Shown: one piece after another, positions 1 through 64,000 of the stretch
How the letters are laid out: each line of letters starts with the position of its first letter
Position numbering within the stretch: the stretch's first letter is position 1
NCBI GenBank assembly: GCA_973895155.1
Contig: OZ316896.1
Coordinates: 3,944,738-4,008,737 of the forward strand
Length of the DNA stretch: 64,000 nt
Direction of reading: 5' to 3'
Origin: Marsupella aquatica
Lineage: Eukaryota > Plantae > Marchantiophyta
The notes under the pieces: generated by a model
What the model was told of the DNA's origin: nothing
Seen by the model: only the letters and a program-made list of their open reading frames with translations
The model's database searches: none
Translations under genes and position numbers: made by a program

Positions 1-74
1 CAACGGGAGAGGCTACAATAATAACCACATGGTGTGGTTTTGCCCCTATCTCGCTAGTAGCACGAAATAACCCC

Positions 75-2300
75 TCAGAATGAGCAATTTGGCGGACGCA
101 AATCTCCCATTGATGAGGGATCAAAATAAATCAAGCTCGCAAGGTTCTTGTCTTCACGTATGATACAGTCTGCAAACCCAGCATTTTGTATATCCTGCAG
201 GGATCGCAATTTCAGCCTCTCACCGACCGGCCGCACTAGTTGGTTTCCTTGACTATCAACTGATTTCTGTATTCCTTCCACCAACCTGTAGAATATAGGG
301 TCGATCTCCTTCAACAAATTATCATTACTAATATTTACATTTAAGCACTTCTTCAGATAACCACTCAACGCATCTCTCAACTGCTTCAGCACCATCTTGT
401 CGAGCTTAAAGCGATCAATCATTCCTTTGACCCGCAATTTCCGCGCTGAATCTGTCAGACTTTTCAGCTCCGTCCGGGTGGATGTTTCCCCATTGAGTTT
501 ACTCAATAATAAAATCTCAAACTCAACTTTCATCTTCTTCTTTATACAGAATTGCTCCAAACTCATGCTGGTCGTTGACAACACTCGAGCCTCAGAGGAC
601 TTCCTCGCCTTCCCAGATTTCACTTTGATGCTTTGGTTTTTGAGTATAGACAGTCTTCCGCTCAACATATATTCCGCTGCCTTTCGAAGAACCGAGTCTG
701 AGCACCCTTGACAAGAACGGAACGTCTTCTTTAGAAGATGATAAGCACATGGATTATCCGCAATTTTGACGGTGTCCCTCTGTAAAATTCTGTTGTAAAT
801 TACAAGCTCTCCTGTCCTTGATAGTTCATAGACCTCCATCCACTTCTTGAATGTTTCGTCCTCCATTGTAAAGAGAAACGGAGCCAATTCTCCAAATTTC
901 ATCATTTCGTTCTTCCCCATTTGAGCCCATGGGCAGACAAAACTCGTAGCTCTCATAAATACCTGAAAAACAATGGAAACATGACAATTCTAAGCTTGAC
1001 GCGACCATTCGCGTGACAAAAGTTTATACGATAATGTGATCGAAGAGGGTTATTTATATACCTTCCAATTTGGATGACGATAATGTGATCCAGGCCACCC
1101 AAATGAGTTCCAGATATTACGACACTGTCGTACAATGGTGAGAAACTGTCCTTCTTCCATTGATGTTTGATGACAGTGGTTCAAAGCTTTTGATAATCCC
1201 ATCAAATGAACATTATTGTCGTTGTTGAGCGTTGCCCAAAACATTATAGCTTCTACAGTACCGCAAGCGTCTCGTACAACTTGGCTGACTTTGTCGTCCT
1301 CTCTCAGCAATTTGTACGCCATTATTGTGTGCTGGCCTTCGAGTATCCAGAAATGACTGGTCATAATGTCCTCCTCCTTTGGCGATGAATCGTAGGGCAT
1401 CCCATTGTAGTCGGGATCTCTGTCGGCCTCCGACTGAACCCACTTCACAGGGACTAAAAAGCAGCATTGCTTCTCGAACTTTATAGCCGAATGAGAGAGG
1501 AGTGAATTCTTTAGCCTATCTGTGTAATCCTGATTCCACTCTCGGCACTTGATGTGGTCCGGTGCAAGATGACAACGTGATGTCTCAACAAAAAATGACT
1601 TGCTGTTAAATATATTCACAGCACTATATTCTTTGAGGAAAGAATCAAACAGAGCCCCGACATTCGCTGAGGTAATTACTTTCGGAAGATTCTCCGCCGA
1701 GTATATTTCAACCTTGCTCACTGGCGGGGCCTTTCCCAAGCAAAATCCCTGGTTGAAAGGAACTCTCTGGAACTCAAGTACGTCAATAATGTATTGACAA
1801 ATCAAATCTCCCGTTGATGCCTCTGGATCGGAAGGATATCCCACACTAGTAACCTTTTCCAAGGCGTGCCTTGCACCTAGAAGATCATCGATTATGGGTT
1901 GATTGAAGGTTACATATTGCGTTCGATCCAAACAAATGCTTATTTTGTCTTCCTGCTGGTCGTCGCTGACTAGCAGAACCAATCCCTCTGTACACTCTTT
2001 AACTTTCATGTTCTTCTCAAAGAAACACCCGAGAATTTTTGATCTCTCCAAAACTGTAGCTTTATCATTTCTTGCCACCACAAGACGGACAGCCCCATTG
2101 CGAACGACTATTCCAAAATCGGATATCTCAGTCGATTCAAAGAGATGGATACTCTTTGTCTCCGTTGTTCTCTCTCTGATTGACTTTCCTCGATATGCAA
2201 GTATGGATGTCTCTGCGGGAGTCATTTTTGTCTTGGCTTTCTTTCGAGAAGCAGCTTTAGACGAGTCTCTTTTCCGCTTTGAGGTTCCGATAGGATCCAT
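75..2300 (-). CDS. ParB/Sulfiredoxin-fold protein, two exons (2300-1062, 962-75); possibly continues past a frameshift beyond the window start
   Basis: ORF 1050-2300 shows the ParB/Srx pattern CREWNQDYTDRLKNSL...FWILEGQHTIMAYKLL...VEAIMF...LSKALN. A 99-nt GT..AG intron (1061-963; AAG|GTATAT...TTTTTCAG|GTA) joins it in phase 0 to ORF 75-956 (NWK|VFMRATS). The N-terminus is NLS-like (KRKR, RKKAK). Confidence 0.7.
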
Positions 2301-2375
2301 TCTTAAATAGACAAATATTGAAAGTTAAACATTTATTATAAAATACTAACACGCACATGGTCGCGTCGTGCCGAA

Positions 2376-2906
2376 TTACATTTTAGGAACATTTATCCTG
2401 ACCCAATCTTCTCGCTCATCTTCATCTAACCAAAACCAAAGGTTCCTAAATGTGTCAAGTTCAGATCCTTCAAATCCACCCAAAATGTCCAGCGGCGGGA
2501 GAGTTCTGATGGATTCTGTAAATCTTAATGCTACACTCCGTGAAGTCAAATGCCTTCGAAGCGATTCATATCCTGGTCTATCAGTGAAGTCGTAAGCTAC
2601 CAAGGTGACCGTCGCCCATGTACTACTATAAGTAACTATGTGGCACCACTTCTTACTGACTGTTCGAATGGCGATCAAGTCCATGACCCGATTTTTAATC
2701 GCAGTATTCGACAAATTCCCAAGACAGTGGAAAAACTCTTTGACTAATGGCCAAATATATTTCTCGACAATATCATCCGGAAGACCGGGTATCAGGTCTT
2801 CAGCTTGACTCCATATCATGTTTCGGTTCATAACCTTTGCACGTGCAATGCGCTCCATCATCATTTGACAATGAGATTTTTGATTCATGTCAAAGGACTG
2901 CAGCAT
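2376..2906 (-). CDS. F-box-like protein, paralog 1
   Basis: LIPGLPDDIVEKYIWPLV...IRTVSKKWCHIV is a plant F-box signature with an internal insertion. Intronless, 176 aa. Confidence 0.7.
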   Translation of the reverse strand: MLQSFDMNQKSHCQMMMERIARAKVMNRNMIWSQAEDLIPGLPDDIVEKYIWPLVKEFFHCLGNLSNTAIKNRVMDLIAIRTVSKKWCHIVTYSSTWATVTLVAYDFTDRPGYESLRRHLTSRSVALRFTESIRTLPPLDILGGFEGSELDTFRNLWFWLDEDEREDWVRINVPKM

Positions 2907-2940
2907 AATATGGAAAAGATTAAGAACAAGACCCTATCCA

Positions 2941-3507
2941 TTAAGAACTGGGACCACCGAGATTCTGAGAAAATCTACCAAACCTTTCGATTAGGACATC
3001 TCGTTCTTCCTCATCTAAATTCCTATATTTGTTTGTAAACAATGCGATTTCATCAGAAGTAGTAGTCCCAAGAACAGATATTTCTGGAAGCATAGAAATA
3101 TCCTGTCGAATAACTCGATAGACTGAGTCAAACTCCAACTCCTCAGTTTCGGGTATGTCGTAAAGAGCATCATTTGCGACATCGACAATCCGGTTTGCTT
3201 GTTTGAGGATAGTCCATAACCTTGTATTTGTAACTAAAAAGTTCCACTTCTTGCTACAAGCTCCAAGCCGAATAAGGTCTCGGACCCTATTGATAACCAA
3301 ATCGTTATCGAGGTGTCGATATCCACGCAATCTTTCAATTGAAATAAAGTGTTCGTAGAGTATTGGCCAAATGTTTGAAATGACCAAAACATCTGGTATT
3401 CCTCCAATGAGACTAGAGGAGGTTTCATCCAGCGTATCCCATATTGTTTTCTGTTTCTTTTCATGAGATGAAAGGAAATCTCGAGTCTCATTCAAAAGTT
3501 GGCTCAT
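2941..3507 (-). CDS. F-box-like protein, paralog 2
   Basis: LIGGIPDVLVISNIWPIL...LGACSKKWNFLV. The C-terminal LPEISVLG..EIALF..LDEEER motif is shared with paralog 1. Confidence 0.68.
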   Translation of the reverse strand: MSQLLNETRDFLSSHEKKQKTIWDTLDETSSSLIGGIPDVLVISNIWPILYEHFISIERLRGYRHLDNDLVINRVRDLIRLGACSKKWNFLVTNTRLWTILKQANRIVDVANDALYDIPETEELEFDSVYRVIRQDISMLPEISVLGTTTSDEIALFTNKYRNLDEEERDVLIERFGRFSQNLGGPSS

Positions 3508-3572
3508 CCTGCTTTTATCATATCACAAAACATTGTTAGAAGACATACGACGCGCTTCGTCACGTAAGTTAA

Positions 3573-4124
3573 CTAGAATTCCTTAAAAGCGTAGATGTCA
3601 CCCTCAAGGTATCCAACTTCGTGGCATCTGACTGTAAATTTCCATTTTTCAAGAGGGTGAAGAGCATTGTAAGTCTTCGTGAAGAGTTCCCTAAGATCTC
3701 TGGACATTGACCCCATGAATTTAATTCTTGGGTATTTCTGGAATAAACTTTGAACTGTCGATGAGAGAGACTCATTTCCGATCGGTTTAGTAGGATTTCC
3801 TGGGAAAGCCAAATCTAATAAACTCAACTTGATTACACCCAGAATATAGGTATTCCCAACAAGGTGGCGCCATCTGCGACACACCGAAGATAGTCCTACA
3901 AACTCATCCAATTCCTTTATTGAGAAATTTCCTGCATTAGCCGAGGAATTAAAAGTCTCCTGGATCCGAGGCCATATCAATTCCGCGACAATGAAATCTG
4001 GAAGTCCAGGTAGTAGTGTTTCAACAAATACAGAATATCCCGCAAGTAGACCATCTTGGCTTCTGTCCAAAACGTCAAATATTGGGCATAGATATCTGAA
4101 GCTCTCTAGACCAGGTTCGCCCAT
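3573..4124 (-). CDS. F-box-like protein, paralog 3
   Basis: LLPGLPDFIVAELIWPRI...LSSVCRRWRHLV. The C-terminal YPRIKFMG..LRELF motif aligns with paralogs 1 and 2. Confidence 0.68.
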   Translation of the reverse strand: MGEPGLESFRYLCPIFDVLDRSQDGLLAGYSVFVETLLPGLPDFIVAELIWPRIQETFNSSANAGNFSIKELDEFVGLSSVCRRWRHLVGNTYILGVIKLSLLDLAFPGNPTKPIGNESLSSTVQSLFQKYPRIKFMGSMSRDLRELFTKTYNALHPLEKWKFTVRCHEVGYLEGDIYAFKEF

Positions 4125-4263
4125 GACTCTTTTCAGCCAAATGATATATCCCAGAGATTATATTTCACGCGACTGGTCGCGTCTACAAATCAGAATGCAT
4201 AAACAATTCTTTGAGAGACTGATTTTTTCGGGTCACAACGTGAAATCATAAATATTGCTTCGT

Positions 4264-4850
4264 CCTCTAACAGAACCAGTCAATGAGAGAGCAACCTCAG
4301 ACGCGACTGGTCGCGTCAATTGAACCTAAATAACTATATCCACTGAACCTTCTGCGGAGATTTGGATATGGTACGCGCTCAGTAAATCTATCCAGTTTCC
4401 TTCTCACACGCGATTGGTCGCATCAACTGGTCCTAAAAGGAACCCTACCTCCTCTAACAGAACCAGTCAATGAGAGCTCTACCTCAGACGCGACTGGTCG
4501 CGTCAACTGAACCTAAACAACTATATCCACTGAACTTTCCTTGTGGAGATTTGGATATGGTATGCGCTCAGTAAATCTATCCAGTTTCCTTCTCACACGC
4601 GACTGGTCACGTCAACTGGTCCTAAAAGGAACCTTACCTCCTCTAACAGAACCAGTCAATGAGAGAGCAACCTCAGACGCGACTGGTCGCGTCAACTGAA
4701 CCTAAACAACTATATCCACTGAACCTTCTATGGAGATTTGGATATGGTACGCGCTCAGTAAATCTATCTAGTTTCCTTCTCACACGCGACTGGTCGCGTC
4801 AACTGGTTCTAAAAGGAACCTCACAGTATTTTCACACGACTGGTCGCGTC
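4264..4850. repeat. Tandem repeat, ~188-bp unit x3, two 18-bp palindromes per unit
   Basis: CCTCTAACAGAACCAGTCAATGAGAG starts at 4264, 4451 and 4640. ACGCGACTGGTCGCGT variants at ~4300, 4408, 4487, 4596, 4676, 4783, 4833. Confidence 0.95.
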
Positions 4851-7384
4851 AACAGCTGAAACAACTTTTGGACAATAGGATAATACAGTGATACAACTGT
4901 GATTACTGACCCGTACGGACAAGGAAATCCGAGGAAGCATAATCATTCATTTGTATTCATTCATGAACTTTACAATAATTCAGATGTTTGAGCTCTGTCA
5001 TTGTGAAACTATTATATATTAGAAGTTTAGAGAATGATCCAGCTAAGATGATTCAATTTAGCAGTCTACTGGTTGTATTCGTCAATTAAAGGATTCAATT
5101 TAATGAGATTCACATAACATGAGAGTTTATATGATTAAATTCACAGCGTGCAAGTTTGTAATGACTTACTTAAGACGATTCAGGTTGTATTTTAATTAGT
5201 GAGTTTGTATGATTCACACATATTTGAGTTTACAAACAAACCGCATTATGAAAATTGTGCTTAACAATCAAGAGAAATTTTAGCAAACCACAATCAACAC
5301 CAGCAGAAAATGTAGAAATTACACCTGAATTCTGAAAAATTGATGTAATCGCCTGAGAGATTGACGTCCAAGCACTTGAACACCTTGCTGCGGCATTCCA
5401 GAAAGTAAATATAAGTTTGAAGATATTAATATGCTAAGCAACAACAACACAGCTTCTATACTTCTATACATAGAGCTTCGCTGCCACCAATTGAATAACA
5501 TGTGCTTAATGCTAAGGAGCTCATTATGTTGAGTTAAAAAGATTCTTTCAGAAGTACAATCAAAGCTGTGGATAGGCAAACTGAGCATGAATAAAAGCGC
5601 ACTAAACCTGAAGATTCAAAGAGGTGAAACAAACCAGAATGCTGAATGGAAGGAGCTAAAACAAGCTGCCAAAAAGTAGTTCGAGCTGCTGAAACACGTT
5701 GATCGAGCTGATATGAGCTTAAAATTGGCTGACACGAGCTGATACAAGCACTCCCAAAAAGCTAGCTGCAACGAACTAGCAAACTAGAAGTGAATACGAG
5801 CTGTAAATGCGAGCTGCAATGCGCCAACGAGCTCCTGGTCGAAACGATGGACAACTACTAAGAGTTGCAATGCGCCGACAAGCACCTGACCACAACGAAC
5901 GAGCTGCAACGACAAAAATAAAATCCAGGGCAGGAGCGAGAGCGAGAGCGACGAGAGCAGGCGCGCAAAAGTCTAGGGAGCGAGAAACAACAACAATGAA
6001 CAATGAACTCGAGACCGTGGGTGCCGACACTAAGGAAGGACTAATTAGGGTATTGTTTTAGCATAACCCTAATAACAGCCTAGCGACAGGAAGGTTCCAG
6101 ATGATCTCCGTACACTCCACCATCGACTGAACAAACTATGCAATCGTGAAAAAAAGATTATCGGATTCTTTTTGATTTTCCGTACTAAAGGAGATTTCTA
6201 TTTGATGGCCAATTTGAAATTTAAATCGGTAATTATGCAACTACAAAAGATTATTAGTGGGGACCCCCGGATCCGGATCCGTATCTTCACTATATCTGCC
6301 AATTCAAATCCAAAATGTGAACGAACAACAACTTTCTCACGATCGTTCCATCACGTAGTGGAGGCAAACTTCAAAATCATTCCATTTTGGTAGTGGAGAC
6401 CGTCGGATCCGGATCCGTACTCCACTCTCTATCTTGCCAATTCAAACCCTTACTCTAAACAACGTAAAACAATTCTCACGGTCGGGGAGAACCGATATTC
6501 AAAATCAATCCTGTACAATGATTCTCACAACTGGAGACTCAACCAATTTTCAAAATCAAAATCGAGTCCAGATGAACACATCCTCCATGGAGTCAATAGA
6601 CTGATCTCATTGCTCACGGATCATTCTTCATTTTCAGTTTCTCCTGACCAGGATACTAGCTGGGCTCTCAGTGGAGGCTGATCCAAGGCACATTTGAGGT
6701 GGAGCAGATTGGATCATTCGACTATTCCAGTCGGAGGCGGAGCTCATTCAAGCAACGCTGGCGCAGTTCTTGTTGTATCACCTTCAATCTTGGGGAGAGC
6801 ACATCCGATCAAGTGGGAGAGTTGCGACGAAGTGAGACGACAAACATTTAGAACCTCCATAGTCTACCTCATTCATCGAAGCATTCTAGCGGACCAACAA
6901 AGAGCGGCTATTCTGAAATCACAGTCTAGTCGAGGATTTTGATCTTGATATGATCAACAAGTTGTCATTCTCTGGTGGTGGGATTCGATCACGATACTCA
7001 AGGAAATTGGAGTTCGAAGGAGGAGGCTTAGTTGGCTGGGACGAGGAGGGTACGCTTGAAGGAAGAGGCTTGGCTGGGAGGAGGGTTTCCGCCAACATCG
7101 GAGGGTTGCCGCCAACATTGCTTAGACCACACGCAACTGAATAACTTGTAAGTATCAATCAGCATTAATTCCACAATAAATGAGGAGAGTAGTTGCCTTA
7201 AATCACGCATTCAATGCATGAATTGAGTCAATGAAGTTATGGTCCAATTTCTCACTCCGAGTTTGATCAATCCGTGTTTCAAGTCCAATACAGAAGCAAT
7301 GTATCAGAAGTACTAGTAGAGGATCCGAATGAATTCTCTAGTCTAAAATTGTATGGCGTACGCGTATAGTTGTCCGTACGTTTT

Positions 7385-8335
7385 GCTATTGTTTATTGTA
7401 GTCGACGGCCTAGCAAAACGAAACGTAATCGAGGTCCATTTTTCAGATCTTCCTGATCTCAACTTGTTAGTAGGATGACCTGTTTTTTGGTTACACATGC
7501 AGTTCGTCACGCGCACAGTCGCGTGAACCAATTTATCTCGTGTCTTTTGATATTGTTTATTGTAGTCGACAGCCTAGCGAATTGGCCAGAAATCTATTTT
7601 AAAACCAACGTCTTCGTTTCATCATGCGCACGGTCGCGTTAATGTTTTAGAGGTCAGCAAAAGTTCTGCACTCTTAGATGTAATCGCCCTTTATTTCAGA
7701 GATCTTCCTGATCTCAACTTGTTAGTAGGATGACCTGTTTTTTGGTTACACATGTAGTTCATCACGCGCACAGTCGCATGAACCAATTTATCTCGTGTCT
7801 TTTGATAATGTTTATTGTAGTCGAAAGCCTAGAGAATTGGCCAGAAATCTATTTTGAAACCGAGTTCTGATTCACACGACCGGTCGCGTTAATGTTTTAG
7901 AGGTCAGCGAAAGCTCTGCACTCTTAGACGTAATCGCCCTTTATTTCTCAGATCTTTCTGATCTCAACTTGTTAGTAGGATGACCTGTTTTTTGGGTTAC
8001 ACGTGTAGTTCATCACGCGCACAGTCGCGTGAACCAATTTATCTTGATATTGTTTATTGTAGTCGACTGCCCAGCGAATTGGCCAGAAATATATTTTAAA
8101 ACCGAGGTCTTTGTTTCATCACGCGCCCGGTCGCGTTAATGTTTTAGAGGTCAGCGAAAGCTCTGCACTCTTAGACGTAATCGCCCTTTATTTCTCAGAT
8201 CTGCCTGATCTCAACTTGTTAGTAGGATGACCTATTTTTGGTTACACATGTAGTTCATCATGCGCATAGTCGCGTGAACCAATTTATCTCAGGTCTTTTT
8301 GATATTGTTTATTGTAGTCGACAGCCTAGCGAATT
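7385..8335. repeat. Tandem repeat, ~250-bp unit x~4, with degenerate palindromes
   Basis: AGATCT(T/G)(C/T)CTGATCTCAACTTGTTAGTAGGATGACC recurs at ~7445, 7699, 7950, 8197. CACGCGCACAGTCGCGTG-type motifs occur about twice per unit. Confidence 0.95.
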
Positions 8336-8508
8336 GTCAGTCAGAGGAATCTTGATTTTTCCTTGATTGCAAAAATGGTTACATCGATCCCGAAGGACTT
8401 CGGATGTGGAATCCATATCCACTAGCACTATCCAGGAATTTAAGCTACACAGTATCTATAACAAGTTCTAACTTGAACTACTCTTGAATCTGTAGTTCTA
8501 ATCTTCGA

Positions 8509-9081
8509 CTACTCAAAATATTGTTGACTTCGATCGAGTAAGTCATTCCAAGATGAAGGGATCCACTCATCGGTGTCTGGTGTGGATTCCCTTGAATCCA
8601 TAAATTCTTCCTTTGCCCAAGTCCTAACGTCCATAGATTTTCTCGGCTTGCTCTTTCTGTAATACAAATCAGAATCTTTGTTCATCTCTAATTGCCTTTT
8701 CTTCGGTGCGTCCACTTTCTTGGCCTCCTTCTTGACTGTCTCAGCGTCTGCTGCTGCTTCCCCCGAAATGGATTCGACGCATGCTCTGGCCTTCAACTTC
8801 TCCCCCCTCAAAACGGATTCCACGAGGGCTTTGCCCTTTAACTTCTCCCCTGATGCCATCTTTGTAGTCATCTCTGTCGGATTGGTGTCCATCTGATCTT
8901 CCATCGACAAATGTGGCGAACAATGTCCTCTCTCACAAAACATTTGACCCGATTTAGTCACCGTAAACATTATATTACATCGCTGACACATTCTGTAAGG
9001 AGTACCCCGAATTTGATACGTCAAACCTTCTGAATCGTCCGTCGAAACATCCTCATTCTTTGAGCTCAGCGGAGTAGTCAT
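8509..9081 (-). CDS. Small Zn-ribbon-like protein of unknown function (element passenger)
   Basis: 190-aa ATG ORF with CQRC-x13-CERGHC and a basic C-terminal patch (PKKRQ, YRKSKPRK). Confidence 0.5.
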   Translation of the reverse strand: MTTPLSSKNEDVSTDDSEGLTYQIRGTPYRMCQRCNIMFTVTKSGQMFCERGHCSPHLSMEDQMDTNPTEMTTKMASGEKLKGKALVESVLRGEKLKARACVESISGEAAADAETVKKEAKKVDAPKKRQLEMNKDSDLYYRKSKPRKSMDVRTWAKEEFMDSRESTPDTDEWIPSSWNDLLDRSQQYFE

Positions 9082-9264
9082 CGCCCTTCAAACAAGAGAT
9101 GTTGACCGAGACTAAGAATTGGAAATGAGAGAGCTGATGTACGAATAGATTATCCAGTAGCCAGAAAGTGGAATGCATGGGGGAATGAGCAATAGAGATC
9201 ATCTCAATGCTTTATACTGTTTAGTCTCCACTAGTCATTGTACATAGTGGTTTCTAGAAGAGGG

Positions 9265-10100
9265 TGCGCGTTTGACTGGCGCGTATTAGAATTGGCGGGA
9301 AGTTCAGTTGTCCGGTGTCCACTCATTGGTAAACTGGTACTGTCCACCCATTTTTCCTGAGTGGAGTTGAAATGATTTTTCGTAATCGATTGTAGTCGTT
9401 CTCATTCACTTGAAATGACTGACGGACCATGCATTATCTTTACCGGTATGTGTGATGCCTTTAGATCCGTAATTGTATCTTCCTGTCTCGCGCGTAATCG
9501 TATCTTACTTATGAAGTACCAATTACGAGCTAGAGTTTGGGCCTAGCCTTCTAGCTTCTACGTCGTAGACCCTGTACCCTCTGACTAAGGTCACGCGACA
9601 TGCCTTTAGATCCGTAATTGTATCTTCCTGTCTCACGCGCAATCGTATCTTACTTATGAAGTACCAAGTACGAGCTAGAGTTTGGGCCTAGCCTTCTAGC
9701 TTCTACGTCGTAGACCCTGTTATCCCTACACCCTCTGACTAAGGTCACGCGACTAGTCGCGTGCAGGGCAGTGCATTGACTACATTCTGCCTACTTATTG
9801 ACAGTTGTGACAGGACAATGCAGTTCACGGACGTTTTACTGGCGCTTATTAGCACTACTGTCCTCAGTAGTTACTGACTGTCCACTCATTTGTTTTGAGT
9901 GGATGTGAAATGATTGATCGTAATCGATTGTGGTCATTCTCATTCATTTGACATGACTGACGGACCATGCATAGTCTGTTGCCGGTATGTGTGGTACCTC
10001 TAGGGTCACGCGACCAGTCGCGTGCAGCGCAGTGCATTGACTACATTCTGCTTATTGACCGACGTGACAGGACAGTGCAGTGAAATTGACGGACGTGACA
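9265..10100. repeat. Nested direct duplications in the divergent intergenic region upstream of the transposase
   Basis: TGCCTTTAGATCCGTAATTG at 9456 and 9601 (145-bp unit); ~9270-9452 resembles ~9830-9992; 9745-9830 resembles 10005-10095. Palindromes at 9746 and 10007. Confidence 0.9.
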
Positions 10101-10129
10101 GGACTATACGCTTACAGTGATATTCTCTG

Positions 10130-13100
10130 ATGTGCAGGATCATAATTATTATGGTGACATCGATAGTCTGGATCAGGGAAGGCGGACAAGTAATTATAGG
10201 CATACGTGAGAAACAGGTTGGAAAAGGTCGCGTGATAAGTCTTGATCCTTCCAGGGTTTGTCACAATGTTCCTCTTGGGGCGGACAGAGTTCTTCTTCTA
10301 TTGGAGGAAGTTTTTGATGAGACCATTCTATGCGAAGATGGCAAAATTTTGAAGGACATGATTGGGGGTTACCTTGTATGGGAAAGGAATCAGCTTTTTT
10401 GAGCTCCCATGGAATCAGAGGATGTGTTTGGCACTGTTGGTGATGATCAAGATCCAGTCAATCAAAATTCTGATGGGAACAACCATAATGAGAGTCGGTC
10501 TGGTGTGGAAGTAGTTTTACCAAAGGCCTTGTGGATGGCATGCCTGTAAAGGTGGTGGATGAGAACAAGTTGATATTTGCAGTGGCAACTATACATGTTC
10601 TAGATCCTATAGTCAAGCTTGGGGATGTCACCCTTGGGAATACACATGTGGGAATTCTGATCAACGATTTTGTCGAGGGAGCTACCATAGATCATCTGAA
10701 GCATAGAGATTGCTTAAAAGCTTGGTCGATGGACCAACTCATTGCCAAGGATGGCAACTTGTTGTCTTTCCACAACATCAGGCAAGCTGTGGGAGGGAAC
10801 ACATCTCCAACAAGTGGCAAGCAGTCCTACGTCCATAAAAGTAGGAAAAGAAAGAGTCCATCTTCCCAGACATCTAGAAGAGACACATCTTTGGCACGTC
10901 AAGATGTGTTGTTGATAAACACTAAGGACTGTTGTAGTGAACATTGTTGCCAATATTTGGACCGCAACTTGGCTATGGAAATTAGGCAAAAGTGGTGGTC
11001 AAAATCTTTTGCGGAGCGCAAGGAGGAGGAAATCAAGGCTATTAAAAATACAATACACTTGGGTACTGGAGAAAGGATTCTAGCAGTGGAGGGCAAAGTA
11101 TTGTGCTTGGAGGCATGGAGAATCATTCATTCAAGAGGAAAGACTCAATTTTATGCCTTCAAGAAGACTGTGATGGCTGGAATGAACATAGGTACCCATG
11201 GTAATGCTGGAAAAAGGCGTATGTCCGAGAAAGTATCTCAAGCGTTCATGTCAATGAAAGAGATTATTGAGGAGGCAGCTGATCATCATCCAGCCAAGTT
11301 GAGAACCATGGCAGATAATACAAGGATGGTTTTGAGGGAATTGCCAACAAATCTTACTTGGGAGAATATTAGAAACAGGGTTAATGTTGTCAACCAGGAG
11401 GCTGGTTTTCCTCCAATTTCCCAACCCACCTTGAGTCATCTACATCACATGTATTTCAGGGAGTTCTCACGTCACAAAAAGGGCAACAACTTTTCAAAGT
11501 GTACAACTTGTAGTGAGTTGCTTCAACGGAAAGCAAACCTTACAGGAGCTAAGGAAGAGTTAGAGGGCCTAAGGCGTGACGAGGAGGAACATCACCAAGA
11601 CCACACATAACAAAGAATGTGCTATCATACCTGGAGATATGAGTCCATCCATCGTCCAAAGGAAGTGTTATGCCTTATTCATGATAAGATGGATCATTCA
11701 AAGACAGCTCTCCCAAGAATGCCCTTCAATCCTAAGCATGTGGATGGTGCCCAAAAGTTCCCAATTACTGTCACTGGTATCCTTACTCATGGTCATGGTC
11801 CCAAGGCCATAGCCCAATATCATGTTGGAGTGTGGCCAGGTGATGTCAACATCACTATTGGGTCAATTGATTCAATACTAAGGATGTTGGAAAACCCAAA
11901 TCCAATGATCAAATCACTTGTGGAGGGGCCAGACTCAACAAGTCTTTTTAAAGACCTCCTTTTTGGGAGAGCAGATATCTTGGAGGCAAGTGTCCTTAGA
12001 GCATTTGAGGATGACATTGCCTACATCTCAAGCCTAGGTACTTTACTCACAATCCTTTAATTTATTATTATTTAATAATATAAGCTCACACACACTAACA
12101 CTCTACTTTGTGTAGTTGTTGCTCCTCTTAGCCAAGGTTTCATTAATAGGGTTTAAACCCTAAACCCTAAATTGGGGTTTAGGGTCTGACTAGGGTTTTG
12201 TTTAAAAGCATTCTGAGATTGTTACATTGTGATGTAGCACCTGAGGCACCAAAGTTCAGGCCCCTTCCACGAGTATTGAAGCTACAACTGGATAATTGTG
12301 CCTCAGACAACAAGAACAGATATATGATGGCTTATTTGTCATTGTTGACGGCAAGGGAGGTGTTTGAAGAGGTTCATCTTGGTTTTATGGTGGTTGGGCA
12401 TACTCATGAGGACATTGACGGTATGTTCGGGCATTTTTCAGAGTCTATGATGCATAACCCCACATACTCATTGCCTGAGTTAATGTCCTTGTTCATGAGA
12501 GCAAGGACACCCAATGCAGTCCCATATTTTCTACAGGAGGTCCCAGATTTCAAAAACTACTTAGCTCCATTCATGTTGAAGGGCCCTGAGGCATTGGTGG
12601 GGCATTTAAAACCCAGGCTGTTTAGGTTCTATGTTCGTCATGATAGTATGCCATGCTTCCAATACAAAATGAAGTCAACTGATCAGGGATGGTTACCCAA
12701 GGAAGGTATTGAAATGTGGTCATGGAAAGATGACAAAAGTCCTCACATCCCAATTGGGGTGCCCAAACGGCTACCAATGATGGAGTTGAAAATGCTTCCT
12801 GAAGTGCTGACAGGGTTGAAGAAGCATGTGTCATTCTTTGAGTTTATTCTAAAGCGAACAAAAGAGGAAGAACCAAAGCGACGTTGGACAACTCTCATCA
12901 ATTATTGGAATGACATTGTAGATACTCTACAGGGTGAGCAGGTGCAATATGAACCTGAAGGTGCACACAACTTGGAATACGGGTTTTGGCCTTTATCAAT
13001 ATGGAGAGAGCACGTTCCACCAGAATATCGAAATGTGGCATGTGAGTTGGAGGCAACAGTGGATTATGTGGGACCAACAAAAGATAAACCTCCTGAGAGT

Positions 13101-13526
13101 TTTAACCCTAGGGTTGATGTTGTGAAGGGCTGTTATGTGTTGGTATGGCCGGACGACTCAGACCTGGATGTTTATCCCGTCCATATGGGGTTAGTTGTTA
13201 CAGATGTGGTAGAAGGACCAGTGAATGAACAAAACCTTCTTACTCATGTATGTGGCGTTGAGTGGTTTAGACCATTTATGGCAAAGAAGCAACGTGGTCA
13301 ATCAGACTGGCAGCCCAGAGAGCGGTGGGCAGATTCTTGGGATAAGAAATGGGAACGTGATCCATCTCCAATATACAAGGAAGCTGAGACAATAGATGTT
13401 TCCTCTGCCTTGTGGTGTTTCAAAGCACGCAAAGGACCAATGACAGGGCTGGTAGGAATTCCAAAGAATGTTGCTGTCAAGGCAAGAGACTATCTCTTGA
13501 CATGCATAGCAAGTGACAAATCCTAG
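10130..13526 (+). pseudogene. Disrupted DDD/E transposase, Sola-like/DUF7869-type, with two N-terminal Tnp1/En/Spm-like domains
   Basis: Motifs CCSEHCC, FSKCTTC, LIHDKMDHSK, LQLDNCASDNKN and VGHTHEDIDGMFG. N-terminal GRVISLDP..HNVPLG..GGYLVW and ATIHVLDP..GDVTLG..KAW repeats. Lesions: TGA at 10400-10402, a frame change near 10500, in-frame TAA at 11608-11610. A phase-1 intron 12038-12237 joins the last two ORFs. Confidence 0.75.
12146..12199. repeat. Plant telomere-like repeats in both orientations inside the transposase intron
   Basis: TAGGGTTTAAACCCTAAACCCTAAATTGGGGTTTAGGGTCTGACTAGGGTTTT. Confidence 0.75.
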
Positions 13527-13619
13527 ACAGTAATGAAGCATGTAGTTTAGCATACAGTTTAAAAGGCAACTCAGAATAGTAGTAGCTAGAGAACTCAAGT
13601 TTAGACAAGTTTTATCGTC

Positions 13620-14195
13620 TAAGTTAGTTAGTTGGTTAGTTTATTTAAGATATAATATTAGTTAGTGGGCCCTTAGTTTGGTGATATTAAGGCATGATAT
13701 TATTGACATTCAAATGAATGTCCAGTAGACATTGTAATATACAACAATCCTATTAATAAATAATAATTATAGTTACACCCTCAAGTGAACTCAACTTTCA
13801 ATGATTTCTGATTTTATATGGTTCCATGCCTGATTGAGTCAAAGCAATAGAAACTAACTAATTAAAGGGTGATACTATAATTGTAGGTCACGCACCCTGG
13901 TGCGTGTCAATCTTTTTTGTATTCAACCCTATAGTAATTAAATAGACAAGTTAGTTAGTTGGTTAGTTTATTTAAGATATAATATTAGTTAGTGGGCCCT
14001 TAGTTTGGTGATATTAAGGCATGATATTATTGACATTCAAATGAATGTCCAGTAGATATTGTAATATACAACAATCCTATTAATTGTTGTAAATAAACTA
14101 ATTAATTAAAGGGTGGTACTTACTATGATTGTAGGTCACGCACCCTGGTGCGTGTCAATCTTTTTTGTATTCAACCCTATAATAATTAAATAGAC
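13620..14195. repeat. AT-rich direct duplications downstream of the transposase
   Basis: ~13620-13755 matches ~13947-14082; ~13880-13945 matches ~14128-14195. Each of the latter pair carries CACGCACCCTGGTGCGTG. Confidence 0.9.
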
Positions 14196-16541
14196 AATTG
14201 AAACAATGAATGATAGTTTAATTAAGGATTTGTGCATGGATCAAGAGGTACTTGATGTCATTTAGTGATGCATTGTTATAAAGATCTTGCAACAAAACAT
14301 TTGAAGTTTTTGACTATCCCACCAAATGTTAAAGAGGTTGATCATTCATTAACTAATAATATTTAGATAAAATTGGAATTAATCTAATACTTCAGTATTC
14401 CTTAAATTGGGGTTAAGTTGTAATTATACAACACACTGCCAAAGAAAAAAGCTTCAAACTCAGAGAAAAGACTTTAAAGGCAGGTGACCCAAGAAAGGGG
14501 AGAAAAAAAGGAAACTCCAGGATGACCATGGCCCAAAGGACTGAAAGTTGCACAGTACAACAAAGGAACTAAAGCCCTACTCACCAGTAAACTTAAAAGA
14601 CTGGTAAAGCTGAGGAGTAAACTACACAGGAGGGTCCCAAGGAAGCATTTATTTAGAGTCCCTATTCCCAACGGGAACCCAACAGCCTCAGCCATTCCTA
14701 ATTAAAGAGTGAATGCCTGAGCCAGGCTCTATAGTGCAGAAAAACTGGGAAATAAGGCTGCGTCTCTACAAAAAATATCCTAGGCTGCATGGTTGCACAA
14801 CCATCTCTTTGGGCTTGGGACAGTCCCCAGGGATCGTTATGTAAGGGACACCTTACATGATTGAGCCCCCAAAACTTCCAAAGCTAAACAAATCCCCAAG
14901 TGAAGGTAGCCATCTGCATACCCCTCCTTCTCCTTGACCAGGGCTGCCTTGGCTGATAATTAGTATTACTTTATGTATACAGTAATGCCCTGGTGAAGAG
15001 ACATGATGAGCCATAACTCCCCCAAAATGAGAGCTTTAGCTTGAGTTTTGAGGGGCTATTGTTGCCCAGAATGCCCTTGCAATAGGGCATTACTGAACAC
15101 ACTTTAAGTTCTAAGAGATTCACGCTTAAAGGTCTAAGATATTCAATCTTAAGTTTTTGGTCCAAGTCTATACTATGCACTTTTCTCAATAGAAGCACCA
15201 AAATTTACTAACGGAAAGTCAATAAGAACATTAAGACAGTTACCCAAGAGGTAGAAGCCCAAGCGTGTGATGAAAGAAGAAGCTAAAATGCCAAGAGTTT
15301 GCTAGGTTTTCTTCTGTTTTGTATGGTAAAATTGTGAGTTACGTATGCTTAAATTGATTGATGGGGTCATTGCATAAGTCCTAGTATTCAAAGCAAGGTG
15401 TGTATTGTATAAAATATATTATGCTACATATGAAAAACAAAGCCAAACCTAACTAAAGTCTTTAAGTACACAGGCCACAATGCCCTGGAAAAATTGCTTT
15501 AGCTCAGGGGCTACTACTGCTGATATTTCAATATATATATACCTGTGCGTTGCACAAAATAAGTAGTTGTGCAAAAGATGTCGTTGCATAAAAGATGTCC
15601 ATGTGAGAAATGTGTCATAGCACAATACGATGGTATTGAAAAAGATGTTGCATAAACAATTTATTTGCATAAGGATGTCTTTGAGTGAAAGATTTCTTTG
15701 CATAAAAGATGTTATTAAAAGATGGCATGGAAGAAGTCATTGAAGAAAAGGTCGAGGTGCCATAGAGGCAAGGTGACCAGATCCATGGACGCATGATGGC
15801 AACTGTGAGGTCCAAATAGGGCCATGCCACTATTCACTTTTTTCCTCCTCTCCCCCCTCCTTCTCTCCTCCCCCTCCCTAGTACATAAGGGAGGCAGTGG
15901 GCGAGGGCAAGGCCCAAGGAAAGGCAAGTGGGCATAGGGGGCAGGTAAGAGGTGGACAGACTGTGGGTCCCCCTTGCTATGTTCTCTTTCCCAGAGGCAT
16001 TTGGTCCATCTTTCTCCCACCCCTCGTGCTCCTCGAGAAAAAAAAAACCCATCTGATGTGGTTCAAGCTACTATAAATGTGGATATTTTTGGTCAAAACA
16101 AGTGGTAAAAACAGTGTATGGTGCCAATGGGTTGTAAGGAAATTAAACTAATCCCACTAGGAAGGCAAAAGGCTATTGGGGCAAAAGAGAAACCTCCTTG
16201 CAAACCTGTATGTTGGGTGTCTGATGCAAACATGACATTAGCTATGGACAGAAAACCTTAAAACCGGCAATAACCATAAATAACGCTATCAATGTTAGGA
16301 AGACCTTAATAAGGGGTCTACCTCAAAATTTGATGGACTAAGTTAAGGTTACCATTAGACTACCAAATTCATAATCCATATTAAGTCTTTGTCATCAAGA
16401 TTGGTCATACAATAACCATAAATAATGCTATGTTAAGAAGATCTTAATAAGGGGTCTACCTCAAAATTTGATGGACTAAGATATGGTTACCAACAGAAAA
16501 AACATAAAAATTTTAGGATCACCAAATTCATAATCCATATT

Positions 16542-16897
16542 TGTTGAGCATAGAAAACAATCGTAACGGTAAACACATGACACACCCAATGCGTAACTAA
16601 TCGACACAAGAGATATGTGATTCACCTCCTCGAGGCAACATCCACATGAACAAATAAGAGAGCTTTACCAAACTCTAAGCCCGTCGGTCACACCAAGTGT
16701 CCACAATGTAAGACAGTTCTCTTCTTCTCTCAAGTGATTCGGTAACAATGAGCCTTAGTTCCACATATCCTATCAAGCACCGTTTAGAATATAGTGTGTA
16801 ACTTAGTCAACTTCACCACGTCTTTGATCACGATTAACTTAACTACAATTACATGTCATAAGCCTACTGTAGATGTAATAGTAAATACCTCACAACA
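16542..16897. mobile_element. Probable solo LTR (~356 bp)
   Basis: TGTTG...CAACA ends. It interrupts the second copy of a local ~140-bp duplication (16268-16409 vs 16410-16540 + 16898-16925). No clean TSD. Confidence 0.5.
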
Positions 16898-17289
16898 TTA
16901 TGCTTTTGTCATCAAGATTGGTCATATGCCATGATCACAAGTCAATGTAGAGTCTAGTGATGAAAAAAGAAAAGACTTTTACAAAACCATGTGAAATAGA
17001 TATGGTCATTTGTTCCTGGTCAAAAGCCGTCATCCCAAAACCTTGAGACCCCCAATTAGTCCCCCTAGTGAGTCGATCCAAATCTTGACAGTGCATGCTT
17101 CGCACGACCTCAGATGTACATCTAAAGAGAAAGGTCTCGAGGGGCACTAAGTTTTTCAAACAGTCTGCGTCCTCGTTCTCGCCAGTCGTGCTCCATGGTG
17201 CCTTTCCAGACCGTGGCCTGATTCTATCGTTGGAATTAGTACTTTCCACCCTCAAAAGGGGAGCTTTTTGACGAGGTTATTCCATGATC

Positions 17290-17452
17290 CATGAAGCTGT
17301 CGTTTCTTTTTTGCCTCGAAGGTTTCGAAGAATTCGATTACCTGAAGCTGCTATTGAGTTTTTGCCTCGAAGGTTTCAAAAAATTCGATTCCCTGAAGCT
17401 GTGATTGAGTTTTGCCTCGAAGATTTCAAAGATTTCGATTCCCTGAAGCTGT
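17290..17452. repeat. ~46-bp tandem repeat x3-4
   Basis: Recurring (C)TGAAGCTG...TTTTGCCTCGAAG(G/A)TTTC...TTCGATT. Confidence 0.85.
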
Positions 17453-17974
17453 TCTTTGTTCACTTCGGCAAACATTGTCGTTTCTCTTCGAAGCTCGAGA
17501 AAGACAATCAGACCTAGTCCGCATACCCTGACACCGCTCGAGATCAGCAGGGTAGTCCTTCGAGCTGTGGTTTGTTTGCTGAGGGGAAGCCCTGCAGACC
17601 AGCAGGTTTTCTTGGATCATGTATGTACGTCCAATGTCTCGTGCCCACTTCTCAAATAATCGTGGAAGGCAAATTGGTGGAAGTTTTGAAAGATTTGTAA
17701 GTGAATCCATCCTGCTTCTCCCGAAGGCTTGATTCGGAATTGGTATCCAATTACTGTCATGACATTACACGAGAATGTCAGGAGATCGTTTGGTTTTGAT
17801 ACTAGTTCCTCCTGAGAGATTGCCGGAGCTTTTGTCTCGAGGAGGTCTGGTGCCTAGCTGGTGGAGCTAAATAGACACTCTGTTTTGGAGAGAACGACAT
17901 TCTCATGAACAATCAAAGGAAGTGTTTCTAATTTCTATTAGTGGAGTAGCCAATGTGTCACGCGGCGTGTTCTG

Positions 17975-18529
17975 ATGGCTTTGTTGAGTTCTTCTTACCC
18001 TTTCAGTCGAAGCAGAGCTCTTCATGAAAGTACACAATTCTATTCCGTCAAGAATTCTATGCTATCCTTTGAGTCTTCTCCTGAGAGATTTTCGCTGCGC
18101 TCCGTTGCATCCCTCAGAGGATTAGGTCAGGCAGGTGTGATACGAGGCATTATCAGCGGAGCGCCTGCTCCAGGACTGAGTACTATGGCGCTTCAAGGAG
18201 GGGAAAGGGCTCCTCGACGTTTGGTTGATTTTGTAAGAGCTATTCCTAAAATATCGAGAGTGTATTTCAAAAGCCCTTTCAGGAGAGCTCTCTATGGAGG
18301 AATTTCTCTCCTGGGCGGATTTTTTGTTGCACATACGTTAACGCTTTCCTTGGGGGCATTGGGGTTAAATGACGTTGTTGCAGCTGCTGTCTCTCTGGTC
18401 GTTGCGGAGTACATCACTAAGTTTTATCATACTCGATCACAAATGACATTTATCGTCGCCCTTGTTAACAATTTCAAGATCGGATTCACGTATGGTTTGT
18501 TCATTGATGCCTTCAAGATAGCCAGTTGA
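17975..18529 (+). CDS. ycf20: Ycf20-like (DUF565) chloroplast-targeted protein, NPQ6-like
   Basis: Ser-rich transit-peptide-like N-terminus, then RRLVD..IPKISRVYFKSPFRRALYGGISLLGGF...NNFKIGFTYGLFIDAFKIAS, the typical plant DUF565 C-terminus. Confidence 0.88.
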   Translation: MALLSSSYPFSRSRALHESTQFYSVKNSMLSFESSPERFSLRSVASLRGLGQAGVIRGIISGAPAPGLSTMALQGGERAPRRLVDFVRAIPKISRVYFKSPFRRALYGGISLLGGFFVAHTLTLSLGALGLNDVVAAAVSLVVAEYITKFYHTRSQMTFIVALVNNFKIGFTYGLFIDAFKIAS

Positions 18530-18650
18530 GCCAGGCATCCTGCTGGGATCACTAGATCTTCTCATTCTTGGTAACAGTTTCTCATTTTTTAACAACAATC
18601 GTCGACAGAATCAGAAGATTTATTCATCGTATGGTTTCGTTTATTGATAC

Positions 18651-18713
18651 CTTTTTCAATGCTGACCTCGTCTACCTTGACTCGGAAGGTAGACGAGGTC
18701 AGCATTGAAAAAG
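18651..18713. repeat. Perfect 28-bp inverted repeat with 7-nt loop
   Basis: CTTTTTCAATGCTGACCTCGTCTACCTT-gactcgg-AAGGTAGACGAGGTCAGCATTGAAAAAG. Confidence 0.97.
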
Positions 18714-18855
18714 TGAGATTGGACTCGACCAAGGTTGTATTGGGTGTCACAGATTGTTAGTCAATCTGAGCTGTTGACCAGCCAGCTCTGTTTGCTGAAT
18801 CTGTGGACAAAGCCGACAGGAACAGTATGTTCAAACCCATTCAGAGTCTCTTAAA

Positions 18856-19117
18856 AGAGCCATTGACGAAAATCAGCTGAATATTTGAAGGGCTTCTTCA
18901 CGTTTGACAGGACGAAGCCATGAGAAAACATTCTGTCCAAGTGGTTTGCTGAAATCTCCCAGCTCAATGCCTCATCTCACCTCTAGAGAGCCATTGACGA
19001 AAAGCAGCTGAATATTTGAAGGGCTTCTTCACGTTTGACAGGACGAAGCCAAGAGAAAACATTCTGTCCAAGTGGTTTGCTGAAATCTCCCAGCTCAATG
19101 CCTCATCTCACCTCTAG
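18856..19117. repeat. 131-bp near-perfect tandem duplication
   Basis: AGAGCCATTGACGAAAA starts at 18856 and 18987. Confidence 0.95.
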
Positions 19118-19692
19118 AGTCACATTGCAGCGGTGCAATTCACTGTGATTCGTCTAGCGGTTGAGCAGCGTGAAATTGTGCTCTGTAACTCGAGTCGTGT
19201 CATAGAATGTCTGGATTAGATAAAAAATTTGTTGTTGTCAGTTTGCAATGTTGAACGGAAAGGAGAATGTAGAAAATCTGTTGATTATAGCCGTAATTAC
19301 TTTGAGATAAATTGTTGATCGAACAAGTCCTAAAATACTAGACCGCTTACACTGCTAAATTATTTTACTATTTTTCTATATTACAAGATTGTATGTGTAT
19401 TACTCAATGTGTATTACTCTGGACAGCTTAGAGATCCTTCCCAAACCTGGGGGTCCATAGTATTTTATTCTGTACATTCTGTACAAGACCTGCAAAGGGC
19501 AATTGAACCGAAGAAAATAACATGGATTCCTAGAAATCTCCGTTGGAATGTCTCTATGGTGGACCTGGAAAATCCAATATAAGTCCAAGCTACTAATACA
19601 GCCACAAAGTAAGAAACGAACGGGTCTGGAAATAATCTGATATGGTGCTAGACGTCTGAAACCCCTTAACGACTACAAGTCAGCTGCAAAGC

Positions 19693-22216
19693 TCAAGATT
19701 TGAGATGCGTAGCAGTAGCGGTCTTGACATAGTCGTGTGCCTGTGCTTCGCTCTTGACTTGGGGCGTCGCACTCTTCTCACCCCTTAGCAGGGACGCCAG
19801 CAACATTAACTCCCCCTGCCATTCATTTAGACTAGTCTCCTTTGTATCAGTTTTGATGGGAATGTCGAAAGTTTTCGTGGCGGCCACAGTGGAAGATGGC
19901 GCGGCTGGAAGGGTCACTGTGCATGCAGAAGACACAGTCAACAACATCTTAAAGTTAGAAATCCGATACCATTTGGAGTTTCAAGTAGAAGAAGCGAGTA
20001 AACCCAGAGCTGATGTAAATTGCACTACTGGGTTTATTGAACAACTTTAACTATTTTAATCGGCAGCGTTCCACCATGCTGTACGAACTGCTGTGCAAAA
20101 TTTGAGGCAAGCCCATGATTCTATTGCTGCAGAGCATACTCGGAAATTGCAACAACAAACTTAGAAGTTGTGGGAGGGAAGGTCCATTCATCTAAGGCCT
20201 GGGTTGAGTCCGGTACAGACCTGGGCAATCGGTCCTTGGTGTAGTTCTGGTGTTGAGAACTCCGTCAAAAGTGCCAGCCCAAGCATCCCTCGCTGTCAAG
20301 AAATTTGGAAGATTGAACAATTTCTTGACTGTTGCGGAAATAGAAGAGTGCTCGTACTGTGAGGTCGGCGTTGGGCCTGTTGCCTTGTGGACCACTGCAC
20401 AACGAAAGCGCAACCAGCCATGATGAAATCCAATCTTTTTCAATTCAATTCCAAAAGTCTCGTCTGTGGGTACTCTGCACGTGCTATTGATTTTGCAGTA
20501 TAAATCTTTACCCCGGAACTGTGGCAGCACCATATCAATTAGAAGACTTGCAATAAGAATGGCACGAGAACTTGGATATTCTTAAGGAGACAGAACTGTC
20601 TCCAAGCACCGCCCTGTGAGCTCGTCCGAATCTATCCATAGTGTTGTTAAATTGACCATAATTCTCATTCTTTTCTTTTCATTAAGAAATAGCGGGAAAG
20701 GAAAAAGATTGAGTACATTAAGAGATATTGGACTAAAGTGGAAATCTAGAGTGCGACGAATTCTCCTAGAAACTGTTTAGCTCACATCCACCCCGTTATT
20801 GCAAGAATTTAAGCCATTTCAGGGTCGGAAGTACAGAATATCAGCTGAATTCAAGATTTCCTTCGTTCAAGTAATCCTTTTGTTACTACAATCATTCAAT
20901 CCAATGCACACCTATTAATACATTGAATCAGGTTATCGATGGAGAGAGTATTGGAAAGGCTAATTAGACAGATGCAGAATTCTCACTGTAGTGAGTATAA
21001 TAATAGGGAATTATCCCACGGGAGGAAATAGGACATTGGACGAGTTCAATGCAATGATACTCAAGTAGATATATCACATAATTATAACGAGAAAGGTGAC
21101 TTGAGGCGTTGTAAGCAATAGACAGCAAAAGGACCTGAAGAAAGCTGGCGAAAGAACTTTACCTACGCCTTTCTCAATCCAAGGGGAGACAATGATGGTG
21201 GGAATCCGGACACCAAGTCGGTCGAAGTTGAAGTAGTCTGGTGCGGGGCCCTTGATGCCATCCGGGTTGGGAACACCGGTTACAGGAGTGGGCACATGAT
21301 CGTAGAATCCACCATGCTCATCGTAGGTGATTACCCACACCATTTCATTCCACTGGGGGCTCTGACGCAGGATTTCGTAGATCTGCTTGAGAAGTTTCTC
21401 TCCATTGGTGACGTCGTGCGGCGGGTGGTTGTCGTTTGCTGGCAGCAGTGGCGGCAGATCGAAGTAACGCTGCTCGATCACGGTGTAGTTTGGGAGCTTG
21501 CCCGCTGCGGCATCGTTTTTGAAGTCCAGATCAAATGCTCTGAAATTGTCGATGTACTTTGGATTCCGAAGCCTACTGTAAAAGAGTGTGGCCGGTATGT
21601 TCTGGTAATAGATCCCGAACGTCAGCCCTGCCTCCTCGATGTTCTCAAAGATGGTCTTCTGAGGATTCCCCTCGATGAGGTCAATCGTGACGTTGCTGAT
21701 CAGCCCGTGTGAAGTGGCGGAGTGCACATAGAACCGGTTTGGTTGAGTGGAGCAAGGTAGCGAGGCGAACCATTTATCGAACACTGCAAACTCCGTAGCA
21801 AGGGCCACTGTGATGGGAATCGATTCTGGTTTGAATGCACTCATCACCTGTGCAGCGAACCCGGGTTTCAAGGCCTCTGCCGTCTGCGCAAAGCCATTCA
21901 TCGGAGGAGGATTGAGAGAGGTATCGGTGCCTCCGAACACCTGCGTCTTAATGACGTCGTAGCCATGGTCGGGGTCCGCCTCTGTCACATAAGGCTCAGC
22001 GTCTGTAACGTACACCTTCTGAGAGGTGGGATCAGAGACCTTAATGAGGTTGTACTCGTTTCCCTTCAGTCCATCGACATCGGGATGAACGCGGTTCAGG
22101 AATCCCAGAACATTGTCGAACGACCTGTTCTCCATCACCAAGACCACCACCGTCTTGATTTTCCCAGCCATCTCAACTTTTTGGACCGGTGTAGTGCTGA
22201 AACAGCTATTTCCCAT
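19693..22216 (-). CDS. NPC: Non-specific phospholipase C (phosphoesterase family), 3 exons: 22216-21163, 20394-20221, 19916-19693
   Basis: Motifs [66 protein letters not shown] and [12 protein letters not shown]. Both introns are phase 1 with GT..AG ends and preserve the frame. Confidence 0.93.
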
Positions 22217-23689
22217 GTAAGTTCGTGAAACTATGGGAAACGCCTAATAATCAGCTATTTCAAAATAGTGCCCGTCCAGTCTACAAATGAGTTACCAATC
22301 CTGGTACGAGCTGGAGGGATACTTCCCCGAGGCCGTTCATCAATCCGAAGCCTTGAGACTCAATCATACACAATGCGATAGCTCCTTTAAATAGGATCGC
22401 AATGCGGAGGGAGGGGCCACAGCTACAGTCGCTGCACCGTTGCAAATGGTGCATCCCATTATGAAATTAGAATGTAGCGGCCCGAGTTTCCGACGTTGCC
22501 TGCCCTGGTGGTGAATCAGGCACAGAAGCTCTGCACAACCTCTGTTACAGATCAGGAAGGGACATCATTTTCGCTCATGCAAGGAAGCGAGAAAGCTGCA
22601 GCACGAGCTGGCTTGAGACTTTCTCGGACTGACTCGGACTCGGACCATTGACGATGCTGACCAGAGGAAGGACGATTTGGAGGCATACAGGACCGAGCGT
22701 TATCTACAGGATCCCGGAGGAATATGAGTACTGCATTGAGAGATGAATTGCTCAATCGGTCATCCGATTGACGCGGAGTGCAAGCGAAGATAAGGACGAT
22801 AGCACGTTTTCTCAAATCACGAATGCATGATCGCTGTTGACTGCGCTCTCTAGCAGGACAGGTGCGCTGGTCTTGCGTAGCTACTTTAATACGGACCTTC
22901 ACCCCGGCCTGGATTCCATGTTTTCTAATCCATTTCACTGCAGTCAAAGAAAATCAGTCATCCAATCAATTCCCCCCGTGAAAAGCTAATGCCGTAACTA
23001 CACTACAGTGGTCTCCAATCCCGCACAACGATTCCCTATTTAAAGAGCTGGTGGGTTCCCACACGCAACAGTCCTGGTTTCCAATTTTTAAATCTCCTTA
23101 AGATCAGCTCGAAGACTCATCGTAACCCGAGCTTCAGCTCTTCCAATGAAAACTCATGATCTTAACCCCAGCTTCAGCTCTTGCAACGACTGTACAAGCT
23201 TCTCTTCAATCTGATCTGTCTGATCTGCGACACAATTTCACGTCGAGGAAACTGACTTCGTTGGCATTCTCCTGCTTGTCACGAAAACAATACCTGCTGT
23301 AGAATTTGCCGCAATTGGAAGACACTACAGGCGTGACTGTGCTTTTGATTATTCACGAGGCGATGGTCAAATTCATGAGGAATCCTGCTGAGCCGAACTG
23401 TATATAGATGAATCGTTCACGTCAGCATTGAAGGGTCCAGAACTCGAGATTGGAGAATGGAATGGAGATTGAAGAATCCACGAAGAATGTCCGTTGGAAA
23501 TAATTATGCATCTTTGCGGTTTTAGGGGGCCCACGAAAAGGTCATGAGACCAAAGATTGCACCGGCGCGCTTTGAACTCGGGTCCTATGCGAGCTTCACC
23601 GGTAGCAAAAGCCCCGCCTATCTACCGACACGTGCCGAGCTCCACACTGTCTCCGGGGTTTGGACTTGCCAGACAAATAGAGGCTTTAG

Positions 23690-23900
23690 AGTCCGTCAAT
23701 CCGCAAATCGTCATCCGGACCATCCCGGCCTGGCCTGAGCCGGCCGTCCCGACCGCGACCCCGGCCGGCTCACTCCCCGCCCCGACCCGGCCCAACTTTG
23801 TCCCAGCCTGTCCCGGCCTATCCCTGCCCGGCCCTGCACCTGGCCCGGGGAATAACACAGAATATCCGTCAAATGGGCCAATTTTTGCCCAGCAAGTTGA
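23690..23900. repeat. GC-rich CCCG(A/G)CC repeats, possibly a DNA-transposon subterminal region
   Basis: Dense cccgacc/cccggcc motifs; a related CCTATCCCTGCCCG motif occurs at ~46916. Confidence 0.4.
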
Positions 23901-26900
23901 CGTGCCCAACAACTCGACAAGTTGCCCGTCACTTCAAACTTGGCGTATATGAGGATTTCTCAAATCTCTCTTTTCTGCTTTCCAGGCAATTTTTTTCCTT
24001 CGCATTCCTGCCTCCTGTCAAAGGCAAATTCCCTGGAAAAAAGGTGGTGTGTGTGTGCACTCCTTGACCAAAATTTTGGTCCTTTAGGGCTAAGGTTTAT
24101 TTGGTGAACTTCAAGGTTTGAGACCCCCTATTTAATTGTTCTACAGAGACTAGGTTATTTCTGTGAATTTCAAGGTTTGAGACCCCTTTTTGATTGTTGT
24201 ACAGGGACTCTCCTTAATGACCGGCTGTTAAAACCAGGTGAGTTTCTGGTAAATGCACATCAGAAATGCAGCTGCATGCTTTGTACAATGTCATGGGGCA
24301 TGTGCCCACCCTTTTCAATAGCACAGTAAACGTGATTATTTTGTCATATCATTGAGTGTTGTTCCTTCTACCCATCCACATCCAGTTGCTGCTTTTTGAA
24401 GAGAGTGCAAATAGGGGGACGCATGCATTTCGGCCATGAACATATATGAACAGAGTTCTGGAGGGTATAGGATATGCCAACCCCAGTATAGAATATGCCA
24501 GCATGGAGTAACAATGGGAAACTAAGGGGCTTGCTTGTCGTACATGCCAACCAGTGTGGATTGTTGGAGTGTGTATTTCCTTTACATGCAATGGGATCCC
24601 GTTTTTATGCCTTCACCAGCTAAGTATGGATGGTAAACTTTTGTACACTAGTGTTTCCTCCCGCTGTAAAATCTCAAACACCAGAAACCGATTGGTGTGA
24701 AATTGACCCTCTGGTTGAATGGTGCAATTTTGTCTCCAAGGCCCAGCTATCTTGTTGCTTGGAGAAGAATGGGGCGTCTAAGTTTGTATCTCAGCAGAAA
24801 GCAAGGTAAAGGGATCAGTGAGCTGGAAGGTGTTAGTGATTGAAACATTAGCCACACTCCATCGCTACCATTTCCGAATATGAATCAGCTGCTTAAGAAA
24901 ATGATCACACTGTGACCAACTTTGCAAGTACTTAGGGCATTTTCAAAATGTAAATGTTGCTATCTGAGTCAATTTCAACATTCTGAACTAGTCTATCCAT
25001 GCTTTGCCAGTTCATTCAGACTTCACATACAGTGTCTTGGTCCACATATTCTGGATTCAGTTTCAAAGAATGGATTGGCAAGAAAAGGTGAGCGTGGTTT
25101 TTAATTTCTGTGAGTTTACAAAGCTATGCCTACAAATTACCAGGCAATATTACCTGAATATCTTTAAACTTTACAAAATTAAATTAGCCCATCAAAGTTG
25201 TTGAATGTTACCTCTAAATATTGTCTCATTGGATTCTTCTTCGTGACCATCTTCAGTTTACTCAAAAGCTTTACCAGGTATTTCCAATCACTCAGGGATT
25301 GCTGGTGACAAGGGCTTTAGTTCGTTTACCATAATAAGTTGTAGGAGACTCTCGGCCTTTTTGGCTCTTTCATCCTCTTGGGGGTTTCCCTCACTGTTTC
25401 CCCACTTTATTGGGTCTCTATCTTGCCTTTGTGATCCTGTCTCCCATTCTGACACTTGTTTTTCTTCAATTGGCAGTGCGATAGATTAATTATGTGAAGG
25501 TGCCGCTTGTTTTTTAATGCTCTCTCTTGCACCTCACAACATGTCATAACCTAGAGTGTACTCAACAGAATGATCATAACCTAGTGTCTACTGGAGTGCT
25601 TGATGAAATTGGGCCAACTGTTCAAGCAAACGGAATTTCTCAGTGAGGTGACTGGCTGTGTAATTTGGCTGCCGTATAACATTAGTGTTTGCAACTGCAT
25701 GCCCCCTACCCTTTGCTTTGTAAAGCCCGCCTAAATCCTTCAATGTGCCCACCATTGTACTTTCTGTGCTGTTAGCATTGTTTCATCACAATCCCAATCA
25801 CAATTCATATTGTGTTTAGGCCTCACTGTGCCAAAAAAAAGTGTCAATAGAAATGGCGTTGAGTAAGGAGTACTTTACAACACATGCATGGGGGCCATTG
25901 CACACACTAAATATAGTGTCCTGGGGCTAAAAGCATTTTTTGAATCCTTTTATTGCCCCCAAGGTCTTGTAAAGCCAAGTGCAGCCAATGGTGATTAATT
26001 TAGTAAAGGACAGATTGAGTACCCACTCCACCTGAATGTCACATAATCTTTGGCTAAAGTCTCTCTAGATGTGAGAAGAGAAGATCTTACGAAGGACTTG
26101 TGGGTCCCTTTTTAATACAAATGACTTAAAATAGAAATGAACCAAGAGACTAGAAAACGAGACCTCCAAGAGAGGTGATCTAAAATCTAGGACAAAAGAG
26201 TGCTCCACATAAGCAAAAATTGGGCCCACTACATTCCATGTAGGATTGTTAACAGGTCGGTTGAAAGTGCCCCCAACCTTTTATAATGTGAACAGCAGCA
26301 GTTTCTCCCAAATGGATGGCTCTGATCAGATCTTGGAGACAAAAAAGACAGAGTGGAAATTGCCGCAGCTTCTTGTAAAGCCACCCTAACTTTAGGATTG
26401 GTAGTGGTTGCGTGATTTTTCTGCACAGTTTTTGTAAAGTGAAGTGTGGCCTGATCACACATTTGAACCCCTATGATTGCATCTCAGACATAGAAGAATT
26501 TTTTTTTTCTGTTCACCTATAGAAAATTAATTTGAGATTTAAAACAATCTTTTGGAGCTGCCAAGAAGCTAGCCACCCAAGATAGAATTCCATTACACTC
26601 TCCTGCATGAAATATTTCCCCGTGGATCCTGATGTCTAGGATGGCACAACAATCAATGGAAAGGCCAACCCAGAAACTCGAGATCCTCAAATGTCAAACG
26701 CTTTTTCAACACCATATCTTGGGGTCGTCACCTCCATTAACTATACTGCAAGACCTGACTGGTCTTTCCTCATAATAAACGAAAAAAATATAGCCTCGAA
26801 GGTCAATTACAAAGTTCTATCCAAGTGGCAAATTATTCTGCTGACCGTTCATCCTCATCCAAAAATATTTAAAACACCAAACTACAGTACCACCCATGAC

Positions 26901-27344
26901 GTCAGAATGCAACAAACTGCTATCGAACAAACGTATCAGTATTCTATTGCTTCATTTGGTGTTTTTTTCCTGCATCTTTGGAAAAAATTGAACACATCCG
27001 CAAACTTGCTTAACCACGCATCACTTGAGACTCTTTCTTGGAAAAAGTGGCACAAGACAAAGCAACACAAAAGGAATGATTTGCATGGAAAATGTTTTGG
27101 CAACCAAATCTATGTAAATATGTTTTTCAAAGTTTTCAACCAAGAACACATGAACTCATGAGTTTACAGATAGGTCTAATCTGCACCAACAATCAGGACC
27201 GGGATCAGGACGGTGTAAAAACAATCACTAACTAGCACTACGGGAAAATGAAACATTTTTACTATCTGAAGAGCCAGACAAGTACAGTTGAGTTATTAAA
27301 GCACAACAGGCCCAGAGATGACAAGCACCAAAACAAGCCGCCAA

Positions 27345-27690
27345 GTACAAACTCTATAAATCAAGAATTAAAGACTGAAGGAAAAATCTCCTGCAAATTG
27401 GAGGTAAACATCTACCACTTTAATTTCAGAGAGATGAGCTAATGGTCTAGATCTAGTGTAGTTGTGACTAATTATAGCACTAAGGTAGTACTTGACCATC
27501 TAGAGTGGTCTGATCAATAAGGTAACTATGATGTAGAGACGTTTTAAAAACTCCATAAATCAAGAATTAAAGACTGAAGAAAAAATCTCCTGGAAATAAG
27601 AGGTAAAGATCTACTGTACCACTTTAATTTTAGAGAGATCAGCTAATGATCTAGATCTAGTAGGGAACTATGATGTAGAGACGTTTTTAC
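27345..27690. repeat. ~110-bp direct duplication
   Basis: ATAAATCAAGAATTAAAGACTGAAG at ~27356 and ~27555. Confidence 0.85.
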
Positions 27691-28179
27691 TGCCCCGAAG
27701 GCCTCCACAGCAAACAAACGGGTAGAAAAGGTCAGACATGCAAAATAGAAATAATCTCATGCAAAAGGATCAAATTAGATAGTGAATATGCTTAATATTA
27801 TGTGACATTAGCCATGTACAAAATGAGGTACTCAGGAATATTCTTAGCATGTGACTAGGTGACAGTATTTAGCCATGTAGAAAACTGCTCTACATAGGGA
27901 ATCTTCTTAGCATGTGACAAAAATTACCCTCATCTAAACAATTGTCTCTTGTGAGTATTGAGAATCTAGATCATCTATAATCTTATTAAGGGTAGTTGAG
28001 AACTAGTTTGTGGTGATCAACAACGGAGTTTAGAGATTTAGACCCATACCAGTCTTCCTGTTTGACTGCTGCTGGACTGATCTGAGTCAACAGCGGATTC
28101 TATGGAGTTCTAGGGTGAGACTGCAAAATTAGCTCAGACCCATACCACTCCTTCATGTTTAGATTAACTCATTCCCATC

Positions 28180-28810
28180 ACCTATATAATAAAGAGAGTG
28201 CTGGACTCATTTCAGTCACCTATATAGTAAAGAGGGAGTTGATGAGTTCTCGATTCAATCGCCCATACTTAGAATAAAGAGAGCTCAATCACCACGCAAG
28301 AAATGAAGAGAGCTCAATCGCCATTCTGAATAGTAAAGAGGGAGTGCTCGACTCACTTCAATTTAATCACCTACAGAATAACGAGAGCTCAATCAGCACT
28401 CAAGAATGAAGAGAGCTCAATCACCATTCAGAATGTCTTTCACCGCAGGCTCCGAGTGTGTTTTTAACATGTATCTGGATTCTCAAATTGTAGGCCCTCA
28501 CTACTGCAATTTGAAAGTCGAAGAATACTTGAATGTGATAAGAGAAAAAGCGCACCCTCAAATTCACCGCTCTGAATGTGTTTTAAAGGTGTATCTGGAT
28601 TTACAAATAGGCCCTCAGTGCTGCGATCTGAAAGCAGGAAAATGCTTGAATTTGATAAAAATGAGCACACCCTCGCTACTGGAATCTGAAAACCGAAGAA
28701 TGCTTGAATCTGATAAAAAATTAGCACACCCTCTATCACCGGGATCGACCCTCACTACTACGATTTGGAAGCCGAAGATTGCTTGAATGTGACAAAAATT
28801 AGCACGGAGA
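28180..28810. repeat. Degenerate minisatellite arrays
   Basis: Recurring GAGAGCTCAATC (28270-28425) and CCCTC.CTACT...GA..GAA..CTTGAAT.TGA.AA units (28490-28800). Confidence 0.7.
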
Positions 28811-29811
28811 GTCGTTCGATAGATCGCCATGGTCATACGACAGATTCCCGCTCATGGCAATTTCGAGGACTCTTTCTGAAAGGTTTCGAATGATTGAATC
28901 AATGAAACAATTCTCAGTCTGTTGGCAGCTCGCCGCAGCTGTGATAATTAGTCGCGAGGCCGGATTCTGTGAATTTCCAGCTTTCCGCAACTTTTATAAG
29001 AATTCATAATAGCTAGCTGTCCCCCGAGTTGTCCCCTCTCCATACGCCAGAGGAGCGTTACAATGTTCCCAGTGAGAGTTCGCTTTGAAAGTGTACATCA
29101 ATTTGACTTGCACTTGTCGAAAGCGTCAACAAGCGGGATTTCGCCGACAATTAACATACTTAGCGTTTCAGTGACTGTTCGCCAGAATGATCGAGGAGAT
29201 TATGATTTGAATGAAACGTCATCGTACTACGAAATTCTGATGGGATTTCAAGGATTCTTCTTCAAAGTTTTCGAGAATTCCATTTGTTTTAGAATGATAG
29301 AAAGCACAGTTCATAGCGCGCTGCGGTGGTTAATAAGCCTAAGTGCTTCGTGCATAGTTGTAATTATTACTTGGTTTGTGAACTCCCAAAATTTGACGGG
29401 ATGATTGATAGGAAATTGGGAAAGATCACACTAAACGTACAGTTTTACAACAGGTCTTGAATGCATTCTTAGCTTACCGGCAAACTTTGGCCATGATACT
29501 TGTGATTGTTCTCCATGGAGCGAACAGAACAATTTTGAACACATTAATGGATTGAGATCAAATGTGGAGAGGAGATGCGTACATGTCCCACCGGCCCTTC
29601 CCCGTCGACCCTTAAAAGCTCTCACTTGTACAGGTGTTTGGCTGCACTAGGGTGTCTCATATAGATAACAAAAATTGGCACCTCAAGGGTGGTCTGCCAG
29701 GCACTCTAGGGCACACAAGAGGGTACAACTGGGCGATACTTTTCTTGGGTACATGTAAATTACATGAATGGGGTCACGATACACTTGCAAAAATTTGAGA
29801 CCGTTCTGAGA

Positions 29812-32643
29812 GTGACTGGTTGGGCCTCACATGAGTGACTGCTTGGGCCTCACATAATTTGGTGCCCAACCAGTCATGACTGTTGCCCTGACCGCAACAG
29901 TCCCAGGCGCAGTTAAATTAGTTCGTGGGGCGCAGTTAAATTAGTTCGTGGACCCCCACCTGTTTTTATTGGATTGAGATTGAAAAGTGGATAGTTATTG
30001 ATACAAATAAAAAATGTGTTAAAAAGTAGACACTTATTGATATAGATAAATATGTTTCCGACAATGGGTATCTTTATTGGGACTTGTCATTTATTTTTGC
30101 ATGATACAACACATTGTTCTGAAATTGTTCAAGGGGTTCGACAGGATTGCAGCTCCTGTGAGGGAAATAGCATTGTTGGGGGCACTGGTGACTTTCGATT
30201 GGCTCAAGGGTGGGCAGGCATCACCACTTACTCCTTGACTGACGTCGCCAATGCAAATCTATGTGTTTAACCACATATGTAGTACAGCATAAGAAAGTAG
30301 AAAATACAGACGTGGCTATTGTTTGCATGGAGGAAGTGGAGACAAATAGTCCTCGTAGTTTGTCTTCGCCACACTGTTGTTTAAGACATTTTTATCGACT
30401 CAGACCCCACTCATTCCCATGTCAGTCTGGTATTCTCATTTTAGGCAACTCCAAGGTCAACTACTACTTGCCTGGTCGGTGTGTTCTTTGCGGACCAGAA
30501 CTCCCAACATGAAACCAATTTCAATTAATGTATGAACCAAACGCAACATAAACGAAATTTCTTTTATTGTAAGAAACAGTTCAGTTTGCCTGGCCTAGGA
30601 AACTTTGTGACGGTCTAGTATCAGTACTCTGTGTCCCGGGTTGCAGTTCACCTATTGCTTCTGCCCTAGTCACTTCTTTTAAGAAAGCTTATAACAGAGA
30701 CCAATTTCAATTTTGACGAGTGTAAGAAGCGAAAAGAACATTCCCGACTCTGACAGGAGCAGTAGAGGGGGTTGATCTGGTTCCAAAAGTCCAAACTATT
30801 CAGAGGAAACTGAAGCCAATAAGCATCTCCAAAATGAAAATGGTGAGATGGCCACTGATTCCTCTATTGAAAAATCTGATAAGGTCGCAGGTTTAGATTG
30901 TCTCTGCAACCGAGCAAGATAAAGCCAAAGAAGCGTGAATAATTTTGATGCCTAGAAACTACGGCCATCTCAAATAAGATTGCCCTCCCTGTTCAGAGCT
31001 TGAGCTGGATGCCCAAGAGCACAGTCAAGCCCTTAAGCAGAACAACTTGAGAACCAACATCCGAAGCACAGGCTACTCGACCAACGCTAGGAGGTTCGTA
31101 AATTCCTAAATCCGTATAGCTATGAAGCCAAATCTGGAACATCTGATGATACCTCATAAATTCTCAATTAGAGTTCCGAGAAGCTCACGGCAGAAACCTA
31201 AAGCCTGAAACATCTTGCGCACTGTGGAGGAACCCTCCCAGAATCTTTCAAAATCTCTCATCCATATTTGGACATAGAGTTAGTATTTGCTACTGGCTCC
31301 AGAACTCTGAATCCTTAACTCTGACAGCGCTACGATCTCGGCCACGATCATATCCGGAAGCAACTGTCTGAGGGATCAAAAATTGAAGAAATGAAACAGA
31401 GGGGAAGCAATCTCTGGGAGCCGAAAGGAAAACATAAAGACAACCAGAAAAAGGAAGAAGCAAGGAAGAAGCAAAACGAGCGCCCGTGAAGGGCATTGGT
31501 GTCCGACATTCGATCGAGAATCAGAAGAGAGACATCAAAATCAGAAGGATTCAGCAATGAAAGTTGACCTTGTTTGATCGAACTGCTTTTGCCTTTTTCT
31601 TCTGATCAGGTCGCTGCCTTTCCGCTCTTCTCTGCCCCGATCGTGTTTCTACAGAGTTTTATATCGTCTTGTTCGATCCTTAATTTTCTCTTTAAATTTT
31701 CTGTTGTTCTCTGGATCCTCAGGGCGTTGTGTTAGTCTCTCTTTACACTTTCACTTTGCCATGGCCTCTTTTGATCTTTGTTTTGATTTCAGGTTCAAAT
31801 CGCAGTCCTTCTCTTCCTGATTCGATCGTTTCGTTCTTCAGTTTCTTCTTATCAATTCTGTTTGCGATCGTTGCTTTTCCTGCTTTTGGTCCTTATGAAA
31901 TGAACTCTCTTCTGGTTTCTTTGTTATCGAATCTTCGATCGGGCAGCTTCTTTCTCACCTTGTCGTTTCTCTCAACATTGCGTGTGCACACATTCACCGC
32001 ACCATCACCATCAAAATCAACAACGAGAATTCGTGCAGAGGTTGTGGCGCGGAGGAGCGCTCGTTATTACAGTTTGGATTGCGGGCGGGATGGATTGTAG
32101 TGGACGTTAATTACTTAACTGTTTATAGTGACAAGTGCTTACTTTCGATTACACATTTAATTTTTTTTATTACTTAATGGTTATTGTTATTATTTAATGT
32201 TGTGCATTTCGTTATTTAGGGGTTGAAAAAACAGTTATTGTCTATCTCAACTTCAATAATTTGTTATCTAAAGGTAAATAATACGGTTAATTGTAAAACA
32301 AGTTTACATGAATTTTTACTGCATGGCATCCCTAGTTTTACCAAAATTCCGTCGCAAACACGAATGTGGGCATAATTTCATTGTGGAGACCAATTCGTTC
32401 CTGTTTGTTGTGGTTGTTGTTGACGTGGCACGCTGTGGTGCCAGGAATTTTGGAAGGGACCTCTAGTGGGGTCCGTAATTAAGTTGAAAATTTGACTTAT
32501 TTGAGATGCTTATTAGAGGCAGACTAATAGAATTGCGTGACTGGTTGGGCCTCACATGAGTGACTGGTTGGGCCTCATATTTGGTGCCCAACCAGTCATG
32601 ACTGTTGCCCTGACCCGCAACAGTCCCAGGCGCAGTTAAATTA
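29812..32643. repeat. Pair of ~108-bp direct repeats (29812-29920 and 32537-32643)
   Basis: GTGACTGGTTGGGCCTCACATGAGTGACTG...CAGTCCCAGGCGCAGTTAAATTA at both positions. Confidence 0.9.
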
Positions 32644-33230
32644 AGTTGAAAATTTGACTTATTTGAGATGCTTATTAGAGGCAGACTAATTTAGAATTAT
32701 CCTTCTTTCACTGACCGGCTGGAAGGAACCACACCAGGACCTGATCACTGGCCTAAAGGCAGGCTGATAGAATTAACCTTCTGTCAGGGACCCATTAGAA
32801 GGAACCAAATCACTGGTCGGCCATTAGGAGAGTGCTGCTCCGCTGTAGTATCTAAATTACTTGTTTAGTTGTTTCTTTGTGAGGCCTAGCTTCTCCCCTA
32901 GCACTCCTTCACAAGTTTTTTATGAGTAGGGCCTCAAGTACTCTGGGGTGATGCCTCTTGTTTGGGGCTCCCCCTCTCTTTGCTGGCTATTTGAATGGGC
33001 TTTTTTTTCTAGTGATTGTTTTTTAAAACTTTGAAAGCCAAAAGTAAACCCATCCAAAGGAGGATAGGAATTCTGCTTTAGAGTATGCACAAGGGAAGAA
33101 GATACCAAGGGATCACACATGGACCATTGTAGGAAGGAGAGAGGGTTGGACCATACTCCACCAGTACACCCCACCCACACCAACACACAGATACCCTCCA
33201 CATTCCTTGCCTATGGGGGAGGGGGATTGA

Positions 33231-33467
33231 ACCGTGGACATATTGATTCTAGGCTAATCCCTATATTTGAATGGATTTCATTTGGTTTATTTGACGGAGG
33301 CAAAGAGGTACCGTGGACATATTGATTCTAGGCTAATCCCTATATTTGAATGGATTTCATTTGGTTTATTTGACGGAGGCAAAGAGGTACCGTGGACATA
33401 TTGATTCTAGGCTAATCCCTATATTTGAATGGATTTCATTTGGTTTATTTGACGGAGGCAAAGAGGT
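33231..33467. repeat. 79-bp tandem repeat x3, apparently perfect
   Basis: ACCGTGGACATATTGATTCTAGG starts at 33231, 33310 and 33389. Confidence 0.97.
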
Positions 33468-34675
33468 GTACGGATTGTCTTTTTTATTTCCCGTATTCTC
33501 CTTGAAGAGAATCAACACAAAAACCTTAGCATGTTCTCGAATCCCTCCTGCAAGAGAGGGGGAGATGAATCTTAAGACATGAACTAAACATAACAAGAGC
33601 ACATTTAACATAGCCACTAGCCCAGATGCAAAACCTGGTGGTCTGGGTTTACTAAACTAAGACCAAAATGTTCTCAAAAAAGTAAAACATTCCACTGATT
33701 TGTCCTCTGCCGAACCTGATGGTTAGTGGCTGTTTGAAGACAATGACAAATGTTGAGTGCACACACTTACACCTGCCGCATCTTACATGAGTAAAGGACC
33801 TAACCAGAGACAACTTAAGGTAATGACACGTGGTGACTGCACAGACTAACACCTGCGCATAATAATATAGTAACACAATACAGTATCCGGAGAACTGTAA
33901 CGAAAGGTAACATTCGATCACAAAAGAAAACAGAGTATCCTGTCACAATACTTCACATTCCTCAATTAAGGAACAGGAAAGGCAGTCGATCACCTGTCAC
34001 AATGCTTCACATTTCTCAATCAAGGAACAGGAAATGCGCACCGTAGATCGGCGAAGCGAAAGGGAGGAAGAATGAAAGGAGCAGCATAACAATTGAAAAT
34101 TTCACCAACTTAATTGAGAATGTGGAATGTGCAATTGTATCGACACTCATGCACGACTCTTAGCTCACCGCCAACCATTGGCCTTTGCCCTTTCTCAATC
34201 ATGGAACAGGAACGGGGCACCTTAGATCGGCGAAGCGAAAAGGAAACGAATGAAAGGGCAGCATCATAATTGAAATCGTCACCACCTTCATTAAGAATGT
34301 GGATTGGATCGATACTCATGCACGACTCTTTAGCTTACCGGCAACCATTCGCCATGGATCGGACAAACTGCCAAGGTGGTTGTGACACTGGGAGTCTTGA
34401 CAAGCGAGGCAGTCTTGACAACCGAGGCAGGGGGCGTCACTCTTATAAGCTCTTACTTAGCTTTCATTCTTTTTGTATGATCAAGCCCTACTCTCTTCAC
34501 TTCTTGCATTCCGTTCCCAGTCAAGTATATGTTTGGTTGTAGCTCCTGAGCATCATATTTCGGGGATCCAGTAACTCACAGTGTCCAGTACGTTGGCGAC
34601 CAGAATCTCCTATTGAGCTTGCAGACGGTACCATCTGCTGTCACGCTCATCATCTGGTCATCTGTAGAATTTGCT

Positions 34676-35461
34676 ATGAAGACGGACGCCGATATTCTAG
34701 ATGACCAACAGTCGGGAGATTCTGATGGGAGTCAGTGGATTGATTTTACACCGGTCATTTCTTTCGTCCCCCCGAACATCAACGACACTCCGGAAATGCT
34801 GTTCATTACGCAGGTTCTATCTACATCCAGGCGTTTTGTTCGCCGCACAAACCCACTCCAGATTCTGGTTTATACTGATGGAGCCTGCTCCAACAATGGC
34901 AGAAGCGGAGCGATGGGAGGGTGTGCTTTCGTGTTCAAGGGTGGTCAATCTCCTGAGGAGATTAGAAGCGGGATCATCTCCTTTCGTCTCGAGGGCCGTG
35001 GCCCGACCGGAATTGCGTATCCGCATACCAGCAATCGTGCTGAGCTACGGGCTGTCATCGCTGCTCTCCAATTCAGGGCATGGGACGGTGAGGGATACAA
35101 TGAGCTAGTAATCGCCACTGATTCGGAATACGTGGTAAAGGGCGCCACGCAATGGATTGAAGGGTGGATAAGGAAAGAGTGGCAAACAAAGATGAAGACA
35201 GGAGTTAAGAATATCGATTTGTGGGAATTGCTCTTTAAGGAAGTACAGAAGTTTAAGGAGCGCCAGGAGCACCTTCGTGTGATGTTTTGGCGGATTCCTC
35301 GAGCTTTGAACACTACAGCTGATCAGGCGGCTAGGGAAGCGGCAGCGACAGGAGAGCCGCAAGACAACTTCTCCCCAATCTTGGAGATTAGTGCAGGCAC
35401 CATGCAGGATGGCAGCTTGGCTTCCAATTTGGGCCAATGTTCGTGTCGTCGTTTCCCATAG
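34676..35461 (+). CDS. RNase H1-family protein, fungal-like, copy 1 (upstream Cys/His motif out of frame)
   Basis: VYTDGACSNNG, TSNRAELRAVI, ATDSEYV, KNIDLW and WRIPRALNTTADQAA: D-E-D-D catalytic residues intact. ATG at 34676. Intronless. Confidence 0.8.
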   Translation: MKTDADILDDQQSGDSDGSQWIDFTPVISFVPPNINDTPEMLFITQVLSTSRRFVRRTNPLQILVYTDGACSNNGRSGAMGGCAFVFKGGQSPEEIRSGIISFRLEGRGPTGIAYPHTSNRAELRAVIAALQFRAWDGEGYNELVIATDSEYVVKGATQWIEGWIRKEWQTKMKTGVKNIDLWELLFKEVQKFKERQEHLRVMFWRIPRALNTTADQAAREAAATGEPQDNFSPILEISAGTMQDGSLASNLGQCSCRRFP

Positions 35462-36785
35462 TTTTGATAGCTGTACATACAGGTTTTGTGGTACGTCTCG
35501 AAAACTGATAAGAGTTACGTAGCATAAGAGTTGAGATTCCCCACATTGGTTTTCATCTTCGAGCCGTGGAGGAATGTCAGACTATATGGTGAAAGAGATG
35601 TAATTAGGATATGAGTCACCCAAGCAACTCAATATGAAGTCTCTCGACTTCGTGATGGTGGCAAATCCCATTTTTGTACAACTTCGTCTTTACGCCATGA
35701 TGCTGTGTATGTACCAGTTGACAATTTGATTGAGTTCTGCCTGTGAATACTTAACTACTCGTCTGCTCAGTCAAAAACCTTGAGAGCAAATAAGTCTTTC
35801 TTGACGAATGAGAAGCATTATGAGCTCGTCTATGTATTTCAAATGTTTGCAATTATCTCCTCGCCCTCCTCTACAGAGCCCTTGTGAAAATATTCGCTTG
35901 AAATCAAAATCTCAAAGTTCGTAGGTGGCCTTATTTTATTTTAACTTCCGGGAGTCATTCAAGCTCTGAGACATGGAACGAACATTTTGACATGATAGCA
36001 GCTTGCTGGACTTTTGTGAAATTGGCTGAAGGACGTCAATTGTATCCAGACCTGCAGGCTTCTTTGCAGCTCTTTCGCGCACTAGAATTAGTTCTTCGAG
36101 TGTTGCAATCTATAACCCCATCGTTCTTGTTTTCATCTAAGAATTCAAAAGAAAACGAGTAAAGATATTGGAAGCCCAGGGCATCTCTTCGCGTAGTAAA
36201 AACCAGGAGCGAACTCCAGAATTATAATTGCTTACATTGCATTACTAAACGAAAAAGGCTAACTGAAAATCATTCCGACACTTCGTAATCGCTGCTGAAT
36301 GGCATCCTGGCTGGTTAATATTCTGATTGACATCGATCCCATCAAATTGTGTAATTCATTACATCCAAAGTCTCATTGAGCGGAAACTGATTACAAAATG
36401 CTCACCCCGAAATTTGTCATTGTAGCCCGACATCATCGAAGTTCACTTAGTCCCTCCCGACCATAACCTTCAAGCCTCATCTTGCCTCTTGCAACTGTTT
36501 TCTAAGTCGAATTTCACCTTTTCCAACTTTGAAAATCTCACACAAGTATTTTTCCTCTTCTGTCAAGATCCAAAATAGCCCTGAACCTTGCTGCAACCTC
36601 ACCTCAATTTTCCATACAAAAAAAAATCACACCAGGAATCACAATAGAAAGCTCCACGCAAATATAGAGTATGCTTCAAAACCCACGTTTGTTGCGTCTC
36701 AATGTGTTGATTCTGTCACATTGATTAGGCTCACGGGCAATCCCCATCGACAAGAGCTCACTCTGAGGGCTCGCAATGGTGCCCT

Positions 36786-37796
36786 CTACTTGTCTCGTCT
36801 CCATAGCCAAGCTTCGAACTTCTCTCCTTGCAATTTCCTTGGGATGGCCTCGACAGACAGCGCCCATCTGTTAGACAACCCGAACAGACGATGCTGTGCT
36901 GGATTTGCAACGAAACACTGCAGTTGGGCGATTGATGCGCTATCATCCCCTTCACACAGCAACTTCCCCTCATATGCCCTCTCTGCAAACACTCTCGCCC
37001 TTGCCTGGTCTCCGCAAGCAATCGCAATTTTAAACGCGTCATAGTACAGCCTATGTAATCGCGAATCTGTAATGTTTTCTGCCTCCAGCAGTTTGAGCAG
37101 CGTATAAGCATCGTCAAGACACTGGTGTGGACTGAAAAGAACATGGGATCCATGATCGTCAATGACGTTGTCGAGCAGCTGGATCTGGCTCAAGCGCTCA
37201 TCGCTAATTGCTCTTTCAACCAGTGGGAGAGAGCAGAGCTCACAAGTGCACTCGAAATTGAAAAAATTCTTCAAACGTCGACTCCGAGTTTCAAACGGTC
37301 CTCCAATAGTGTAATCAATTGTTATCTCCTCGCCCGCCCTTATGCGTCTGAGCGCATGGATAGTTTCTTGGCCTATGGTCGCGTTCCAAGTATGTATGGA
37401 ATTCGCAAGACACGCATGATTGATCCTGGATATCTGAACAAACAATCCACCGTCTAACGAGCCAGCGCCTAGTGGAAGGGCGTTTGTCCTAAATGTGCCG
37501 AACAACGGGTGGAAAATGCCTGGAGAACTATTGTGAAGAGATAGGAAGGCCCTCTGGTCGTCTTTGGAAAGGACACTGAGCTTGCTAGCAATGTACTTTC
37601 CAACTACTTGCTCTGACGATGCATATCTTAGATGCAATTCAAAGAGAGGCTTTTCAGAGATGATTCGTGCGCCTCTGGGGATGTCTTGCGCTGCAACAAG
37701 TCCTTGGCCTTTTCCGGGGAGATACTCCACAGTGTAGAGCTTTGAAATTGTGTGATCCGTTGTAGCTAAGTTCTGAGGTTTGCTGTGTCCGTCCAT
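36786..37796 (-). CDS. SET-domain lysine methyltransferase (fungal Set5/SMYD-like, no MYND insertion)
   Basis: PGKGQGLVAAQDIPRG, SRINHAC, GEEITIDY, post-SET FECTCELC and a helical C-terminus. Intronless; likely ATG at 37796. Confidence 0.85.
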   Translation of the reverse strand: MDGHSKPQNLATTDHTISKLYTVEYLPGKGQGLVAAQDIPRGARIISEKPLFELHLRYASSEQVVGKYIASKLSVLSKDDQRAFLSLHNSSPGIFHPLFGTFRTNALPLGAGSLDGGLFVQISRINHACLANSIHTWNATIGQETIHALRRIRAGEEITIDYTIGGPFETRSRRLKNFFNFECTCELCSLPLVERAISDERLSQIQLLDNVIDDHGSHVLFSPHQCLDDAYTLLKLLEAENITDSRLHRLYYDAFKIAIACGDQARARVFAERAYEGKLLCEGDDSASIAQLQCFVANPAQHRLFGLSNRWALSVEAIPRKLQGEKFEAWLWRRDK

Positions 37797-39602
37797 CACA
37801 GAGCAGATCAAATGCGATTATATACACTGAAGATCACTAGTCTAACTAGATTGTTACTCTGCAGGTAGCTTGCAATCCACTTCAATCTGATTTGATGATA
37901 CAAGGCTAACCTGAGCTTACCACTCTACACATCTGCGAATCTTGAAGCTGACGTGCATATGTAAGAACTGAAGGTGCGTGCTACAGAAATATCCAGACGG
38001 GCCACTGAACTGGAGACGAAATGAGACCGTGGATTTTGTACTGGCAGCAGGCTAATCACCACCCTCGAGTACGAGCGCACAGCCACCGATAGTAGACTGA
38101 GTTGATTCAATCTTAAAGGCAGGCTCGGGCTATACAGACTAGAATCTGGCGTTGTTTTGAATGTCCGACCAAACAGGTAGAGTACCAGTATCAAAGGCAT
38201 GACGCATAAATTGAGCAACTTCCTGGGACGATAGTCGTTGTTCTCCGCAGGCCTGAAAGGTAGAGCTCCCGTAACATGGATTGGCTTCTGCTAGGAGTCC
38301 CGACCATCATTACGTACTACAGCCGCTTGTCGTCGTCGCGAGAGACTGGATCGGTGAAGTCCCAATCATCGATGTGAGCTAGCAGACTGCGGAGGCGGTT
38401 TCCTGCTGATGACGACCAGGATCGTAATCTAGGGGTGGAGGCGCATTCCCGAAGATGATTCCAATATGAATGACGACCAGGGTACGGGTGGATGATTGGA
38501 TTGGTACCCAGAATATTGTGACGGCTGAGGCAGTTCCTGATGATCATGAGGTCTAATGATGATGACCCGTAATTCCAGTAAATAACCTTAGCCCGTCATT
38601 GTTCAATCAATTCGTCTGTACTTGAGTGAGTAAGACTCAAAATGACCCGCAGCTCCATTTCTTCCAGAGCCCGTTTCGTTTCCATTTCTTTCCAGAGCCC
38701 GCAATATCTGATCGATAGCCTTTCTAGGCTTTCCATGCGTTTCCAAATGCATCACACCAGTGTCTCCACCAGCTCCAGATATTGGCCCACATTCTAGGAG
38801 GTTTCTAAAAATTACATACGATTCTGTAGACAAAGATCGCCGTCAACGTTTTCAGAGGAAAACGTTAGTAAATTAATAGCACATGGATTACGAGACTCCT
38901 CGAAGCAATACTGTATTTCTTCCTGTATTTCTAGTTCAGCTGCCTGGTCTCTGGCATTGATACCTAGCGAACGAAGGTCTCGGAAATGTGGATGACTCTT
39001 TGTCTTCAGAAGGGAATGCGGAAAGGGAATGCGGAAATGAGTAATATCACTACCAATTGGGTGGGTTCGTTCGAAACAGCCACACAAATGTTAATACCGG
39101 GCCTCACATCTTCCGACTAGCGGCGAGCGATGACCGGAATCATCCATCAAACAGTGAACAGTCCGTTCAAAGCTTGCCGCAATCTATCAAATCATGATTA
39201 GATTTTGAGATATCACACGAAGCATCTGGAGTACGGGGGTGGGATCGAAGAATTATGTACGGCATTCATCATGAGAGAATGATGGCACTGTGCCCGAGGT
39301 GCTTTTTGAACTGATGCTTTTTGACGCTGGAAAACTATTTACTCCGTCCCATCAATCTCACATCACTGTAGCTACACTCTCGGCTCAAAAGCTACAAGGG
39401 ACATGGATGAACCGGACATAACAGTAATTGGTTGAAGGCTCAAAGTTTCAAATAGAGCGGGATTGGAATTGGCTGATGCAAAATGTACGCAAACTCCCAA
39501 CAGAGAGCACTTACCAGTTGAACAGCATTGCAAATCGTTCTCCCTACTTTGGATGCACCCGCTGCACCTTGGCTGCAAAATCGAGTTGGCCTGAGTAAAG
39601 AA

Positions 39603-40781
39603 ATGTCTACTTCCGAGAAGCCTGCCGTTCTGTGCACCATTTGCGACTCTCCTGGAGTTTCCCTTTGCGCCCAGTGTCGCAGTGTCCGCTACTGTTCGAA
39701 AAAATGCCAGCGGATCGATTGGCCTACGCACAAGCTCCTATGTCGCTCCTTCAGCGACTTCCGCGTGCGACCAGGACCTACGTTCAGGAGAGGAATCCTC
39801 TTCCCTGTTCGCGAGGAAACCCCCAAATTCATCTGGTTAGAAATCATGAGTGATCATGACGACAGTGACGATGAGTACTGTCCGACACCAAACCTGCGTG
39901 GACTACTGGGACCTGGAGAACCCATAGGTAGTTGGCTGTATTGCCAAGAAAATACTTATCGGAATCGGAAGCTGGAGAACACTCTTGTGGTCGCACACAG
40001 AGATAACTTTTTGAACGACGGATCGCTTCCCAATCAGAGCACCAGCAAAGCCACGAGAGGAGAGCATGCACACAAGTGGGCAGGACCTATGGTCGCATTT
40101 CGAATCGACGGCCTGGACTTCTTGCACTCATATGCTTACGGTGACATGACTCTCGACGACTTTCGTCATACTGTTGATTTCTTCGTGAGCTACTGCAATG
40201 ACTACTACGCGAACGACAGCTTGACCGGAGTGGCAAAGGTGAAAGGGGTGCGAATAAGCTGCAATGCCGACAAAGCAATGTTCGGAGCGGACAAGTACAT
40301 CCCTGTCGATGTGGAAGATTGTCATGAAGTGTTTAGGATGGAGGAGCCCATTGGAATTTCAAAACTGATCGAGCTTCCAATCTTCGTGCGAAAATGTCCT
40401 CCACACCAAGTCTGGAAGAACGGCTCTACGGCCAACTACACCAATACATCAGCAAGTTGGCTTCACCTTGACCTCGACCCTAAGAGCGCCCATTTCGGTT
40501 GGATCCCATTTCGATGGAACGAAAGAGTTGGCAGTGTCCTAGCAGCGCGAGTGGATCGAAAGGCGCTATATCCCCACCACATGGAAGCACTATGCGACTT
40601 CTGCCAGTTTACTTTGCAGCCGTTGATTGAAGACTCATTCGGTGCAGGGCTAGTGGAGAGGACAAGAGATGATGTCATGCAAGAGATGACGAAGGCTAAA
40701 TTCAAGGAGTTTTTCCGGGACTACAAAGCTAAACAGAGGGATCCTGCTTGGATGGCTACACCATGTCCGTATGACATTTAA
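39603..40781 (+). CDS. MYND zinc-finger protein, fungal-like
   Basis: CTIC..LCAQCRSVRYCSKKCQRIDWPTHKLLC, then RDNFLNDGSLPN, WAGPMV, DFRHTVDFF and GSVLAARVDRK. Intronless; ATG at 39603. Confidence 0.85.
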   Translation: MSTSEKPAVLCTICDSPGVSLCAQCRSVRYCSKKCQRIDWPTHKLLCRSFSDFRVRPGPTFRRGILFPVREETPKFIWLEIMSDHDDSDDEYCPTPNLRGLLGPGEPIGSWLYCQENTYRNRKLENTLVVAHRDNFLNDGSLPNQSTSKATRGEHAHKWAGPMVAFRIDGLDFLHSYAYGDMTLDDFRHTVDFFVSYCNDYYANDSLTGVAKVKGVRISCNADKAMFGADKYIPVDVEDCHEVFRMEEPIGISKLIELPIFVRKCPPHQVWKNGSTANYTNTSASWLHLDLDPKSAHFGWIPFRWNERVGSVLAARVDRKALYPHHMEALCDFCQFTLQPLIEDSFGAGLVERTRDDVMQEMTKAKFKEFFRDYKAKQRDPAWMATPCPYDI

Positions 40782-41434
40782 GCACTTGAATAGTAAATCC
40801 AGGGAGACAGGAGATAGGAGACGGAGCTGCAAAGGAAATTTTTGTCGGTCTAATTATTAATGATTAGCACTCGTTGTACAACCCAAGCTAACGTCGTCGC
40901 GAATGTCACAAGTAAGCTCGATCAGCTGCTCATGTGTGCAAGTTACGTGTGTACTAGGCTGTGAGATTGTTCCCTCCAATTGCATAACAAAGCGGACCGA
41001 ACTGTATACCACACGAGTACTTTATATCATGTGATTGGAGTCAGTTTGCAGTGTAGCGGAAGCTACTTATTTAAATAACGTAACAATACAAGTGTATGAA
41101 TGCTATGGATTTCACACAGATTCAAACGATAGTTATATTCATTGATTATAACACGTGAATGCTGCAGTGAATCCATACTGAAGAACGTAGCATATGTACT
41201 ACTGTATTGTCTAACAAAAAAGCCACTTGTGACTTAACTCCAAGCAATCGTATCCAGGTGGTCTAGATCATAAAACGGGTAGAAGGAAGAATCAGAAATG
41301 TCCTGGAAGAAACAGGAGGAAGTAATGCATAGTTTCTTTAGAAAGAGTCCTGAGTCCAGCACACTTGCTTTCGCTCGATCCCACTCTGGAAGCAATGTGT
41401 GCCGGTGCCTGAACACATGCTGGTGATGCCTGCG

Positions 41435-41878
41435 TCAGGCGACGACTGTTTGATGCTCTTGTTCTTCTGACGATCCAATTTGCGCTAAGGGATCGGTCTT
41501 TTTAAATTGGTGAGTTCCAGCCGGACCTGCCAGATCCTCTGCTTGTAGAGTTGAGATTTGCTCTGCACACTTTGTTTCCGCTGTCGAAGCCAATTTCTGT
41601 TTTTTCAAACTTCTCGTTTCCTGCTCAAGCTGATGGTTTCTCTTCCGGAGATCGGATCCGCTCTGAGCAGTTTGTATCTTCAAAGTCGTTAGTTCCTGCT
41701 TAAGATTAGCAATACTTGTCTCATGCTCCATCCTCCTTTCTGCGCTTTGTCTCTCCAGAGAGTCGACTCTTTCCTGCAGACAATCCTTCTTGTCCATAAC
41801 AGCTAAGAATCTTTCGATCGAAACCACACCCGCTGTCTGAAATCCGACATGAAACTCCTCCCGCTCTGTGTAATTCAT
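41435..41878 (-). CDS. Short coiled-coil protein of unknown function
   Basis: Heptad-rich (LQERVDSLERQ...IANLKQELTTLK). A diverged paralog lies at ~57160-57540 in the duplicated block. Confidence 0.4.
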   Translation of the reverse strand: MNYTEREEFHVGFQTAGVVSIERFLAVMDKKDCLQERVDSLERQSAERRMEHETSIANLKQELTTLKIQTAQSGSDLRKRNHQLEQETRSLKKQKLASTAETKCAEQISTLQAEDLAGPAGTHQFKKTDPLAQIGSSEEQEHQTVVA

Positions 41879-42399
41879 ATCGATTCCCTTCCTGCTCAAC
41901 GAAGTTTTCAAATCAAAGACGATCGAGCTTTACAAGTCAGCCCGAACAAAAAGACCTACAGCCAAACATATCACTAGCACTCCGCACAAGAAAACCATTT
42001 TGTCCCTGGAGATCATAGATACTACAGCAAACAGTAGGAGATGGACCGGCAAAACTGGCGGTTAATTGCTTACATGCTGTTGCACACCACAGGATTGGAA
42101 ATTACTCGGAAATCCGCATGAAAAGTTACAGGATCATCTCCCCATGCAAGCAACCAGAGTTTTCTCGACACTCTGGCAACCTTGCGGTTCCCAATCAAGG
42201 AGTCATTATACAGGGGCGAACGTAGTTGAAGACGGTTTTACAACCGGAAGAGTTTCACGCTGGTAGACGAAAGCGACGATGCTACATGACCAAAGGGGAC
42301 TCCCGCTGGGAAGTTTTGACGACATGTTCAGACCGATCAGGCGAAGGAAAGGGAGCAAGCTACAGACGGCATTCACCTTCGAGTCAGTGTAGCTTCCGT

Positions 42400-42925
42400 T
42401 TTTTTCACTATTCGAATTCGAGGCAAATAACAAAACGTTTCGTTCAATTAAAACGCTTATTCGAATCAACAAACTGTCGATCCGGGTTCTGAACTTTACC
42501 TGTTCTTGGAGTGGTGGGGATGAATCAATGCTGGAAGAATCGGTCGATGAACGACGAGCTCTAGTATTTCCATCTCTGTTCCAATTCGAATTCGAGGCAA
42601 ATAACCGAACGTTTCGTTCAATTAAAACGCCTATTGGAATGGACAAACTGTCGATCCGGGGTCTCAACTTTACCTGTGCTTCAAGTGGTGGAAATGAATC
42701 AATGCTGAAAGAATCAGTCGACGAACGACGAGCTCTGGTGCTTCAATCTACTGTTCCTATTCGAATTCGAGGCAAATAACAAAGCGTTTCGTTCAATAAA
42801 AACGCCTATTCGAATGGACAAACTGTCGATCCGGGTCTGAACTTTTACCTGTTCTTCAAGTAGTGGGGATGTATCAATGCTGAAAGAATTGGTCGATGGA
42901 TGAACGACGAGCTCTGGTGATTTAA
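42400..42925. repeat. ~175-bp tandem repeat x3
   Basis: ATTCGAATTCGAGGCAAATAA...CGTTTCGTTCAAT at ~42410, 42584 and 42759. Confidence 0.9.
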
Positions 42926-45925
42926 TACTCTCTTCTTTTGCAGAACTGCGCTACTTGCTCGAGGTTTCGGTACCGAAGAACGTCCGATTTTGTTGGGGCG
43001 GATCACGGTTGAAGGTAGAAAAGCGAGAGATTGAGAAGCCCAACAATCCCATCTAACGTTTTTCTTTTCAAATCCCAATTAACGTCAATTAATAAACTAG
43101 CCGTAAGTTTGGCGTGCCCTGTAATAAACACGTCAAAATGTGTTAGTATACCGCGTGCAGTCACTGATCGAAAGAAAATAAGGAGTGTTATCATGGTATG
43201 CAGTGTCATATTTTGATGTGTAAATTACCTGGACTCTTAAGTTACTATCTTAGTTGCCTCGTCTTACCCGCAAAGTTCAGGCGTATCATAAACTTGTACA
43301 GAGTCTAAGGATTTCTGGAGGCCTCTACTATATCCATTATTCATGTCCATAAAATCCAGCTTGAACCAGTGTAGATTTTTGGAGGCCTCTACTATATCAG
43401 TTAGGGGTAGTTGGATGATTTTTACTGCTCTTCCCTTATCAGGGCTTGCCATGTAGGTAACTTTATATCTCATTATTTTAAACCATGTTTTGCGGTGTAT
43501 TTGTAGGGTTGAAGTTGAGCACAGTGCATAGCCGCGGGTGTCAGAAGTACCGGCTGTATACACGATTGCACCAGATCTATGAATCCCAACGGTTTATCTA
43601 GGGTACGACCACTTAACGTATATTTAGGGTCCTCCATATGCTCCATTAGGGAGCATATCAGGACCATAAACATATACATAATTTCATGTACATAAATCCC
43701 TATCGTTAACGTTTTTCCTGACTGTATTTGCGTATCATAAGGACTGTCTGGGCTGGAGTTCCAGACTGAACCCCGCTCCCAGATAGCTCAAAAAGCTTCC
43801 AGGCTGCCGCCCCTACTGCCATTGCTTCTCTTTTCTTTGTTTTCTGGTCACAGGATTACAGCCTATCAACCCTGTGCCCAGACTTTCCTTGATAATCTCA
43901 CAACACAATTGTGATGATATATGGTGTAATATGTCTTTCCATACCAAGACAAACCTCCTTATGTTTACATCAATGACTGAGTGTTATTTCTAAATAAGTA
44001 TTATGTGGTTGTCAGTTTTTGATGTGTAATTATCTTGGCAATTAGAGCTTTGAGTAATTTTGTCCCTGCAAAAGCAATGCTGAGACCACGGGGAAGCAGA
44101 TCGCGGTCAGCGCACGCTTGTGTTCTAGCAGGGATGCAACAGGAGCCTAGCATCCATTTTCCAACTGTTACCATCCATTTGCAGTTGGTTTCTTGCATGA
44201 TTGAATTTAAAGTGGTCAGTTTCAAGCTCACAGCCCATGAAGATGACCACAGACATCCAAGTCCAATTGGGCTTGACTTCTCTATGTTTCACCTTCAAAT
44301 TAAACATTACATGCTTTTAGATTATAAACTAAGTAATCACTACAGCCACTAAATGTTCATCTTCCGTTGGTGCGTGTAACAAGCCAGGAAAGTAAACAAA
44401 GTCTGTCTAAAACCATTACATAAAGTAGGTAGTAAGATTCCTTAATTCCTTTTCTCCCTTTCTGTTTTGATTCTTTTTCCTGCCATCTTAGATATACAAT
44501 AATCAGGGGCATAATCTTATTCAAATTCGAGAGTGTGTAATTGTTGTTGAGTGAATCATTCTTGATTGTGCTACTTTGTTTGAGGATTTGCTGTTGGTTA
44601 TGGTCAACAATATCAAGCTTAGAAACATCAAGTCACTCCACATTTGGATTCACATTAGCAGCAATCTAAGGTCAGTGGCTCACTTAAAACCATTTGAGAC
44701 CAGAGGTCTTTCAACGTTGAATTTTGTACTAGGGAGTTACTTTCTCTTGTTCCCCATATTGTTTGCTGATCTTTTCCACTCTAGCTTTGAATATACTAGT
44801 CTGATTGCTCGTTTGTCCACACAATATAGTTGGTGACTCACTCTCCCCTCTTCCTTTTCCTCAACCCAGAGTCATGCATGTAGGGCTTTGCTCTACTAAT
44901 AGGTATGAAGTATAGCTTTGTGCTAATTGTTTTTTTGTAAGGGGAAATCTTTCAAACCTTACAGAAAGGAAATAGTCAGTCACAACAGTTGAACTCAAGT
45001 CCTATCCGTCTCCACTCAAGTGAGCTAGCACACAGCCATGGGGCTCTGGGCAGCTTTGCGCTGAGTTTTGTACATAGAATAGATAGATTACACTGAAGGT
45101 AATTCACACAGTCATACTCCTAGAAAGAAAAAGAAAAGTAACAAGAAGAGAAGCTCACTCGCATTTTGTAATGTTGGGCCCTGGATGCTGGGCACCAAAT
45201 TGGCTGGAGTTCACATTGGTAATTCTTACCAAGTTGACAGGTTTACATGATTGGGTTTGACTTGCTCTACTGGTACTTGGATTGGACGGAGAGTTTAGGG
45301 ATGCATTTTAAGTAGGGTGGGAGGAAGTCTATTTTCTGGTGGTTCCAATGTGTTCTTGTTGGATAGGAGTAGGCCTTGGGTGCTAACTATTTATGGGTTT
45401 TTGGTTTTGTTGTCCATTTCTCCCTTAATATGATAGTCGTTAGCTGGTTTAGTGCTGGTTTAATGCTTTGTTGTATTCAAGTTTTCCCACTTAGTATATA
45501 TTATTTGGGGTTACTTTTTCTCCTCCCACTCTTTCAGCTTGCAGGCTCAGCATCCTTTGAGTAAGTAAGGGCTTTGTCCCTCTTTTTTGAGAAAAAAATG
45601 TTGGGCACCAAAGGGCTGCCTGCCAGTGGATTTTAAAGCGGGACCAAGTAGGATTGGACAAACCACTGACGACAGTGATAGATATCCTGGGGAAGCAAGA
45701 TGTACTTATAAAGATGAGTAACTAAGGAAGGTGGCAGATTTTGTCTAATTTTGTCCCCTCAATTCTGAGAGAGATGAACCCTCAAAATGAAAATTGTTAG
45801 TTAAATGCACCCCATGAGGTTTTGGGTAGGTTTAAGGTCTATCACTCATGGGGTCTCAAGTAACACTTGTCATTCTGGGGGTCCATCAAATATTTCTCTC
45901 AGTTTTGAGTGACTATTATAATTGC

Positions 45926-46220
45926 ACAAGCCCCATGCCCGTGCGTTGCATGAAAGATTTTGAGGCGAGAGCAAGATGTCAAGGAGAAGAATGTCGAGGA
46001 GAGGGCAAGATTTTGCGGGGAGGGCAAGATGGCAAGGAGAGGGCAAGATTTTGCGGGGAGAGAGCAAGATTTTGCGGTGAGGGCAAGATGTCGAGGAGAG
46101 GGCAAGATTTTGCGGTGAGGGAAAGATGTCGGGCAAGATGTGGAGGCGAGGGCAAGATTCAAAGTGATGCAAACATGGTATCTCGCATATTACTCGCGGT
46201 TGGCCTTTAATAGCTTCGCT
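45926..46220 (-). mobile_element. Possible non-autonomous Helitron with internal GAGGGCAAGAT minisatellite
   Basis: The minus strand reads ...ATGCAACGCACGGGCATGGGGCTTGT, resembling a plant Helitron 3' hairpin plus CTRR-like end. About 10 G(G/A)GCAAGAT(G/T) units at 45965-46160. Confidence 0.45.
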
Positions 46221-47844
46221 TGGGTTCTGACACTTGATGTTGCCGCACTTGTTTCTTGTACCAAAGGGTACGTGACATTGGGTTGTGGCACCTCAGAAAC
46301 TTAAGTCCCCTCTTGTGCACTATTGTTGGGGGCGTCTTGCATTTCTGGCTTCCCTATTATGGGCATATAGCTTGCAATCAACTTCCAATCTCTCCCCCGG
46401 GGTTCTCATATTCTTGAGTAAAATGCTTTAATTTGCTATTGGTGTTACCTGTTGAAACACGCCCTTAAAGGCATGTTTTGGCTAGATATCAGTCAAATAC
46501 AGTCCGAAGCTTAAACTGATCAAATTTTTGTAAATAGTCACATTGATGTTTTTGTATAGTGTATTCTTCTCTATAAAACACCAGAATTTTGAAGAGAAAA
46601 ATCACAAAGTACATTTAATTAGGCCTGGATAAATTAATATGGCCACCCTCTTCTCCATGAAACATGAAGGTCTAGAAAAATTAAAATGACCATCCCTGAA
46701 TATGTGGAAGCAAGTAAAAATACCTCTTTGGCTATGAGAATCAGCAAGCCAGTGCCGCTACAATTCGCACGTCATCACTCTCCCAGGAGCAACTTTACGC
46801 TCACCGCCATGTAGGTCTTTCTTTGACCCTTCCGGAAAAGGACTGAGAAAATTAATAGTAGTGGAATATTGTGTGAATATTTGCCCAGTGGTTTGCCCAG
46901 TCACCCGATGGTAAACCTATCCCTGCCCGACCTGCCCAAAAATTCAGAATGAGATTGTTTGGATTGTTTTTATCATTTTTCTCCCTCATTTTTATCATTT
47001 GATGATCTGGTTATTTCTGAGATGTAGATCTAAAAAAGATCTTCATTTTGAGCCGTAGATTGGCTCATTTGATGAACGGACAAAAATAATTGGGCTCATG
47101 ATCGAAGAGCTTCAGAAGGGCTCGCATCTACATGTTTTTAGCAGACAATCAAGATTGTGTTCCATTCGTTTTGAGTTTGTAAGTAGACAATCCCCCCAGA
47201 ATTGGCCAAATTGCATATTATAGTACTTGATGCCAAGTAGAAAATATCTCTAGCATGCAAAGGATACAGAGAGAAAACACAACTGGGTGTGAAAGATGTC
47301 AAATGGAAAATATGTCAAGAACAAAATGTGTCGAGCATAAAGAAGTTGTACATAAAACATGTTGAAAAAAGAAGAGATCAAAGAGAGGCCACAAAAACTA
47401 CCCTCACAAAAAACAAAGAGAAAAACTAATAGCCCGGCCCCCTCTTCAAAATCTAACTAAACAGAGAACATCATTCCCCCACCAAAAACAAATATTTAGA
47501 AAGTCTATTTGTGGCCTTGGGGGCAATTTGGATATATTAAGTATACTCCTCGTATATTTTGGAATAAAGTTTATTGACACATCTTTCCTCTAAATGCAGA
47601 ATAGAATTCTGACCTCGCTCTCACTCTTGGGATCTTAAAATTTTATATTCTCTCCCCACAGATTTACTTGCCTTTGTATTATAAGTGACTCGGTATCTAG
47701 GATGTATTTTTGTTTCCCTTAGTTACCTTGCTTTTGTACCATATATGTCTTTGTACCTCACACCTTTTCCAGTGTGGTACCCCATTGGCAACACACATGT
47801 TTACCTCACTATCCACTCTGACATTTTTAATGCACTAACTTGTG

Positions 47845-47925
47845 CTCCCTCCTATTCCTTCGTACATGTCACTCCCTCCTATTCCTTCATACATGTCACT
47901 CCCTCCTATTCCTTCATACCTGTCA
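47845..47925. repeat. 27-bp tandem repeat x3
   Basis: CTCCCTCCTATTCCTTC(G/A)TAC(A/C)TGTCA. Confidence 0.9.
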
Positions 47926-47988
47926 TTGACAACCATCCCTATCCCATTGGACCCCATACTCACATTCGTAGTACTTGCTCTGAACCAC

Positions 47989-50980
47989 TTTTTTTTTAAT
48001 TTTAAATAAATTTATTTCACGAAAAAAAACCCCAAGAAACCCCACGGCGAGGACCAGAGGGGGGCCAAGGGGCAAACCCCAGCAGCAAGAAAAAGAACCC
48101 CGGCGAAGGCCGCAGCAGCACCGGCGCCCAAGAAACAAAGCCCCAGGGCCCTAAGTTAAGACTTTAGGGCGGGAATGAGTCCTAGTCAACCACCTACTAA
48201 TGGCCAAAAAATGAATCCACCTACAATCCCACCTCCAGTGCACAAAATGGCAGTTCCAATTGATGGGCTTCCAATGAGAGAAAGCAAAGGCTCTAGGTTC
48301 AGAATAATCCCACCTAGTATACCAATTCCTAAAGAAAAGAGACCTTCTCTTAAGTTGCTTACTATTGTGATCAGAGTATGAGGTGCTGCCACTACAGGCT
48401 TGCCAACCACCACCCAACCAAGGGGAGGTGAGGCAGCCCATACCAATCCTACCAATAACCCAAATTCTAGGTTGTTCTTGCATGGTTGCTGGTAATCGTG
48501 TTGTTGTGCCGGTCAGTGGCTCTAGTGACCATGGTAAGAAGTCCATCTCTGGCCTTAGTGATAGCAGATTTCTTTCTGAGAGTCTTCGTTTGTTGAAGAA
48601 GAATGTTAGCATGCAGCATGGCGCTGTTAAGGATGAGATGCAGAGGAAATCTAGTAGAGGGTGCGTTGAAAAATTTTGGGCATCTTTCAAGCCAAAGAGT
48701 ATTGAGCATTTCCGCCAGCAGAAGCATTTGCCTTGGATTTCTCTTCTGGGTCCGGATGGCAGTGTCAATCTTGCCAAAAAGCGAGAACCCAACAGCTTTG
48801 TCAAAAACTGTATCGTGTGCAACGTGTTCAAGGAGATCCCACCTTTGAGTAATAGCCGGGCAATCTCTGAACATGTGATCAGAATTCTCCAATGTAGTAC
48901 AGCTGCAATTGGAACACAGGCCATTGTTGAGACCCCACTTAAGAGCGCGAGAATTAGTAAAAAAGCCAGCATGTAAAACTTTCCAAATAACAAGTCTGGC
49001 TTTAGGTGCACTCCAGCCTCTCCACAAGTGTTTCCATCGCTGGTGCCACATTGCGGTGGTGTCCAGCAAGTGCCATCTACGATTGAGATTGAGGATTGGC
49101 ATGTTGCGATCCCTGTTCATGCTGGCCCAAATGTGTGTGGGGAGATTCCAGCCATGTTGTTCGCCATCAGCCCATTCCCAGTTCCATCCTGTTAGGTTAG
49201 CAAGGCGGACATCAGCTTTTCCTTGGCTCCCAATAAGGATATTCAGCAGGCTATTCAAGGCTAGTACCCCCCGTGGCCTGGTGGTCCTGATGTTACCTTG
49301 CATTTCAGCCAAAGTCTTCCATTGGCCAGATTCTCTATTCTGAGCATCATGCATGTCGTTAACAGTTTGTACCTGCCAATTTGCGAGAAGACTCTTCAAC
49401 TCGTAGTTGTCTTGTCTGGACAGTTGTAGCTGCTTGTCAAGAAGACGCAAGAGTTGGTCAATTGAGAGAGATTGAGGCAAGGTACTGGCTGAAGGTATGA
49501 ACCTCAGATTATTACATGCCTTGTCCCATCCGTTCAACAGACAGTTCAGTATGGGGGCATTGGGGATTCGAATTCCCGGGTCAAGCAGCAGAGCAGCATC
49601 CACCTCCCATCTTCTTCTCTCCTTTTTGTGAGGCCCAAGGCTGAGCGTCCGCCTGATTAGAGCATGTGCCATCCCAACCCATGCAGTGTCATAATCAGTG
49701 ATCAATTTGTGGATGTTCCTCATCTTGAGAACCTGGGCTTGTAATTCAAAGGGCCTGATTGCTAACCCTCCATCTTCAAAGGGTCTGGTGATGATATCCC
49801 AAGCAATGAGTGCTTTCTTTGGCACTCCATCCTTATTTTGGCCCCACAGGAAATTTCTACAGATTCTCTCCAACTGCTGGAACCCTCGCTTCTGTAGATT
49901 GAGGACCATAAGGTGGTACACTGGAATAGCTCTTAAGACGTGTTTCAGGAGGACAACTCGTCCAACAAGGCTAAGGAAGCGATTTGACCAATGTTTGAGC
50001 CGTTTACGAACTTTTCCAAGAAGGAACTCTAATTCCTGTGTGGGTTTCAAGGATTTACCAATTGGGCAGCCTAGATAAACTTGCATATCTCCAATGCCTG
50101 CCACTTTACATCTGCAAGTAGACATCCAATCCTGCTGTGGTGATCTGTCCATCTGGATAATGATAGATTTATCCAGGTTCAATTGTGCCCCTGATATCCT
50201 TTCGTATGTGCTCACTGTAGCGTGTGCCATCTGAAATTCGCTTTCAGATGCATGAAGAAACAGGCCTGTGTCATCAGCAAACAGTTGGTGCAGCAATTTT
50301 TTCGTATGATCAATCCCCGGATCAATCCTAATGCCATGGAGGTCACCAATTCGAACCTTCTCTTCCAGCAGACACATAAGCGGTTGTGTGGAGAGGGCAA
50401 ACAGCAAGGAGGAGGCTGGGCATCCCTGTCTAACTCCTCTCTCAAGCGGGATTTCCTTAGTGAAACCTCCATTCACATGGACCTTGGAGGTGGCATTTAC
50501 CACAAGTCCCTTGGTTAGTTGGATGAGCTTTGGATGGAAGTTCATCTTCTCCATGGTATCCCATAAGAAGGTGTGATTGACCCGGTCGTAAGCCTTGGAA
50601 AAATCAAGCTTCAGGAATATACTTGGTTGCTTGGTAGCCTGCACAAACTCGGTTCCAACTTTGAAAGCGAGAATATTATCAAGTATACTTCTACCACTGA
50701 TGAAGCCAGTCTGTTGAGAAGAAACCAGCCCAGGAACAACAGCTTTCAATCTGTTTGAGAGGATTTTAGCTGCAAGTTTGTGAGCAAAGGTAAGCATAGT
50801 CAATGGTCGCCAATTCTTGAGCCATTGTTTATTGCCACCCTTTGGTATCAACTTGATGACCCCCATTGAAGCTTTGGTTGTGAGTAATCCATCTTCCCAG
50901 TAAGCTTGAACCATCTTACAAATGTCTCCTTTCATCCAGCTCCAACAGGCAATCACCACCTATGGAGTGACCCCATCAAG
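47989..50980 (-). mobile_element. 5'-truncated LINE (L1/Tx1-like) retrotransposon with 3' UTR and poly(A)
   Basis: ORF2 remnant starts at the RT N-terminus (LDGVTP*). AATAAA (~48011-48016) and an A-tail (T-run at 47989-47997 on +). No clear TSD. Confidence 0.88.
48467..50959 (-). CDS. LINE ORF2 reverse transcriptase plus zf-RVT (endonuclease missing)
   Basis: NWRPLTML, QTGFISGR, LDFSKAYDRV, GVRQGCP, LFADD, YLGCP, GGLAI and the CxxC-x8-HxxxxC knuckle. Confidence 0.92.
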   Translation of the reverse strand: MVIACWSWMKGDICKMVQAYWEDGLLTTKASMGVIKLIPKGGNKQWLKNWRPLTMLTFAHKLAAKILSNRLKAVVPGLVSSQQTGFISGRSILDNILAFKVGTEFVQATKQPSIFLKLDFSKAYDRVNHTFLWDTMEKMNFHPKLIQLTKGLVVNATSKVHVNGGFTKEIPLERGVRQGCPASSLLFALSTQPLMCLLEEKVRIGDLHGIRIDPGIDHTKKLLHQLFADDTGLFLHASESEFQMAHATVSTYERISGAQLNLDKSIIIQMDRSPQQDWMSTCRCKVAGIGDMQVYLGCPIGKSLKPTQELEFLLGKVRKRLKHWSNRFLSLVGRVVLLKHVLRAIPVYHLMVLNLQKRGFQQLERICRNFLWGQNKDGVPKKALIAWDIITRPFEDGGLAIRPFELQAQVLKMRNIHKLITDYDTAWVGMAHALIRRTLSLGPHKKERRRWEVDAALLLDPGIRIPNAPILNCLLNGWDKACNNLRFIPSASTLPQSLSIDQLLRLLDKQLQLSRQDNYELKSLLANWQVQTVNDMHDAQNRESGQWKTLAEMQGNIRTTRPRGVLALNSLLNILIGSQGKADVRLANLTGWNWEWADGEQHGWNLPTHIWASMNRDRNMPILNLNRRWHLLDTTAMWHQRWKHLWRGWSAPKARLVIWKVLHAGFFTNSRALKWGLNNGLCSNCSCTTLENSDHMFRDCPAITQRWDLLEHVAHDTVFDKAVGFSLFGKIDTAIRTQKRNPRQMLLLAEMLNTLWLERCPKFFNAPSTRFPLHLILNSAMLHANILLQQTKTLRKKSAITKARDGLLTMVTRATDRHNNTITSNHARTT

Positions 50981-52579
50981 TCATTTTAATCCAATGGCAC
51001 TCAAAAGTAACATCCTCATCCCAAGGCATGCGAGTCATCCCCACATCCCTATAACACCATGACACTTTATTTTTGTCATCTAACGGTCTGCAAAAAATGT
51101 AAGATGATCCATTGGCAGGGAATCATTCAAGCCCATTGCACTTTTCATAAACAAAAACTAAAAAGAGCAGCATTGAGTATTATAGTGTTAGATGATGCTC
51201 TGATGACAGGACCTGAATACATTTAAAGTTAAAGAGATTCCTAGTTTTACTTATTTTAGTAAAAGCAAAGGAAAATTTTCATAACGTGTGTGCTTCATTC
51301 TTGTCCAATAATGCCCTGAGAATTACAAAGGGGAAAATCACAAAGGACATTATGGTAAGGTAAAGGACTCTCTCAAGGGCATTGTAAAGGATAAAGCTCT
51401 ATAGCAGCTTGCCTACCCAAGATACTTTCAGTGAGAGGGGGCTATAGCCAGCTCTGTTTTGTTCCCATCTTGTTTTTTCTGAGAAATGGCGTTAAACACC
51501 TAAAAATAGACACACAAATTTCTTCATAAAGAGTTAAAGAGATTTGTAAGAATATACACAAACTTTTTACAGAAAAGGGCCAAACAGAGTACAAAAAAAT
51601 AACCAAAAGAGGTCCCAAGTGGACAAAACCAAATGCAAACGAAGTGAGCAAAATGAAACCTCTAAGAACCAAGAAAGGAGAACTAAAACAATCGCAAATG
51701 GACCGAGGTACTTATCATTCCTAGCTAGTGAGGTTAATATCTTAAGGTCAAGTGTCGAAACTAAATCGGCAAGTGGGACTGAAATGTCCTCTAGGGGGGC
51801 TAGCCGCTGCAGATTTGTAGGGTGTTTGAGAGTTAAGATTATTAGAGTATTCTCATATTTGCAAATGTAGTGTGCAACTTGTTGAGGCCCTTCAAATGTC
51901 TGCCACATGCAAACACAAAAAGACGAGGATGGCTTAAAGACAAAGAAAAAACAAAGGAAAGAAAGGAAAAGAAGGACTTGTTGGGCGCCGTTATTGTTAC
52001 TGCCATGGCGGCGCAGGATATGGATCAGGGGCTTTTTTTATTGGGAAAACTGAACTCCGTAGGAGCCCAGCAAAAAAACGCGAAGAAAGAAGAATCTTCC
52101 AGCCACATTTCCATCTTTGGCCAATACCAGGTTTCAAGATCTGACTGCTATGCGCATTTCTAGGCGAATCTGGCAGAAGAGCATGGATACAGCCGACAAG
52201 AAGTTCGCAGCCAGATTCTCCTCTCTGCTGAAGGATGGCAGGAGCCAATGCGGCAACGGTGGAAAATCCTTAGAAGAAAACATCGTCAATTCATTCGTTC
52301 GCTCATTCATGCATTCATTCATCACTTCATGATTGGCTTGAGAATTCGCCTCATCTAGAACTTCACGTTGCCGAGACTACAGCTTAAAGCTCATCATCTC
52401 ACCATCAGCCATTTATATTCGCTGTTGTGATCGTACCTTCGTGGAGAACTCCTCTCAAGCTCATCATCTCACCATCTGTTAAATTTTCTGTTTTGCGTAC
52501 TTCATTCTCTTGCAGGACTCGACGAACCCCGATTCGCATGAAATTCTAGAAGTCGAAAATTCGAGCCAAGCTTGTCCGA

Positions 52580-53326
52580 ATGATGATTCGCGTGGAGCAG
52601 TCTGGTTCGGATGAAACCCCACCAGGCAACTCGAATATGGCGCAGAAGCCAATCGATTTCACGCCAGTCACGCGTTTCATCCCTCCGAATAGCGATGACA
52701 CACCAGAAAAGCTTTTCACTCGAGGCACTACCAGGCACATTAACGTTACAGGCTGGAGATTTATCCGTCGCACGAACGACCGCCAGATCCTGGTGTATAC
52801 TGACGGAGCCTGCACCAACAATGGCAAAAATGGAGCGATAGGTGGCTGTGCTTTCGTCTTCAAGGGTGGTGCATCTCCTGATGAGATTAAAAGCGGGAAC
52901 ACCTCCTTTCGTCTCGAGGACCGTGGCCCGACCGGAATTGTGTATCCTCATACCAGCAATCGTGCTGAGCTACGGGCTGTCATCGCTGCTCTCCAATTCA
53001 GGGAATGGAGCGGTGAGGAATACAATGAGCTGGTTATTGCCACTGATTCGGAATACGTGGAAAAAGGCGCCACGCAATGGATTGAAGGGTGGGTGAAGAG
53101 AGGATGGCGAACAAGCATGAAGAAAGACGTTGCGAACAGGGATTTGTGGGAATTGCTCTTCAAGGAAGTCCAGAAGTTTAAGGAGTGCCCATGGGGAACC
53201 CTTCGTGTGATGTTTTGGCGCATTCCTCGAGGTTTGAACACTCTAGCTGATCAGGCGGCTAAGGAAGCCGCAGCGACAGGAGAGCCTCAAGACTCGTTCT
53301 GTCGAATCTATGGGGTTCGGTGTTAG
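52580..53326 (+). CDS. RNase H1-family protein, fungal-like, copy 2
   Basis: VYTDGACTNNG, SNRAEL, TDSEY, ANRDLW and WRIPRGLNTLAD. The upstream Cys/His motif is degenerate (HHLTIC* at ~52460-52482). Confidence 0.8.
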   Translation: MMIRVEQSGSDETPPGNSNMAQKPIDFTPVTRFIPPNSDDTPEKLFTRGTTRHINVTGWRFIRRTNDRQILVYTDGACTNNGKNGAIGGCAFVFKGGASPDEIKSGNTSFRLEDRGPTGIVYPHTSNRAELRAVIAALQFREWSGEEYNELVIATDSEYVEKGATQWIEGWVKRGWRTSMKKDVANRDLWELLFKEVQKFKECPWGTLRVMFWRIPRGLNTLADQAAKEAAATGEPQDSFCRIYGVRC

Positions 53327-55334
53327 GCTCTCTAAAGTCGATTTGTCAGGTAAGGTGGACGAAAGCTCCGGTGAACTAAGGATGTGTAGTTCGCTATACC
53401 GCACTTTCGTTTCGGCAGGATTGTGCTTGGTCGATACCTTTAAAGGCAAGGGCATGGGTGGTCTAACCTCCCCCCTGCGCTGTGTTTGCTTTTTGCTAAA
53501 GAATGTATGGAGCAGACATGTAGATTAAAAATTTATCAAATGTTAGGATCATCGGAGAACGCTCCCGGTGCAATGGCAATGAACTTGGGGTCACAGTCAG
53601 GAGAGAGTGCACTTGTATCGTACAAGTTATTGACTAGGATGCCGTTTTTTGCTGCACATTGAAGAATCAAAATAGCTTTTGTAGACAGCAATGTGCAGCA
53701 GCTGGTGTTCGTAGCAATCTTAAATCTTCGGAATACATGATATCAACAACGAAGCGAGAATACGAGTCAATGTATCGATGCAAGTAAAGCAAATGTACGT
53801 GAGAACACAGCAAATGTACGTGAGAACACTATGGTAGAGCGTGATGAGTAAAACGTTTGCGGCCCATAACCTGTGACTAAAGCATACGCGCTCAAACATA
53901 GGAAAAATACAAATGCACAATGCAGTGAATAGAATGAGAGACCCTCAAGTAGAGGCGCTCCATCTGAGAAAAAACAAAAGGCGCAATAGCAGCCCAAGCG
54001 ATCAGCACAAACAGAGGTGGCTAGCACAAACAGGTGGCGCGGCTGCCAGTACACAAAGGGCTGGCCGCGTCCCGCTTGTCACAGTCAAGACGTTAGGCGC
54101 TGGCAGGTAGATTTAATTCAAATCCTTAAACTAGATCATCGCTATTTGATGCTGATTGAATTTAAATCTGACTAGTCTAAGTCTGAGGCTAATATTCTAT
54201 CTGACATGTAAAGCTAGTCCTAATATTAAGATCTTACTGTCACTAGTCTGAATGTCGGGAATCAGTATGAGTCATTCACAGTGAGAACTGTTTTGTGCAG
54301 GCATCAGCATGGTACCTGGCACTTGGTCAAAATGGAGACAATTGTCTAAATTGTGGTTTCGTGATCTCCCACGATTTCGATAACTGTTTTATTAACTGTA
54401 TTGTTGTAATACTTCTTGAAGACTGACGAGTTGCGTACTAGTAGTTTAGATTCTCTAGAGTAATTTGTATCCTTGTGCATCCCAAGTAATGTACCGAAAT
54501 GGTCGAAGAGATGCAAGTAGGTCATCCAATCTGTATGACATCCCTCGCGTTAGAGATGGTGGCAGGTCCAATTTTCTACGCGTTGATCTCTACATCGTAA
54601 TGCCCTATGTATCCCGTGAATACACGTCGGGAAGTAAACTTATTTTGCTCAGTCGGAATGTCAATTTGAGATTCGCCAGTGTTTTGTTGCCATAGAATTT
54701 AATTATGACAAGCTTGAATTATACGCTATACTTGTGCACCTGTTTTTGTAGGTCTAATGGAATTGAGTGCAAAGTCTCAGCAAAGTCACAACTCTGACGG
54801 AGTTACGAGTGGGTCTTGATTCATGAATTGCGAAAGCCTAATTCATCATGGTTAGATGCTGAACAGCAATCGTCCAGTCCAGCAGTGAGACGACTCATGT
54901 AACGGCATCAAAGATTCAGAGCTAATGACGCTCTGCCCTCCCTGTCCTTTCACTGCTACGATATATGGACTGTGTTCCCTTCCCTCAGACAACTTACTGT
55001 CCACTCCTTTTGTCCACTCCTTCTGCCCTCGAACGATTTCAGAGATTAGCATTCCAGGAAACAACAAACAGCATAGGGGCACCAGAAGGACAACACGTAC
55101 TGCTCGCTCTCACTCTCCATCACAGTAGCCCAAACCGATACTTCATAGGCTCAAAGACGCGAAGTGGGTGGGTGCGAATTGGGTCTGATTAAGGGTGATA
55201 CAATTGCACGGGCTGATCTCCCACTTCCCAACAGAGAATGGTCACCAGTTGATAGGGAGCATTGGAACAATCGTTCTTGTTCTCGTTTTAGCCACTGCAC
55301 CTCGGCTGCAAGAATTAGCTCCAGCAGTAACTGA

Positions 55335-56513
55335 ATGATGTCAACTGCCGTAGCAGCGGTTCTGTGCACCATTTGCCACTCCACTGGCATTCTCCGCTGG
55401 CAGTGTAAGCTGCTGTTCAAAAATGTGCCAGCGGAAAGATGGGCCGACGCACAAGCTCCTGTGCAGCTCCTTCAGCGATCTCGCGTGCCTCCGGGACCTA
55501 TGTTCCGGAGACAAATCCTCTTCCCCGCCCGCGAAAAAATCCCCACATTCATCTGGATGGAAATTGATAGAAAGTCACGCTCTGGGTTATGAGCTTGATA
55601 TGCCAAAGCTCAGGGGACTACTGGGACCTGGAGAACCCAGAAGCCGTTGGCTGCATTGCCAAGAACTACTTCACGAACCGGAAGCTTGTAGACACTATTG
55701 TGGTAGGACATCGGGATAACTTTCTGAACGACGGATCGCTCCCCAATCAGGGCATCAGCAAAGTCACGAGAGCAGAGCATGCACACCAGTAGGCAGGACC
55801 TCTGGTTGCATTTAGAATCGACGGCCTGGACTTCTTGCACTCTTGTTCTTACGGTGACTGTTCTAGCCGACTTTCGTCATACTGTTGATTGCTTTGGGAG
55901 CTACTACAGTGAGTACTGGCCAAAGGACAGCTCGACCGGAGTGGGAAACGTGAAAGGGGTGCGAATAAGCTGCAATGCCGACCAAGCAATGTTCAGAGCG
56001 GACAAGTATATCCCGGTCGATGTGGAAGATTGTCATGTAGTGTTTAGGATGGAGGAGCCGATTGAAATTCCCAAAACTGATCGAGCTCCCAATCTTCGTG
56101 CGGAAATGTCGTCCACGCCGAGTCTGAAAGAACGACTCCACGGCCGACTACACCAAATATGGCAGCAAGTTGGCTTCACCTTGACCTCGACTCTAAGAGC
56201 GAAAGTTTTGGTTGGATTCCATTTCAATCGGACCAAAGAGTTGGCAGTGTCTTAGCAGTGCGAGTGGATCGAAAGGCGCTATCTCCGCACCACATGCAAG
56301 CACTATGCGATTTCTGCCAATCAACCTTGCAGCCGTTGATTGAAGACTCACTCGGTCTAGGGCTGGAGAGGGCCAGAGACGATGTCATTCAAAAGATGTC
56401 ATGCAAAAGATGACGAAGGCCAAATTCAAGGAGTTTTTCCGGGACTCCAAAGCTGAACAAAGCTGAACAAAGGGATCCTGCTTGGATAGCTACACCTTGT
56501 CCGTATGAAATAG
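55335..56513 (+). pseudogene. MYND zinc-finger pseudogene (paralog of 39603-40781)
   Basis: Collinear homology is split across ORFs 55335, 55423, 55589, 55779 and 56159 by frameshifts, with TGG>TAG at ~55790. Confidence 0.9.
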
Positions 56514-57161
56514 CACCTGAAATGTCAATCTATGGAGACAAGAGATAAGAGACGGAGCTGCGAAGAAAACTTTATATCGGTTCGGTTTGAATGTCGGTGA
56601 TTAGCACTCGTTTTGTACAATACACAGCTACCATAATCGCGAACTGAATGTCACAAGTAAAGCTCGATCAGTTGCTCATGTATGCAATGTGCGTTTGAAC
56701 TAGGCTGTAAAATAGCTATTCCAAGAGCATAACAAAGTGGACTAAACTGTTCAACACATGAACCATGATTGCTGAGTAGCGTACATGATGTGATTGGGGG
56801 CATTCTGCAGTGTAGTGGAACTTATTTAGGTACGTAAGAATCCAACTGTATGAATGCCACAGATTTCACAGATTCAAACGATAATTATATCCATTGAAGA
56901 TGACACTAATACACAATGAATGCTTCCGTGTATCTAAACTTAAGTACGTAGCATACTACTTGACTGCTTCTAGCACAAAAAGCCACTTGTGACGAACTCC
57001 ACCCCCTCATATTCAGGTAGTCTAGATTATGAACAGGTAGAAGAGGTAACATGTCACGGCAGAAGCGAAAGAGCTTATGAATAGTTTTCCCTGAGTCTAG
57101 CACGCTTGCTCTTCGGAAGTGACCCTTCGATGCTCCTGTTCATCTGACGACCCCATTTGCG

Positions 57162-57540
57162 CTAAGCGATTTGTTGCTTGAACTTGGTAAGTTCATTCCT
57201 GCCGTACCGGCCAGTTTCTCTGCTTGCGGAGCCGAGTTTTTGCTCAGTATTTTGTTTCCGCTCTAACGCTAATTTCTGTTTTTTATTTTTATTTCTCATT
57301 TTCTGGTAAACGTGCTTTCTCCAGCTCGGAGCATTTTGTTTCTTCAAACTCTTACAATCCTGCTGAAGATCACTGATCCGGGCAAGAAGTTCAGCAATCC
57401 TCGCCTCATCGTCCATTCTCCTTGCTATGCTTAAGCTCTCCAGAGTGCCCACCCTTTACTGCAGAGAATCTCTCTATCGAAACGAACCCCGCTGTCTGAA
57501 GTCCGACATAATCCTCCTGCCCTCTGTAGTCCATATCCAT
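57162..57540 (-). pseudogene. Diverged paralog of the coiled-coil ORF 41435-41878
   Basis: The VGLQTAGFVSIERF-like segment is out of frame with the downstream ..LKKQ..KKQKLA.. segment. Confidence 0.45.
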
Positions 57541-58004
57541 TCCGTTCCTGCTACACGAAGTTTACAAAGACGATTGAGCTTAAGAAGTCGGCTCAAACAA
57601 AGAGATCTACAGCCAAACATATCACTAGGCAGCACTCCGCACAAGCAAACCATTATGTCCCTGGAGAATACTACAGCACAAAACGGTAGGGAATGGACCG
57701 GCAAATCTGTCGGTTGCTTAGATACTGTTGCACACCCATACATAATTGGAAATGACTCGGAAATCTGCATAAGAACTTAACAGGATCCTAGGACCATGTA
57801 CGCACCAGAAAACTTCTCGACATTCTAGCATCCCTGAGATTTGCAGCCAAGGAATATTTGAACAGCAGCGATTTCGTATAACCGGAAGAGTTACACGCCC
57901 GTAGACAAAGAGATGGTGCAACACACTAACAAAGCGGATTCCGGCTGGAAAGTTTTGAGGATGTTAAAACCGTTCAGGCGATCGAACCGTTCAGGCGAGC
58001 AAGC

Positions 58005-58400
58005 TACAGACGGCATTCACCTCGAGTCACCGTAGCTTGAATTCTTTTCGCTATTCGAATTCGAGGCAAACTACAAAACGTTTCGTTCAATCAAAACCCC
58101 GATTCGAAACGAAAAACTGCGGCTCGGGGTTCTGAATTTTACCTGTTGTTGGGGATGAGAATATCAAAGCTGAATGAATCGATCGATACAGACGGCATTC
58201 ACCGTCGGGTCACCGTAGCTTGAGTTCTTTTCACTATTCGAATTCGAGGCAAATAAACAAACGATTCGTTCAATCAAAACCCCGATTCGAAACGACAAAC
58301 TGTGGCTCGGGGTTCTGAACTTTACCTGTTCTTCAAGTGTTGGGGATGAATACATCAATGCTGAATGAATCGATCGATGCGACGAGCTCTGGTGCTTCAC
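58005..58400. repeat. ~180-bp tandem repeat x2, homologous to 42400-42925
   Basis: TACAGACGGCATTCACC...TATTCGAATTCGAGGCAAA at ~58005 and 58186. Confidence 0.88.
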
Positions 58401-61400
58401 TCTTCACTTCTTTGCAGAACTGCACGACTTGCTGTAGGTTTTTGTATCGAAGAACGTCCGGATTTTGTTGGGGCGGATCACCGTTGGAGGTACAACAGCG
58501 GGAAATGGAAGCGAGCGGATTTCAATATCAGCCCGTGCCATAAGGAGCCCACAGTCCCATACTCCCATCGTATTTTTTTGAACGTGTTAATGCCTACTCA
58601 CTGTAATGATTAATTAGCCGTCAAGTTTAGCATCTGACGTACCGTCTTTTATTAAGGAGCTTAGGAGCCCCCTAAATTTATTCTAAGTAGCCCAATATTC
58701 TGTTTCAAATTCCAACTAATCTAATTAAGGAGCCGTGAGTTCAGAATGTGACGTTAGTATATGACTTATTATTACCGTGTCTTACTAAAAAGCCCCCTAC
58801 ATTCTTTATTATAGAGCCCAATAGTGGGCTCCATTGTCCCTATGAAGCAAGATTGCATTGATGGATGGACATGAGAAATAACGATGGAAACAAATTAAAC
58901 AGGTACACTCCTGTTCCACAGCTGACATGTGAATATACATGACCAGTAGGAGTAGAAGGTTTTTAGTGGATTCCCCCATGTTAGTCCATGCAAATATAGC
59001 TAGCTCTCATTGGACTGAAGGATGGTTACTTTGTATCAATTCTGAGTAGTGAATCACAAAACATGAACAAGTTTGTTACCAAGATAATTTGCAGTCTACC
59101 TCCGTATCATCTACAATGAAAGTGACGAGTCTTTCAGATCTGAATGCTTAACTCTCTTATATGCTTCCTCTTTGGCTTGTTGGCTGGCTTTTGGCATGAA
59201 ATTCAATATACTTGCTTTTTCGAGGCAAAAAAAAACGTTCTTAAATAACCCTAGTCCACACAAGGAAGAAATTTTCACTATCCAATCTAGCATTCAGTAT
59301 TGGAAGGCTTCCATGGAGTGATTGGAGAATGAGTGCCTATCATCTACCAAATTAATTTTGCAGTCCTGTGGGAGAGTCAGTCTTGGTAAATGGACAATCC
59401 TTTTCTATTTCAGTGGTACAGAAGAGTTAAACATATGTTACACGCAACATGCTTTGAGATTGTAAAGTAACGAGCACAAGCACAAATTCTTTTCCTTAGT
59501 GCCGGTTTAACAAACCGGGAAGAAAACTAAAGGCTGTCTTCTTAACCCTTAGCTACAATAGACATTAAGAATGCTTTCATTAATTTTCTGCCTTTTTGTT
59601 TTGATTCCTTTTTCTGACATCTTTGATGTACTATAATCAAGGGTGCCATCATGTTTTTCAAATTATTTACACTGTGTGATTGTTGTTGAGTGCATTTTGA
59701 TTGTGCTACTTTGTATTAGTAATTTTTTATTAGCCAGGGTTAACAATAACAAGACGAAAACATCAAGTCACCACACAGTCAATCATTTGGATTCACACTA
59801 TGAGGAATTTTAGGAACCATTTGAGACCAAAGGTCTCTCAATGTTGAATCCCTTCCATGGGCTTTGGGGTAGCCAGGGCTACTATTTCCTTTTCCGACTT
59901 GTGGCCCTTTTCTTTTCTGAACTAGGGGGTTTATTTTGCTCCCCAATTTGGTTGCTGGTCTTTGTCTCAATCTAGCTGTGAATATACTAGCCTGACTGCT
60001 TGTTCTTCCACAGGTCATAGTTGGAATGACTCACCCTCCCCTGTTCTTTTTCCTCAAACCCAAAGTCCTGCATGTCAGGCTTCATTCTACAAATAGGTTC
60101 AAAGCAAAGCTTTCCTCTGCATTTTACACATTACGCTTGAGATTACTCTTCTTCCTAGAAAAAGAAGAAGAAATTTCAATGTTATTTTGTAGTTATGGGC
60201 ACCAATAAACCTGATGAGCCTTGCCAGGTTGATGGGTTAATTTGCCTCACTCCATTGATACTCGGATGGAGGGGAGGAGCTACGTGATTCTTGTTTTCCA
60301 GGAGCAGGGTGGAAGAAAGTTTATTTTCTAGTGGTTCCAATGGGGTTCTAGCTGGATAGGAGTCCTATGGATTTTAGTTTTTGTTGTCCTTAGTTTTGAT
60401 CTTCTCTAGTATTGAGTTTTTCCCTCCCCTCTATCTTTCAGGCTCTGCCATTTTGTGGACATCAGGGGATTGTCCCCCTTCTTTTTCAAAAAAACTAATT
60501 GTTGGGCCCCAAATGATTTCCTGTGAGTGACTGGAATCAAGTTTAGGGTAGGGTGACTTACAACATCAGGAGAAAGAGGTGCTGGACAAATGTAATCTGC
60601 ATTGTTAGATCTTCTGAAATTTAATTGAAGGGTACCATTTGACCTGGCCAGGAGAGTTGCAAAGGATTGGAACGTGGTGAATTGGGTCCAACGTTTTTCC
60701 CTATACAGTATTATCAACCAGCCCAAAATCTTGGTGTTAGAAATTGGCTAAATTTTGTTACTGGAAAAAAAAACTCTGTACTGCCGCCATCTTGGTGTAA
60801 CAAATTAGCTAAATTTTGTTATTGAAAAAGAACTCTGTACTGTACCCTAAACCCAGCAACACCCATCACTACATGAAAGGTAAGGTCCTTTCATGAGGGC
60901 ATTGTCCAGGTGGTTGCCAGGTGTCAGAGGGCTTCATTAGCTTCCTTCATGCGTGACATGTTTTGTATCCATCTTGTTTTTCCTGAAGAGTCGTGCACAA
61001 CGCATTCTCATATTTGTCAATTGTTGAGGACATAGAAGTTTGTGCCTGGACAAGTAAAAGCTGTCCAACATTCAATCACAAAACTCGAGGAGGGTTTGAA
61101 GCGAGAAACGAAAATGTGTTGGGCCAAAAATGTGTTGGGCGCCGCTATGACTATCGTCAGGCGGCGCCGGACAGAGATCAGGGCTTTCTTTATTGGCAAA
61201 ACATGCAAAAGAAAATGATTCTTTAGCCACACTTTGACCCTTTCACCAAGACCAAGACCAAGTAGCCCAGAGGAGACCCTTCGCAGCATTTCTATGCATT
61301 TCTGACAAGTCCTTTGCCAGATTCTCCGGTCTGTTGGAGAGGGCAGGAACCAGTCTGGCAGCATGGGAACATCCTTAGCAAAAACCCTCCTCAGGATTAT

Positions 61401-62151
61401 GGACTAGAGTTCCTGGGAAAGTCATTTATTGTTGTCTATTGGTTCCTGCATTTAATGTTACTCTCCTTATTGTGCACTGCCCCCCCCAAAAGGTGAACCA
61501 AGGAGGATGTATGTTTTTTTTTGGGCAGGCCAGTGCACATTCAATTTGGGGGGAGTATGTTTTAATGTGAGATGTAGGCATTATAATGTTCCATATAAGT
61601 TGCTCCCCTTATTGTCTGCTGCCCGCAGCCAGGATGATGTATGTTTTCACATTTTCTGATGTTCCATATAAGTGCAAAATTTGTCATGCTGAACCCAGGA
61701 GAATGTATATTTTCACATTTTGTAATGTTCTATATAAGTGCAGAATTTTTTTGACATTAGTTATCCCATCAAGCCTAGCCCAGACGTGACGGTATTCATT
61801 GTGGCAGATCAGGTTTTTAGCTCTAGCTTCTCAGCATTTCCACAAACCCTCATCCCAAAGTGGCATTCGTAAAGCCCTTTTGCAGACATTTCTTGGAGGC
61901 CGCTCTCTTATAGGCCCCCATCCCAAAGTGGGGTTCATCAAAGCCCTTTGATCAAATACTTTAGACTGAGAAAACTGTCACCAAAAGCCCTTTGCACACA
62001 AAATAGTTCACACTTTCAAAAACTGAAATACTCTTCACGCTTAGAAAAATTCCGATTTCTAAATGTCACAATAGTAGCTCACAATGATTTTCGATTTCGC
62101 CTGACCTCCAATTCGATCCCATCTGTACACTTGTTTCCGTTCTGCTGATAC

Positions 62152-62365
62152 GAAGAGCTCTTTGAGACGTGACACTTTATTTAACACTTCATTTTATCTT
62201 GAGTCGTGACACTCTATTCCTGACACTTCGAGCTTATCACCTGAATGGAAACATTCAACTGGAGGGATTGAATGAATGTCAGGACTCAAGAGCTCTTCTT
62301 ATTACCCAGATAGAAACTTAAAAAGCGGAGCGATTGAATGAAGTGTCACGACTCAAGAGCTCTTC
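62152..62365. repeat. Fold-back/MITE-like element with ~30-bp imperfect inverted arms
   Basis: GAAGAGCTCTTTGAGACGTGACACTTTATT (62152-62181) versus AATGAAGTGTCACGACTCAAGAGCTCTTC (62337-62365); inner partial copies of the arm are also present. Confidence 0.7.
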
Positions 62366-62495
62366 ACTCTCGAGGTTTCATTCTTCCTCAGTCACTTCTT
62401 CTACATCAAACCTCGTATCGTCAATCTCTCCTCTGTCCATAATTGTCTTGAGATCCTCGTTGGCATCACGATTTCGCCTCATCTAGTAGCTCACA

Positions 62496-63385
62496 ATGAC
62501 GAGTTGGGCACTACCCGGTTGTGTTGATCGTGCGGACGGGAGCTGTGTGTGTGAAGCTCATCATCTCGTCATCTGTCCTATTTGCTGTATGGACTTTGCC
62601 TTCTTACGAGTGCCCGCCTGGAGGACGGGAAAGAAAAAGAAAGGAACGGAGGTACACGTAGGAAAGTGGAGAGTCTCTGGTTCGGATGATACCCCACCAG
62701 GCAATCTGAAGCTGGAGCAGAAGCCAATCGATTTCAAGTCCTGCGCTTCAATCCTCCCAGTAAGGACGACACTCCAGAAAAGCTTTTCAGTCGAGGCACT
62801 ACCAGGCAAGGCTGGCGATTCATCCGTCACTCTAACCAACGCCAGATTCTGGTGTATACTGACGGAGCCTGCTCCAACAATGGCAAGACTGGAGCGGTAG
62901 GTGGCTGTGCTTTGGTCTTCAAGGGTGGTGTATCTCCTGATGAGATTAAAAGCGGGAGCGCCTCCTTTCGACTCGAGGACCGCGGTCCGACCGGAATTGT
63001 GTATCCACATACCAGCAATCGTGCTGAGCTGCGGGCTGTCATCGCTGCTCTCCAATTCAAGGAATGGAGCGATGAAGGTTACGATGAGCTGGTTATCGCC
63101 ACTGATTCGGAATATGTGGAAAAGGGCGCCACGGAATGGATTGCACGATGGGGGAAAAGCGGATGGCGAACAAGGGTAAATACAGAAGTTGCAAATTGGG
63201 ATTTGTGGGAGTTGCTCTTTAAGGAAATACAGAAGTGTAAGGAGTGCCCGTGGGGAACCCTTCGTGTGATGTTTTGGCGCATTCCTCGAGGTTTGAACAC
63301 TATAGCAGATCAGGCGGCTAAGGAAGCCGCAGCGACAGGAGAGCCGCGAGACTCATTCGCCCAAATCTGCGGGGTTCTGTGTTAG
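62496..63385 (+). pseudogene. RNase H1-family gene, copy 3: N-terminal Cys/His Zn motif plus RNase H, separated by a frameshift near 62737
   Basis: ATG 62496 ORF encodes CVCEAHHLVICPICC. Relative to copy 2 (TTC ACG CCA GTC) it reads TTC AA GTC, a 4-nt deletion. The catalytic core at 62852-63385 is intact. Confidence 0.8.
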
Positions 63386-63841
63386 GCTCTCGAAAAGTAG
63401 ATTTGCCAGGTAAGGTCGATGAAAGCTCTACTGAACTGAAGGATGTGTAGTTCGCTATAATGCCACCCTTTCTTGTGCTTCGTCGACACCTTCAAAGAAA
63501 AGAGTATGGATGATGTTAATACATCCTGCTGTGTGTTTGCTCTTTGTTAAACAATGTCTGGAGTAGACATGCAGATGAAATATATCAAATGTTAGGATCA
63601 TCATAGAACGCTCCCGCTGCAATGGTAAGTGAACGTGGGGTCACAGTTAGGAGAGAGTTCACTTTAATCGGACAATTTGTTTGTAGAATGCCGTTTTCCG
63701 CTGCATTTCAAAGCTTTCGTCGCAATCTCGAAGCAATATGATGGCCTCTGTGCGTAGCAACCAGCACTTCAAAAATCATTCAGTTGAGCCTTTTTCTGAA
63801 TCTGAGATCTTCGGAATAGATAATATCAACTGCTTTGTGCA

Positions 63842-63884
63842 GGCACCAGCTTGGCACCAGCTTGGCACCAGCTTGGCACCTGGC
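63842..63884. repeat. 11-bp tandem repeat GGCACCAGCTT x3-4
   Basis: ggcaccagcttggcaccagcttggcaccagcttggcacctgg. Confidence 0.9.
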
Positions 63885-64000
63885 GATCTTCAATCTTCGG
63901 AATACATGATATCAATTGGTTTGTGCTGGCACCAGCATGGCACCTCGCACTTGGTCGCGGTGGAGAAAAATGTGCTGATTTTGGTTTTGTATCTCTCGCG

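Follow-up and report, generated by a model that had tools for sequence, protein, structure and literature searches.

The left-hand side of the DNA analysed here, a stretch of 64,000 nucleotides from Marsupella aquatica (the window), raises the question of whether a transposase gene, a set of genes on the opposite strand, and a recurrent 18-bp palindrome form one mobile element, and whether this element encodes a protein that recognizes its own palindromes. An earlier note, made from the letters alone, had proposed such a unit for positions 1-14,200. The divergent layout on which it was based, with the transposase on the plus strand and five open reading frames (ORFs) on the minus strand, was confirmed, and the repeated unit proved to be real, but its right end lies at 14,414. 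Positions 1-14,414, delimited by the depth profile and by this sharp right end, constitute the right-hand part of a multi-copy, probably Sola1-like DNA transposon, the left end of which is situated outside the window.

Summed contig depth, which does not equal a copy count, ranges from 4,800 to 72,000 in all 21 of 21 bins up to 14,007 in runs X1 and X2 (high-depth studies that may include the source sample), compared with 29-236 in the host genes at 17.3-20 kb. Median depth in X1 is 11,750 in the cargo part versus 8,507 in the transposase part (around 290 times the host-gene bins), and in X2 it is 9,432 versus 11,423 (around 105 times). Past 14,417, depth drops to 0-48 in all four runs. The right terminus (14,385-14,414) ends with GGGGTT (AACCCC on the other strand), which fits the AACC..GGTT termini of the Sola1-1_Ec32 element, and is probably a terminal inverted repeat: loose ends with varied flanks occur at 14,414/14,415 in X2, X3, and X4, and one loose end in X4, joined to 14,225, exhibits 11 of the 12 first bases of the expected left terminus. 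The bases after the right end, AAGT, are the one flank in view, the flanks of other copies appearing only as a mixed consensus; a 4-bp target site duplication with an AWWT-like preference is described for Sola1 (PMC3845634). Because depth is even over cargo and transposase and the terminus is sharp with varied flanks, window positions 1-14,414 are very probably one mobile unit, as had been claimed. A Helitron was ruled out on account of the DDD transposase, the lack of a Rep/helicase ORF, and the GGTT end, and an Rfam search over 1-15,000 gave no match.

The transposase gene (10,130-13,526, plus strand) matches PF25273 in Pfam (DUF7869, E 1.3e-36), which we take to be the Sola1 transposase. 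It probably encodes a DDD transposase of the Sola1-like type, as assigned from this profile and from three conserved acidic motifs (11,677-11,694, 12,288-12,317, and 12,396-12,419). One or more introns lie at around 12,037-12,230. The gene is broken by three lesions (stops at 10,400 and 11,608, a frameshift near 10,536), and since the ParB-type gene is broken as well, the window copy is dead. A literature search retrieved no paper mentioning 'DUF7869'.

The five passenger genes described as compact are indeed present as five ORFs on the minus strand, but the ParB-type gene among them consists of two exons and encodes at least 709 aa, other copies reading on past window position 1. Exon 1 (1,062-2,300, minus strand, 413 aa) was delimited by structure model, fold search, and homologues. 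It is followed by a phase-0 GT-AG intron (963-1,061, minus strand), which is indicated by the ends of homologous ORFs and contains one palindrome (998-1,015), and by exon 2 (75-962, minus strand; homologues P0036 and P0037 at 56% and 50%). Exon 2 is frameshifted at around position 76, where other copies differ from the window copy by 2 bases. The homologue search with exon 1 gave 29 hits; the homologues exhibit 25-59% identity and a common intron position, the homologous ORFs stopping at the same WK-V point, through which P0033 continues with no intron.

Within exon 1, a PH-like domain (aa ~36-180) precedes a ParB/Srx-fold domain (aa ~231-381) with the motif GQHT. The ParB fold named in the earlier note is supported by the AF2 model of exon 1 (pLDDT 82.9): in VIA it matched PadC (Z 8.2) and KorB (Z 8.1), the top 8 rows being all ParB/Srx and PH rows following at Z 4.0-4.7, and in BFVD a match with E 4.7e-4 was obtained, a phage 'DNA methylase' that carries ParB ranking fifth. 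By sequence, the gene found nothing meaningful in Pfam, PADLOC, and NCBIfam, only blank results or chance matches in the PDB, and in PHROG a sole match, to a ParB-like family (E 0.29). In the Atlas, the ParB domain is nearest to DUF3723 clusters (0.95, 182 shared features). Bacterial ParB possesses the CTP-binding motif GxxRxxA; this motif is absent from the family of the element, which has G-Q-H-T/S-I-x-A in its place. Scans of viral and prokaryotic genomes revealed no plant-type ParB locus, and locus L001, considered as a sister element, was rejected, as it is a phage DUF6551 gene.

Bacterial ParB also dimerizes and binds parS through a helix-turn-helix domain; in the protein of the element, the ParB domain is followed by a helical region, but the exon-2 model is unreliable (pLDDT 36.5), its fold search yielding helical bundles only. 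Concerning the C-terminal part of exon 2, hhalign aligned it colinearly with a permuted N4C/N6A methyltransferase (204 columns, E 0.029, 1.7% probability), a score reached by 2 of 100 shuffles, and the order of its motifs is colinear with beta-class methyltransferases in a region covered by only one homologue. The hmmsearch score is -0.6 (166 of 1000 shuffles score as high), and where the catalytic motif IV, [DNSH]PP[YFW], would be expected, the three sequences have DPSS, DCSV, and DSTL. These comparisons weakly suggest that the tail may be a methyltransferase-like domain with a degenerate catalytic motif. The C-terminal part had chance-level matches in the Atlas (0.81), P0036 had chance matches only among phages, and a single-sequence comparison with E. 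coli YhdJ was blank.

Three paralogs follow on the minus strand: gene A (2,376-2,906, 176 aa; Pfam F-box E 0.0027, homologue P0077 at 43%), gene B (2,941-3,507, 188 aa; F-box-like E 0.0016), and gene C (3,573-4,124, 183 aa; F-box E 0.017), the latter two being supported also by paralog alignment. The proposed F-box triplet matches the Pfam F-box and F-box-like profiles, but each member stays below the cut-off (E 0.0016-0.05 and 14-19 bits, cut-offs 20.5/24.3). The paralogs have in common the conserved motifs LxPGLP..V...IWP and ..W and an insertion of around 20 aa; nothing found here supports a P0-like action of the F-box proteins on AGO1, as had been suggested. The presumed zinc-ribbon gene exists as an orphan ORF of 190 aa (8,509-9,081, minus strand) with the pattern CxxC...CxxxHC, possibly a zinc ribbon, but it has no meaningful family match in Pfam, PHROG, or NCBIfam. 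No further convincing gene was found at 4,860-7,400.

The palindrome CACGCGACNNGTCGCGTG has 17 matches with up to 3 mismatches where 0.03 are expected; these all lie within 998-10,024, and a looser match recovers 22 copies of the 18-bp palindrome ACG-N10-CGT, including variants at 13,889 and 14,137. This frame occurs 16 times in the element versus 2 times in the remaining 49.6 kb of the window; frames with a different spacing number 0-3. About 8-9 of the places are independent, the remainder being tandem-repeat copies. Besides the one in the intron, single palindromes are situated around 50 bp upstream of the ATG of the ParB-type gene (2,350-2,367) and around 42 bp upstream of the ATGs of gene B (3,549-3,566) and gene C (4,166-4,183). 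A tandem array of three 189-bp units (4,263-4,850) and another of 3.6 units of around 250 bp (7,438-8,336) contain 7 palindromes each; the former is the deepest depth bin and is therefore probably longer in other copies. Two consensus palindromes lie in the divergent promoter region (9,746-10,024) and a last half-site at 10,229 (within 10,226-10,240), whereas the two variants near the right end, in a duplicated 3' block (13,889-14,154), have the outer frame CACG-N10-CGTG and a different core. The palindrome had been thought to stand between all genes; its enrichment is clear, but no site separates genes A and B. The ParB-type protein rather likely binds this palindrome.

Apart from the palindromes, the two parts of the element differ in their CpG content. 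The cargo part has an observed/expected ratio of 0.83 (arrays and sites removed) versus 0.29 in the transposase part (Fisher p 1.5e-11), with a change-point at 10,240 (41.7 versus 10.5 CpG per kb) that adjoins the last half-site. This step lies around 100 bp inside the transposase ORF, the homology of which is marginal across it (E 0.03), and depth is continuous there. At third codon positions, C before G is found in 58 of 183 cases in the cargo versus 12 of 117 in the transposase (p 1e-5), the control not being different (p 0.15). Non-coding spacers are CpG-rich as well (0.86-0.95), the host genes have ratios of 0.84-0.89, equal to the cargo, and both 3' palindromes sit in CpG-poor DNA. The window copy is losing cargo CpG: 6 CG and 2 CHG changes are found among 12 cargo-side C/T-type differences hand-picked from the listed rows. 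CpG-rich transposases occur in 6 of 15 related loci checked, so the CpG level depends on the host. That the palindrome-bearing part has kept its CG and the transposase part has lost it suggests that an element-encoded protein likely docks there and may shield the DNA from silencing methylation; protection of the cargo region by ParB binding in particular is proposed tentatively.

Related transposase loci were taken from a metagenome scan with the transposase as query (best 80 of 494 matches); the upstream 10 kb is complete in 30 of the 80, many entries represent one locus met in several samples, and with the layout of the window element the ParB-type gene would fall at or beyond the end of this flank. 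No cargo genes were found in these 80 loci within the 10-kb flank. Own repeated palindromes are present in 17 of the 80 with no ParB or F-box hit (TGGTGGCCACCA in 16 loci, GCCATATGGC in L004); they are family-specific and flank the transposase in ParB-less, moss-like relatives. In L043/45/46 and L044 both inverted ends are in view, again with palindromes and with no ParB or F-box hit. Palindrome arrays can thus exist without ParB, though the ParB genes of the relatives may have been missed, being decayed or beyond the 10-kb flank.

Taken as a whole, the element may be a cargo-bearing, Sola1-like cut-and-paste transposon whose own ParB-type protein binds the palindromes and keeps a 10-kb region of cargo and promoter active and poor in CG methylation, a reading to which we give an even chance. 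The DDD transposase would move the unit through its AACC..GGTT ends, and the ParB-type protein, which is probably dimeric, would read the ACG-N10-CGT sites, docking at the two arrays, in the divergent promoter, within the intron of its own gene, and 42-50 bp upstream of three of the cargo genes. In propagating copies, the occupied CG-rich sites would exclude or reverse local host methylation in the manner of VANC; should the methyltransferase-like tail be real, it seems to lack catalytic activity and might serve as a binding module. As the weakest step, the F-box-like trio would recruit an SCF ligase to host proteins. An unlikely extension assumes a phage-derived ParB with a dead methyltransferase tail that coats the CG-rich operator array and protects the 10 kb from 5mC, a co-regulated F-box trio that directs host silencing factors to degradation, and no relation to VANC.

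The palindromes of ParB-less relatives, together with the variants near the right end, would also fit transposase-binding or subterminal enhancer sites of plant Sola1-like elements, the ParB-type protein then serving in nucleotide sensing or in autoregulation of the cargo. We regard this as unlikely: most sites are 4-14 kb away from the right end, three stand just upstream of cargo ATGs, the relatives' ParB genes may only have escaped the scan, and red algae pair ParB and inverted repeats with a different transposase superfamily. Somewhat less improbable is a historical origin of the CpG step, in which an old, CpG-poor transposase recently captured CpG-rich, still undecayed cargo from an unmethylated source, be it host genes, another element, or horizontally transferred DNA. 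The ongoing CpG loss on the cargo side, the host-like CpG ratio, and the cargo-less 80 loci (best 80 of 494) accord with capture, whereas the identities and common intron position of the ParB homologues indicate an old, diverse family, the step falls inside the transposase ORF at continuous depth, the non-coding spacers are CpG-rich too, and palindrome variants occur on both sides of the step.

The full-length protein might instead be an active ParB-N4C/N6A methyltransferase that marks its own sites, the mark blocking 5mC and CpG decay. The colinear motif order, the phage 'DNA methylase' at rank 5, and the precedent of Sola1-1_Ec32 in Ectocarpus point in this direction, but with the altered motif IV and an hmmsearch score equalled by so many shuffles it is highly improbable. 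Least probable of all is a separate ParB/F-box repeat lying beside a Sola1 copy by chance. Among the contigs listed none bridges cargo and transposase, and neither the left end nor a target duplication was observed; yet the two halves match in depth in two runs, without a drop from one to the other, the palindrome frame is common to both sides, and run X5, from a third organism, holds near-identical low-depth pieces of both halves.

For accessory genes of the ParB type in algal transposons, binding to and epigenetic change of their own element have so far only been hypothesised. With its 18-bp site, operator-like positions, and a sharp boundary of methylation predicted at around 10,240, the present element makes this idea directly testable in a plant. 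If self-protection by the ParB-type protein is true, plants would possess a second sequence-specific system against silencing, evolved independently of VANC, built on a prokaryotic fold, and possibly usable as a tool for local demethylation, and in the CpG step one would have the first footprint, at sequence level, of ParB accessory genes protecting eukaryotic transposon DNA; if it is false, what remains is a large Sola1-like family, not described before, with unusual cargo.

Among known systems, the element is similar to Sola1-1_Ec32 of Ectocarpus, which has AACC..GGTT termini and an opposite-strand ParB-methyltransferase with hypothesised self-binding (PMC12477816): both are large elements with a ParB-like gene opposite the transposase, the window element being probably of the Sola1 type and having a right end that fits these termini. 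By description, the host is a brown alga there and a land plant here, the N4C/N6A methyltransferase domain present in Sola1-1_Ec32 is only putative and degenerate in the window element, and the latter has in addition a PH-like domain at the N terminus of the ParB-type protein, the F-box-like trio, and the Cys/His ORF. In the main text of that publication, 'palindrom' has 0 hits, and the passages considered here mention neither palindromes nor a CpG step. The giant Plavaka transposon PAG3 of the red alga Bostrychia equally possesses a ParB-domain accessory gene beside inverted-repeat tandem arrays, again with self-binding as a hypothesis (bioRxiv 10.1101/2025.02.11.637652). It differs by an EnSpm/Plavaka transposase, a ParB-2OG oxygenase fusion, and a separate methylase-SET gene, and the passages considered name no F-box genes. 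Both algal precedents thus propose the same self-binding.

In VANDAL21 of Arabidopsis, the motif read by VANC21 lies in non-coding tandem repeats, in an accessory-gene intron, and upstream of the transposase (PMC5735166), so that an element-encoded accessory protein and an element-specific motif in non-coding repeats and an intron are found in both. VANDAL21 has a Mutator transposase and a non-palindromic, same-orientation motif, and the activity of VANC is proven, whereas that of the ParB-type protein is proposed. The VANC domains DUF1985/DUF287 and a Mutator transposase are absent from 12 ORFs searched with Pfam, and DUF7869 is present.

The ParB-like phage DUF6551 protein of L001 gave a profile match to the ParB-type protein (probability 82%). 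Together with DndB, which presumably has a ParB fold, it differs in being of bacterial or phage origin and in its distant, local similarity. The operator bound by DndB, TACG-N10-CGTA, lies in the promoter of the dndB gene itself (PMC4507180) and has the same spacing as ACG-N10-CGT, and the DGQHR motif of DndB resembles the GQH[TS] of the family. DUF3723, the nearest Atlas neighbour of the ParB domain, is described as conserved cargo of the giant Starship transposons (bioRxiv 10.1101/2021.12.13.472469), which are fungal and use a tyrosine recombinase, the likeness being one of Atlas features rather than alignment-level homology. The system that the earlier note called new is so only in part, because ParB-bearing transposons of brown and red algae are described: the opposite-strand ParB of a Sola1 element and the pairing of ParB with inverted-repeat arrays, i.e., the core design, are already published for the brown-algal Sola1 and the red-algal Plavaka, whereas the land-plant host, the F-box-like trio, the operator-like placement of the sites, and the CpG footprint are new.

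The element, which occupies window positions 1-14,414 with its left end beyond the window start, is a real, multi-copy, Sola1-like transposon. Seven sequencing runs were listed, none recorded as RNA; contigs of runs X1, X2, X5 and X6 were compared with window positions 1-20,000, those of X1-X4 with 13,500-15,000. Summed contig depth, which is not equivalent to copy count, was 4,800-72,000 in every one of the 21 bins as far as 14,007 and 29-236 in the four host-gene bins (17.3-20 kb) of X1 and X2, such that the ratio of element to host gene is about 290 (X1) or 105 (X2). Median depths of the cargo part and the transposase part were 11,750 vs. 8,507 in X1 and 9,432 vs. 11,423 in X2. In all of X1-X4 (two studies, one of them possibly the source sample), depth collapses past 14,417, and contigs of X2, X3 and X4 run into differing flanks from 14,414/14,415, directly after the right terminus ...TAAATTGGGGTT. 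High depth over cargo and transposase alike and a sharp right end with varied flanks bear out the earlier note's view of one mobile unit; since none of the listed contigs compared with window 1-20,000 spans cargo and transposase, we infer their linkage in other copies. From a third organism (X5) come low-depth contigs nearly identical to parts of ParB exon 2, of F-box-like gene C and of the transposase; these may represent a low-copy relative or carry-over. Between 14,225 and 14,417, depth climbs across the final 50-100 bp, and one loose end of X4 fuses a sequence resembling the expected left terminus to 14,225, which suggests short non-autonomous derivatives.

The ParB-type gene consists of exon 1 (2300-1062, minus strand), joined in frame with exon 2 (962-75, minus strand) to a product of 709 aa. 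Homologous ORFs break off where this intron lies, and P0033 continues through that point; a representative search gave 29 matches, with the repeat proteins P0018 and P0032 left out of the alignment. Other copies carry a two-base difference at position 76 and the homolog P0036 is longer by about 150 residues; the gene therefore extends beyond the window. In the model of exon 1 (pLDDT 82.9), residues 231-381 resemble ParB/Srx (Z 8.2, rmsd 2.8, 99 aligned; PadC), a fold found in 8/8 top rows of the comparison, and Foldseek agrees, so that the ParB fold proposed beforehand holds. Residues 36-180 resemble PH-like domains (Z 4.0-4.7). The nearest Atlas clusters are DUF3723, described as a conserved Starship cargo family (bioRxiv 10.1101/2021.12.13.472469). 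The tail is weakly colinear with an alignment of 39 beta-class methyltransferases (E 0.029, probability 1.7%, a score reached by 2 of 100 shuffles), and hmmsearch gave chance level. An active ParB-methyltransferase is unlikely, the catalytic motif [DNSH]PP[YFW] (as defined in PMC4738411) being absent from the tail and its homologs (3/3 sequences).

Concerning the remaining cargo, the assumed F-box triplet stands as three related genes (176-188 aa) with a LIPGLP-type motif, whose F-box/F-box-like matches all remain under the Pfam cut-off; two homologs were found among 2,997 candidates, and no recognisable substrate domain was present in the three paralogs. The 190-aa Cys/His ORF, a possible zinc ribbon, has no family match in Pfam, PHROG or NCBIfam. 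A duplicated block with GGATCCGGATCC and a low-complexity stretch (6,240-6,500 and 6,600-7,150; 3-bp indel at 7,042 in other copies) is possibly a decayed sixth gene. The transposase ORF (plus strand) matches DUF7869 (Pfam, E 1.3e-36), and contains three acidic motifs; its full-length relatives measure 940-1,070 aa (31-35% identity). In the window copy, a stop at 10,400, a frameshift near 10,536 and a second stop at 11,608 interrupt the reading frame, and other copies deviate at the first stop and at the frameshift. In the transposase intron, at 12,140-12,200, a sequence identical to the terminal 11-mer TAAATTGGGGT is enclosed by telomere-like TTTAGGG/CCCTAAA repeats.

The single repeated 18-bp palindrome already noticed is confirmed by 17 matches vs. 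0.03 expected (22 sites under looser matching), its outer ACG-N10-CGT frame occurring 16 times inside the element vs. twice across the other 49.6 kb. Three cargo ATGs each have a single palindrome 42-50 bp upstream; the ParB intron contains one, the pair of tandem arrays 14 and the divergent promoter two, and close to the right end there are two variants. DndB, a protein with a DGQHR motif, is described to bind TACG-N10-CGTA of its own promoter (PMC4507180); this operator geometry parallels that of the palindrome, a suggestive likeness that falls short of proof. That the palindromes are instead sites of the transposase is a less probable explanation that stays alive, as 17 of 80 related loci possess their own repeated palindromes and no ParB, F-box or Cys/His matches. 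These AT-rich, mostly decayed and apparently moss-like loci are the best 80 of 494 metagenome matches to the transposase, many of them one locus met in several samples; 30 of the 80 have the full 10 kb upstream, and a ParB gene in an element of the window's layout would fall at or beyond this flank limit. No ParB, F-box or Cys/His match was found at them within these limits, within which the cargo would appear to be lineage-specific. A common inverted repeat of about 36 bp bounds L043 (671-11,951; also L045 and L046; 11.3 kb between the repeats, seven sites, NIF-like phosphatase ORF at 3,892-4,509), L044 (7,771-12,434) and L022/L023, loci that carry TGGTGGCCACCA palindromes; in L004, a TTGGCCATATGGCCAA palindrome array (525-1,707) lies immediately upstream of an intact DUF7869 ORF of 1,070 aa. 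The phage locus L001, not a sister element, contains a SAM-synthetase-like ORF (8,370-10,478), seemingly split by an intein-like insertion as judged from translation only.

A step in CpG content, which the earlier note does not mention, divides the element: CpG o/e is 0.60-1.32 in every 500-bp bin up to 10,500 and falls to 0.16-0.40 over the remainder of the element, with the best change-point at 10,240, adjoining the last half-site (10,229). Leaving out arrays and sites, it amounts to 0.83 in the cargo part vs. 0.29 in the transposase part (p 1.5e-11), and the step persists when only third codon positions are counted (p 1e-5, with p 0.15 for the control). Because the cargo values are like those of host genes (0.84-0.89) and unlike those of the LINE (0.36), the flank (0.27) and the transposase, the cargo part has a history resembling that of unmethylated DNA, despite its high-copy repeat setting. 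That the step reflects a recent capture of the cargo part is a rival reading of lower probability. Among 12 cargo-side changes from C/G in other copies to T/A in the window copy (picked among 70 listed of more than 1,100 differences), six are CG and two CHG; the dead window copy is therefore decaying in its cargo part too, which speaks against a simple protective reading of the step.

The element is flanked by an intronless DUF565 gene, a phosphoesterase gene and a LINE reverse transcriptase gene, the last a CpG-depleted ORF of 830 aa with zf-RVT (48,467-50,959, minus strand). These neighbours, together with telomere-like repeats of plant type and the LIPGLP-type F-box motif, suggest that the host is a land plant and probably a seed-free one. 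A patch of about 50 bp just past the terminus (14,561-14,609), at either side of which numerous loose ends occur, is another small repeat, and a separate high-depth repeat lies between element and DUF565 gene (16,009-17,342). One block recurs two to three times, with 71-84% identity between its copies (34,550-45,000; 52,550-60,000; 62,676-63,705), and contains intronless, CpG-rich, stand-alone RNase H, SET-domain and MYND-finger ORFs, with later copies decayed; our impression is of a fungal style.

Concerning known systems, Sola1 is recorded for Physcomitrella (PMC9033089) and described with a 4-bp target site duplication of AWWT-like preference (PMC3845634). Sola1-1_Ec32 is a 21.5-kb element with AACCG-CGGTT termini and a 4-bp duplication, bearing on the opposite strand a ParB-methyltransferase gene (1,104 aa) with proposed self-binding (PMC12477816), and in Bostrychia, Plavaka elements possess ParB genes adjoining inverted-repeat arrays (bioRxiv 10.1101/2025.02.11.637652). 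An incomplete literature search brought up no Sola element of land plants that carries ParB or F-box cargo. Of the new system claimed beforehand, the design class is already in print, whereas the host group and the parts are new. Membership in VANDAL/VANC was rejected; VANC is described as dicot-specific in the accessible part of PMC13547354, which does not mention ParB, Sola or F-box. VANC, an anti-silencing protein with functional proof (PMC5735166), is the functional analogue of the ParB-type protein, and most plausibly the element works like VANC, by means of a putative ParB-fold reader.

Follow-up and report, generated by a model that had tools for sequence, protein, structure and literature searches.

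A frameshifted accessory gene of a high-copy transposon in Marsupella aquatica and its putative ParB-like and methyltransferase-like product, a proposed binder of the element's own palindromes

ParB-methylase cargo of giant transposons has so far been described in passing, in algae only and as a proposal. Our literature search for ParB-methyltransferase cargo of land-plant transposons found none; among the matches listed Ectocarpus alone was relevant, and subscription papers were mostly outside its coverage. Iyer 2011 is reportedly the work cited for green algal cases. The giant Sola-type transposon Sola1-1_Ec32 of Ectocarpus carries, on the strand opposite to its transposase, an accessory gene with a ParB-like and an amino-methyltransferase part, and binding of the protein to its own element has been proposed (PMC12477816). 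The giant Plavaka elements of Bostrychia, with PAG2/PAG3, contain a ParB-like accessory gene (PAG3) adjoining tandem inverted-repeat arrays, together with methylase cargo (bioRxiv 10.1101/2025.02.11.637652), and ParB-HTH methyltransferases occur in chlorophytes and chytrids (Iyer 2016, PMC4738411). VANC, encoded by the Mutator-like VANDAL elements of Arabidopsis, is an anti-silencing protein for which hypomethylation has been shown and whose 9-bp motif stands in direct arrays (PMC5735166). DUF3723 is conserved cargo of the fungal Starships, giant tyrosine-recombinase elements (bioRxiv 10.1101/2021.12.13.472469). The bdelloid N4CMT matches Pfam PF01555 and has a catalytic SPPY (PMC8885841), and both it and the Marchantia 4mC enzyme are low-copy host genes whose motif order is permuted (beta) and derives from bacteria.

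We analysed a window of 64,000 nucleotides from Marsupella aquatica (contig OZ316896.1), the left part of which belongs to a multi-copy element of more than 14.4 kb with a discrete right end and a left end beyond the window. Contig depth is high from 1 to ~14,400 in all four sequencing runs compared (X1-X4, from two studies; the window itself may derive from one of them). Contigs of single-copy depth set in at 14386, with a drop in depth, in three of the four. Transposase contigs reach depths of 1103-1454 against 36-49 for the flank in X2; the corresponding values in X4, 698-729 against 17-18, suggest that the element exists in tens of copies, depth being no copy number as such. Just past the right end stands a TTAA-like site, not AWWT, the 4-bp target duplication of Sola1; Sola-type elements also have terminal inverted repeats. 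The 15-mer at this end (14400-14414) recurs at 12165 among telomere-like repeats, two matches being reached in 3/100 shuffles, and the terminal GGGG-TTAA may be a coincidence. TTTAGGG/CCCTAAA repeats at 12146-12200, which we take to be plant telomere-like repeats, occupy a gap between pieces of the transposase.

The transposase carries DUF7869 (PF25273), presumably a Sola-like DDD/E transposase domain; a literature search found no paper naming DUF7869. At 12940-13500 it has a long C-terminal extension past DUF7869, Tudor-like by eye and without a family match. The accessory gene studied here lies on the opposite strand, likewise inside the element. Between the two are three tandem F-box-like genes (2376-4124), each single-exon, which the largest of the palindrome arrays immediately precedes on the upstream side; their Pfam F-box scores (E 0.002-0.02) are below the cut-off, and a role in counter-defence through protein degradation is possible. 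A viral origin of the element was rejected, since the scanned element ORFs include no virus-type family.

Separate repeats follow to the right of the element at 15019-17452, with numerous loose contig ends between 15019 and 15068, a stretch of high depth from 16009 to 17342 and tandem units of 17 and 51 bp. The flank holds PF04185 and DUF565 genes and has CG and CHG decay. Three stand-alone RNase H1-like genes (34550-35458, 52550-53323 and 62690-63382) share ~87-91% DNA identity at distances of 18 and 10 kb; a SET-domain gene (36786-37796) and a MYND-finger gene (39603-40781) are accompanied by a broken MYND duplicate 15.7 kb away (~55354-56364).

Table 1. Features of the element within the window (positions count from its first letter).
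Feature	Position	Strand	Remarks
Putative beta-class amino-methyltransferase-like region (start)	1-263	-	motif-IV-like strand 111-134; motif-VI-like strand in shifted frame
Accessory-gene exon 2	1-962	-	helical linker, then start of methyltransferase-like region; crosses window edge
Premature stop	75-77	-	2-base deletion at ~76, absent from most other copies
Intron of accessory gene	963-1061	-	99 nt, GT-AG; one palindrome inside
Intron palindrome	998-1015	.	some copies: 35-nt duplication adds a second site
Accessory-gene exon 1	1062-2300	-	413 codons; relatives P0001, P0002
ParB/Srx-like domain	1131-1583	-	residues ~240-390; GQH motif at ~1326-1346
PH/PTB-like beta-sandwich domain	1740-2195	-	residues ~36-187
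Upstream palindrome	2350-2367	.	50 nt upstream of accessory-gene start codon
Three F-box-like paralogous ORFs	2376-2906, 2941-3507, 3573-4124	-	24-32% identical
Array of 8 palindromes	4166-4850	.	mostly in 189-bp tandem repeats, upstream of F-box-like genes
255-bp tandem repeats with 6 palindromes	7438-8336	.	
ORF of 190 aa	8509-9081	-	no family found
Two perfect palindromes	9746-10024	.	divergent region before transposase; CpG change point (~10,241) just beyond
DUF7869 transposase	10492-13526	+	in pieces; in-frame stop 11608-11610; PF25273 E 1.3e-36 and 8e-4
Two subterminal palindromes	13889-14154	.	variant, changed on both arms; near right end
Element right end	14386-14416	.	approximate, ~14,412-14,416; exact end inferred

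Splicing the minus-strand exon 2300-1062 to the exon that begins at 962 yields a product of 708 aa with ILEGQHT at residues 319-325, in agreement with an earlier note on this DNA, which had described a spliced product of ~700 aa with an EGQH motif. The intron is bounded by GT and AG and contains an in-frame stop, so that read-through is impossible. Among relatives of the protein, P0001 terminates at the junction and P0003 and P0004 start at it, while a single ORF spans it in P0006, P0007, P0011 and P0022; in contigs of related copies, joints at which letters have been replaced lie at 970-1060 and 970-1058. The intron proposed in the earlier note is thus supported by relatives, independently of RNA, and an artefact was ruled out by the four relatives that cross the junction. 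The note had also placed the end of the product at ASLIYFDPS. The motif is there, and a further 12 residues precede the stop. The note did not mention the transposon context, the PH-like domain at the N-terminus or the arrays of palindromes.

That stop arises from the 2-base deletion. At place 76 contigs of other copies have 2 additional bases, the depth with the extra bases over total depth being 4766/9614 in X1, 827/931 in X2, 3729/3729 in X3 and 459/459 in X4. A second minus-strand frame, uninterrupted between 130 and the window edge, holds the peptide quoted in the earlier note, where this frame was offered as the continuation past the stop; 16 of its 23 residues agree with the corresponding continuation in P0003, a relative without the interruption, which supports the proposal. 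A profile search for relatives gave 24 matches at E <= 0.001. Nine of them (P0003, P0004, P0005, P0007, P0008, P0017, P0019, P0020 and P0026) entered the C-terminal alignment, the other 15 being short, not reaching the region or looking repetitive. The note had raised the case of intact paralogs that all stop at the equivalent of position 75; eight of the nine aligned relatives pass the site. Five extend ~150 aa more and end a few residues past L/M-V-R/S, which is likely to be a second intron donor as judged from the sequence. The frameshift is therefore particular to this copy, with most other copies longer at 76 and eight of the nine relatives reading on.

We interrogated the N-terminal half of the product by structure prediction and profile comparison. 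Residues ~36-187 are modelled by AF2 with pLDDT mostly 76-87 and dips to ~57-61, and all top rows of a VIA fold search with this region are PH/PTB/FERM-F3/EVH1 domains, the best with a middling Z of 5.2 (rmsd 3.7, 92 residues aligned). The GQH region that follows probably adopts a ParB/Srx fold, a prediction that draws on matches which are individually weak and concordant on that region. The sole PHROG row for the accessory protein is the ParB-like phrog_1033 at a weak E of 0.29; Atlas places the relative P0001 at 0.95 to DUF3723 clusters (185-186 shared features) and at 0.91 to ParB_N (123 shared features); and hhalign against a ParB profile of our own build from 40 sequences gives P 0.031 and 0.026, with 1/60 and 0/60 shuffles reaching the score. 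The Atlas clusters closest to P0001 residues 215-410 consist of DUF3723 proteins from fungi and of an unnamed cluster from eukaryotes in which Porifera is the commonest phylum. AF2 models residues 189-416 at pLDDT below 50, and Foldseek returned no match at E <= 0.001. A DGQHR search of 61 genomes gave three weak loci, not enough to build a separate profile from, and a DUF3723 model run over 61 bacterial genomes gave a single weak, stop-ridden match.

An arginine patch, GxxRxxA or DGQHR, forms the nucleotide-binding motif of ParB CTPase clamps and DGQHR proteins, and a fetched ParB sequence has GERR. Both sequences that cover the motif here read GQHTxxA, with Thr at the position of the GxxR arginine, which makes a CTP clamp unlikely. 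Of the ParB/Srx claim in the earlier note, the fold assignment gains several weak, concordant matches; the GxxR arginine is missing and Pfam gives no match. Library scans found no HTH in the accessory protein, the part by which ParB clamps read a parS-like palindrome.

The element carries an 18-bp CpG-rich palindrome in 20 occurrences, all inside it. The pattern, 8-2-8 and taken from the window sequence itself, was searched with at most three mismatches and matches 17 times, always within 998-10024, against a shuffle mean of 0.03. A version widened post hoc matches 20 times within 998-14,154 and nowhere in the remaining 49.8 kb. Other copies of the element differ by one base inside palindromes at places 1007 and 2355, the base at 2355 restoring an arm CpG. 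On balance we expect the accessory protein to bind this palindrome as a dimer; acting at the palindromes within its intron and ahead of its start codon, it would then autoregulate its gene. The same positions, within that intron and 50 nt upstream, speak against the strongest competing explanation, in which the transposase or a host factor binds the palindromes for expression or end synapsis and the accessory gene acts otherwise, for example with the F-box-like proteins. Two subterminal sites and two before the transposase would suit this explanation, as would the lack of an HTH match in the accessory protein and the statement in a preprint that transposases can activate cognate copies; that ParB-like genes are also found together with arrays of inverted repeats in elements of another, unrelated superfamily of transposases again counts against it, and we consider it unlikely.

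The palindromes that precede the transposase lie next to a step in CpG content. CpG observed/expected per kb is 0.8-1.1 from 1 to 10,000 and 0.2-0.5 over the transposase, with a change point at 10,241 (10,231-10,434) between 0.93 on the left and 0.26 on the right (p 3e-18). The step persists at codon-boundary positions, where 28 CpGs are observed against 37.6 expected in the accessory gene, and 12 against 47.3 in the transposase. A host gene in the flank has 39 against 43 and a LINE has 18 against 51.6. This LINE-type reverse transcriptase with zf-RVT, at 48467-50935, has an overall CpG o/e of 0.36. To the right of the transposase, at 13,527-14,412, four of five CpGs lie inside two palindromes.

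Decay was sampled as 56 majority differences picked by eye from the 80 listed rows out of 610; 38 of them are of C-to-T type, 24 at CpG against a background of 15.6%. Left of the step, 21 of the 33 listed C-to-T changes are at CpG, indicating that the arm is unprotected in the window copy. With the window copy decayed throughout, any protection would have worked in active ancestors. Tentatively, the system may have served to hold off methylation from the regulatory and cargo arm in active copies and so leave that arm transcribed, by analogy with what VANC does for VANDAL elements. Alternatively, the step could mark a recently captured cargo arm.

The C-terminal part rather likely has a beta-class amino-methyltransferase fold, as far as profile and motif comparisons indicate. 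With a 10-row alignment as query, comparison to two profiles, built from 30 and from 60 beta-class enzymes retrieved for the purpose, gave P 0.011 and 0.03 (1/80 shuffles reach the score), values that are not significant alone; at a relaxed threshold the part is colinear with the motif order IV-VI-TRD-X-I over 181 columns. Divided into halves post hoc, with the data already seen, the profile falls on the expected motifs with P 0.016 and 0.0025 for IV-VI and 0.091 and 0.056 for X-I, and 1/100 and 4/100 shuffles reach the score at that place. Other comparisons were uninformative or negative: with a shallow alignment of 3 rows, reversing the C-terminal query raised its score above that of the true sequence, eight bacterial ParB-methyltransferase fusions matched at chance level (20/60 shuffles reach the score), as did Atlas (0.80), and the AF2 model of P0003 (pLDDT 36.5) was too low for use, its fold search matching helical bundles only and no Rossmann methyltransferase fold. 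HMMER with our own methyltransferase and ParB profiles found no significant match, and scans of Pfam, NCBIfam, PADLOC and PDB sequences found none supporting a ParB or methyltransferase domain. Longer homologues were found among 0/2986 candidates, metagenome scans matched 0/127 and 0/242 stretches, and phage tblastn gave only noise at E 2-7.

Within this part the catalytic motif is, by the alignment, lost family-wide. The motif-IV Asp is present in 9/10 rows, the PPY of the catalytic (D/S/N)PPY motif, and with it DPPY, in 0/10, and DP in the window copy alone (1/10), the two residues after the Asp varying freely. Five of nine relatives have an F-G/S-x-G/S motif-I-like strand, a stretch that for the window copy falls beyond the window; the Asp is absent in 5/5, where fetched beta-class enzymes have the SAM-binding DPFxGSG. 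If the fold is right, methyl transfer is thus very probably absent, to judge from these motifs, and the family-wide loss of DPPY argues for binding as the conserved job. The earlier note's degenerate amino-methyltransferase is plausible in its motif order, with a score that is not significant alone and a fold model that is not usable. Its likening of DPSS to DPPY holds for the shared Asp, the Pro after it being private to the window and partly luck, and the suggested link to the Marchantia 4mC methyltransferase is unsupported because the gene is high-copy cargo lacking the catalytic motif. High copy number likewise ruled out a domesticated host methyltransferase.

These motifs also speak against a rival in which the protein is an atypical but working amino-methyltransferase and marks the element that encodes it with 4mC or 6mA, a role put forward for the algal proteins. 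Such an enzyme would account for the retained motif order and for the motif-IV Asp in nine rows, the same role has been proposed for Sola1-1_Ec32 (PMC12477816), and 4mC at CpG would be expected to protect CpGs from 5mC decay; with PPY in none of the ten rows, free variation after the Asp and no motif-I-like Asp in any of five, we hold it to be quite improbable. Least credible is that the ParB and methyltransferase likenesses arose by chance in a cargo protein of unrelated folds, since, although profile scores are all weak (P 0.0025-0.09), library scans blank and AF2 unsuccessful for both regions, three methods agree on the GQH stretch as ParB-like, the two methyltransferase anchors are colinear and the layout matches that of the published Sola1-1_Ec32 element.

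The reading we favour, with moderate confidence, is that a high-copy transposon of more than 14.4 kb carries the gene as cargo, frameshifted in the window, and that intact copies would encode a PH-like, ParB-like and methyltransferase-like protein which is likely catalytically dead and likely regulates the element by binding its own palindromes. Under this self-binding regulator model, the ParB-like/helical part is likely to read the palindrome as a dimer, the methyltransferase-like part likely serves as a non-catalytic scaffold for DNA or protein binding, and host factors are likely brought in by the PH-like domain. In the likeliest outcome the arm would be kept open and transcribed, the protein's own gene included; the window copy is dead, with later decay at methylated CpGs. 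A wider scenario, which we regard as speculative and rather doubtful, is that a bacterial ParB-methylase fusion became a catalytically dead, sequence-specific anti-silencing factor that binds parS-like CpG palindromes of its own element and blocks 5mC on the arm where copies are active, so that CpG content changes abruptly at the arm's border. The same ParB-like self-recognition module would then recur in giant elements of other, unrelated kinds, fungal Starships with their DUF3723 cargo among them.

The candidate protein and its precise 18-bp site form a testable pair, and the CpG footprint predicts where protection should act. If anti-silencing were true, this would be a sequence-specific system independent of VANC and a possible part for epigenome editing. 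For the DUF3723 proteins of Starships the Atlas link offers a clue to function, hinting at a ParB-like N-terminus in that cargo; a literature search linking DUF3723 and ParB found none.

The accessory proteins share with Starship DUF3723 their place as giant mobile element cargo, and in Atlas the ParB-like region comes closest to DUF3723 clusters (0.95); the accessory proteins lack a Pfam DUF3723 match, the likeness being one of Atlas features and not of alignment. With the domesticated 4mC methyltransferases the protein would share, if the fold call holds, a permuted motif order of bacterial origin, but it is multi-copy transposon cargo without the catalytic motif. VANC and VANDAL offer an element-encoded protein and a short motif arrayed in the element's non-coding tandem repeats; this is a functional analogy only, with no homology seen, and hypomethylation of the element described here is only inferred. 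The Plavaka elements with PAG2/PAG3 are likewise giant DNA transposons with a ParB-like gene, inverted-repeat arrays and methylase or methylase-like cargo, whereas their transposase is of EnSpm type, their ParB part is fused to a 2OG oxygenase and their methylase is a separate, Pfam-detectable gene. Sola1-1_Ec32 has the same layout, a giant DNA transposon, presumably Sola-like in our case, with a ParB-like and methyltransferase-like accessory gene on the strand opposite to the transposase and a product proposed to bind its own element. In contrast to it, the element in this window resides in a land plant, has an extra PH-like domain, three F-box-like genes and mapped palindrome arrays, and has lost the catalytic motifs family-wide. 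ParB-methyltransferase transposon cargo is a design already known from algal transposons and, by this analogy, the land-plant element is a variant of it.

Follow-up and report, generated by a model that had tools for sequence, protein, structure and literature searches.

Some plant transposons are known to activate themselves in a sequence-specific manner; the cases in the studies of flowering plants drawn on here are VANC, TnpA and AtMu1. The passages on VANC21, a regulator of the Mutator-like VANDAL elements of Arabidopsis, place its motifs in introns and in intergenic and terminal non-coding DNA, multiplied in tandem repeats and accompanied by a local loss of CG methylation (PMC5735166). 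Those on Spm TnpA and AtMu1 likewise report that CG methylation is lost near the binding sites and that the body of the element stays methylated (bioRxiv 10.64898/2026.08.24.746577). These VANDAL/VANC and Spm/TnpA regulators with clustered motifs, not named in the preliminary description of the locus, are its closest eukaryotic precedents. For eukaryotes, the main text of a survey of the ParB fold gives sulfiredoxin as the usual form, and this text does not contain the terms "plant", "transpos" or "fung"; its supplements may list the family described below.

Here we analyse a window of 64,000 nucleotides, the whole stretch of DNA under study, from the liverwort Marsupella aquatica. It holds a transposon with a short CpG-rich palindrome repeated in the non-coding DNA between its genes and in one intron (Table 1). 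The dense occurrence of a motif in introns, intergenic DNA and tandem repeats, a trait of VANDAL/VANC, is present at this locus.

Table 1. Genes, palindromes and arrays of the element, in positions of the window
Feature	Position	Strand	Remarks
ParB-fold gene	75..2300	-	PH-like N-terminal domain, ParB/Srx-fold domain (homologue model), helical region
F-box-like gene 1	2376..2906	-	Below Pfam cut-off, E 0.003; no palindrome before gene
F-box-like gene 2	2941..3507	-	E 0.002
F-box-like gene 3	3573..4124	-	E 0.017
Small Cys/His gene	8509..9081	-	CxxC...CxxxHC cluster, possible zinc ribbon
DUF7869 transposase	10130..13526	+	Intron 12038-12237
Palindrome copy	998..1015		In intron of ParB-fold gene, 35 nt before acceptor
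Palindrome copy	2350..2367		49 nt before ParB-fold ATG (2300); TATA-like stretch follows
Weak palindrome copy	3549..3566		41 nt before ATG of F-box 2 (3507)
Palindrome copy	4166..4183		41 nt before ATG of F-box 3 (4124)
Tandem array 1	4263..4850		189-bp unit x3, each with two palindromes, and a further one at 4833; starts 4300, 4407, 4487, 4596, 4676, 4783, 4833
Tandem array 2	7438..8336		About 255-bp unit x3.6, only the motif in common with array 1; starts 7508, 7623, 7763, 7873, 8014, 8120, 8259
Divergent promoter region, Cys/His gene / transposase	9455..10024		145-bp duplication; perfect copies 9746, 10007; half palindrome 9592
Two variant palindromes (13889, 14137)	13889..14154		Within duplicated 3' stretch

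Census and geometry of the palindrome

A search with the consensus CACGCGACNNGTCGCGTG at up to three mismatches returned 17 matches in the window against 0.03 expected, and a symmetric matrix that also scores weaker copies identified 22 sites of 14.1-30.5 bits, the next-best site reaching 9.0. The preliminary description had reported about 20 copies, and the 22 sites fall exactly on its coordinates: the copy in the intron of the ParB-fold gene, those just upstream of this gene and of F-box genes 2 and 3, the seven in each array (4300-4850 and 7508-8276) and the pairs on either side of the transposase gene. The copy before F-box gene 2 is weak, as it had observed, with a leave-one-out score of 8.1, the best site outside reaching 7.8. 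Confinement to the element, also claimed, holds at the scope of this window, in which the element ends were not found: the remaining 49.7 kb, several host-like genes included, contain no site. When each array or duplication is collapsed to one unit, 12 sites are left in 12.9 kb, whereas 300 shuffles gave 0.29 on average and never more than 2; the flanks of only one of the 66 site pairs compared (9746/10007) are clearly alike, two more pairs lying at the 95% null level. The earlier contention that the motif sits in unrelated flanking sequence and is more than the by-product of one duplication is thereby borne out. The palindrome occurs in 11 or more non-coding settings that bear no relation to each other, and two mutually unrelated arrays have multiplied it; all 22 copies are non-coding, as are the 12 representatives tested (12/12, versus 46% of starts), again in line with what had been described. 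A search of Rfam gave a single chance match.

Palindromes precede four start codons, three of them at the short distances listed in Table 1 and that of the transposase at 105-126 nt, and the motif has been retained upstream of two F-box paralogues that share only 24% identity. The two variants beyond the transposase retain their outer CpGs and have lost both inner ones symmetrically, and four of the five CpGs between 13527 and 14200 fall within them.

The preliminary description had presented the motif as an 18-bp palindrome. The repeated site is real, but only two of the 22 copies match the full 18-mer, and the conserved part is a core, ACGC(G/A)-N6-(C/T)GCGT, composed of two half-sites one helical turn apart. 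Among exact cores scanned with spacers of 0-20, all 14 have a spacer of 6; at one mismatch, this spacer yields 12 sites and every other one 0-3. Across the 12 sites, the outer positions 2-6 pair in 10-12 cases and the inner positions 7, 8 and 9 in eight, six and two, and ACG-N10-CGT is unchanging in the 11 training sites. Since the half-sites sit at a single fixed spacing, a dimeric protein fits better than a hairpin. The fixed 6-bp spacing, the preserved outer half-sites and the variable inner pairing thus give indirect support, at the level of sequence, to the palindrome as a candidate site for a dimeric protein.

The element and its ParB-fold gene

The element, a DNA transposon of the DUF7869 kind that has relatives in liverworts, is dead; it carries three F-box genes, a Cys/His gene and a ParB-fold gene. 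Its transposase matches DUF7869 at E 1e-36 and is interrupted by two stops, at 10400 and at 11608, and by a frame break near 10530-10550. Presumably the residues encoded at 10151-10399 resemble Transposase_23, and we take the transposase to resemble Sola DNA transposons; the window ORFs gave no match to Transposase_21/23/24 domains and the transposase none to the MULE family. The first 370 residues of the transposase yielded neither relatives nor a fold lead, and a literature search on DUF7869 found nothing. One related transposase locus, of 1449 bp, comprises coding sequence only, and its lack of the palindrome is therefore uninformative. Metagenome, viral and prokaryote contigs and plasmids yielded no further copy of the element that includes its flanks, and no fragments of it occur elsewhere in the window. 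The genes of Table 1 all presumably belong to this one element, the linkage between ParB-fold gene and transposase resting on their common motif. The three F-box paralogues are 24-32% identical, and the Cys/His gene has no family match.

The ParB-fold gene runs off the left edge of the window and has a probable frameshift near 120-130; removal of its intron (1061-963) gives a spliced product of 708 aa. Its fold assignment uses an AF2 model (pLDDT 77.5) of a Calypogeia homologue, P0091, which is 31.6% identical to the window protein, the protein's own exon-1 model being unconfident in the ParB/Srx-fold region. In a Foldseek search with the P0091 model the top four rows were all Noc or ParB, no PDB row reaching E 0.001, and a BFVD search gave ParB rows at E 2e-4. 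The model aligns with ParB over 94 residues (Z 10.3, rmsd 2.4) and, through its residues 243-532, with KorB over 185 residues (Z 8.6, rmsd 6.1). The helical region that follows the ParB domain, a possible HTH domain at most, has a model pLDDT of 50-85 and aligns loosely with KorB and pNOB8 ParB (rmsd about 6). Sequence-profile searches did not detect ParB in the PDB and returned PHROG ParB rows at E 0.1-0.3 only. At the position of the GxxR arginine, assigned by motif and not by residue-level superposition, all 18 motif-bearing proteins have Thr or Ser (GQHT/GQHS). The family counts five named proteins on five Calypogeia fissa contigs, as a dispersed mobile family would, and in the tree the window protein falls within a 10-row group that holds both Calypogeia proteins; no relatives of the gene with its flanks were found in metagenome, viral or prokaryote contigs. 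We considered, and discarded, a C-terminal amino-methyltransferase (LIYFDP), given the lack of a family match and of DPP-like residues in the Calypogeia homologue.

The homologue model supports the element-encoded ParB-fold protein as a candidate binder of the palindrome. A dimeric binder encoded by the element had been predicted before, and the prediction gains both from the spacing and half-site geometry and from this modelled candidate. As a counterpoint, such motifs have, according to the relevant passages on TnpA, established binders in transposases and TnpA-type proteins (bioRxiv 2026.08.24.746577).

CpG content offers a further view of the locus. The observed/expected ratio is 0.8-0.95 across most of positions 1-10150, the same as in the host-like genes of the window, and falls to 0.21-0.32 in the transposase body (0.36 in a LINE). 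The change point lies at 10231, and the drop occurs about 200 bp beyond the last strong palindrome; the beginning of the transposase coding sequence, too, falls at this step. Taking CpG depletion as a proxy, mixed here with CG/CHG decay, the undepleted zone may represent a methylation footprint of the element. Among the 14 array copies, nine of 11 deviations are CG or CHG transitions, and motif CpGs are kept no better than the other CpGs of the arrays (4/52 lost versus 5/29, p 0.27, in a count without three motif transitions). The palindromes must therefore have been methylated at some time, and, as this copy of the element is dead, its sites are now decaying. An apparent protection of motif CpGs in the arrays (6/55 versus 13/46, p 0.04) owed to a bias from the counting of minority CpG columns and disappeared in the later count.

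Proposed operators of a cargo-carrying transposon and competing readings

Binding, the identity of the binder and the function of the palindrome are what we infer from these data. Our preferred reading, tentative and with a probability of about 0.4, is that the palindromes are operators of a cargo-carrying transposon whose own ParB-fold dimer binds them, activates neighbouring promoters and keeps DNA methylation off. The protein would contact the palindrome as a dimer through the helical region after its ParB domain, as KorB binds OB; once bound, it would activate adjacent promoters and shield the genes from silencing, and the outcome would be an element-specific activation like that brought about by VANC and TnpA. 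An extended version, which we deem unlikely, envisages a KorB-style regulon in a nuclear transposon: the ParB-fold protein would load on the repeated operator, its binding or sliding would hold a cargo domain of 10 kb active and free of methylation, and the F-box cargo would remove host silencing factors.

Another protein of the element might bind instead, be it the transposase, through its 370 N-terminal residues, or the Cys/His protein, with the ParB-fold gene as ordinary cargo. Perfect palindromes do lie 5' of the transposase gene and variants on its 3' side, and TnpA and the AtMu1 transposase are described, in the sections devoted to them, as binding clustered cognate motifs and causing local methylation loss. 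Their sites are terminal, however, whereas 18 of the 22 found here are internal, around the cargo genes, and neither the transposase N-terminus nor the Cys/His protein matched a DNA-binding family, so that we regard this possibility as somewhat doubtful. It appears less probable still that a host transcription factor reads the CGCG-type half-sites as a dimer and that the element has gathered a promoter element, for instance for germline expression. Host motifs with a CGCG core are known, such as the CAMTA box, and the sites are promoter-proximal, two of them adjoining TATA-like stretches; a host motif is nonetheless hard to reconcile with the empty 49.7 kb and its host-like genes, and we know of no plant factor with such an inverted pair at 6-bp spacing.

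Six of the nine sites folded as DNA give hairpins (z < -2.5), the 13889 and 4300 types keep all eight pairs despite altered letters, and the left-hand genes are packed with intergenic gaps of just 34-75 nt, AG preceding two of their ATGs. The palindrome could thus be a hairpin or cruciform, or an RNA-processing signal in a polycistronic, alternatively spliced left-hand transcript. We consider this improbable, for spacer length is constant, letters and not pairing are conserved, sites 2350 and 3549 fold no better than shuffles (z 0.53 and -0.11), and the array and 3' copies lie away from splice sites. A true parS-like loading site, at which the ParB-fold protein would act as a nucleotide-gated clamp that partitions or tethers the excised element as a circle, might be suggested by the modelled ParB/Noc/KorB fold and by a palindrome close in size to OB, given as 16 bp in the passages on KorB (PMC11790492). 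Of the parS-like or operator-like character proposed in the preliminary description, it is the latter that is favoured, by sites 41-49 nt before start codons; against the former stand the replaced GxxR arginine and the failure to find ParA among the window ORFs, the element's left part lying outside the window. A DDE-type nuclear transposon, moreover, has no need for partition that we are aware of. A partition role is hence not supported, and we assign it a very low probability. We see equally little prospect for the palindromes as a neutral by-product of local duplications: 14 of the 22 copies are array units and four more lie inside duplicated stretches, but the number of collapsed sites and their unrelated flanks largely refute this reading.

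Comparison with described systems

The locus pairs a candidate protein with a precise candidate site, and a single binding assay would test both. If the operator reading is true, it would point to an independent invention of anti-silencing in early-diverging land plants, give a eukaryotic ParB-fold family a function and equip targeted epigenome work with a compact pair of protein and site. Should the KorB-style regulon hold as well, a sequence-specific ParB/operator pair would be at work on plant chromatin, and the same job would be suggested for DUF3723 of Starships.

Large mobile elements of eukaryotes carry DUF3723, like the ParB-fold gene, as conserved cargo, and the two domains have an Atlas feature score of 0.95; Starships differ in their tyrosine recombinase, and the passages on DUF3723 mention no operator motif (bioRxiv 10.1101/2021.12.13.472469). 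The ParB-fold protein has no Pfam DUF3723 match, a literature search found nothing joining DUF3723 to ParB, and the window, outside of which the element's left part lies, contains a DDE-type gene in place of a DUF3435 tyrosine recombinase captain. With KorB/OB of RK2, ParB/parS and Noc/NBS, as far as the passages on them go, the locus shares a ParB-fold protein on a mobile element (Z 8.6-10.3, for the homologue model) and, with KorB/OB, a palindromic site of about 16 bp near promoters, here a candidate operator (PMC11790492, PMC12704722). Those proteins are bacterial and have an intact GxxR and a CTP switch, and KorB represses and partitions with ParA (PMC11790492, PMC12704722), whereas the window gene has an added N-terminal PH-like domain, an intron and no ParA seen in the window.

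With Spm TnpA and AtMu1, in the sections concerned, the locus has in common clustered cognate motifs with CpG and, as far as the CpG-depletion proxy goes, a loss of CG methylation near the sites beside a methylated element body. It differs from their tandem-HTH binder of transposase origin and CACTA or MULE transposase, and from their terminal sites in that most of its own, in a window where the element ends were not found, are internal (bioRxiv 10.64898/2026.08.24.746577). Pfam searches with 11 and 8 ORF pieces, again with the element's left part outside the window, revealed no DUF1985/DUF287. The likeness to VANDAL/VANC, on the passages available, extends to a short element-specific motif in introns, intergenic and terminal DNA and tandem repeats, to cargo genes beside the transposase and to a local CG signature, seen here as a CpG-depletion proxy only (PMC5735166). 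The motif of VANC21 has 9 bp, is AT-rich and not palindromic, and occurs in one orientation, and VANC brings DUF1985/DUF287 and a MULE transposase, in contrast to the CpG-rich palindrome of 16-18 bp, the ParB-fold candidate and the DUF7869 transposase of this liverwort element (PMC5735166).

The palindrome and its setting

A search allowing up to three mismatches returned 17 matches to the 18-bp CpG-rich palindrome against 0.03 expected, and a symmetric scoring matrix built from 11 sites ranked 22 sites at 14.1-30.5 bits, the next-ranked scoring 9.0; these 22 are the copies listed in the preliminary description, which are hence real. In leave-one-out scoring, every one of the 11 sites outscored all sites beyond 14300 (the 3549 site barely), and the window's other 49.7 kb contains no motif site. 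Units of the two tandem arrays account for 14 of the 22 sites, and collapsing duplications to one unit each leaves 12 (shuffle mean 0.29), with flanking sequences that are unrelated except at 9746 and 10007, in agreement with the earlier view that the motif is not the by-product of one duplication. Its non-coding placement also held: all 12 representative sites fall outside coding sequence, compared with 46% of positions by expectation. Sites lie 49, 41 and 41 nt upstream of the ATGs of the ParB-fold gene, F-box 2 and F-box 3, and 105-126 nt upstream of the transposase; no motif precedes F-box 1. Since the F-box paralogues are only 24-32% identical, retention or reacquisition of the site spans a long period. 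A second short repeated word, which includes CGGATCC, counts 9 in collapsed non-coding DNA versus 2 elsewhere in the window.

The conserved core is ACGC(G/A)-N6-(C/T)GCGT, with a spacer of 6 in 14/14 exact cores, no other spacer, and 11 bp between half-site centres. Outer positions still pair in 10-12 of 12 sites, compared with 8, 6 and 2 sites for the three inner ones; hairpins form in six of the nine sites folded, and two promoter-proximal sites lack them. Fixed spacing and conserved letters suggest, as the putative reader, a protein dimer lying along one face of the helix. Most likely, the motif is an operator specific to the element. Host motifs with a CGCG core are known, the CAMTA box among them.

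Features by window position
Feature	Position	Strand	Remarks
Four head-to-tail genes	75-4124	-	gaps 65, 34, 75 nt; packing virus-like for a plant
Array 1	4263-4850		189 bp x3
Second short repeated word, with CGGATCC	6269-6286, 6405-6421		
Broken, coding-like reading frames	6500-7130	-	between arrays; possibly the remnant of a cargo gene that was driven from array 2
Array 2	7438-8336		255 bp x3.6
First transposase segment	10151-10399		resembles the Transposase_23 (TnpA-type) pattern by eye; no support from Pfam
Short telomere-type repeats (CCCTAAA, TTTAGGG)	12151-12185		in transposase intron
Plant genes, host-like by eye	17942-18529, 21074-22243		presumably ycf20-like membrane protein, non-specific phospholipase C
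Perfect 28-bp inverted repeat	18651-18713		7-nt gap
Three RNase H-like ORFs, one SET-like, one MYND-like	34550-63385		fungus-like by eye; CpG undepleted in all
LINE-type reverse transcriptase ORF	48467-50959	-	CpG-depleted

The element and its genes

The transposase matches DUF7869, and those of its relatives that are named come from Calypogeia fissa (58-65% identity), which makes a liverwort the likely host. Its intron position is common to the window copy and L001, a related locus. It carries two stops and one frame break, and this copy is therefore dead. Element ends were not found in the window, the left one lying beyond it; the element may resemble Sola DNA transposons. The ParB-fold gene encodes 708 residues after splicing, at a junction borne out by Calypogeia proteins, with a probable, if weakly indicated, frameshift close to the window's edge. 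In its family, the intron is probably conserved, as 12 of 35 aligned rows terminate near one common WxV word. Four of the 20 representatives looked up (34 in all, E up to 0.001) are named, all from Calypogeia, making with one cluster member five Calypogeia proteins on five contigs. Two ATGs in the four-gene block are immediately preceded by AG, so a single alternatively spliced transcript is possible.

Candidate binders and the CpG footprint

We put the probability that the element encodes the motif's binder at about 0.7. We tentatively propose that this binder is the ParB-fold protein and that it both activates and counters silencing. The model of P0091, its Calypogeia homologue (35 rows, pLDDT 77.5), has Noc and ParB as best PDB rows, none reaching E 0.001, with a 94-residue match at Z 10.3 and rmsd 2.4 and a loose extended alignment across KorB's downstream domain; in the window's exon 1 model only the N-terminal part is folded (PH-like, Z about 5). 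The ParB-fold call is shared by a wide search, by viral ParB models and by DUF3723 and ParB_N clusters in the Atlas; the DGQHR motif is a possible point of comparison. By its model the candidate may work like a ParB-fold protein, and CTP-switch family membership fails on one defining feature, since the GxxR arginine position is Thr or Ser in 18/18 proteins; any HTH is putative. With that replacement and no ParA seen in the window, the suggested parS-type reading is not supported; operator-type layout and fixed-spacing geometry give partial support to the other half of that suggestion, an operator for a dimeric element-encoded protein. The main rival is that the transposase or the Cys/His protein would be the binder instead, with Spm TnpA and the AtMu1 transposase (bioRxiv 2026.08.24.746577) as precedent. 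According to PMC13229309, a pyrimidine dioxygenase is activated by a phage ParB that has no evident DNA-binding domain, and the NTP residues of this ParB are not needed for it; a ParB fold can therefore serve DNA modification and need not itself bind DNA.

The bolder reading of a KorB-style regulon, in which the ParB-fold protein on its repeated palindromic operator would keep the cargo unmethylated, is unlikely. CpG o/e is close to that of host-like genes over most of 1-10150, changes at 10231 and is 0.21-0.32 in the transposase body, a corresponding stretch of which gives 0.16 here versus 0.64 in L001. Of the 5 CpGs in the depleted 3' stretch, 4 lie in two motif copies, both from one site. 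Two results speak against protection: CG or CHG transitions make up 9 of the 11 deviations between array copies, and motif CpGs are kept no better than other array CpGs. Such decay would be expected of a dead copy without its activator and also of never-protected sites.

Relation to known systems

Literature searches of limited coverage returned no paper describing this element and site pair. DUF3723 is a conserved cargo of Starships (bioRxiv 10.1101/2021.12.13.472469), and KorB/OB (PMC11790492) sets a precedent for regulation by a ParB-fold protein from a promoter-proximal 16-bp operator. PMC4738411 and PMC5751038 contributed nothing decisive. The layout described for VANC21 motifs of VANDAL in PMC5735166 matches that of our motif. 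The element is not a member of VANDAL, Spm or parABS; by analogy of layout it would work like VANDAL and Spm. Its transposase differs from theirs, its site is a palindrome and its candidate binder has a ParB fold.

Follow-up and report, generated by a model that had tools for sequence, protein, structure and literature searches.

Within a 64-kb stretch of DNA from Marsupella aquatica (hereafter the window), four genes lie close together on the minus strand in the order F1, F2, F3 and a ParB-like gene. Successive gaps measure 65, 34 and 75 bp, confirming the packing of four same-strand ORFs described in an earlier, sequence-only reading.

3573–4124, minus strand: F1, F-box-like ORF of 183 aa (PF00646, 15.6 bits, below cut-off)
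2941–3507, minus strand: F2, F-box-like ORF of 188 aa (PF12937, 18.7 bits, below cut-off; homologue search empty)
2376–2906, minus strand: F3, F-box-like ORF of 176 aa (PF00646, 18.2 bits, below cut-off; no upstream palindrome; acceptor-like CAG at 2898)
1062–2300, minus strand: ParB-like exon 1 (modelled PH-like fold at aa 36–180 and ParB/Srx fold at aa 230–380)
963–1061, minus strand: probable GT-AG intron of the ParB-like gene, 99 nt (in-frame junction; holds one palindrome)
75–962, minus strand: ParB-like exon 2, 295 aa (no known domain)

The three ORFs of about 180 aa are diverged paralogs, as that reading had held. BLASTP aligns F2 with F3 at 32% identity over 145 aa (E = 2e-16), F1 with F3 at 31% over 127 aa (E = 2e-13) and F1 with F2 at 23% over 159 aa (E = 3e-11), and their pairwise DNA local scores (23, 31 and 25 versus shuffle maxima of 27, 27 and 31) are at or near shuffle level. 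An F-box had been read in all three; each indeed matches PF00646 (15.6–18.2 bits) and PF12937 (13.9–18.7 bits) weakly, but every score falls below the Pfam gathering cut-off (20.5 and 24.3 bits, respectively), and the alignments are restricted to the motif's second half. Both halves, an LPD start and an L..V.KKW end, are visible in all three ORFs. The distance from LPD to the tryptophan of KKW/RRW is 45, 52 and 46 residues in the alignments, compared with about 28 in an ordinary F-box, and the resulting 17–24 extra residues bear out the proposed insertion of about 15–25 aa. SCF and viral F-box proteins have an LPD start, hydrophobic helices and a V/C-x-K/R-K/R-W end; F1–F3 seem to resemble them in these features, and differ in the residues inserted within the motif, in a novel tail of 70–100 aa lacking any known substrate-binding domain, and in being, very probably, encoded by a transposon (see below). 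The shared C-terminal motif reported earlier stands out in F2 and F3 but is weak in F1, while the stated lack of a kelch, LRR or FBA domain agrees with our Pfam scan, which returned none of these, nor WD40, at E values up to 1.

Homologue searches confined to proteins of similar length were empty for F2 (0 of 70 candidates) and for a profile of the three paralogs (0 of 1492), and neither the F-box profile nor F3 found a relative among viral contigs. Against PDB sequences the paralog profile gave only three matches, among them the F-box chain of Skp2 (E = 0.74), aligned over the second half of the motif only. A structure model of F1 built from three sequences was uninformative (pLDDT 45), and a fold search with this low-confidence model returned no match. 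Atlas searches with the F-box-like ORFs yielded leads only (best 0.86), including a low-scoring F2 match to a Nucleocytoviricota cluster (0.84). A role of F1–F3 as SCF adaptors or decoys is plausible; we give predicted SKP1 binding about an even chance, and regard it as doubtful that they serve to dampen the silencing or quality control that the host directs at the element carrying them.

Alternatively, the F-box-like ORFs could be captured host-gene fragments in the style of Pack-MULEs, either functionless or no longer able to bind SKP1. The sub-threshold, half-motif scores and the absence of homologues in three kinds of search fit such an origin, which we nonetheless consider improbable: three open frames of similar length retain 23–32% protein identity although their DNA likeness is nearly erased, indicating long maintenance at the protein level, and the palindromes described below stand at an identical distance before F1 and F2. 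That the frames are all intact, as was pointed out earlier, is true of F1–F3 but says little about the window copy, because this copy lies only 0.5–1.5% from its sisters and the probability of three ORFs acquiring no new stop over that divergence is 0.33–0.69.

What had been called a ParB gene is probably not a single ORF. Its uninterrupted frame runs from 2300 to 1050 on the minus strand (416 aa), and removal of 1061–963 joins it in frame to the ORF at 962–75, yielding 708 aa without an internal stop. The ORFs of its homologues diverge directly after W[KE]V, at the intron site, and the sequence points to a probable spliceosomal intron at a position common to these homologues. At the stop of exon 2, many sister contigs differ from the window copy by 2 bp; other copies of the gene therefore probably extend further. 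The ParB assignment itself stands at the level of predicted structure: aa 230–380 of the model adopt a ParB/Srx fold, with similarity to PadC (VIA Z 8.8, rmsd 2.9, 99 aligned) and KorB (VIA Z 8.5, rmsd 2.7, 94 aligned), and the top 10 Foldseek rows are all ParB, Noc or SbnI (best E = 0.006). The modelled fold is shared with the bacterial ParB-parS, Noc and KorB systems, from which the protein differs in its low identity (8–16%), the absence of ParA and its probable eukaryotic intron. The ParB/Srx nucleotide-binding motif is GxxR, and its arginine is replaced here: the window protein has GQHT or GQHS at this site, as have the 9 aligned homologues spanning it.

Sequence searches identified no helix-turn-helix and detected no DNA methyltransferase domain in the ParB-like protein, and Pfam and NCBIfam found no known domain in exon 2. 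Searches of viral and metagenome contigs, plasmids, GTDB genomes, PDB sequences, PHROGs and NCBIfam returned no relative. The homologue set comprised 29 representative matches; two that look spurious (P0013 and P0027) were left out of the alignments, and P0002 and five more weak matches were also left out of alignment A3. In the Atlas, the best feature match of the ParB-like domain was DUF3723 (0.95, 182/256 features), and none of 23 aligned ParB-like proteins matched the DUF3723 Pfam profile.

A 16-bp palindrome, ACGCGACNNGTCGCGT, occurs 20 times in the window compared with 0.54 expected, and all 20 fall within 999–10,023 and nowhere else in the 64 kb.

999–1014: palindrome in the probable intron of the ParB-like gene
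2351–2366: degenerate palindrome (3 mismatches), 50 nt upstream of the ParB-like start
3550–3565: degenerate palindrome (3 mismatches), 42 nt upstream of the F2 start
4167–4182: palindrome ACGCGACNNGTCGCGT, 42 nt upstream of the F1 start
4263–4849: 189-bp tandem array, 3 copies with 7 palindromes, upstream of the gene cluster
7438–8336: 255-bp tandem array, 3.6 copies with 7 palindromes
9747–10,023: last two palindromes, upstream of the transposase

One mismatch in the 2351–2366 palindrome is private to the window copy. Random placement in non-coding DNA reproduced the 42/42/50-nt arrangement in 342 of 500,000 trials, with the 40–52-nt range chosen post hoc. The palindromes before F1, F2 and the ParB-like gene suggest separate mini-promoters; leaders of 42–50 nt leave little room for a TATA box and 5' UTR, and those of F2 and the ParB-like gene contain upstream ATGs. 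We think it likely that a protein binds the palindromes and that each gene is thereby driven or protected. Sixteen base pairs is the size of palindrome bound by ParB-type dimers, and the ParB-like protein is our slightly favored candidate for the binder, ahead of the transposase, a possible but weaker candidate, and a host factor, which we consider improbable.

The sequence-only reading had proposed a polycistronic or alternatively spliced transcript. A single four-gene operon is disfavored, as a separate palindrome precedes each of three genes at near-fixed spacing, but the proposal is possible for F2 and F3, the only pair without an intervening palindrome. These two may share one transcript, and F3 is rather probably produced from the F2 transcript via splicing or re-initiation. 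The strong acceptor-like site at 2898 is one of five that pass an ad hoc filter among 878 minus-strand AGs, and the sole one in 1–4300; donor-like sites lie at 2983, which would give an 86-nt intron with 2898, and at 3548. A broader version, which we consider unlikely, keeps the same transposon and places one promoter in the 189-bp array, with a single pre-mRNA resolved by alternative splicing, leaky scanning or re-initiation. The short gaps, the unique acceptor-like site with its candidate donors and the grouping of seven palindromes upstream of F1 all accord with it; against it are the near-fixed distances of the palindromes before F1, F2 and the ParB-like gene, the merely average pyrimidine content of the AG preceding F2, and a candidate 2983–2898 splice that would leave F2 and F3 out of frame with each other. 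RNA-hairpin terminators in the cluster spacers were rejected, as folding of the spacers is not stronger than that of shuffled sequences (z −0.48 to 1.49). A scan with Rfam gave one sub-threshold match only, outside the element, and nothing relevant on polycistrons was found among the literature matches listed.

The cluster lies in a multi-copy stretch together with a transposase.

8509–9081, minus strand: ORF of unknown kind, 190 aa, inside the element
10130–13526, plus strand: Sola-like DDD transposase gene (DUF7869; PF25273, E = 1.3e-36)
14412–14415: inferred right end of the multi-copy element (a single-copy contig begins at 14386 in 3 of 4 runs)

The element spans at least 14.4 kb, with its left end beyond the window and its right end placed by 31-mer logic on contigs. 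Contig depth, a rough copy measure, suggests about 20–40 copies; the source of the window itself may be among the best runs. Across 1–14,260, depth is high in all 23 bins (runs X4, X3 and X2), and it drops at the host gene. In X4, single contigs reach 492 over F1/F2 and 698–729 over the transposase, compared with about 18 for zero-difference single-copy contigs, and in X2 they reach 1260–1454 compared with about 36. None of the contigs listed bridges the gene cluster and the transposase. Copies that are only about 80–85% alike still keep the gene order: in X2, the F3/F2 gap is crossed by contigs showing 108 differences over 563 nt, and the F2/F1 gap by contigs showing 57 over 372 nt. The cluster and the transposase very probably form one mobile element, and this shared multi-copy context makes the four genes very likely transposon passengers. 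It also accounts, together with the palindrome, for the tight packing; both had been missed in the earlier reading. Tandem duplication of a unit of palindrome, about 42 nt and ORF, within a transposon limited in size, would produce such close spacing.

The transposase scores 126 bits against DUF7869 (PF25273; cut-off 26). It carries the motifs DKMD / LDNC..NKN / GHTHEDID, and by eye the Sola2 core DFxEN / SDG / HGK..CDG (aligned in supplement S10 of PMC3627910) is not matched. A probable intron lies near 12.04–12.18 kb, and the gene is broken in the window copy by stops at 10400–10402 and 11608–11610 and an indel at 10536. Relatives occur at three metagenome loci (36–50% identity over short stretches), where inspection by eye found no F-box-like or ParB-like neighbour.

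The sequence-only reading had also called the cluster virus-like. On this reading the cluster would be an endogenous remnant of a giant or other virus, with closely packed genes, F-box proteins of viral type and hairpins as 3' signals, and the small, dense, intronless ORFs, the Nucleocytoviricota lead for F2 (0.84) and a palindrome arm that has not lost its CpG are compatible with it. We consider it very unlikely. Four scans of viral contigs, which find mainly close relatives, returned none for the F-box profile, F3, the ParB-like profile or the transposase; Pfam found no viral hallmark gene among 14 distinct window ORFs; the probable spliceosomal intron shares its site with homologues; the spacers are not hairpins; and the cluster is co-amplified with a DDD transposase. 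Still less credible, and already largely refuted, is that ordinary host tandem F-box genes adjoin a transposon by chance. Their CpG content is host-like, and LIPGLPDD resembles the start of plant F-box/kelch proteins; the roughly 20–40 near-identical copies, the palindrome common to the cluster and the transposase upstream region, and the methylation-type decay of the window copy all contradict it.

This decay is seen in the copy-private losses of C, of which 17 of 19 among the variants listed fall in CG or CHG compared with 35% expected (p = 1e-6); the window copy is a methylated, decaying insertion. CpG observed/expected is 0.73–1.34 in 14 of 14 bins across 1–10.5 kb and 0.10–0.42 in 8 of 8 bins across 10.5–16.5 kb, and the F-box ORFs contrast with the transposase at p = 1.5e-6. 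CpG is thus kept in the palindrome arm and lost in the transposase body, a pattern like that of VANC anti-silencing, although later capture of the arm from unmethylated DNA could also create the contrast. Clustered indels avoid the frames, 5 of 8 lying in the non-coding 11% of the DNA (p = 0.0007), and among the 12 indel rows listed none is in F2 or F3, which again argues against captured fragments. A synonymous test drew on 58 distinct sites in 1–4250 (from 40 of 597 and 40 of 1012 rows) and used 55 after dropping one ambiguous and two non-coding sites. Among the polymorphic sites listed, 10 of 27 are synonymous (p = 0.048); the F-box ORFs show no synonymous excess in the few variants listed (4 of 13, p = 0.32), as fragments would, in what is a small sample.

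ParB genes with inverted-repeat arrays are already known from algal giant transposons. The giant Plavaka (EnSpm) elements of the red alga Bostrychia are 17–19 kb DDE transposons with accessory genes, of which the ParB-homologous PAG3 adjoins tandem inverted-repeat arrays and is proposed to bind its own element (10.1101/2025.02.11.637652). Our element shares the ParB-type accessory gene and the arrays, and differs in its transposase superfamily and in having single palindromes before individual genes; PAG3 has a 2OG-oxygenase domain, in place of which we find a predicted N-terminal PH-like fold and a C-terminal part without a known domain. Sola1-1_Ec32 of the brown alga Ectocarpus is a giant Sola element of 21.5 kb whose ParB-like gene and transposase lie on opposite strands (PMC12477816), an arrangement also found here in a land plant. 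The Sola1-1_Ec32 protein carries a DNA methyltransferase domain, which we did not detect in ours. "F-box" has 0 occurrences in the available text of either paper, and we found no literature precedent for a triple F-box-like cargo on a transposon.

VANDALs are Mutator-like elements. The accessory protein VANC of Arabidopsis keeps its VANDAL element hypomethylated and binds a short motif located in introns as well as in intergenic and terminal non-coding stretches, frequently within tandem repeats; binding and demethylation are both shown (PMC5735166). The layout of our palindromes (intron, intergenic, tandem arrays) is alike; the VANC motif is a 9-bp non-palindrome as opposed to a 16-bp palindrome, and the corresponding activities are only inferred here. 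The DUF3723 match recalls fungal Starships, in which DUF3723 is a conserved accessory (cargo) gene of giant mobile elements (10.1101/2021.12.13.472469). Starships use a tyrosine recombinase (the DUF3435 captain), and membership was rejected on the DDD transposase found here as the mobilizing gene, in an element whose left end lies beyond the window, and on the unmatched DUF3723 profile.

Taken as a whole, we lean modestly toward a large plant Sola-like DNA transposon on which the four genes would ride as passengers, with palindromes as predicted mini-promoters: an element-encoded protein, probably the ParB-like one, would bind them upstream of three of the four starts, and the F1–F3 proteins would dock on host SKP1 as decoys or adaptors. 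Plant viruses are known to hijack host SCF ubiquitin ligases. A more elaborate, bacterial-style ParB/parS-like circuit, which we offer as speculative and rather unlikely, would have the element's own ParB-fold protein bind the palindromes before the passenger genes, keep the arm unmethylated and activate fast-evolving F-box decoys that hijack SCF ligases against silencing factors. In plants, VANC and TnpA are among the few counter-defence systems that transposons are known to encode. The element is a compact candidate, with one 16-bp site, one predicted ParB-fold protein and a CpG footprint ending with the sites. Should F1–F3 bind SKP1, a DNA transposon would be intervening in the proteolysis of its host, of which we found no report. 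The favored reading, if true, would also bring the algal pairing of a ParB gene with inverted repeats into land plants and illustrate gene packing with 65–75-bp spacers in a plant nucleus, and a sequence-specific activator or demethylation pair would serve as a useful tool.

The three F-box-like ORFs and the ParB-like gene lie in a multi-copy unit that also carries a transposase gene, positioned palindromes and a contrast in CpG content, and the four genes are very likely transposon cargo. The main features are:

4124-3573, minus strand: F-box-like ORF F1
3507-2941, minus strand: F-box-like ORF F2
2906-2376, minus strand: F-box-like ORF F3
2300-1050, minus strand: ParB-like ORF
962-75, minus strand: downstream ORF, probable exon 2 of the ParB-like gene
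10.1-13.5 kb, strand opposite to the cluster: DUF7869 transposase gene
999-10,023: span of the palindromes (ParB intron, two spacers, upstream of F1, two tandem arrays, before the transposase)

The transposase (E 1.3e-36) is disrupted in the window copy, and we call it Sola-like because its motifs, compared by eye, depart from the Sola2 alignment (supplement S10, PMC3627910). Copy number was estimated by aligning Logan contigs from four runs on window positions 1-18,600, with contig depth as a rough measure; even intergenic cover suggests that the runs are DNA, and the best-matching run may be the window's own source. In three runs, depth was high in 23/23 bins as far as 14,260 and low over the host's DUF565 gene. 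That gene flanks the element together with a phosphoesterase gene, and these host genes point to a plant, probably an early-diverging land plant. In run X4, zero-difference single-copy contigs had a depth of ~18, compared with 492 at F1/F2, 399 at 6 kb and 698-729 across the transposase; run X2 gave ~36 and 1260-1454, respectively. In three runs a single-copy contig begins at 14,386, which would put the right end of the element near 14,412-14,415; its left end falls beyond the window, and none of the contigs listed bridges the whole element. The fourth run, X7, holds just low-depth, more diverged element pieces. Its host DNA shows 26 differences in 974 nt, though its species label is that of X2, a hint of a recent, lineage-specific burst or else of a difference in label. 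Contigs ~80-85% alike cross both the F3/F2 and F2/F1 gaps, indicating that the gene order is old. Of 8 clustered indel events, counted from 12 of 13 rows, 5 fall in the 11% of the DNA that is non-coding (p 0.0007).

Within the cluster, the four same-strand ORFs with spacers of 65, 34 and 75 bp described by the sequence-only reading were borne out, as was its view of F1-F3 as diverged paralogs: they share 23-32% pairwise identity (E 2e-16 to 3e-11), their DNA likeness is at or near shuffle level, and a profile built from them found no fourth member in the window. The F-box assignment held in part, as all three match Pfam F-box and F-box-like weakly but below cut-offs, with alignments spanning just the second half of the motif. 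Ordinary F-boxes place ~28 residues between LPD and W. The spacing in F1, F2 and F3 is 45, 52 and 46 residues, an excess of 17-24 that agrees with the proposed insertion of ~15-25 residues, and the Pfam search likewise found no substrate-binding domain. A PDB sequence search with the trio profile (E up to 10) gave three matches, including a Skp2 F-box chain at E 0.74; sequence searches, viral contigs included, found no homologues, and the fold model was of too low quality for use. "F-box-like" is a fair label, and family membership stays putative. Binding of these proteins to SKP1 seems about as likely as not, and it is less likely that they counter host control as decoys or adaptors.

All three frames are open in the window copy, as had been read, but this is weak evidence of maintenance because the insertion later became methylated and is decaying: 17 of the 19 changes private to it affect CG or CHG sites (p 1e-6). 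That three open frames have outlasted DNA similarity is the stronger argument. Among the few variants listed, 4/13 in these ORFs are synonymous (p 0.32).

The ParB-like protein went unrecognised in Pfam, NCBIfam and PDB sequence searches. It has two close homologues (46-47% identity) and 29 matches among 50% representatives, two apparently spurious. In a model built from 23 sequences (pLDDT 82.7), residues 36-180 weakly resemble a PH-like fold (Z up to 5.2) and residues 230-380 adopt a ParB/Srx fold (Z 8.8 to PadC, 8.5 to KorB); Foldseek placed ParB and Noc in its top rows (best E 0.006). The domain carries GQH[T/S] and lacks the arginine of GxxR, a motif of ParB domains. A probable 99-nt GT..AG intron joins the ORF in frame with 962-75, giving 708 aa, and homologue ORFs part company directly after a common W[KE]V position, as a shared intron would produce; together these argue for a long-resident eukaryotic gene. 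The virus-like character earlier proposed for the transcript is not supported, and a viral remnant is very unlikely, given a transposase in a multi-copy unit and a probable spliceosomal intron in this gene. The top language-model Atlas match of the ParB/Srx-fold domain (window 1050-2300) is DUF3723 (0.95), a Starship cargo family (10.1101/2021.12.13.472469), with no Pfam DUF3723 match in the ParB-like family. The match hints that this unexplained cargo family contains a ParB-like domain; our literature search found no paper carrying both terms.

The palindrome ACGCGACNNGTCGCGT has 20 matches (<=3 mismatches) against 0.54 expected. F1, F2 and the ParB-like gene each have a copy ahead of their start, at 42, 42 and 50 nt respectively, and two of these copies have 3 mismatches; four sites randomly placed in non-coding DNA reproduced this spacing in 342/500,000 trials, with the spacing window set post hoc. 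Such placement makes the single polycistronic operon of the sequence-only reading improbable. Tandem duplication of a unit made up of palindrome and ORF is the probable origin of the trio. The 34-bp F2/F3 gap lacks a palindrome; it contains a CTTAAT resembling a branch site, a run of pyrimidines and, at 2898, TGCAG, an acceptor-like site that is one of 5 passing an ad hoc filter among 878 AGs, so F3 probably relies on the F2 transcript. Of the earlier interpretation, F-box-like paralogs and a possible shared F2-F3 transcript remain, while the virus-like and single-operon parts are disfavoured. The palindrome is less likely to act as an RNA hairpin than as a putative double-stranded protein-binding site, as the spacers fold no better than shuffled sequences.

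CpG observed/expected is 0.73-1.34 in 14/14 bins of 1-10.5 kb and 0.10-0.42 in 8/8 bins of 10.5-16.5 kb, the last three extending past the element (F-box-like ORFs versus transposase, p 1.5e-6), and the border coincides with the last palindrome. The palindromes may be bound by a dimer that the element itself encodes, most probably the ParB-like protein; this dimer would keep the palindrome-holding arm unmethylated in active lineages and drive every gene from its own minimal promoter. Alternatively the transposase may be the binder, as transposases are described as activating their own copies in a preprint (10.64898/2026.08.24.746577). The motif placement has an experimentally tested precedent in VANC, whose motifs are found inside introns, in spacers and within tandem repeats (PMC5735166).

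Accessory genes of ParB-like type are described from giant transposons of Ectocarpus (PMC12477816) and of Bostrychia, there with inverted-repeat arrays (10.1101/2025.02.11.637652). In literature searches that covered few subscription papers and no Repbase, the Ectocarpus paper was the sole match for Sola with ParB; looking for F-box genes as transposon cargo, or for Sola elements of Physcomitrella and Marchantia, where one fern genome paper came up, returned no description of the element, and a term search of a giant-transposon review (PMC6431247) found neither F-box, ParB nor Sola. What is new is the trio of F-box-like genes and the spacing of palindromes gene by gene.

Further cargo may include a 190-aa ORF at 8509-9081 (minus strand; CxxC..C..H pattern) and the multi-copy 4.9-7.4 kb region, which has short ORFs only. 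Close to the right end, 13,889 and 14,137 mark two occurrences of another, longer palindrome-like motif, which may be a transposase site; TAAACCC telomere-like repeats lie at ~12,150-12,185 within a probable transposase intron. Beside distant DUF7869 transposases in metagenome loci are what, judged by motifs only, look like a C5 cytosine methyltransferase piece (L003, 492-863) and SET-like ORFs (L001, 213-698; L002, 1987-2457). Elsewhere in the window, 16,121-17,360 is a distinct very high-copy repeat whose joints skip ~16,380-16,903, and 48,467-50,959 (minus strand) holds an 830-aa LINE-type reverse transcriptase frame, assigned by motifs and CpG-depleted as the transposase is. Positions 34,550-63,385 carry three RNase H ORFs (~67% identical) and a further partial copy, along with a single SET ORF and two zf-MYND genes, of which one is broken, all as long, GC-richer open frames within duplicated blocks; these genes give a fungal-type impression and may reflect horizontal transfer.

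What the first reader, a model, noticed from the sequence alone, without database searches (positions are those of the whole stretch)
34580..40781. Cluster of intronless fungal-type genes (RNase H, SET, MYND) in a plant chromosome: candidate multi-gene horizontal transfer
From recall, all three proteins resemble families of filamentous ascomycetes rather than plant homologs: RNase H with an N-terminal CxxHxLxxCxxC motif and WRIPR..N..AD, a Set5-like SET with an NHAC/CxCxxC layout, and MYND plus the 'RDNFLNDGS..N' domain. They are interspersed with a plant LINE and lie near plant genes, which argues against contamination. Three unrelated fungal-like genes side by side suggest block transfer or an HGT-accumulating island.
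Basis: inference. Interest (0 to 1): 0.75.

Follow-up and report, generated by a model that had tools for sequence, protein, structure and literature searches.

The report
Fungal gene cluster in a liverwort
A plant chromosome, likely a leafy liverwort's, carries a tandemly repeated cluster of three genes (an RNase H, a SET-domain protein and a MYND zinc-finger protein) whose named relatives outside the liverwort Calypogeia are all fungal, so they were likely taken up from fungi long ago, probably as one block, and several copies have since decayed.

Summary
The three ORFs are real and fungal-type. Named homologues are Calypogeia fissa (55-74% identical) and otherwise only filamentous ascomycetes (44 of 46 named RNase H rows, 21 of 23 SET, 1 of 5 MYND). 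The finding is the first unit of a tandem array: three RNase H copies plus a remnant, one SET, and one intact and one broken MYND. C. fissa carries the same three families with near-consecutive accessions on two multi-megabase scaffolds. Read contigs from three studies hold the region, at about the depth of the neighbouring plant gene, so contamination is unlikely. RNase H copies diverged under purifying selection (dN/dS 0.36-0.52). Each family's liverwort copies form one supported clade; SET leans toward Helotiales (755 of 1000 bootstraps), the order of Calypogeia's rhizoid symbiont. Transfer as one block is likely but unproven: no fungal locus showed the synteny, and a shared donor was neither shown nor rejected. 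Corrections: the CxxH motif is out of frame with the RNase H ORF, and the LINE lies between units. Fungus-derived regions are known in moss, so this is a new member of a known kind.

The parts
34639..34674 (+). CxxHxLxxCxxC zinc-binding motif of RNase H copy 1, out of frame with the catalytic ORF
   Evidence: in frame in C. fissa P0009/P0010 and fungal P0025/P0058
34676..35461 (+). RNase H copy 1: catalytic domain open with D68/E123/D149/D216; 5' part and C-terminal tail frameshifted
   Evidence: a one-base indel variant at 35387 in runs X2 and X4
36786..37796 (-). Intact intronless SET-domain gene (336 aa), predicted lysine methyltransferase with post-SET CxCxxC
37975..38174 (-). Inverted RNase H remnant (63-64% DNA identity to the other copies)
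   Evidence: HMM i-E 2e-4
39603..40781 (+). Intact intronless zf-MYND gene (392 aa) with a ~340-aa C-terminal region typical of an ascomycete family, fold unassigned
41435..41878 (-). 147-aa ORF without Pfam match, part of the duplicated unit (broken counterpart near 57162-57776); origin not tested
42408..42935 (.). Three 174-bp tandem repeats, also in unit 2 near 58.0-58.5 kb
47991..50984 (-). LINE insertion (RVT_1 + zf-RVT ORF 48467-50935) between units 1 and 2; CpG-depleted (o/e 0.33)
   Evidence: (contigs skipping 47991-50984 in 4 of 4 runs)
52580..53326 (+). RNase H copy 2: catalytic ORF intact with own Met, shortest branch; upstream zinc motif interrupted by a stop
55330..56512 (+). MYND copy 2, pseudogene with many frameshifts
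62496..63385 (+). RNase H copy 3: ATG and zinc motif present, frameshifted before the catalytic domain
21074..22216 (-). Plant anchor: first exon of a non-specific phospholipase C gene
17975..18529 (+). Plant anchor: DUF565 gene

Best explanation
The RNase H, SET and MYND genes sit in a plant chromosome, likely a leafy liverwort's, and were likely acquired as DNA from a filamentous ascomycete, probably as one linked block, before this species split from Calypogeia fissa; the block was then duplicated in tandem and is now losing copies. Shown: the ORFs, the tandem units of roughly 15-18 kb, the lesions, dN/dS below 1 between RNase H copies, and the same three families as neighbours in C. fissa. 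Inferred: direction fungus to plant (family spread over many ascomycete classes against one named plant genus), one block (three unrelated families within 6 kb in two species), and a rhizoid-colonising Helotiales-like fungus as the likely route. Predicted, untested: the SET protein would methylate lysines, the RNase H domain would cut RNA in RNA:DNA hybrids, and the MYND finger would bind a partner protein. SET, MYND copy 1 and a shortened RNase H copy 2 are the likely working genes here.
For: Named homologues: RNase H 44 fungi and 2 C. fissa among 46 named of 120 listed (952 hits); SET 21 fungi and 2 C. fissa among 23 named of 120 listed (424 hits); MYND 4 C. fissa and 1 fungus among 5 named of 8. 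Atlas clusters nearest to MYND and RNase H are mostly Ascomycota. MYND relatives lie beside HET and SesA genes. C. fissa accessions: RNase H CAM6111448/454, SET 456, MYND 458/460 on a 9.44-Mb scaffold; MYND CAM6096834, RNase H 836, SET 837 on an 18.97-Mb scaffold. Liverwort rows form one clade per family: SET 99/97, RNase H 97/92, MYND 100/99. In run X1 the contig over the NPC gene has depth 17 and those over the cluster 14-16, and high-copy repeats interrupt the array. Runs of a second study match stretches of the cluster with 0 differences; a third study holds a diverged version. dN/dS 0.46, 0.52, 0.36 with dS 0.27-0.41 (Fisher p 2e-4, 2e-3, 4e-5). SET sister group is Helotiales-containing in 755 of 1000 bootstraps; C. 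fissa is colonised by Hyaloscypha hepaticicola (10.1101/2025.04.01.646537).
Against: No fungal synteny: 0 of 28 MYND-relative loci (191 kb, most short, 31-58% identical) carry RNase H or SET relatives. The nearest RNase H relatives are an unnamed metagenome clade (84/80), and joining liverwort and named Helotiales RNase H costs 7 log-likelihood units (AU p 0.057). The 97% quick-tree support for SET with Helotiales fell to 49/88 under the mixture model. The MYND clade has a long stem, with the only named fungus at 29% identity. A root placing liverwort RNase H outside the fungal family is not rejected (AU p 0.3). No plant RNase H1 or SMYD/ASHR sequence was in any tree. No contig spans NPC to RNase H, and no repeat is shared between the window's left and right parts. 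All three RNase H copies here have a broken 5' part.
Confidence: 0.55

Rival explanations
1. The genes are true fungal transfers but arrived separately, from different fungi or at different times, and gathered in a repeat-rich island that tolerates foreign DNA.
For: Different nearest relatives per gene. Unnamed Logan rows sit with the liverwort RNase H and MYND clades (P0011, P0018; P0003, P0004) but none with SET. C. fissa has further MYND copies on two other scaffolds. No fungal synteny.
Against: Three independent insertions within 6 kb need a hotspot or later clustering (inference). A common donor is not rejected, and fungal sampling near the donor is thin.
Confidence: 0.3
2. The families are not fungal gifts: they were inherited from an old eukaryotic ancestor and lost in other plants, or reached fungi and liverworts from a third, unsampled source.
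For: The rooted test does not place liverwort RNase H inside fungi (AU p 0.3).
Against: SET is as close to fungal proteins (55-61%) as to its C. fissa paralogues (55-59%), too close for a split as old as plants and fungi (inference). No other plant is named among 74 named rows. Viral contigs hold no MYND or SET relative and only generic RNase HI.
Confidence: 0.08
3. Fungal contaminant DNA, for example from the rhizoid symbiont, was mis-joined into the plant assembly.
For: Calypogeia species host ascomycetes (PMC7062687). No single contig spans plant gene to cluster.
Against: Depth like the plant gene in X1; presence in runs of three studies; the cluster on two multi-megabase C. fissa scaffolds with one pair 94.7% identical; a LINE and high-copy repeats inside the array; clades made of liverwort rows and 40-45% divergence from any named fungus.
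Confidence: 0.03

Closest known systems
Fungus-derived genomic regions of Physcomitrium patens (Sun et al. 2020; seen only as summarised in PMC7911284 and PMC11228847)
   Same: Several fungus-specific gene families clustered with mobile elements in a bryophyte chromosome.
   Different: Those hold HET-domain, HopQ1-like and a conserved fungal gene in a moss; this one holds RNase H, SET and MYND genes in a likely leafy liverwort, is shared by two species and is tandemly repeated.
Bryophyte HGT catalogue (PMC12513842; passages read)
   Same: Continuous microbe-to-bryophyte transfer; acquired genes short, intron-poor and in repeat-rich regions.
   Different: [quoted passage not shown]
Fungal-derived MTPSL terpene synthase clusters of Marchantia (PMC12448838; passages read)
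   Same: Fungal origin followed by local tandem expansion and copy-number change in a liverwort.
   Different: One family with a known metabolic role; here three unrelated families without a tested role.
SMYD/Set5 lysine methyltransferases (best PDB match human SMYD2, E 2e-7)
   Same: GxG, RxNHxC, Tyr and post-SET CxCxxC motifs.
   Different: No MYND finger inside the SET domain; the MYND finger is in a separate neighbouring gene with an unrelated C-terminal region.
RNase HI (PF00075)
   Same: Four acidic catalytic positions kept.
   Different: Belongs to an ascomycete subfamily with an N-terminal Cys/His motif, which is detached in all three copies here.

Membership tests
RNase HI (PF00075) | Pfam score above cut-off and D-E-D-D catalytic residues | tested here: met
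   86.7 and 86.8 bits against 25.8; D68, E123, D149, D216 in copy 1; that these are the catalytic four is recalled
RNase HI (PF00075) | Cleaves RNA in RNA:DNA hybrids | not testable with these tools
   needs an assay
Ascomycete RNase H subfamily with N-terminal CxxH..CxxC | Groups with this subfamily apart from generic RNase HI | tested here: met
   99/100 branch against five viral RNase HI rows; a sixth, partial outgroup row fell on the wrong side and three were left out as too short
Ascomycete RNase H subfamily with N-terminal CxxH..CxxC | Cys/His motif in frame with the catalytic domain | tested here: not met
   0 of 3 window copies; met in C. fissa P0009, P0010
SMYD/Set5 methyltransferases | SET motifs GxG, NHxC, Tyr, post-SET CxCxxC | tested here: met
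   positions 28, 126, 162, 183
SMYD/Set5 methyltransferases | MYND finger inserted in the split SET domain (recalled) | tested here: not met
   Pfam finds SET only; residues 44-113 hold no Cys
Ascomycete zf-MYND + RDxFLxDGSxPN family | N-terminal MYND finger and full-length similarity over the C-terminal region | tested here: met
   atlas score 0.98 to Ascomycota clusters, recognition below the tool's threshold
Fungus-derived genomic region in a bryophyte | Several unrelated fungus-type families clustered with mobile elements | tested here: met
Fungus-derived genomic region in a bryophyte | Physical link to host genes in raw data | tested here: inconclusive
   equal depth and stepwise contigs, none spanning; same cluster on large C. 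fissa scaffolds
Fungus-derived genomic region in a bryophyte | Rooted nesting inside fungi | tested here: inconclusive
   AU p 0.3 for RNase H; SET and MYND trees unrooted
Fungus-derived genomic region in a bryophyte | Expression in the plant | not testable with these tools
   no RNA holder listed
Single block transfer | Same gene order in a fungal genome | tested here: inconclusive
   0 of 28 loci of distant MYND relatives, most under 10 kb
Single block transfer | Same donor lineage for all genes | tested here: inconclusive
Starship cargo | Captain tyrosine recombinase (DUF3435, recalled) at the element's edge | tested here: inconclusive
   no such Pfam match among 33 window ORFs scanned; the array runs off the window's right edge

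The most novel reading that the evidence does not exclude
One piece of chromosome from the Helotiales lineage of ericoid-type rhizoid symbionts (Hyaloscypha and kin) entered the germline of a leafy liverwort ancestor, handing the host a lysine methyltransferase, an RNase H and a MYND adaptor that were kept, amplified and selected: a multi-gene symbiont-to-host transfer of chromatin- and nucleic-acid-acting genes that can be tested in the C. fissa-H. hepaticicola laboratory system.
Probability: 0.25. Interest if true: 0.78.

Novelty: new member of a known kind. Interest (0 to 1): 0.55.

Why it matters
How DNA crosses from fungi to plants is unknown, and many claimed cases fail on re-analysis (PMC12711439, abstract and passages). 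A three-family cluster shared by two liverwort genomes is a better handle than single genes: it can show whether transfers come as chromosome blocks, whether the intracellular symbiont is the donor, and how such blocks are amplified and lost. C. fissa has axenic cultures, a long-read genome and a reconstituted symbiosis, so expression and function are directly testable.

Tried and rejected
No whole genome was held, so genome-wide copy counts were not possible. The profile search of protein representatives never ran, so MYND sampling rests. Viral origin: no MYND relative (0 of 32 stretches), no SET relative (0 of 22), only generic RNase HI at E about 1e-24 or weaker. Composition gave no signal: GC 0.44-0.49 in the cluster; GC3 0.50-0.56 against 0.40-0.65 for plant genes. 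No RNA holder listed. Two AlphaFold models of the MYND protein (pLDDT 65 and 67); only the first was searched, and it matched MYND fingers only (best Z 5.4); the C-terminal region was not folded alone. Two of four MYND dN/dS pieces straddle frameshifts and were dropped; the other two gave 0.58 (p 0.18) and 0.46 (p 0.045). A bacterial promoter scan is irrelevant here. Earlier scan findings: none. Exact look-up of five window proteins: 0 of 5 in the collection. Literature: 'Calypogeia + horizontal gene transfer + fungi' gave 5 papers, none on this by title or abstract start; 'horizontal gene transfer + MYND + bryophyte + fungi' gave 0. Sun et al. 2020 is not held; the spreadsheet of PMC12513842 was too large to read, and bioRxiv supplements are closed.
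Full report
Observation. The three ORFs exist at the stated places and pass Pfam cut-offs: RNase H 34676-35461 (+), SET 36786-37796 (-), zf-MYND 39603-40781 (+). The quoted motifs are present. The CxxHxLxxCxxC motif at 34639-34674 is one frame off the RNase H ORF, with no intron to rescue it. The LINE lies 7 kb downstream, at 47991-50984.

Anatomy. The finding is the first unit of a tandem array. Self-comparison aligns 39495-42756 with 55226-58410 (73%), 44300-44919 with 59438-60113, and three RNase H copies at 34.7, 52.6 and 62.7 kb (81-84%), with an inverted RNase H remnant at 37975-38174. Unit 2 has no SET gene and its MYND copy carries many frameshifts. All three RNase H copies have a damaged 5' part: a frameshift and no ATG at the expected place in copy 1, a stop in copy 2, a frameshift in copy 3. 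Contigs of runs X1 and X2 match the 5' parts of copies 1 and 2 with 0 differences, so these lesions are not assembly errors. The catalytic domains stay open, and dN/dS between copies is 0.46, 0.52 and 0.36 at dS 0.27-0.41: they were under purifying selection after duplication. Copy 2 has the shortest branch (0.037 against 0.22-0.24). The genes are not CpG-depleted (0.84-0.94), unlike the LINE (0.33).

Host. Upstream lie a plant non-specific phospholipase C and a DUF565 gene. The best named hits for all three families are Calypogeia fissa proteins at 55-74% identity. None of five window proteins is in the collection exactly. The host is therefore likely a leafy liverwort related to, but not the same genome as, the annotated C. 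fissa; the plant genes were not used to place it.

Relatives. For RNase H, 46 of the 120 listed hits (952 in all) name an organism: 2 C. fissa and 44 ascomycetes. For SET, 23 of 120 (424 in all): 2 C. fissa and 21 ascomycetes. For MYND, 5 of 8: 4 C. fissa and Rhizodiscina. The fungal class labels are recalled. Nearest atlas clusters are mostly Ascomycota. Metagenome loci with MYND relatives carry HET, SesA and other eukaryotic genes, and eight of them are single ORFs too, so the lack of introns is likely inherited. Viral contigs hold no close relative.

The cluster is shared. In C. fissa one 9.44-Mb scaffold has RNase H CAM6111448 and 454, SET 456, MYND 458 and 460; an 18.97-Mb scaffold has MYND CAM6096834, RNase H 836, SET 837. 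Near-consecutive accessions imply neighbours (inference; the DNA was not seen). The two RNase H partners are 94.7% identical, which fits the recent genome duplication reported for C. fissa (Ks 0.05; 10.1101/2025.04.01.646537, first part and passages read). The two SET paralogues are only 52% identical, so the array is old. Two more MYND copies lie on other scaffolds.

Contamination. Five runs of three studies hold the region. In X1, which may be the window's own sample, the contig over the NPC gene has depth 17 and the three over the cluster 14.8, 16.4 and 14.1; in X2, from another study, 31-42 against 47-68. Contigs break at high-copy repeats, which also lie inside the array; X5 holds a diverged version around 53-60 kb. 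No contig spans plant gene to cluster, and contig depth is a rough measure. Together with the C. fissa scaffolds this makes a chimera unlikely.

Trees. Liverwort rows form one clade in each family: SET 99/97 (34 rows), RNase H 97/92 (37 rows), MYND 100/99 (22 rows); these sets are subsets of the hits, chosen to keep named and top rows. SET: a quick tree of 87 rows gave 97% for a sister clade whose named members are Hyaloscypha, Cudoniella, Acephala and, by cluster, Cadophora; under the mixture model this fell to 49/88, with a Helotiales-containing sister in 755 of 1000 bootstraps. RNase H: one unnamed Logan row joins the liverworts at 100/100, and the next sister is an unnamed metagenome clade (84/80; still unnamed); forcing it with named Helotiales gives AU p 0.057. 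With viral RNase HI as outgroup the liverwort rows belong to the fungal subfamily (99/100), but a place outside it is not rejected (p 0.3). MYND: unnamed Logan rows join the liverworts behind a long stem. No plant homologue was available for any tree, so direction rests on distribution and on SET being as close to fungal proteins as to its own paralogues.

Block or island. None of 28 loci of fungal MYND relatives carries an RNase H or SET relative, but they are distant and mostly short. Three unrelated families within 6 kb in two species favour one block by parsimony; differing nearest relatives favour serial gains or thin sampling. I put horizontal origin at about 0.9 and a single block at about 0.6 of that.

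Function. SET has GxG, NHxC, Tyr162 and post-SET cysteines and matches SMYD2 weakly, but lacks the inserted MYND finger, so it likely works like a SMYD-type lysine methyltransferase without being one. RNase H keeps four acidic residues. The MYND protein's model matches only MYND fingers. Nothing here tests activity or expression.

What is known. Fungus-derived regions with several families and mobile elements were described in Physcomitrium patens (Sun et al. 2020, seen only through passages of PMC7911284 and PMC11228847). Bryophytes gain microbial genes continually (PMC12513842, passages). Calypogeia species host ascomycetes, and Hyaloscypha is the confirmed partner of such liverworts (PMC7062687, passages). 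My searches found no paper on this cluster, but the unreadable spreadsheet of PMC12513842 and closed bioRxiv supplements may list these families.

Verdict. A real, old, fungus-derived three-family cluster, tandemly repeated and partly decayed, in a likely leafy liverwort: a new member of a known kind, interest 0.55.

Noticed in passing
window 42206-43078 (-) and 57963-58586 (-): The 174-bp repeats keep a frame (58 codons) and lie upstream of the 147-aa ORF on the same strand; possibly a degraded gene duplicated with the unit. No Pfam match.
   Followed up: partly
window 2376-4124 (-): Three adjacent short ORFs (176-188 aa), two with weak F-box matches below cut-off, next to 416- and 293-aa ORFs without Pfam match; may be a transposon- or virus-derived gene set.
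   Followed up: no
window 10540-13526 (+): Broken transposase-like reading frames with DUF7869 (E 3e-23).
   Followed up: no
window 47991-50984: Contigs in 4 of 4 runs join across the LINE, so it is likely inserted in another repeat whose other copies lack it.
   Followed up: partly
window 22000-41999, runs X2 and X4: These runs hold both identical and diverged versions of single-copy stretches, as a polyploid or mixed sample would.
   Followed up: no
proteins P0019 and P0276: Two RNase H relatives of the unnamed sister clade have longest contigs of 63,300 and 63,295 bases, perhaps tandem copies in an unsequenced soil organism.
   Followed up: no
proteins P0129, P0148, P0256: The Helotiales-clade SET relatives carry an N-terminal C2H2-type finger that the three liverwort proteins lack.
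   Followed up: partly
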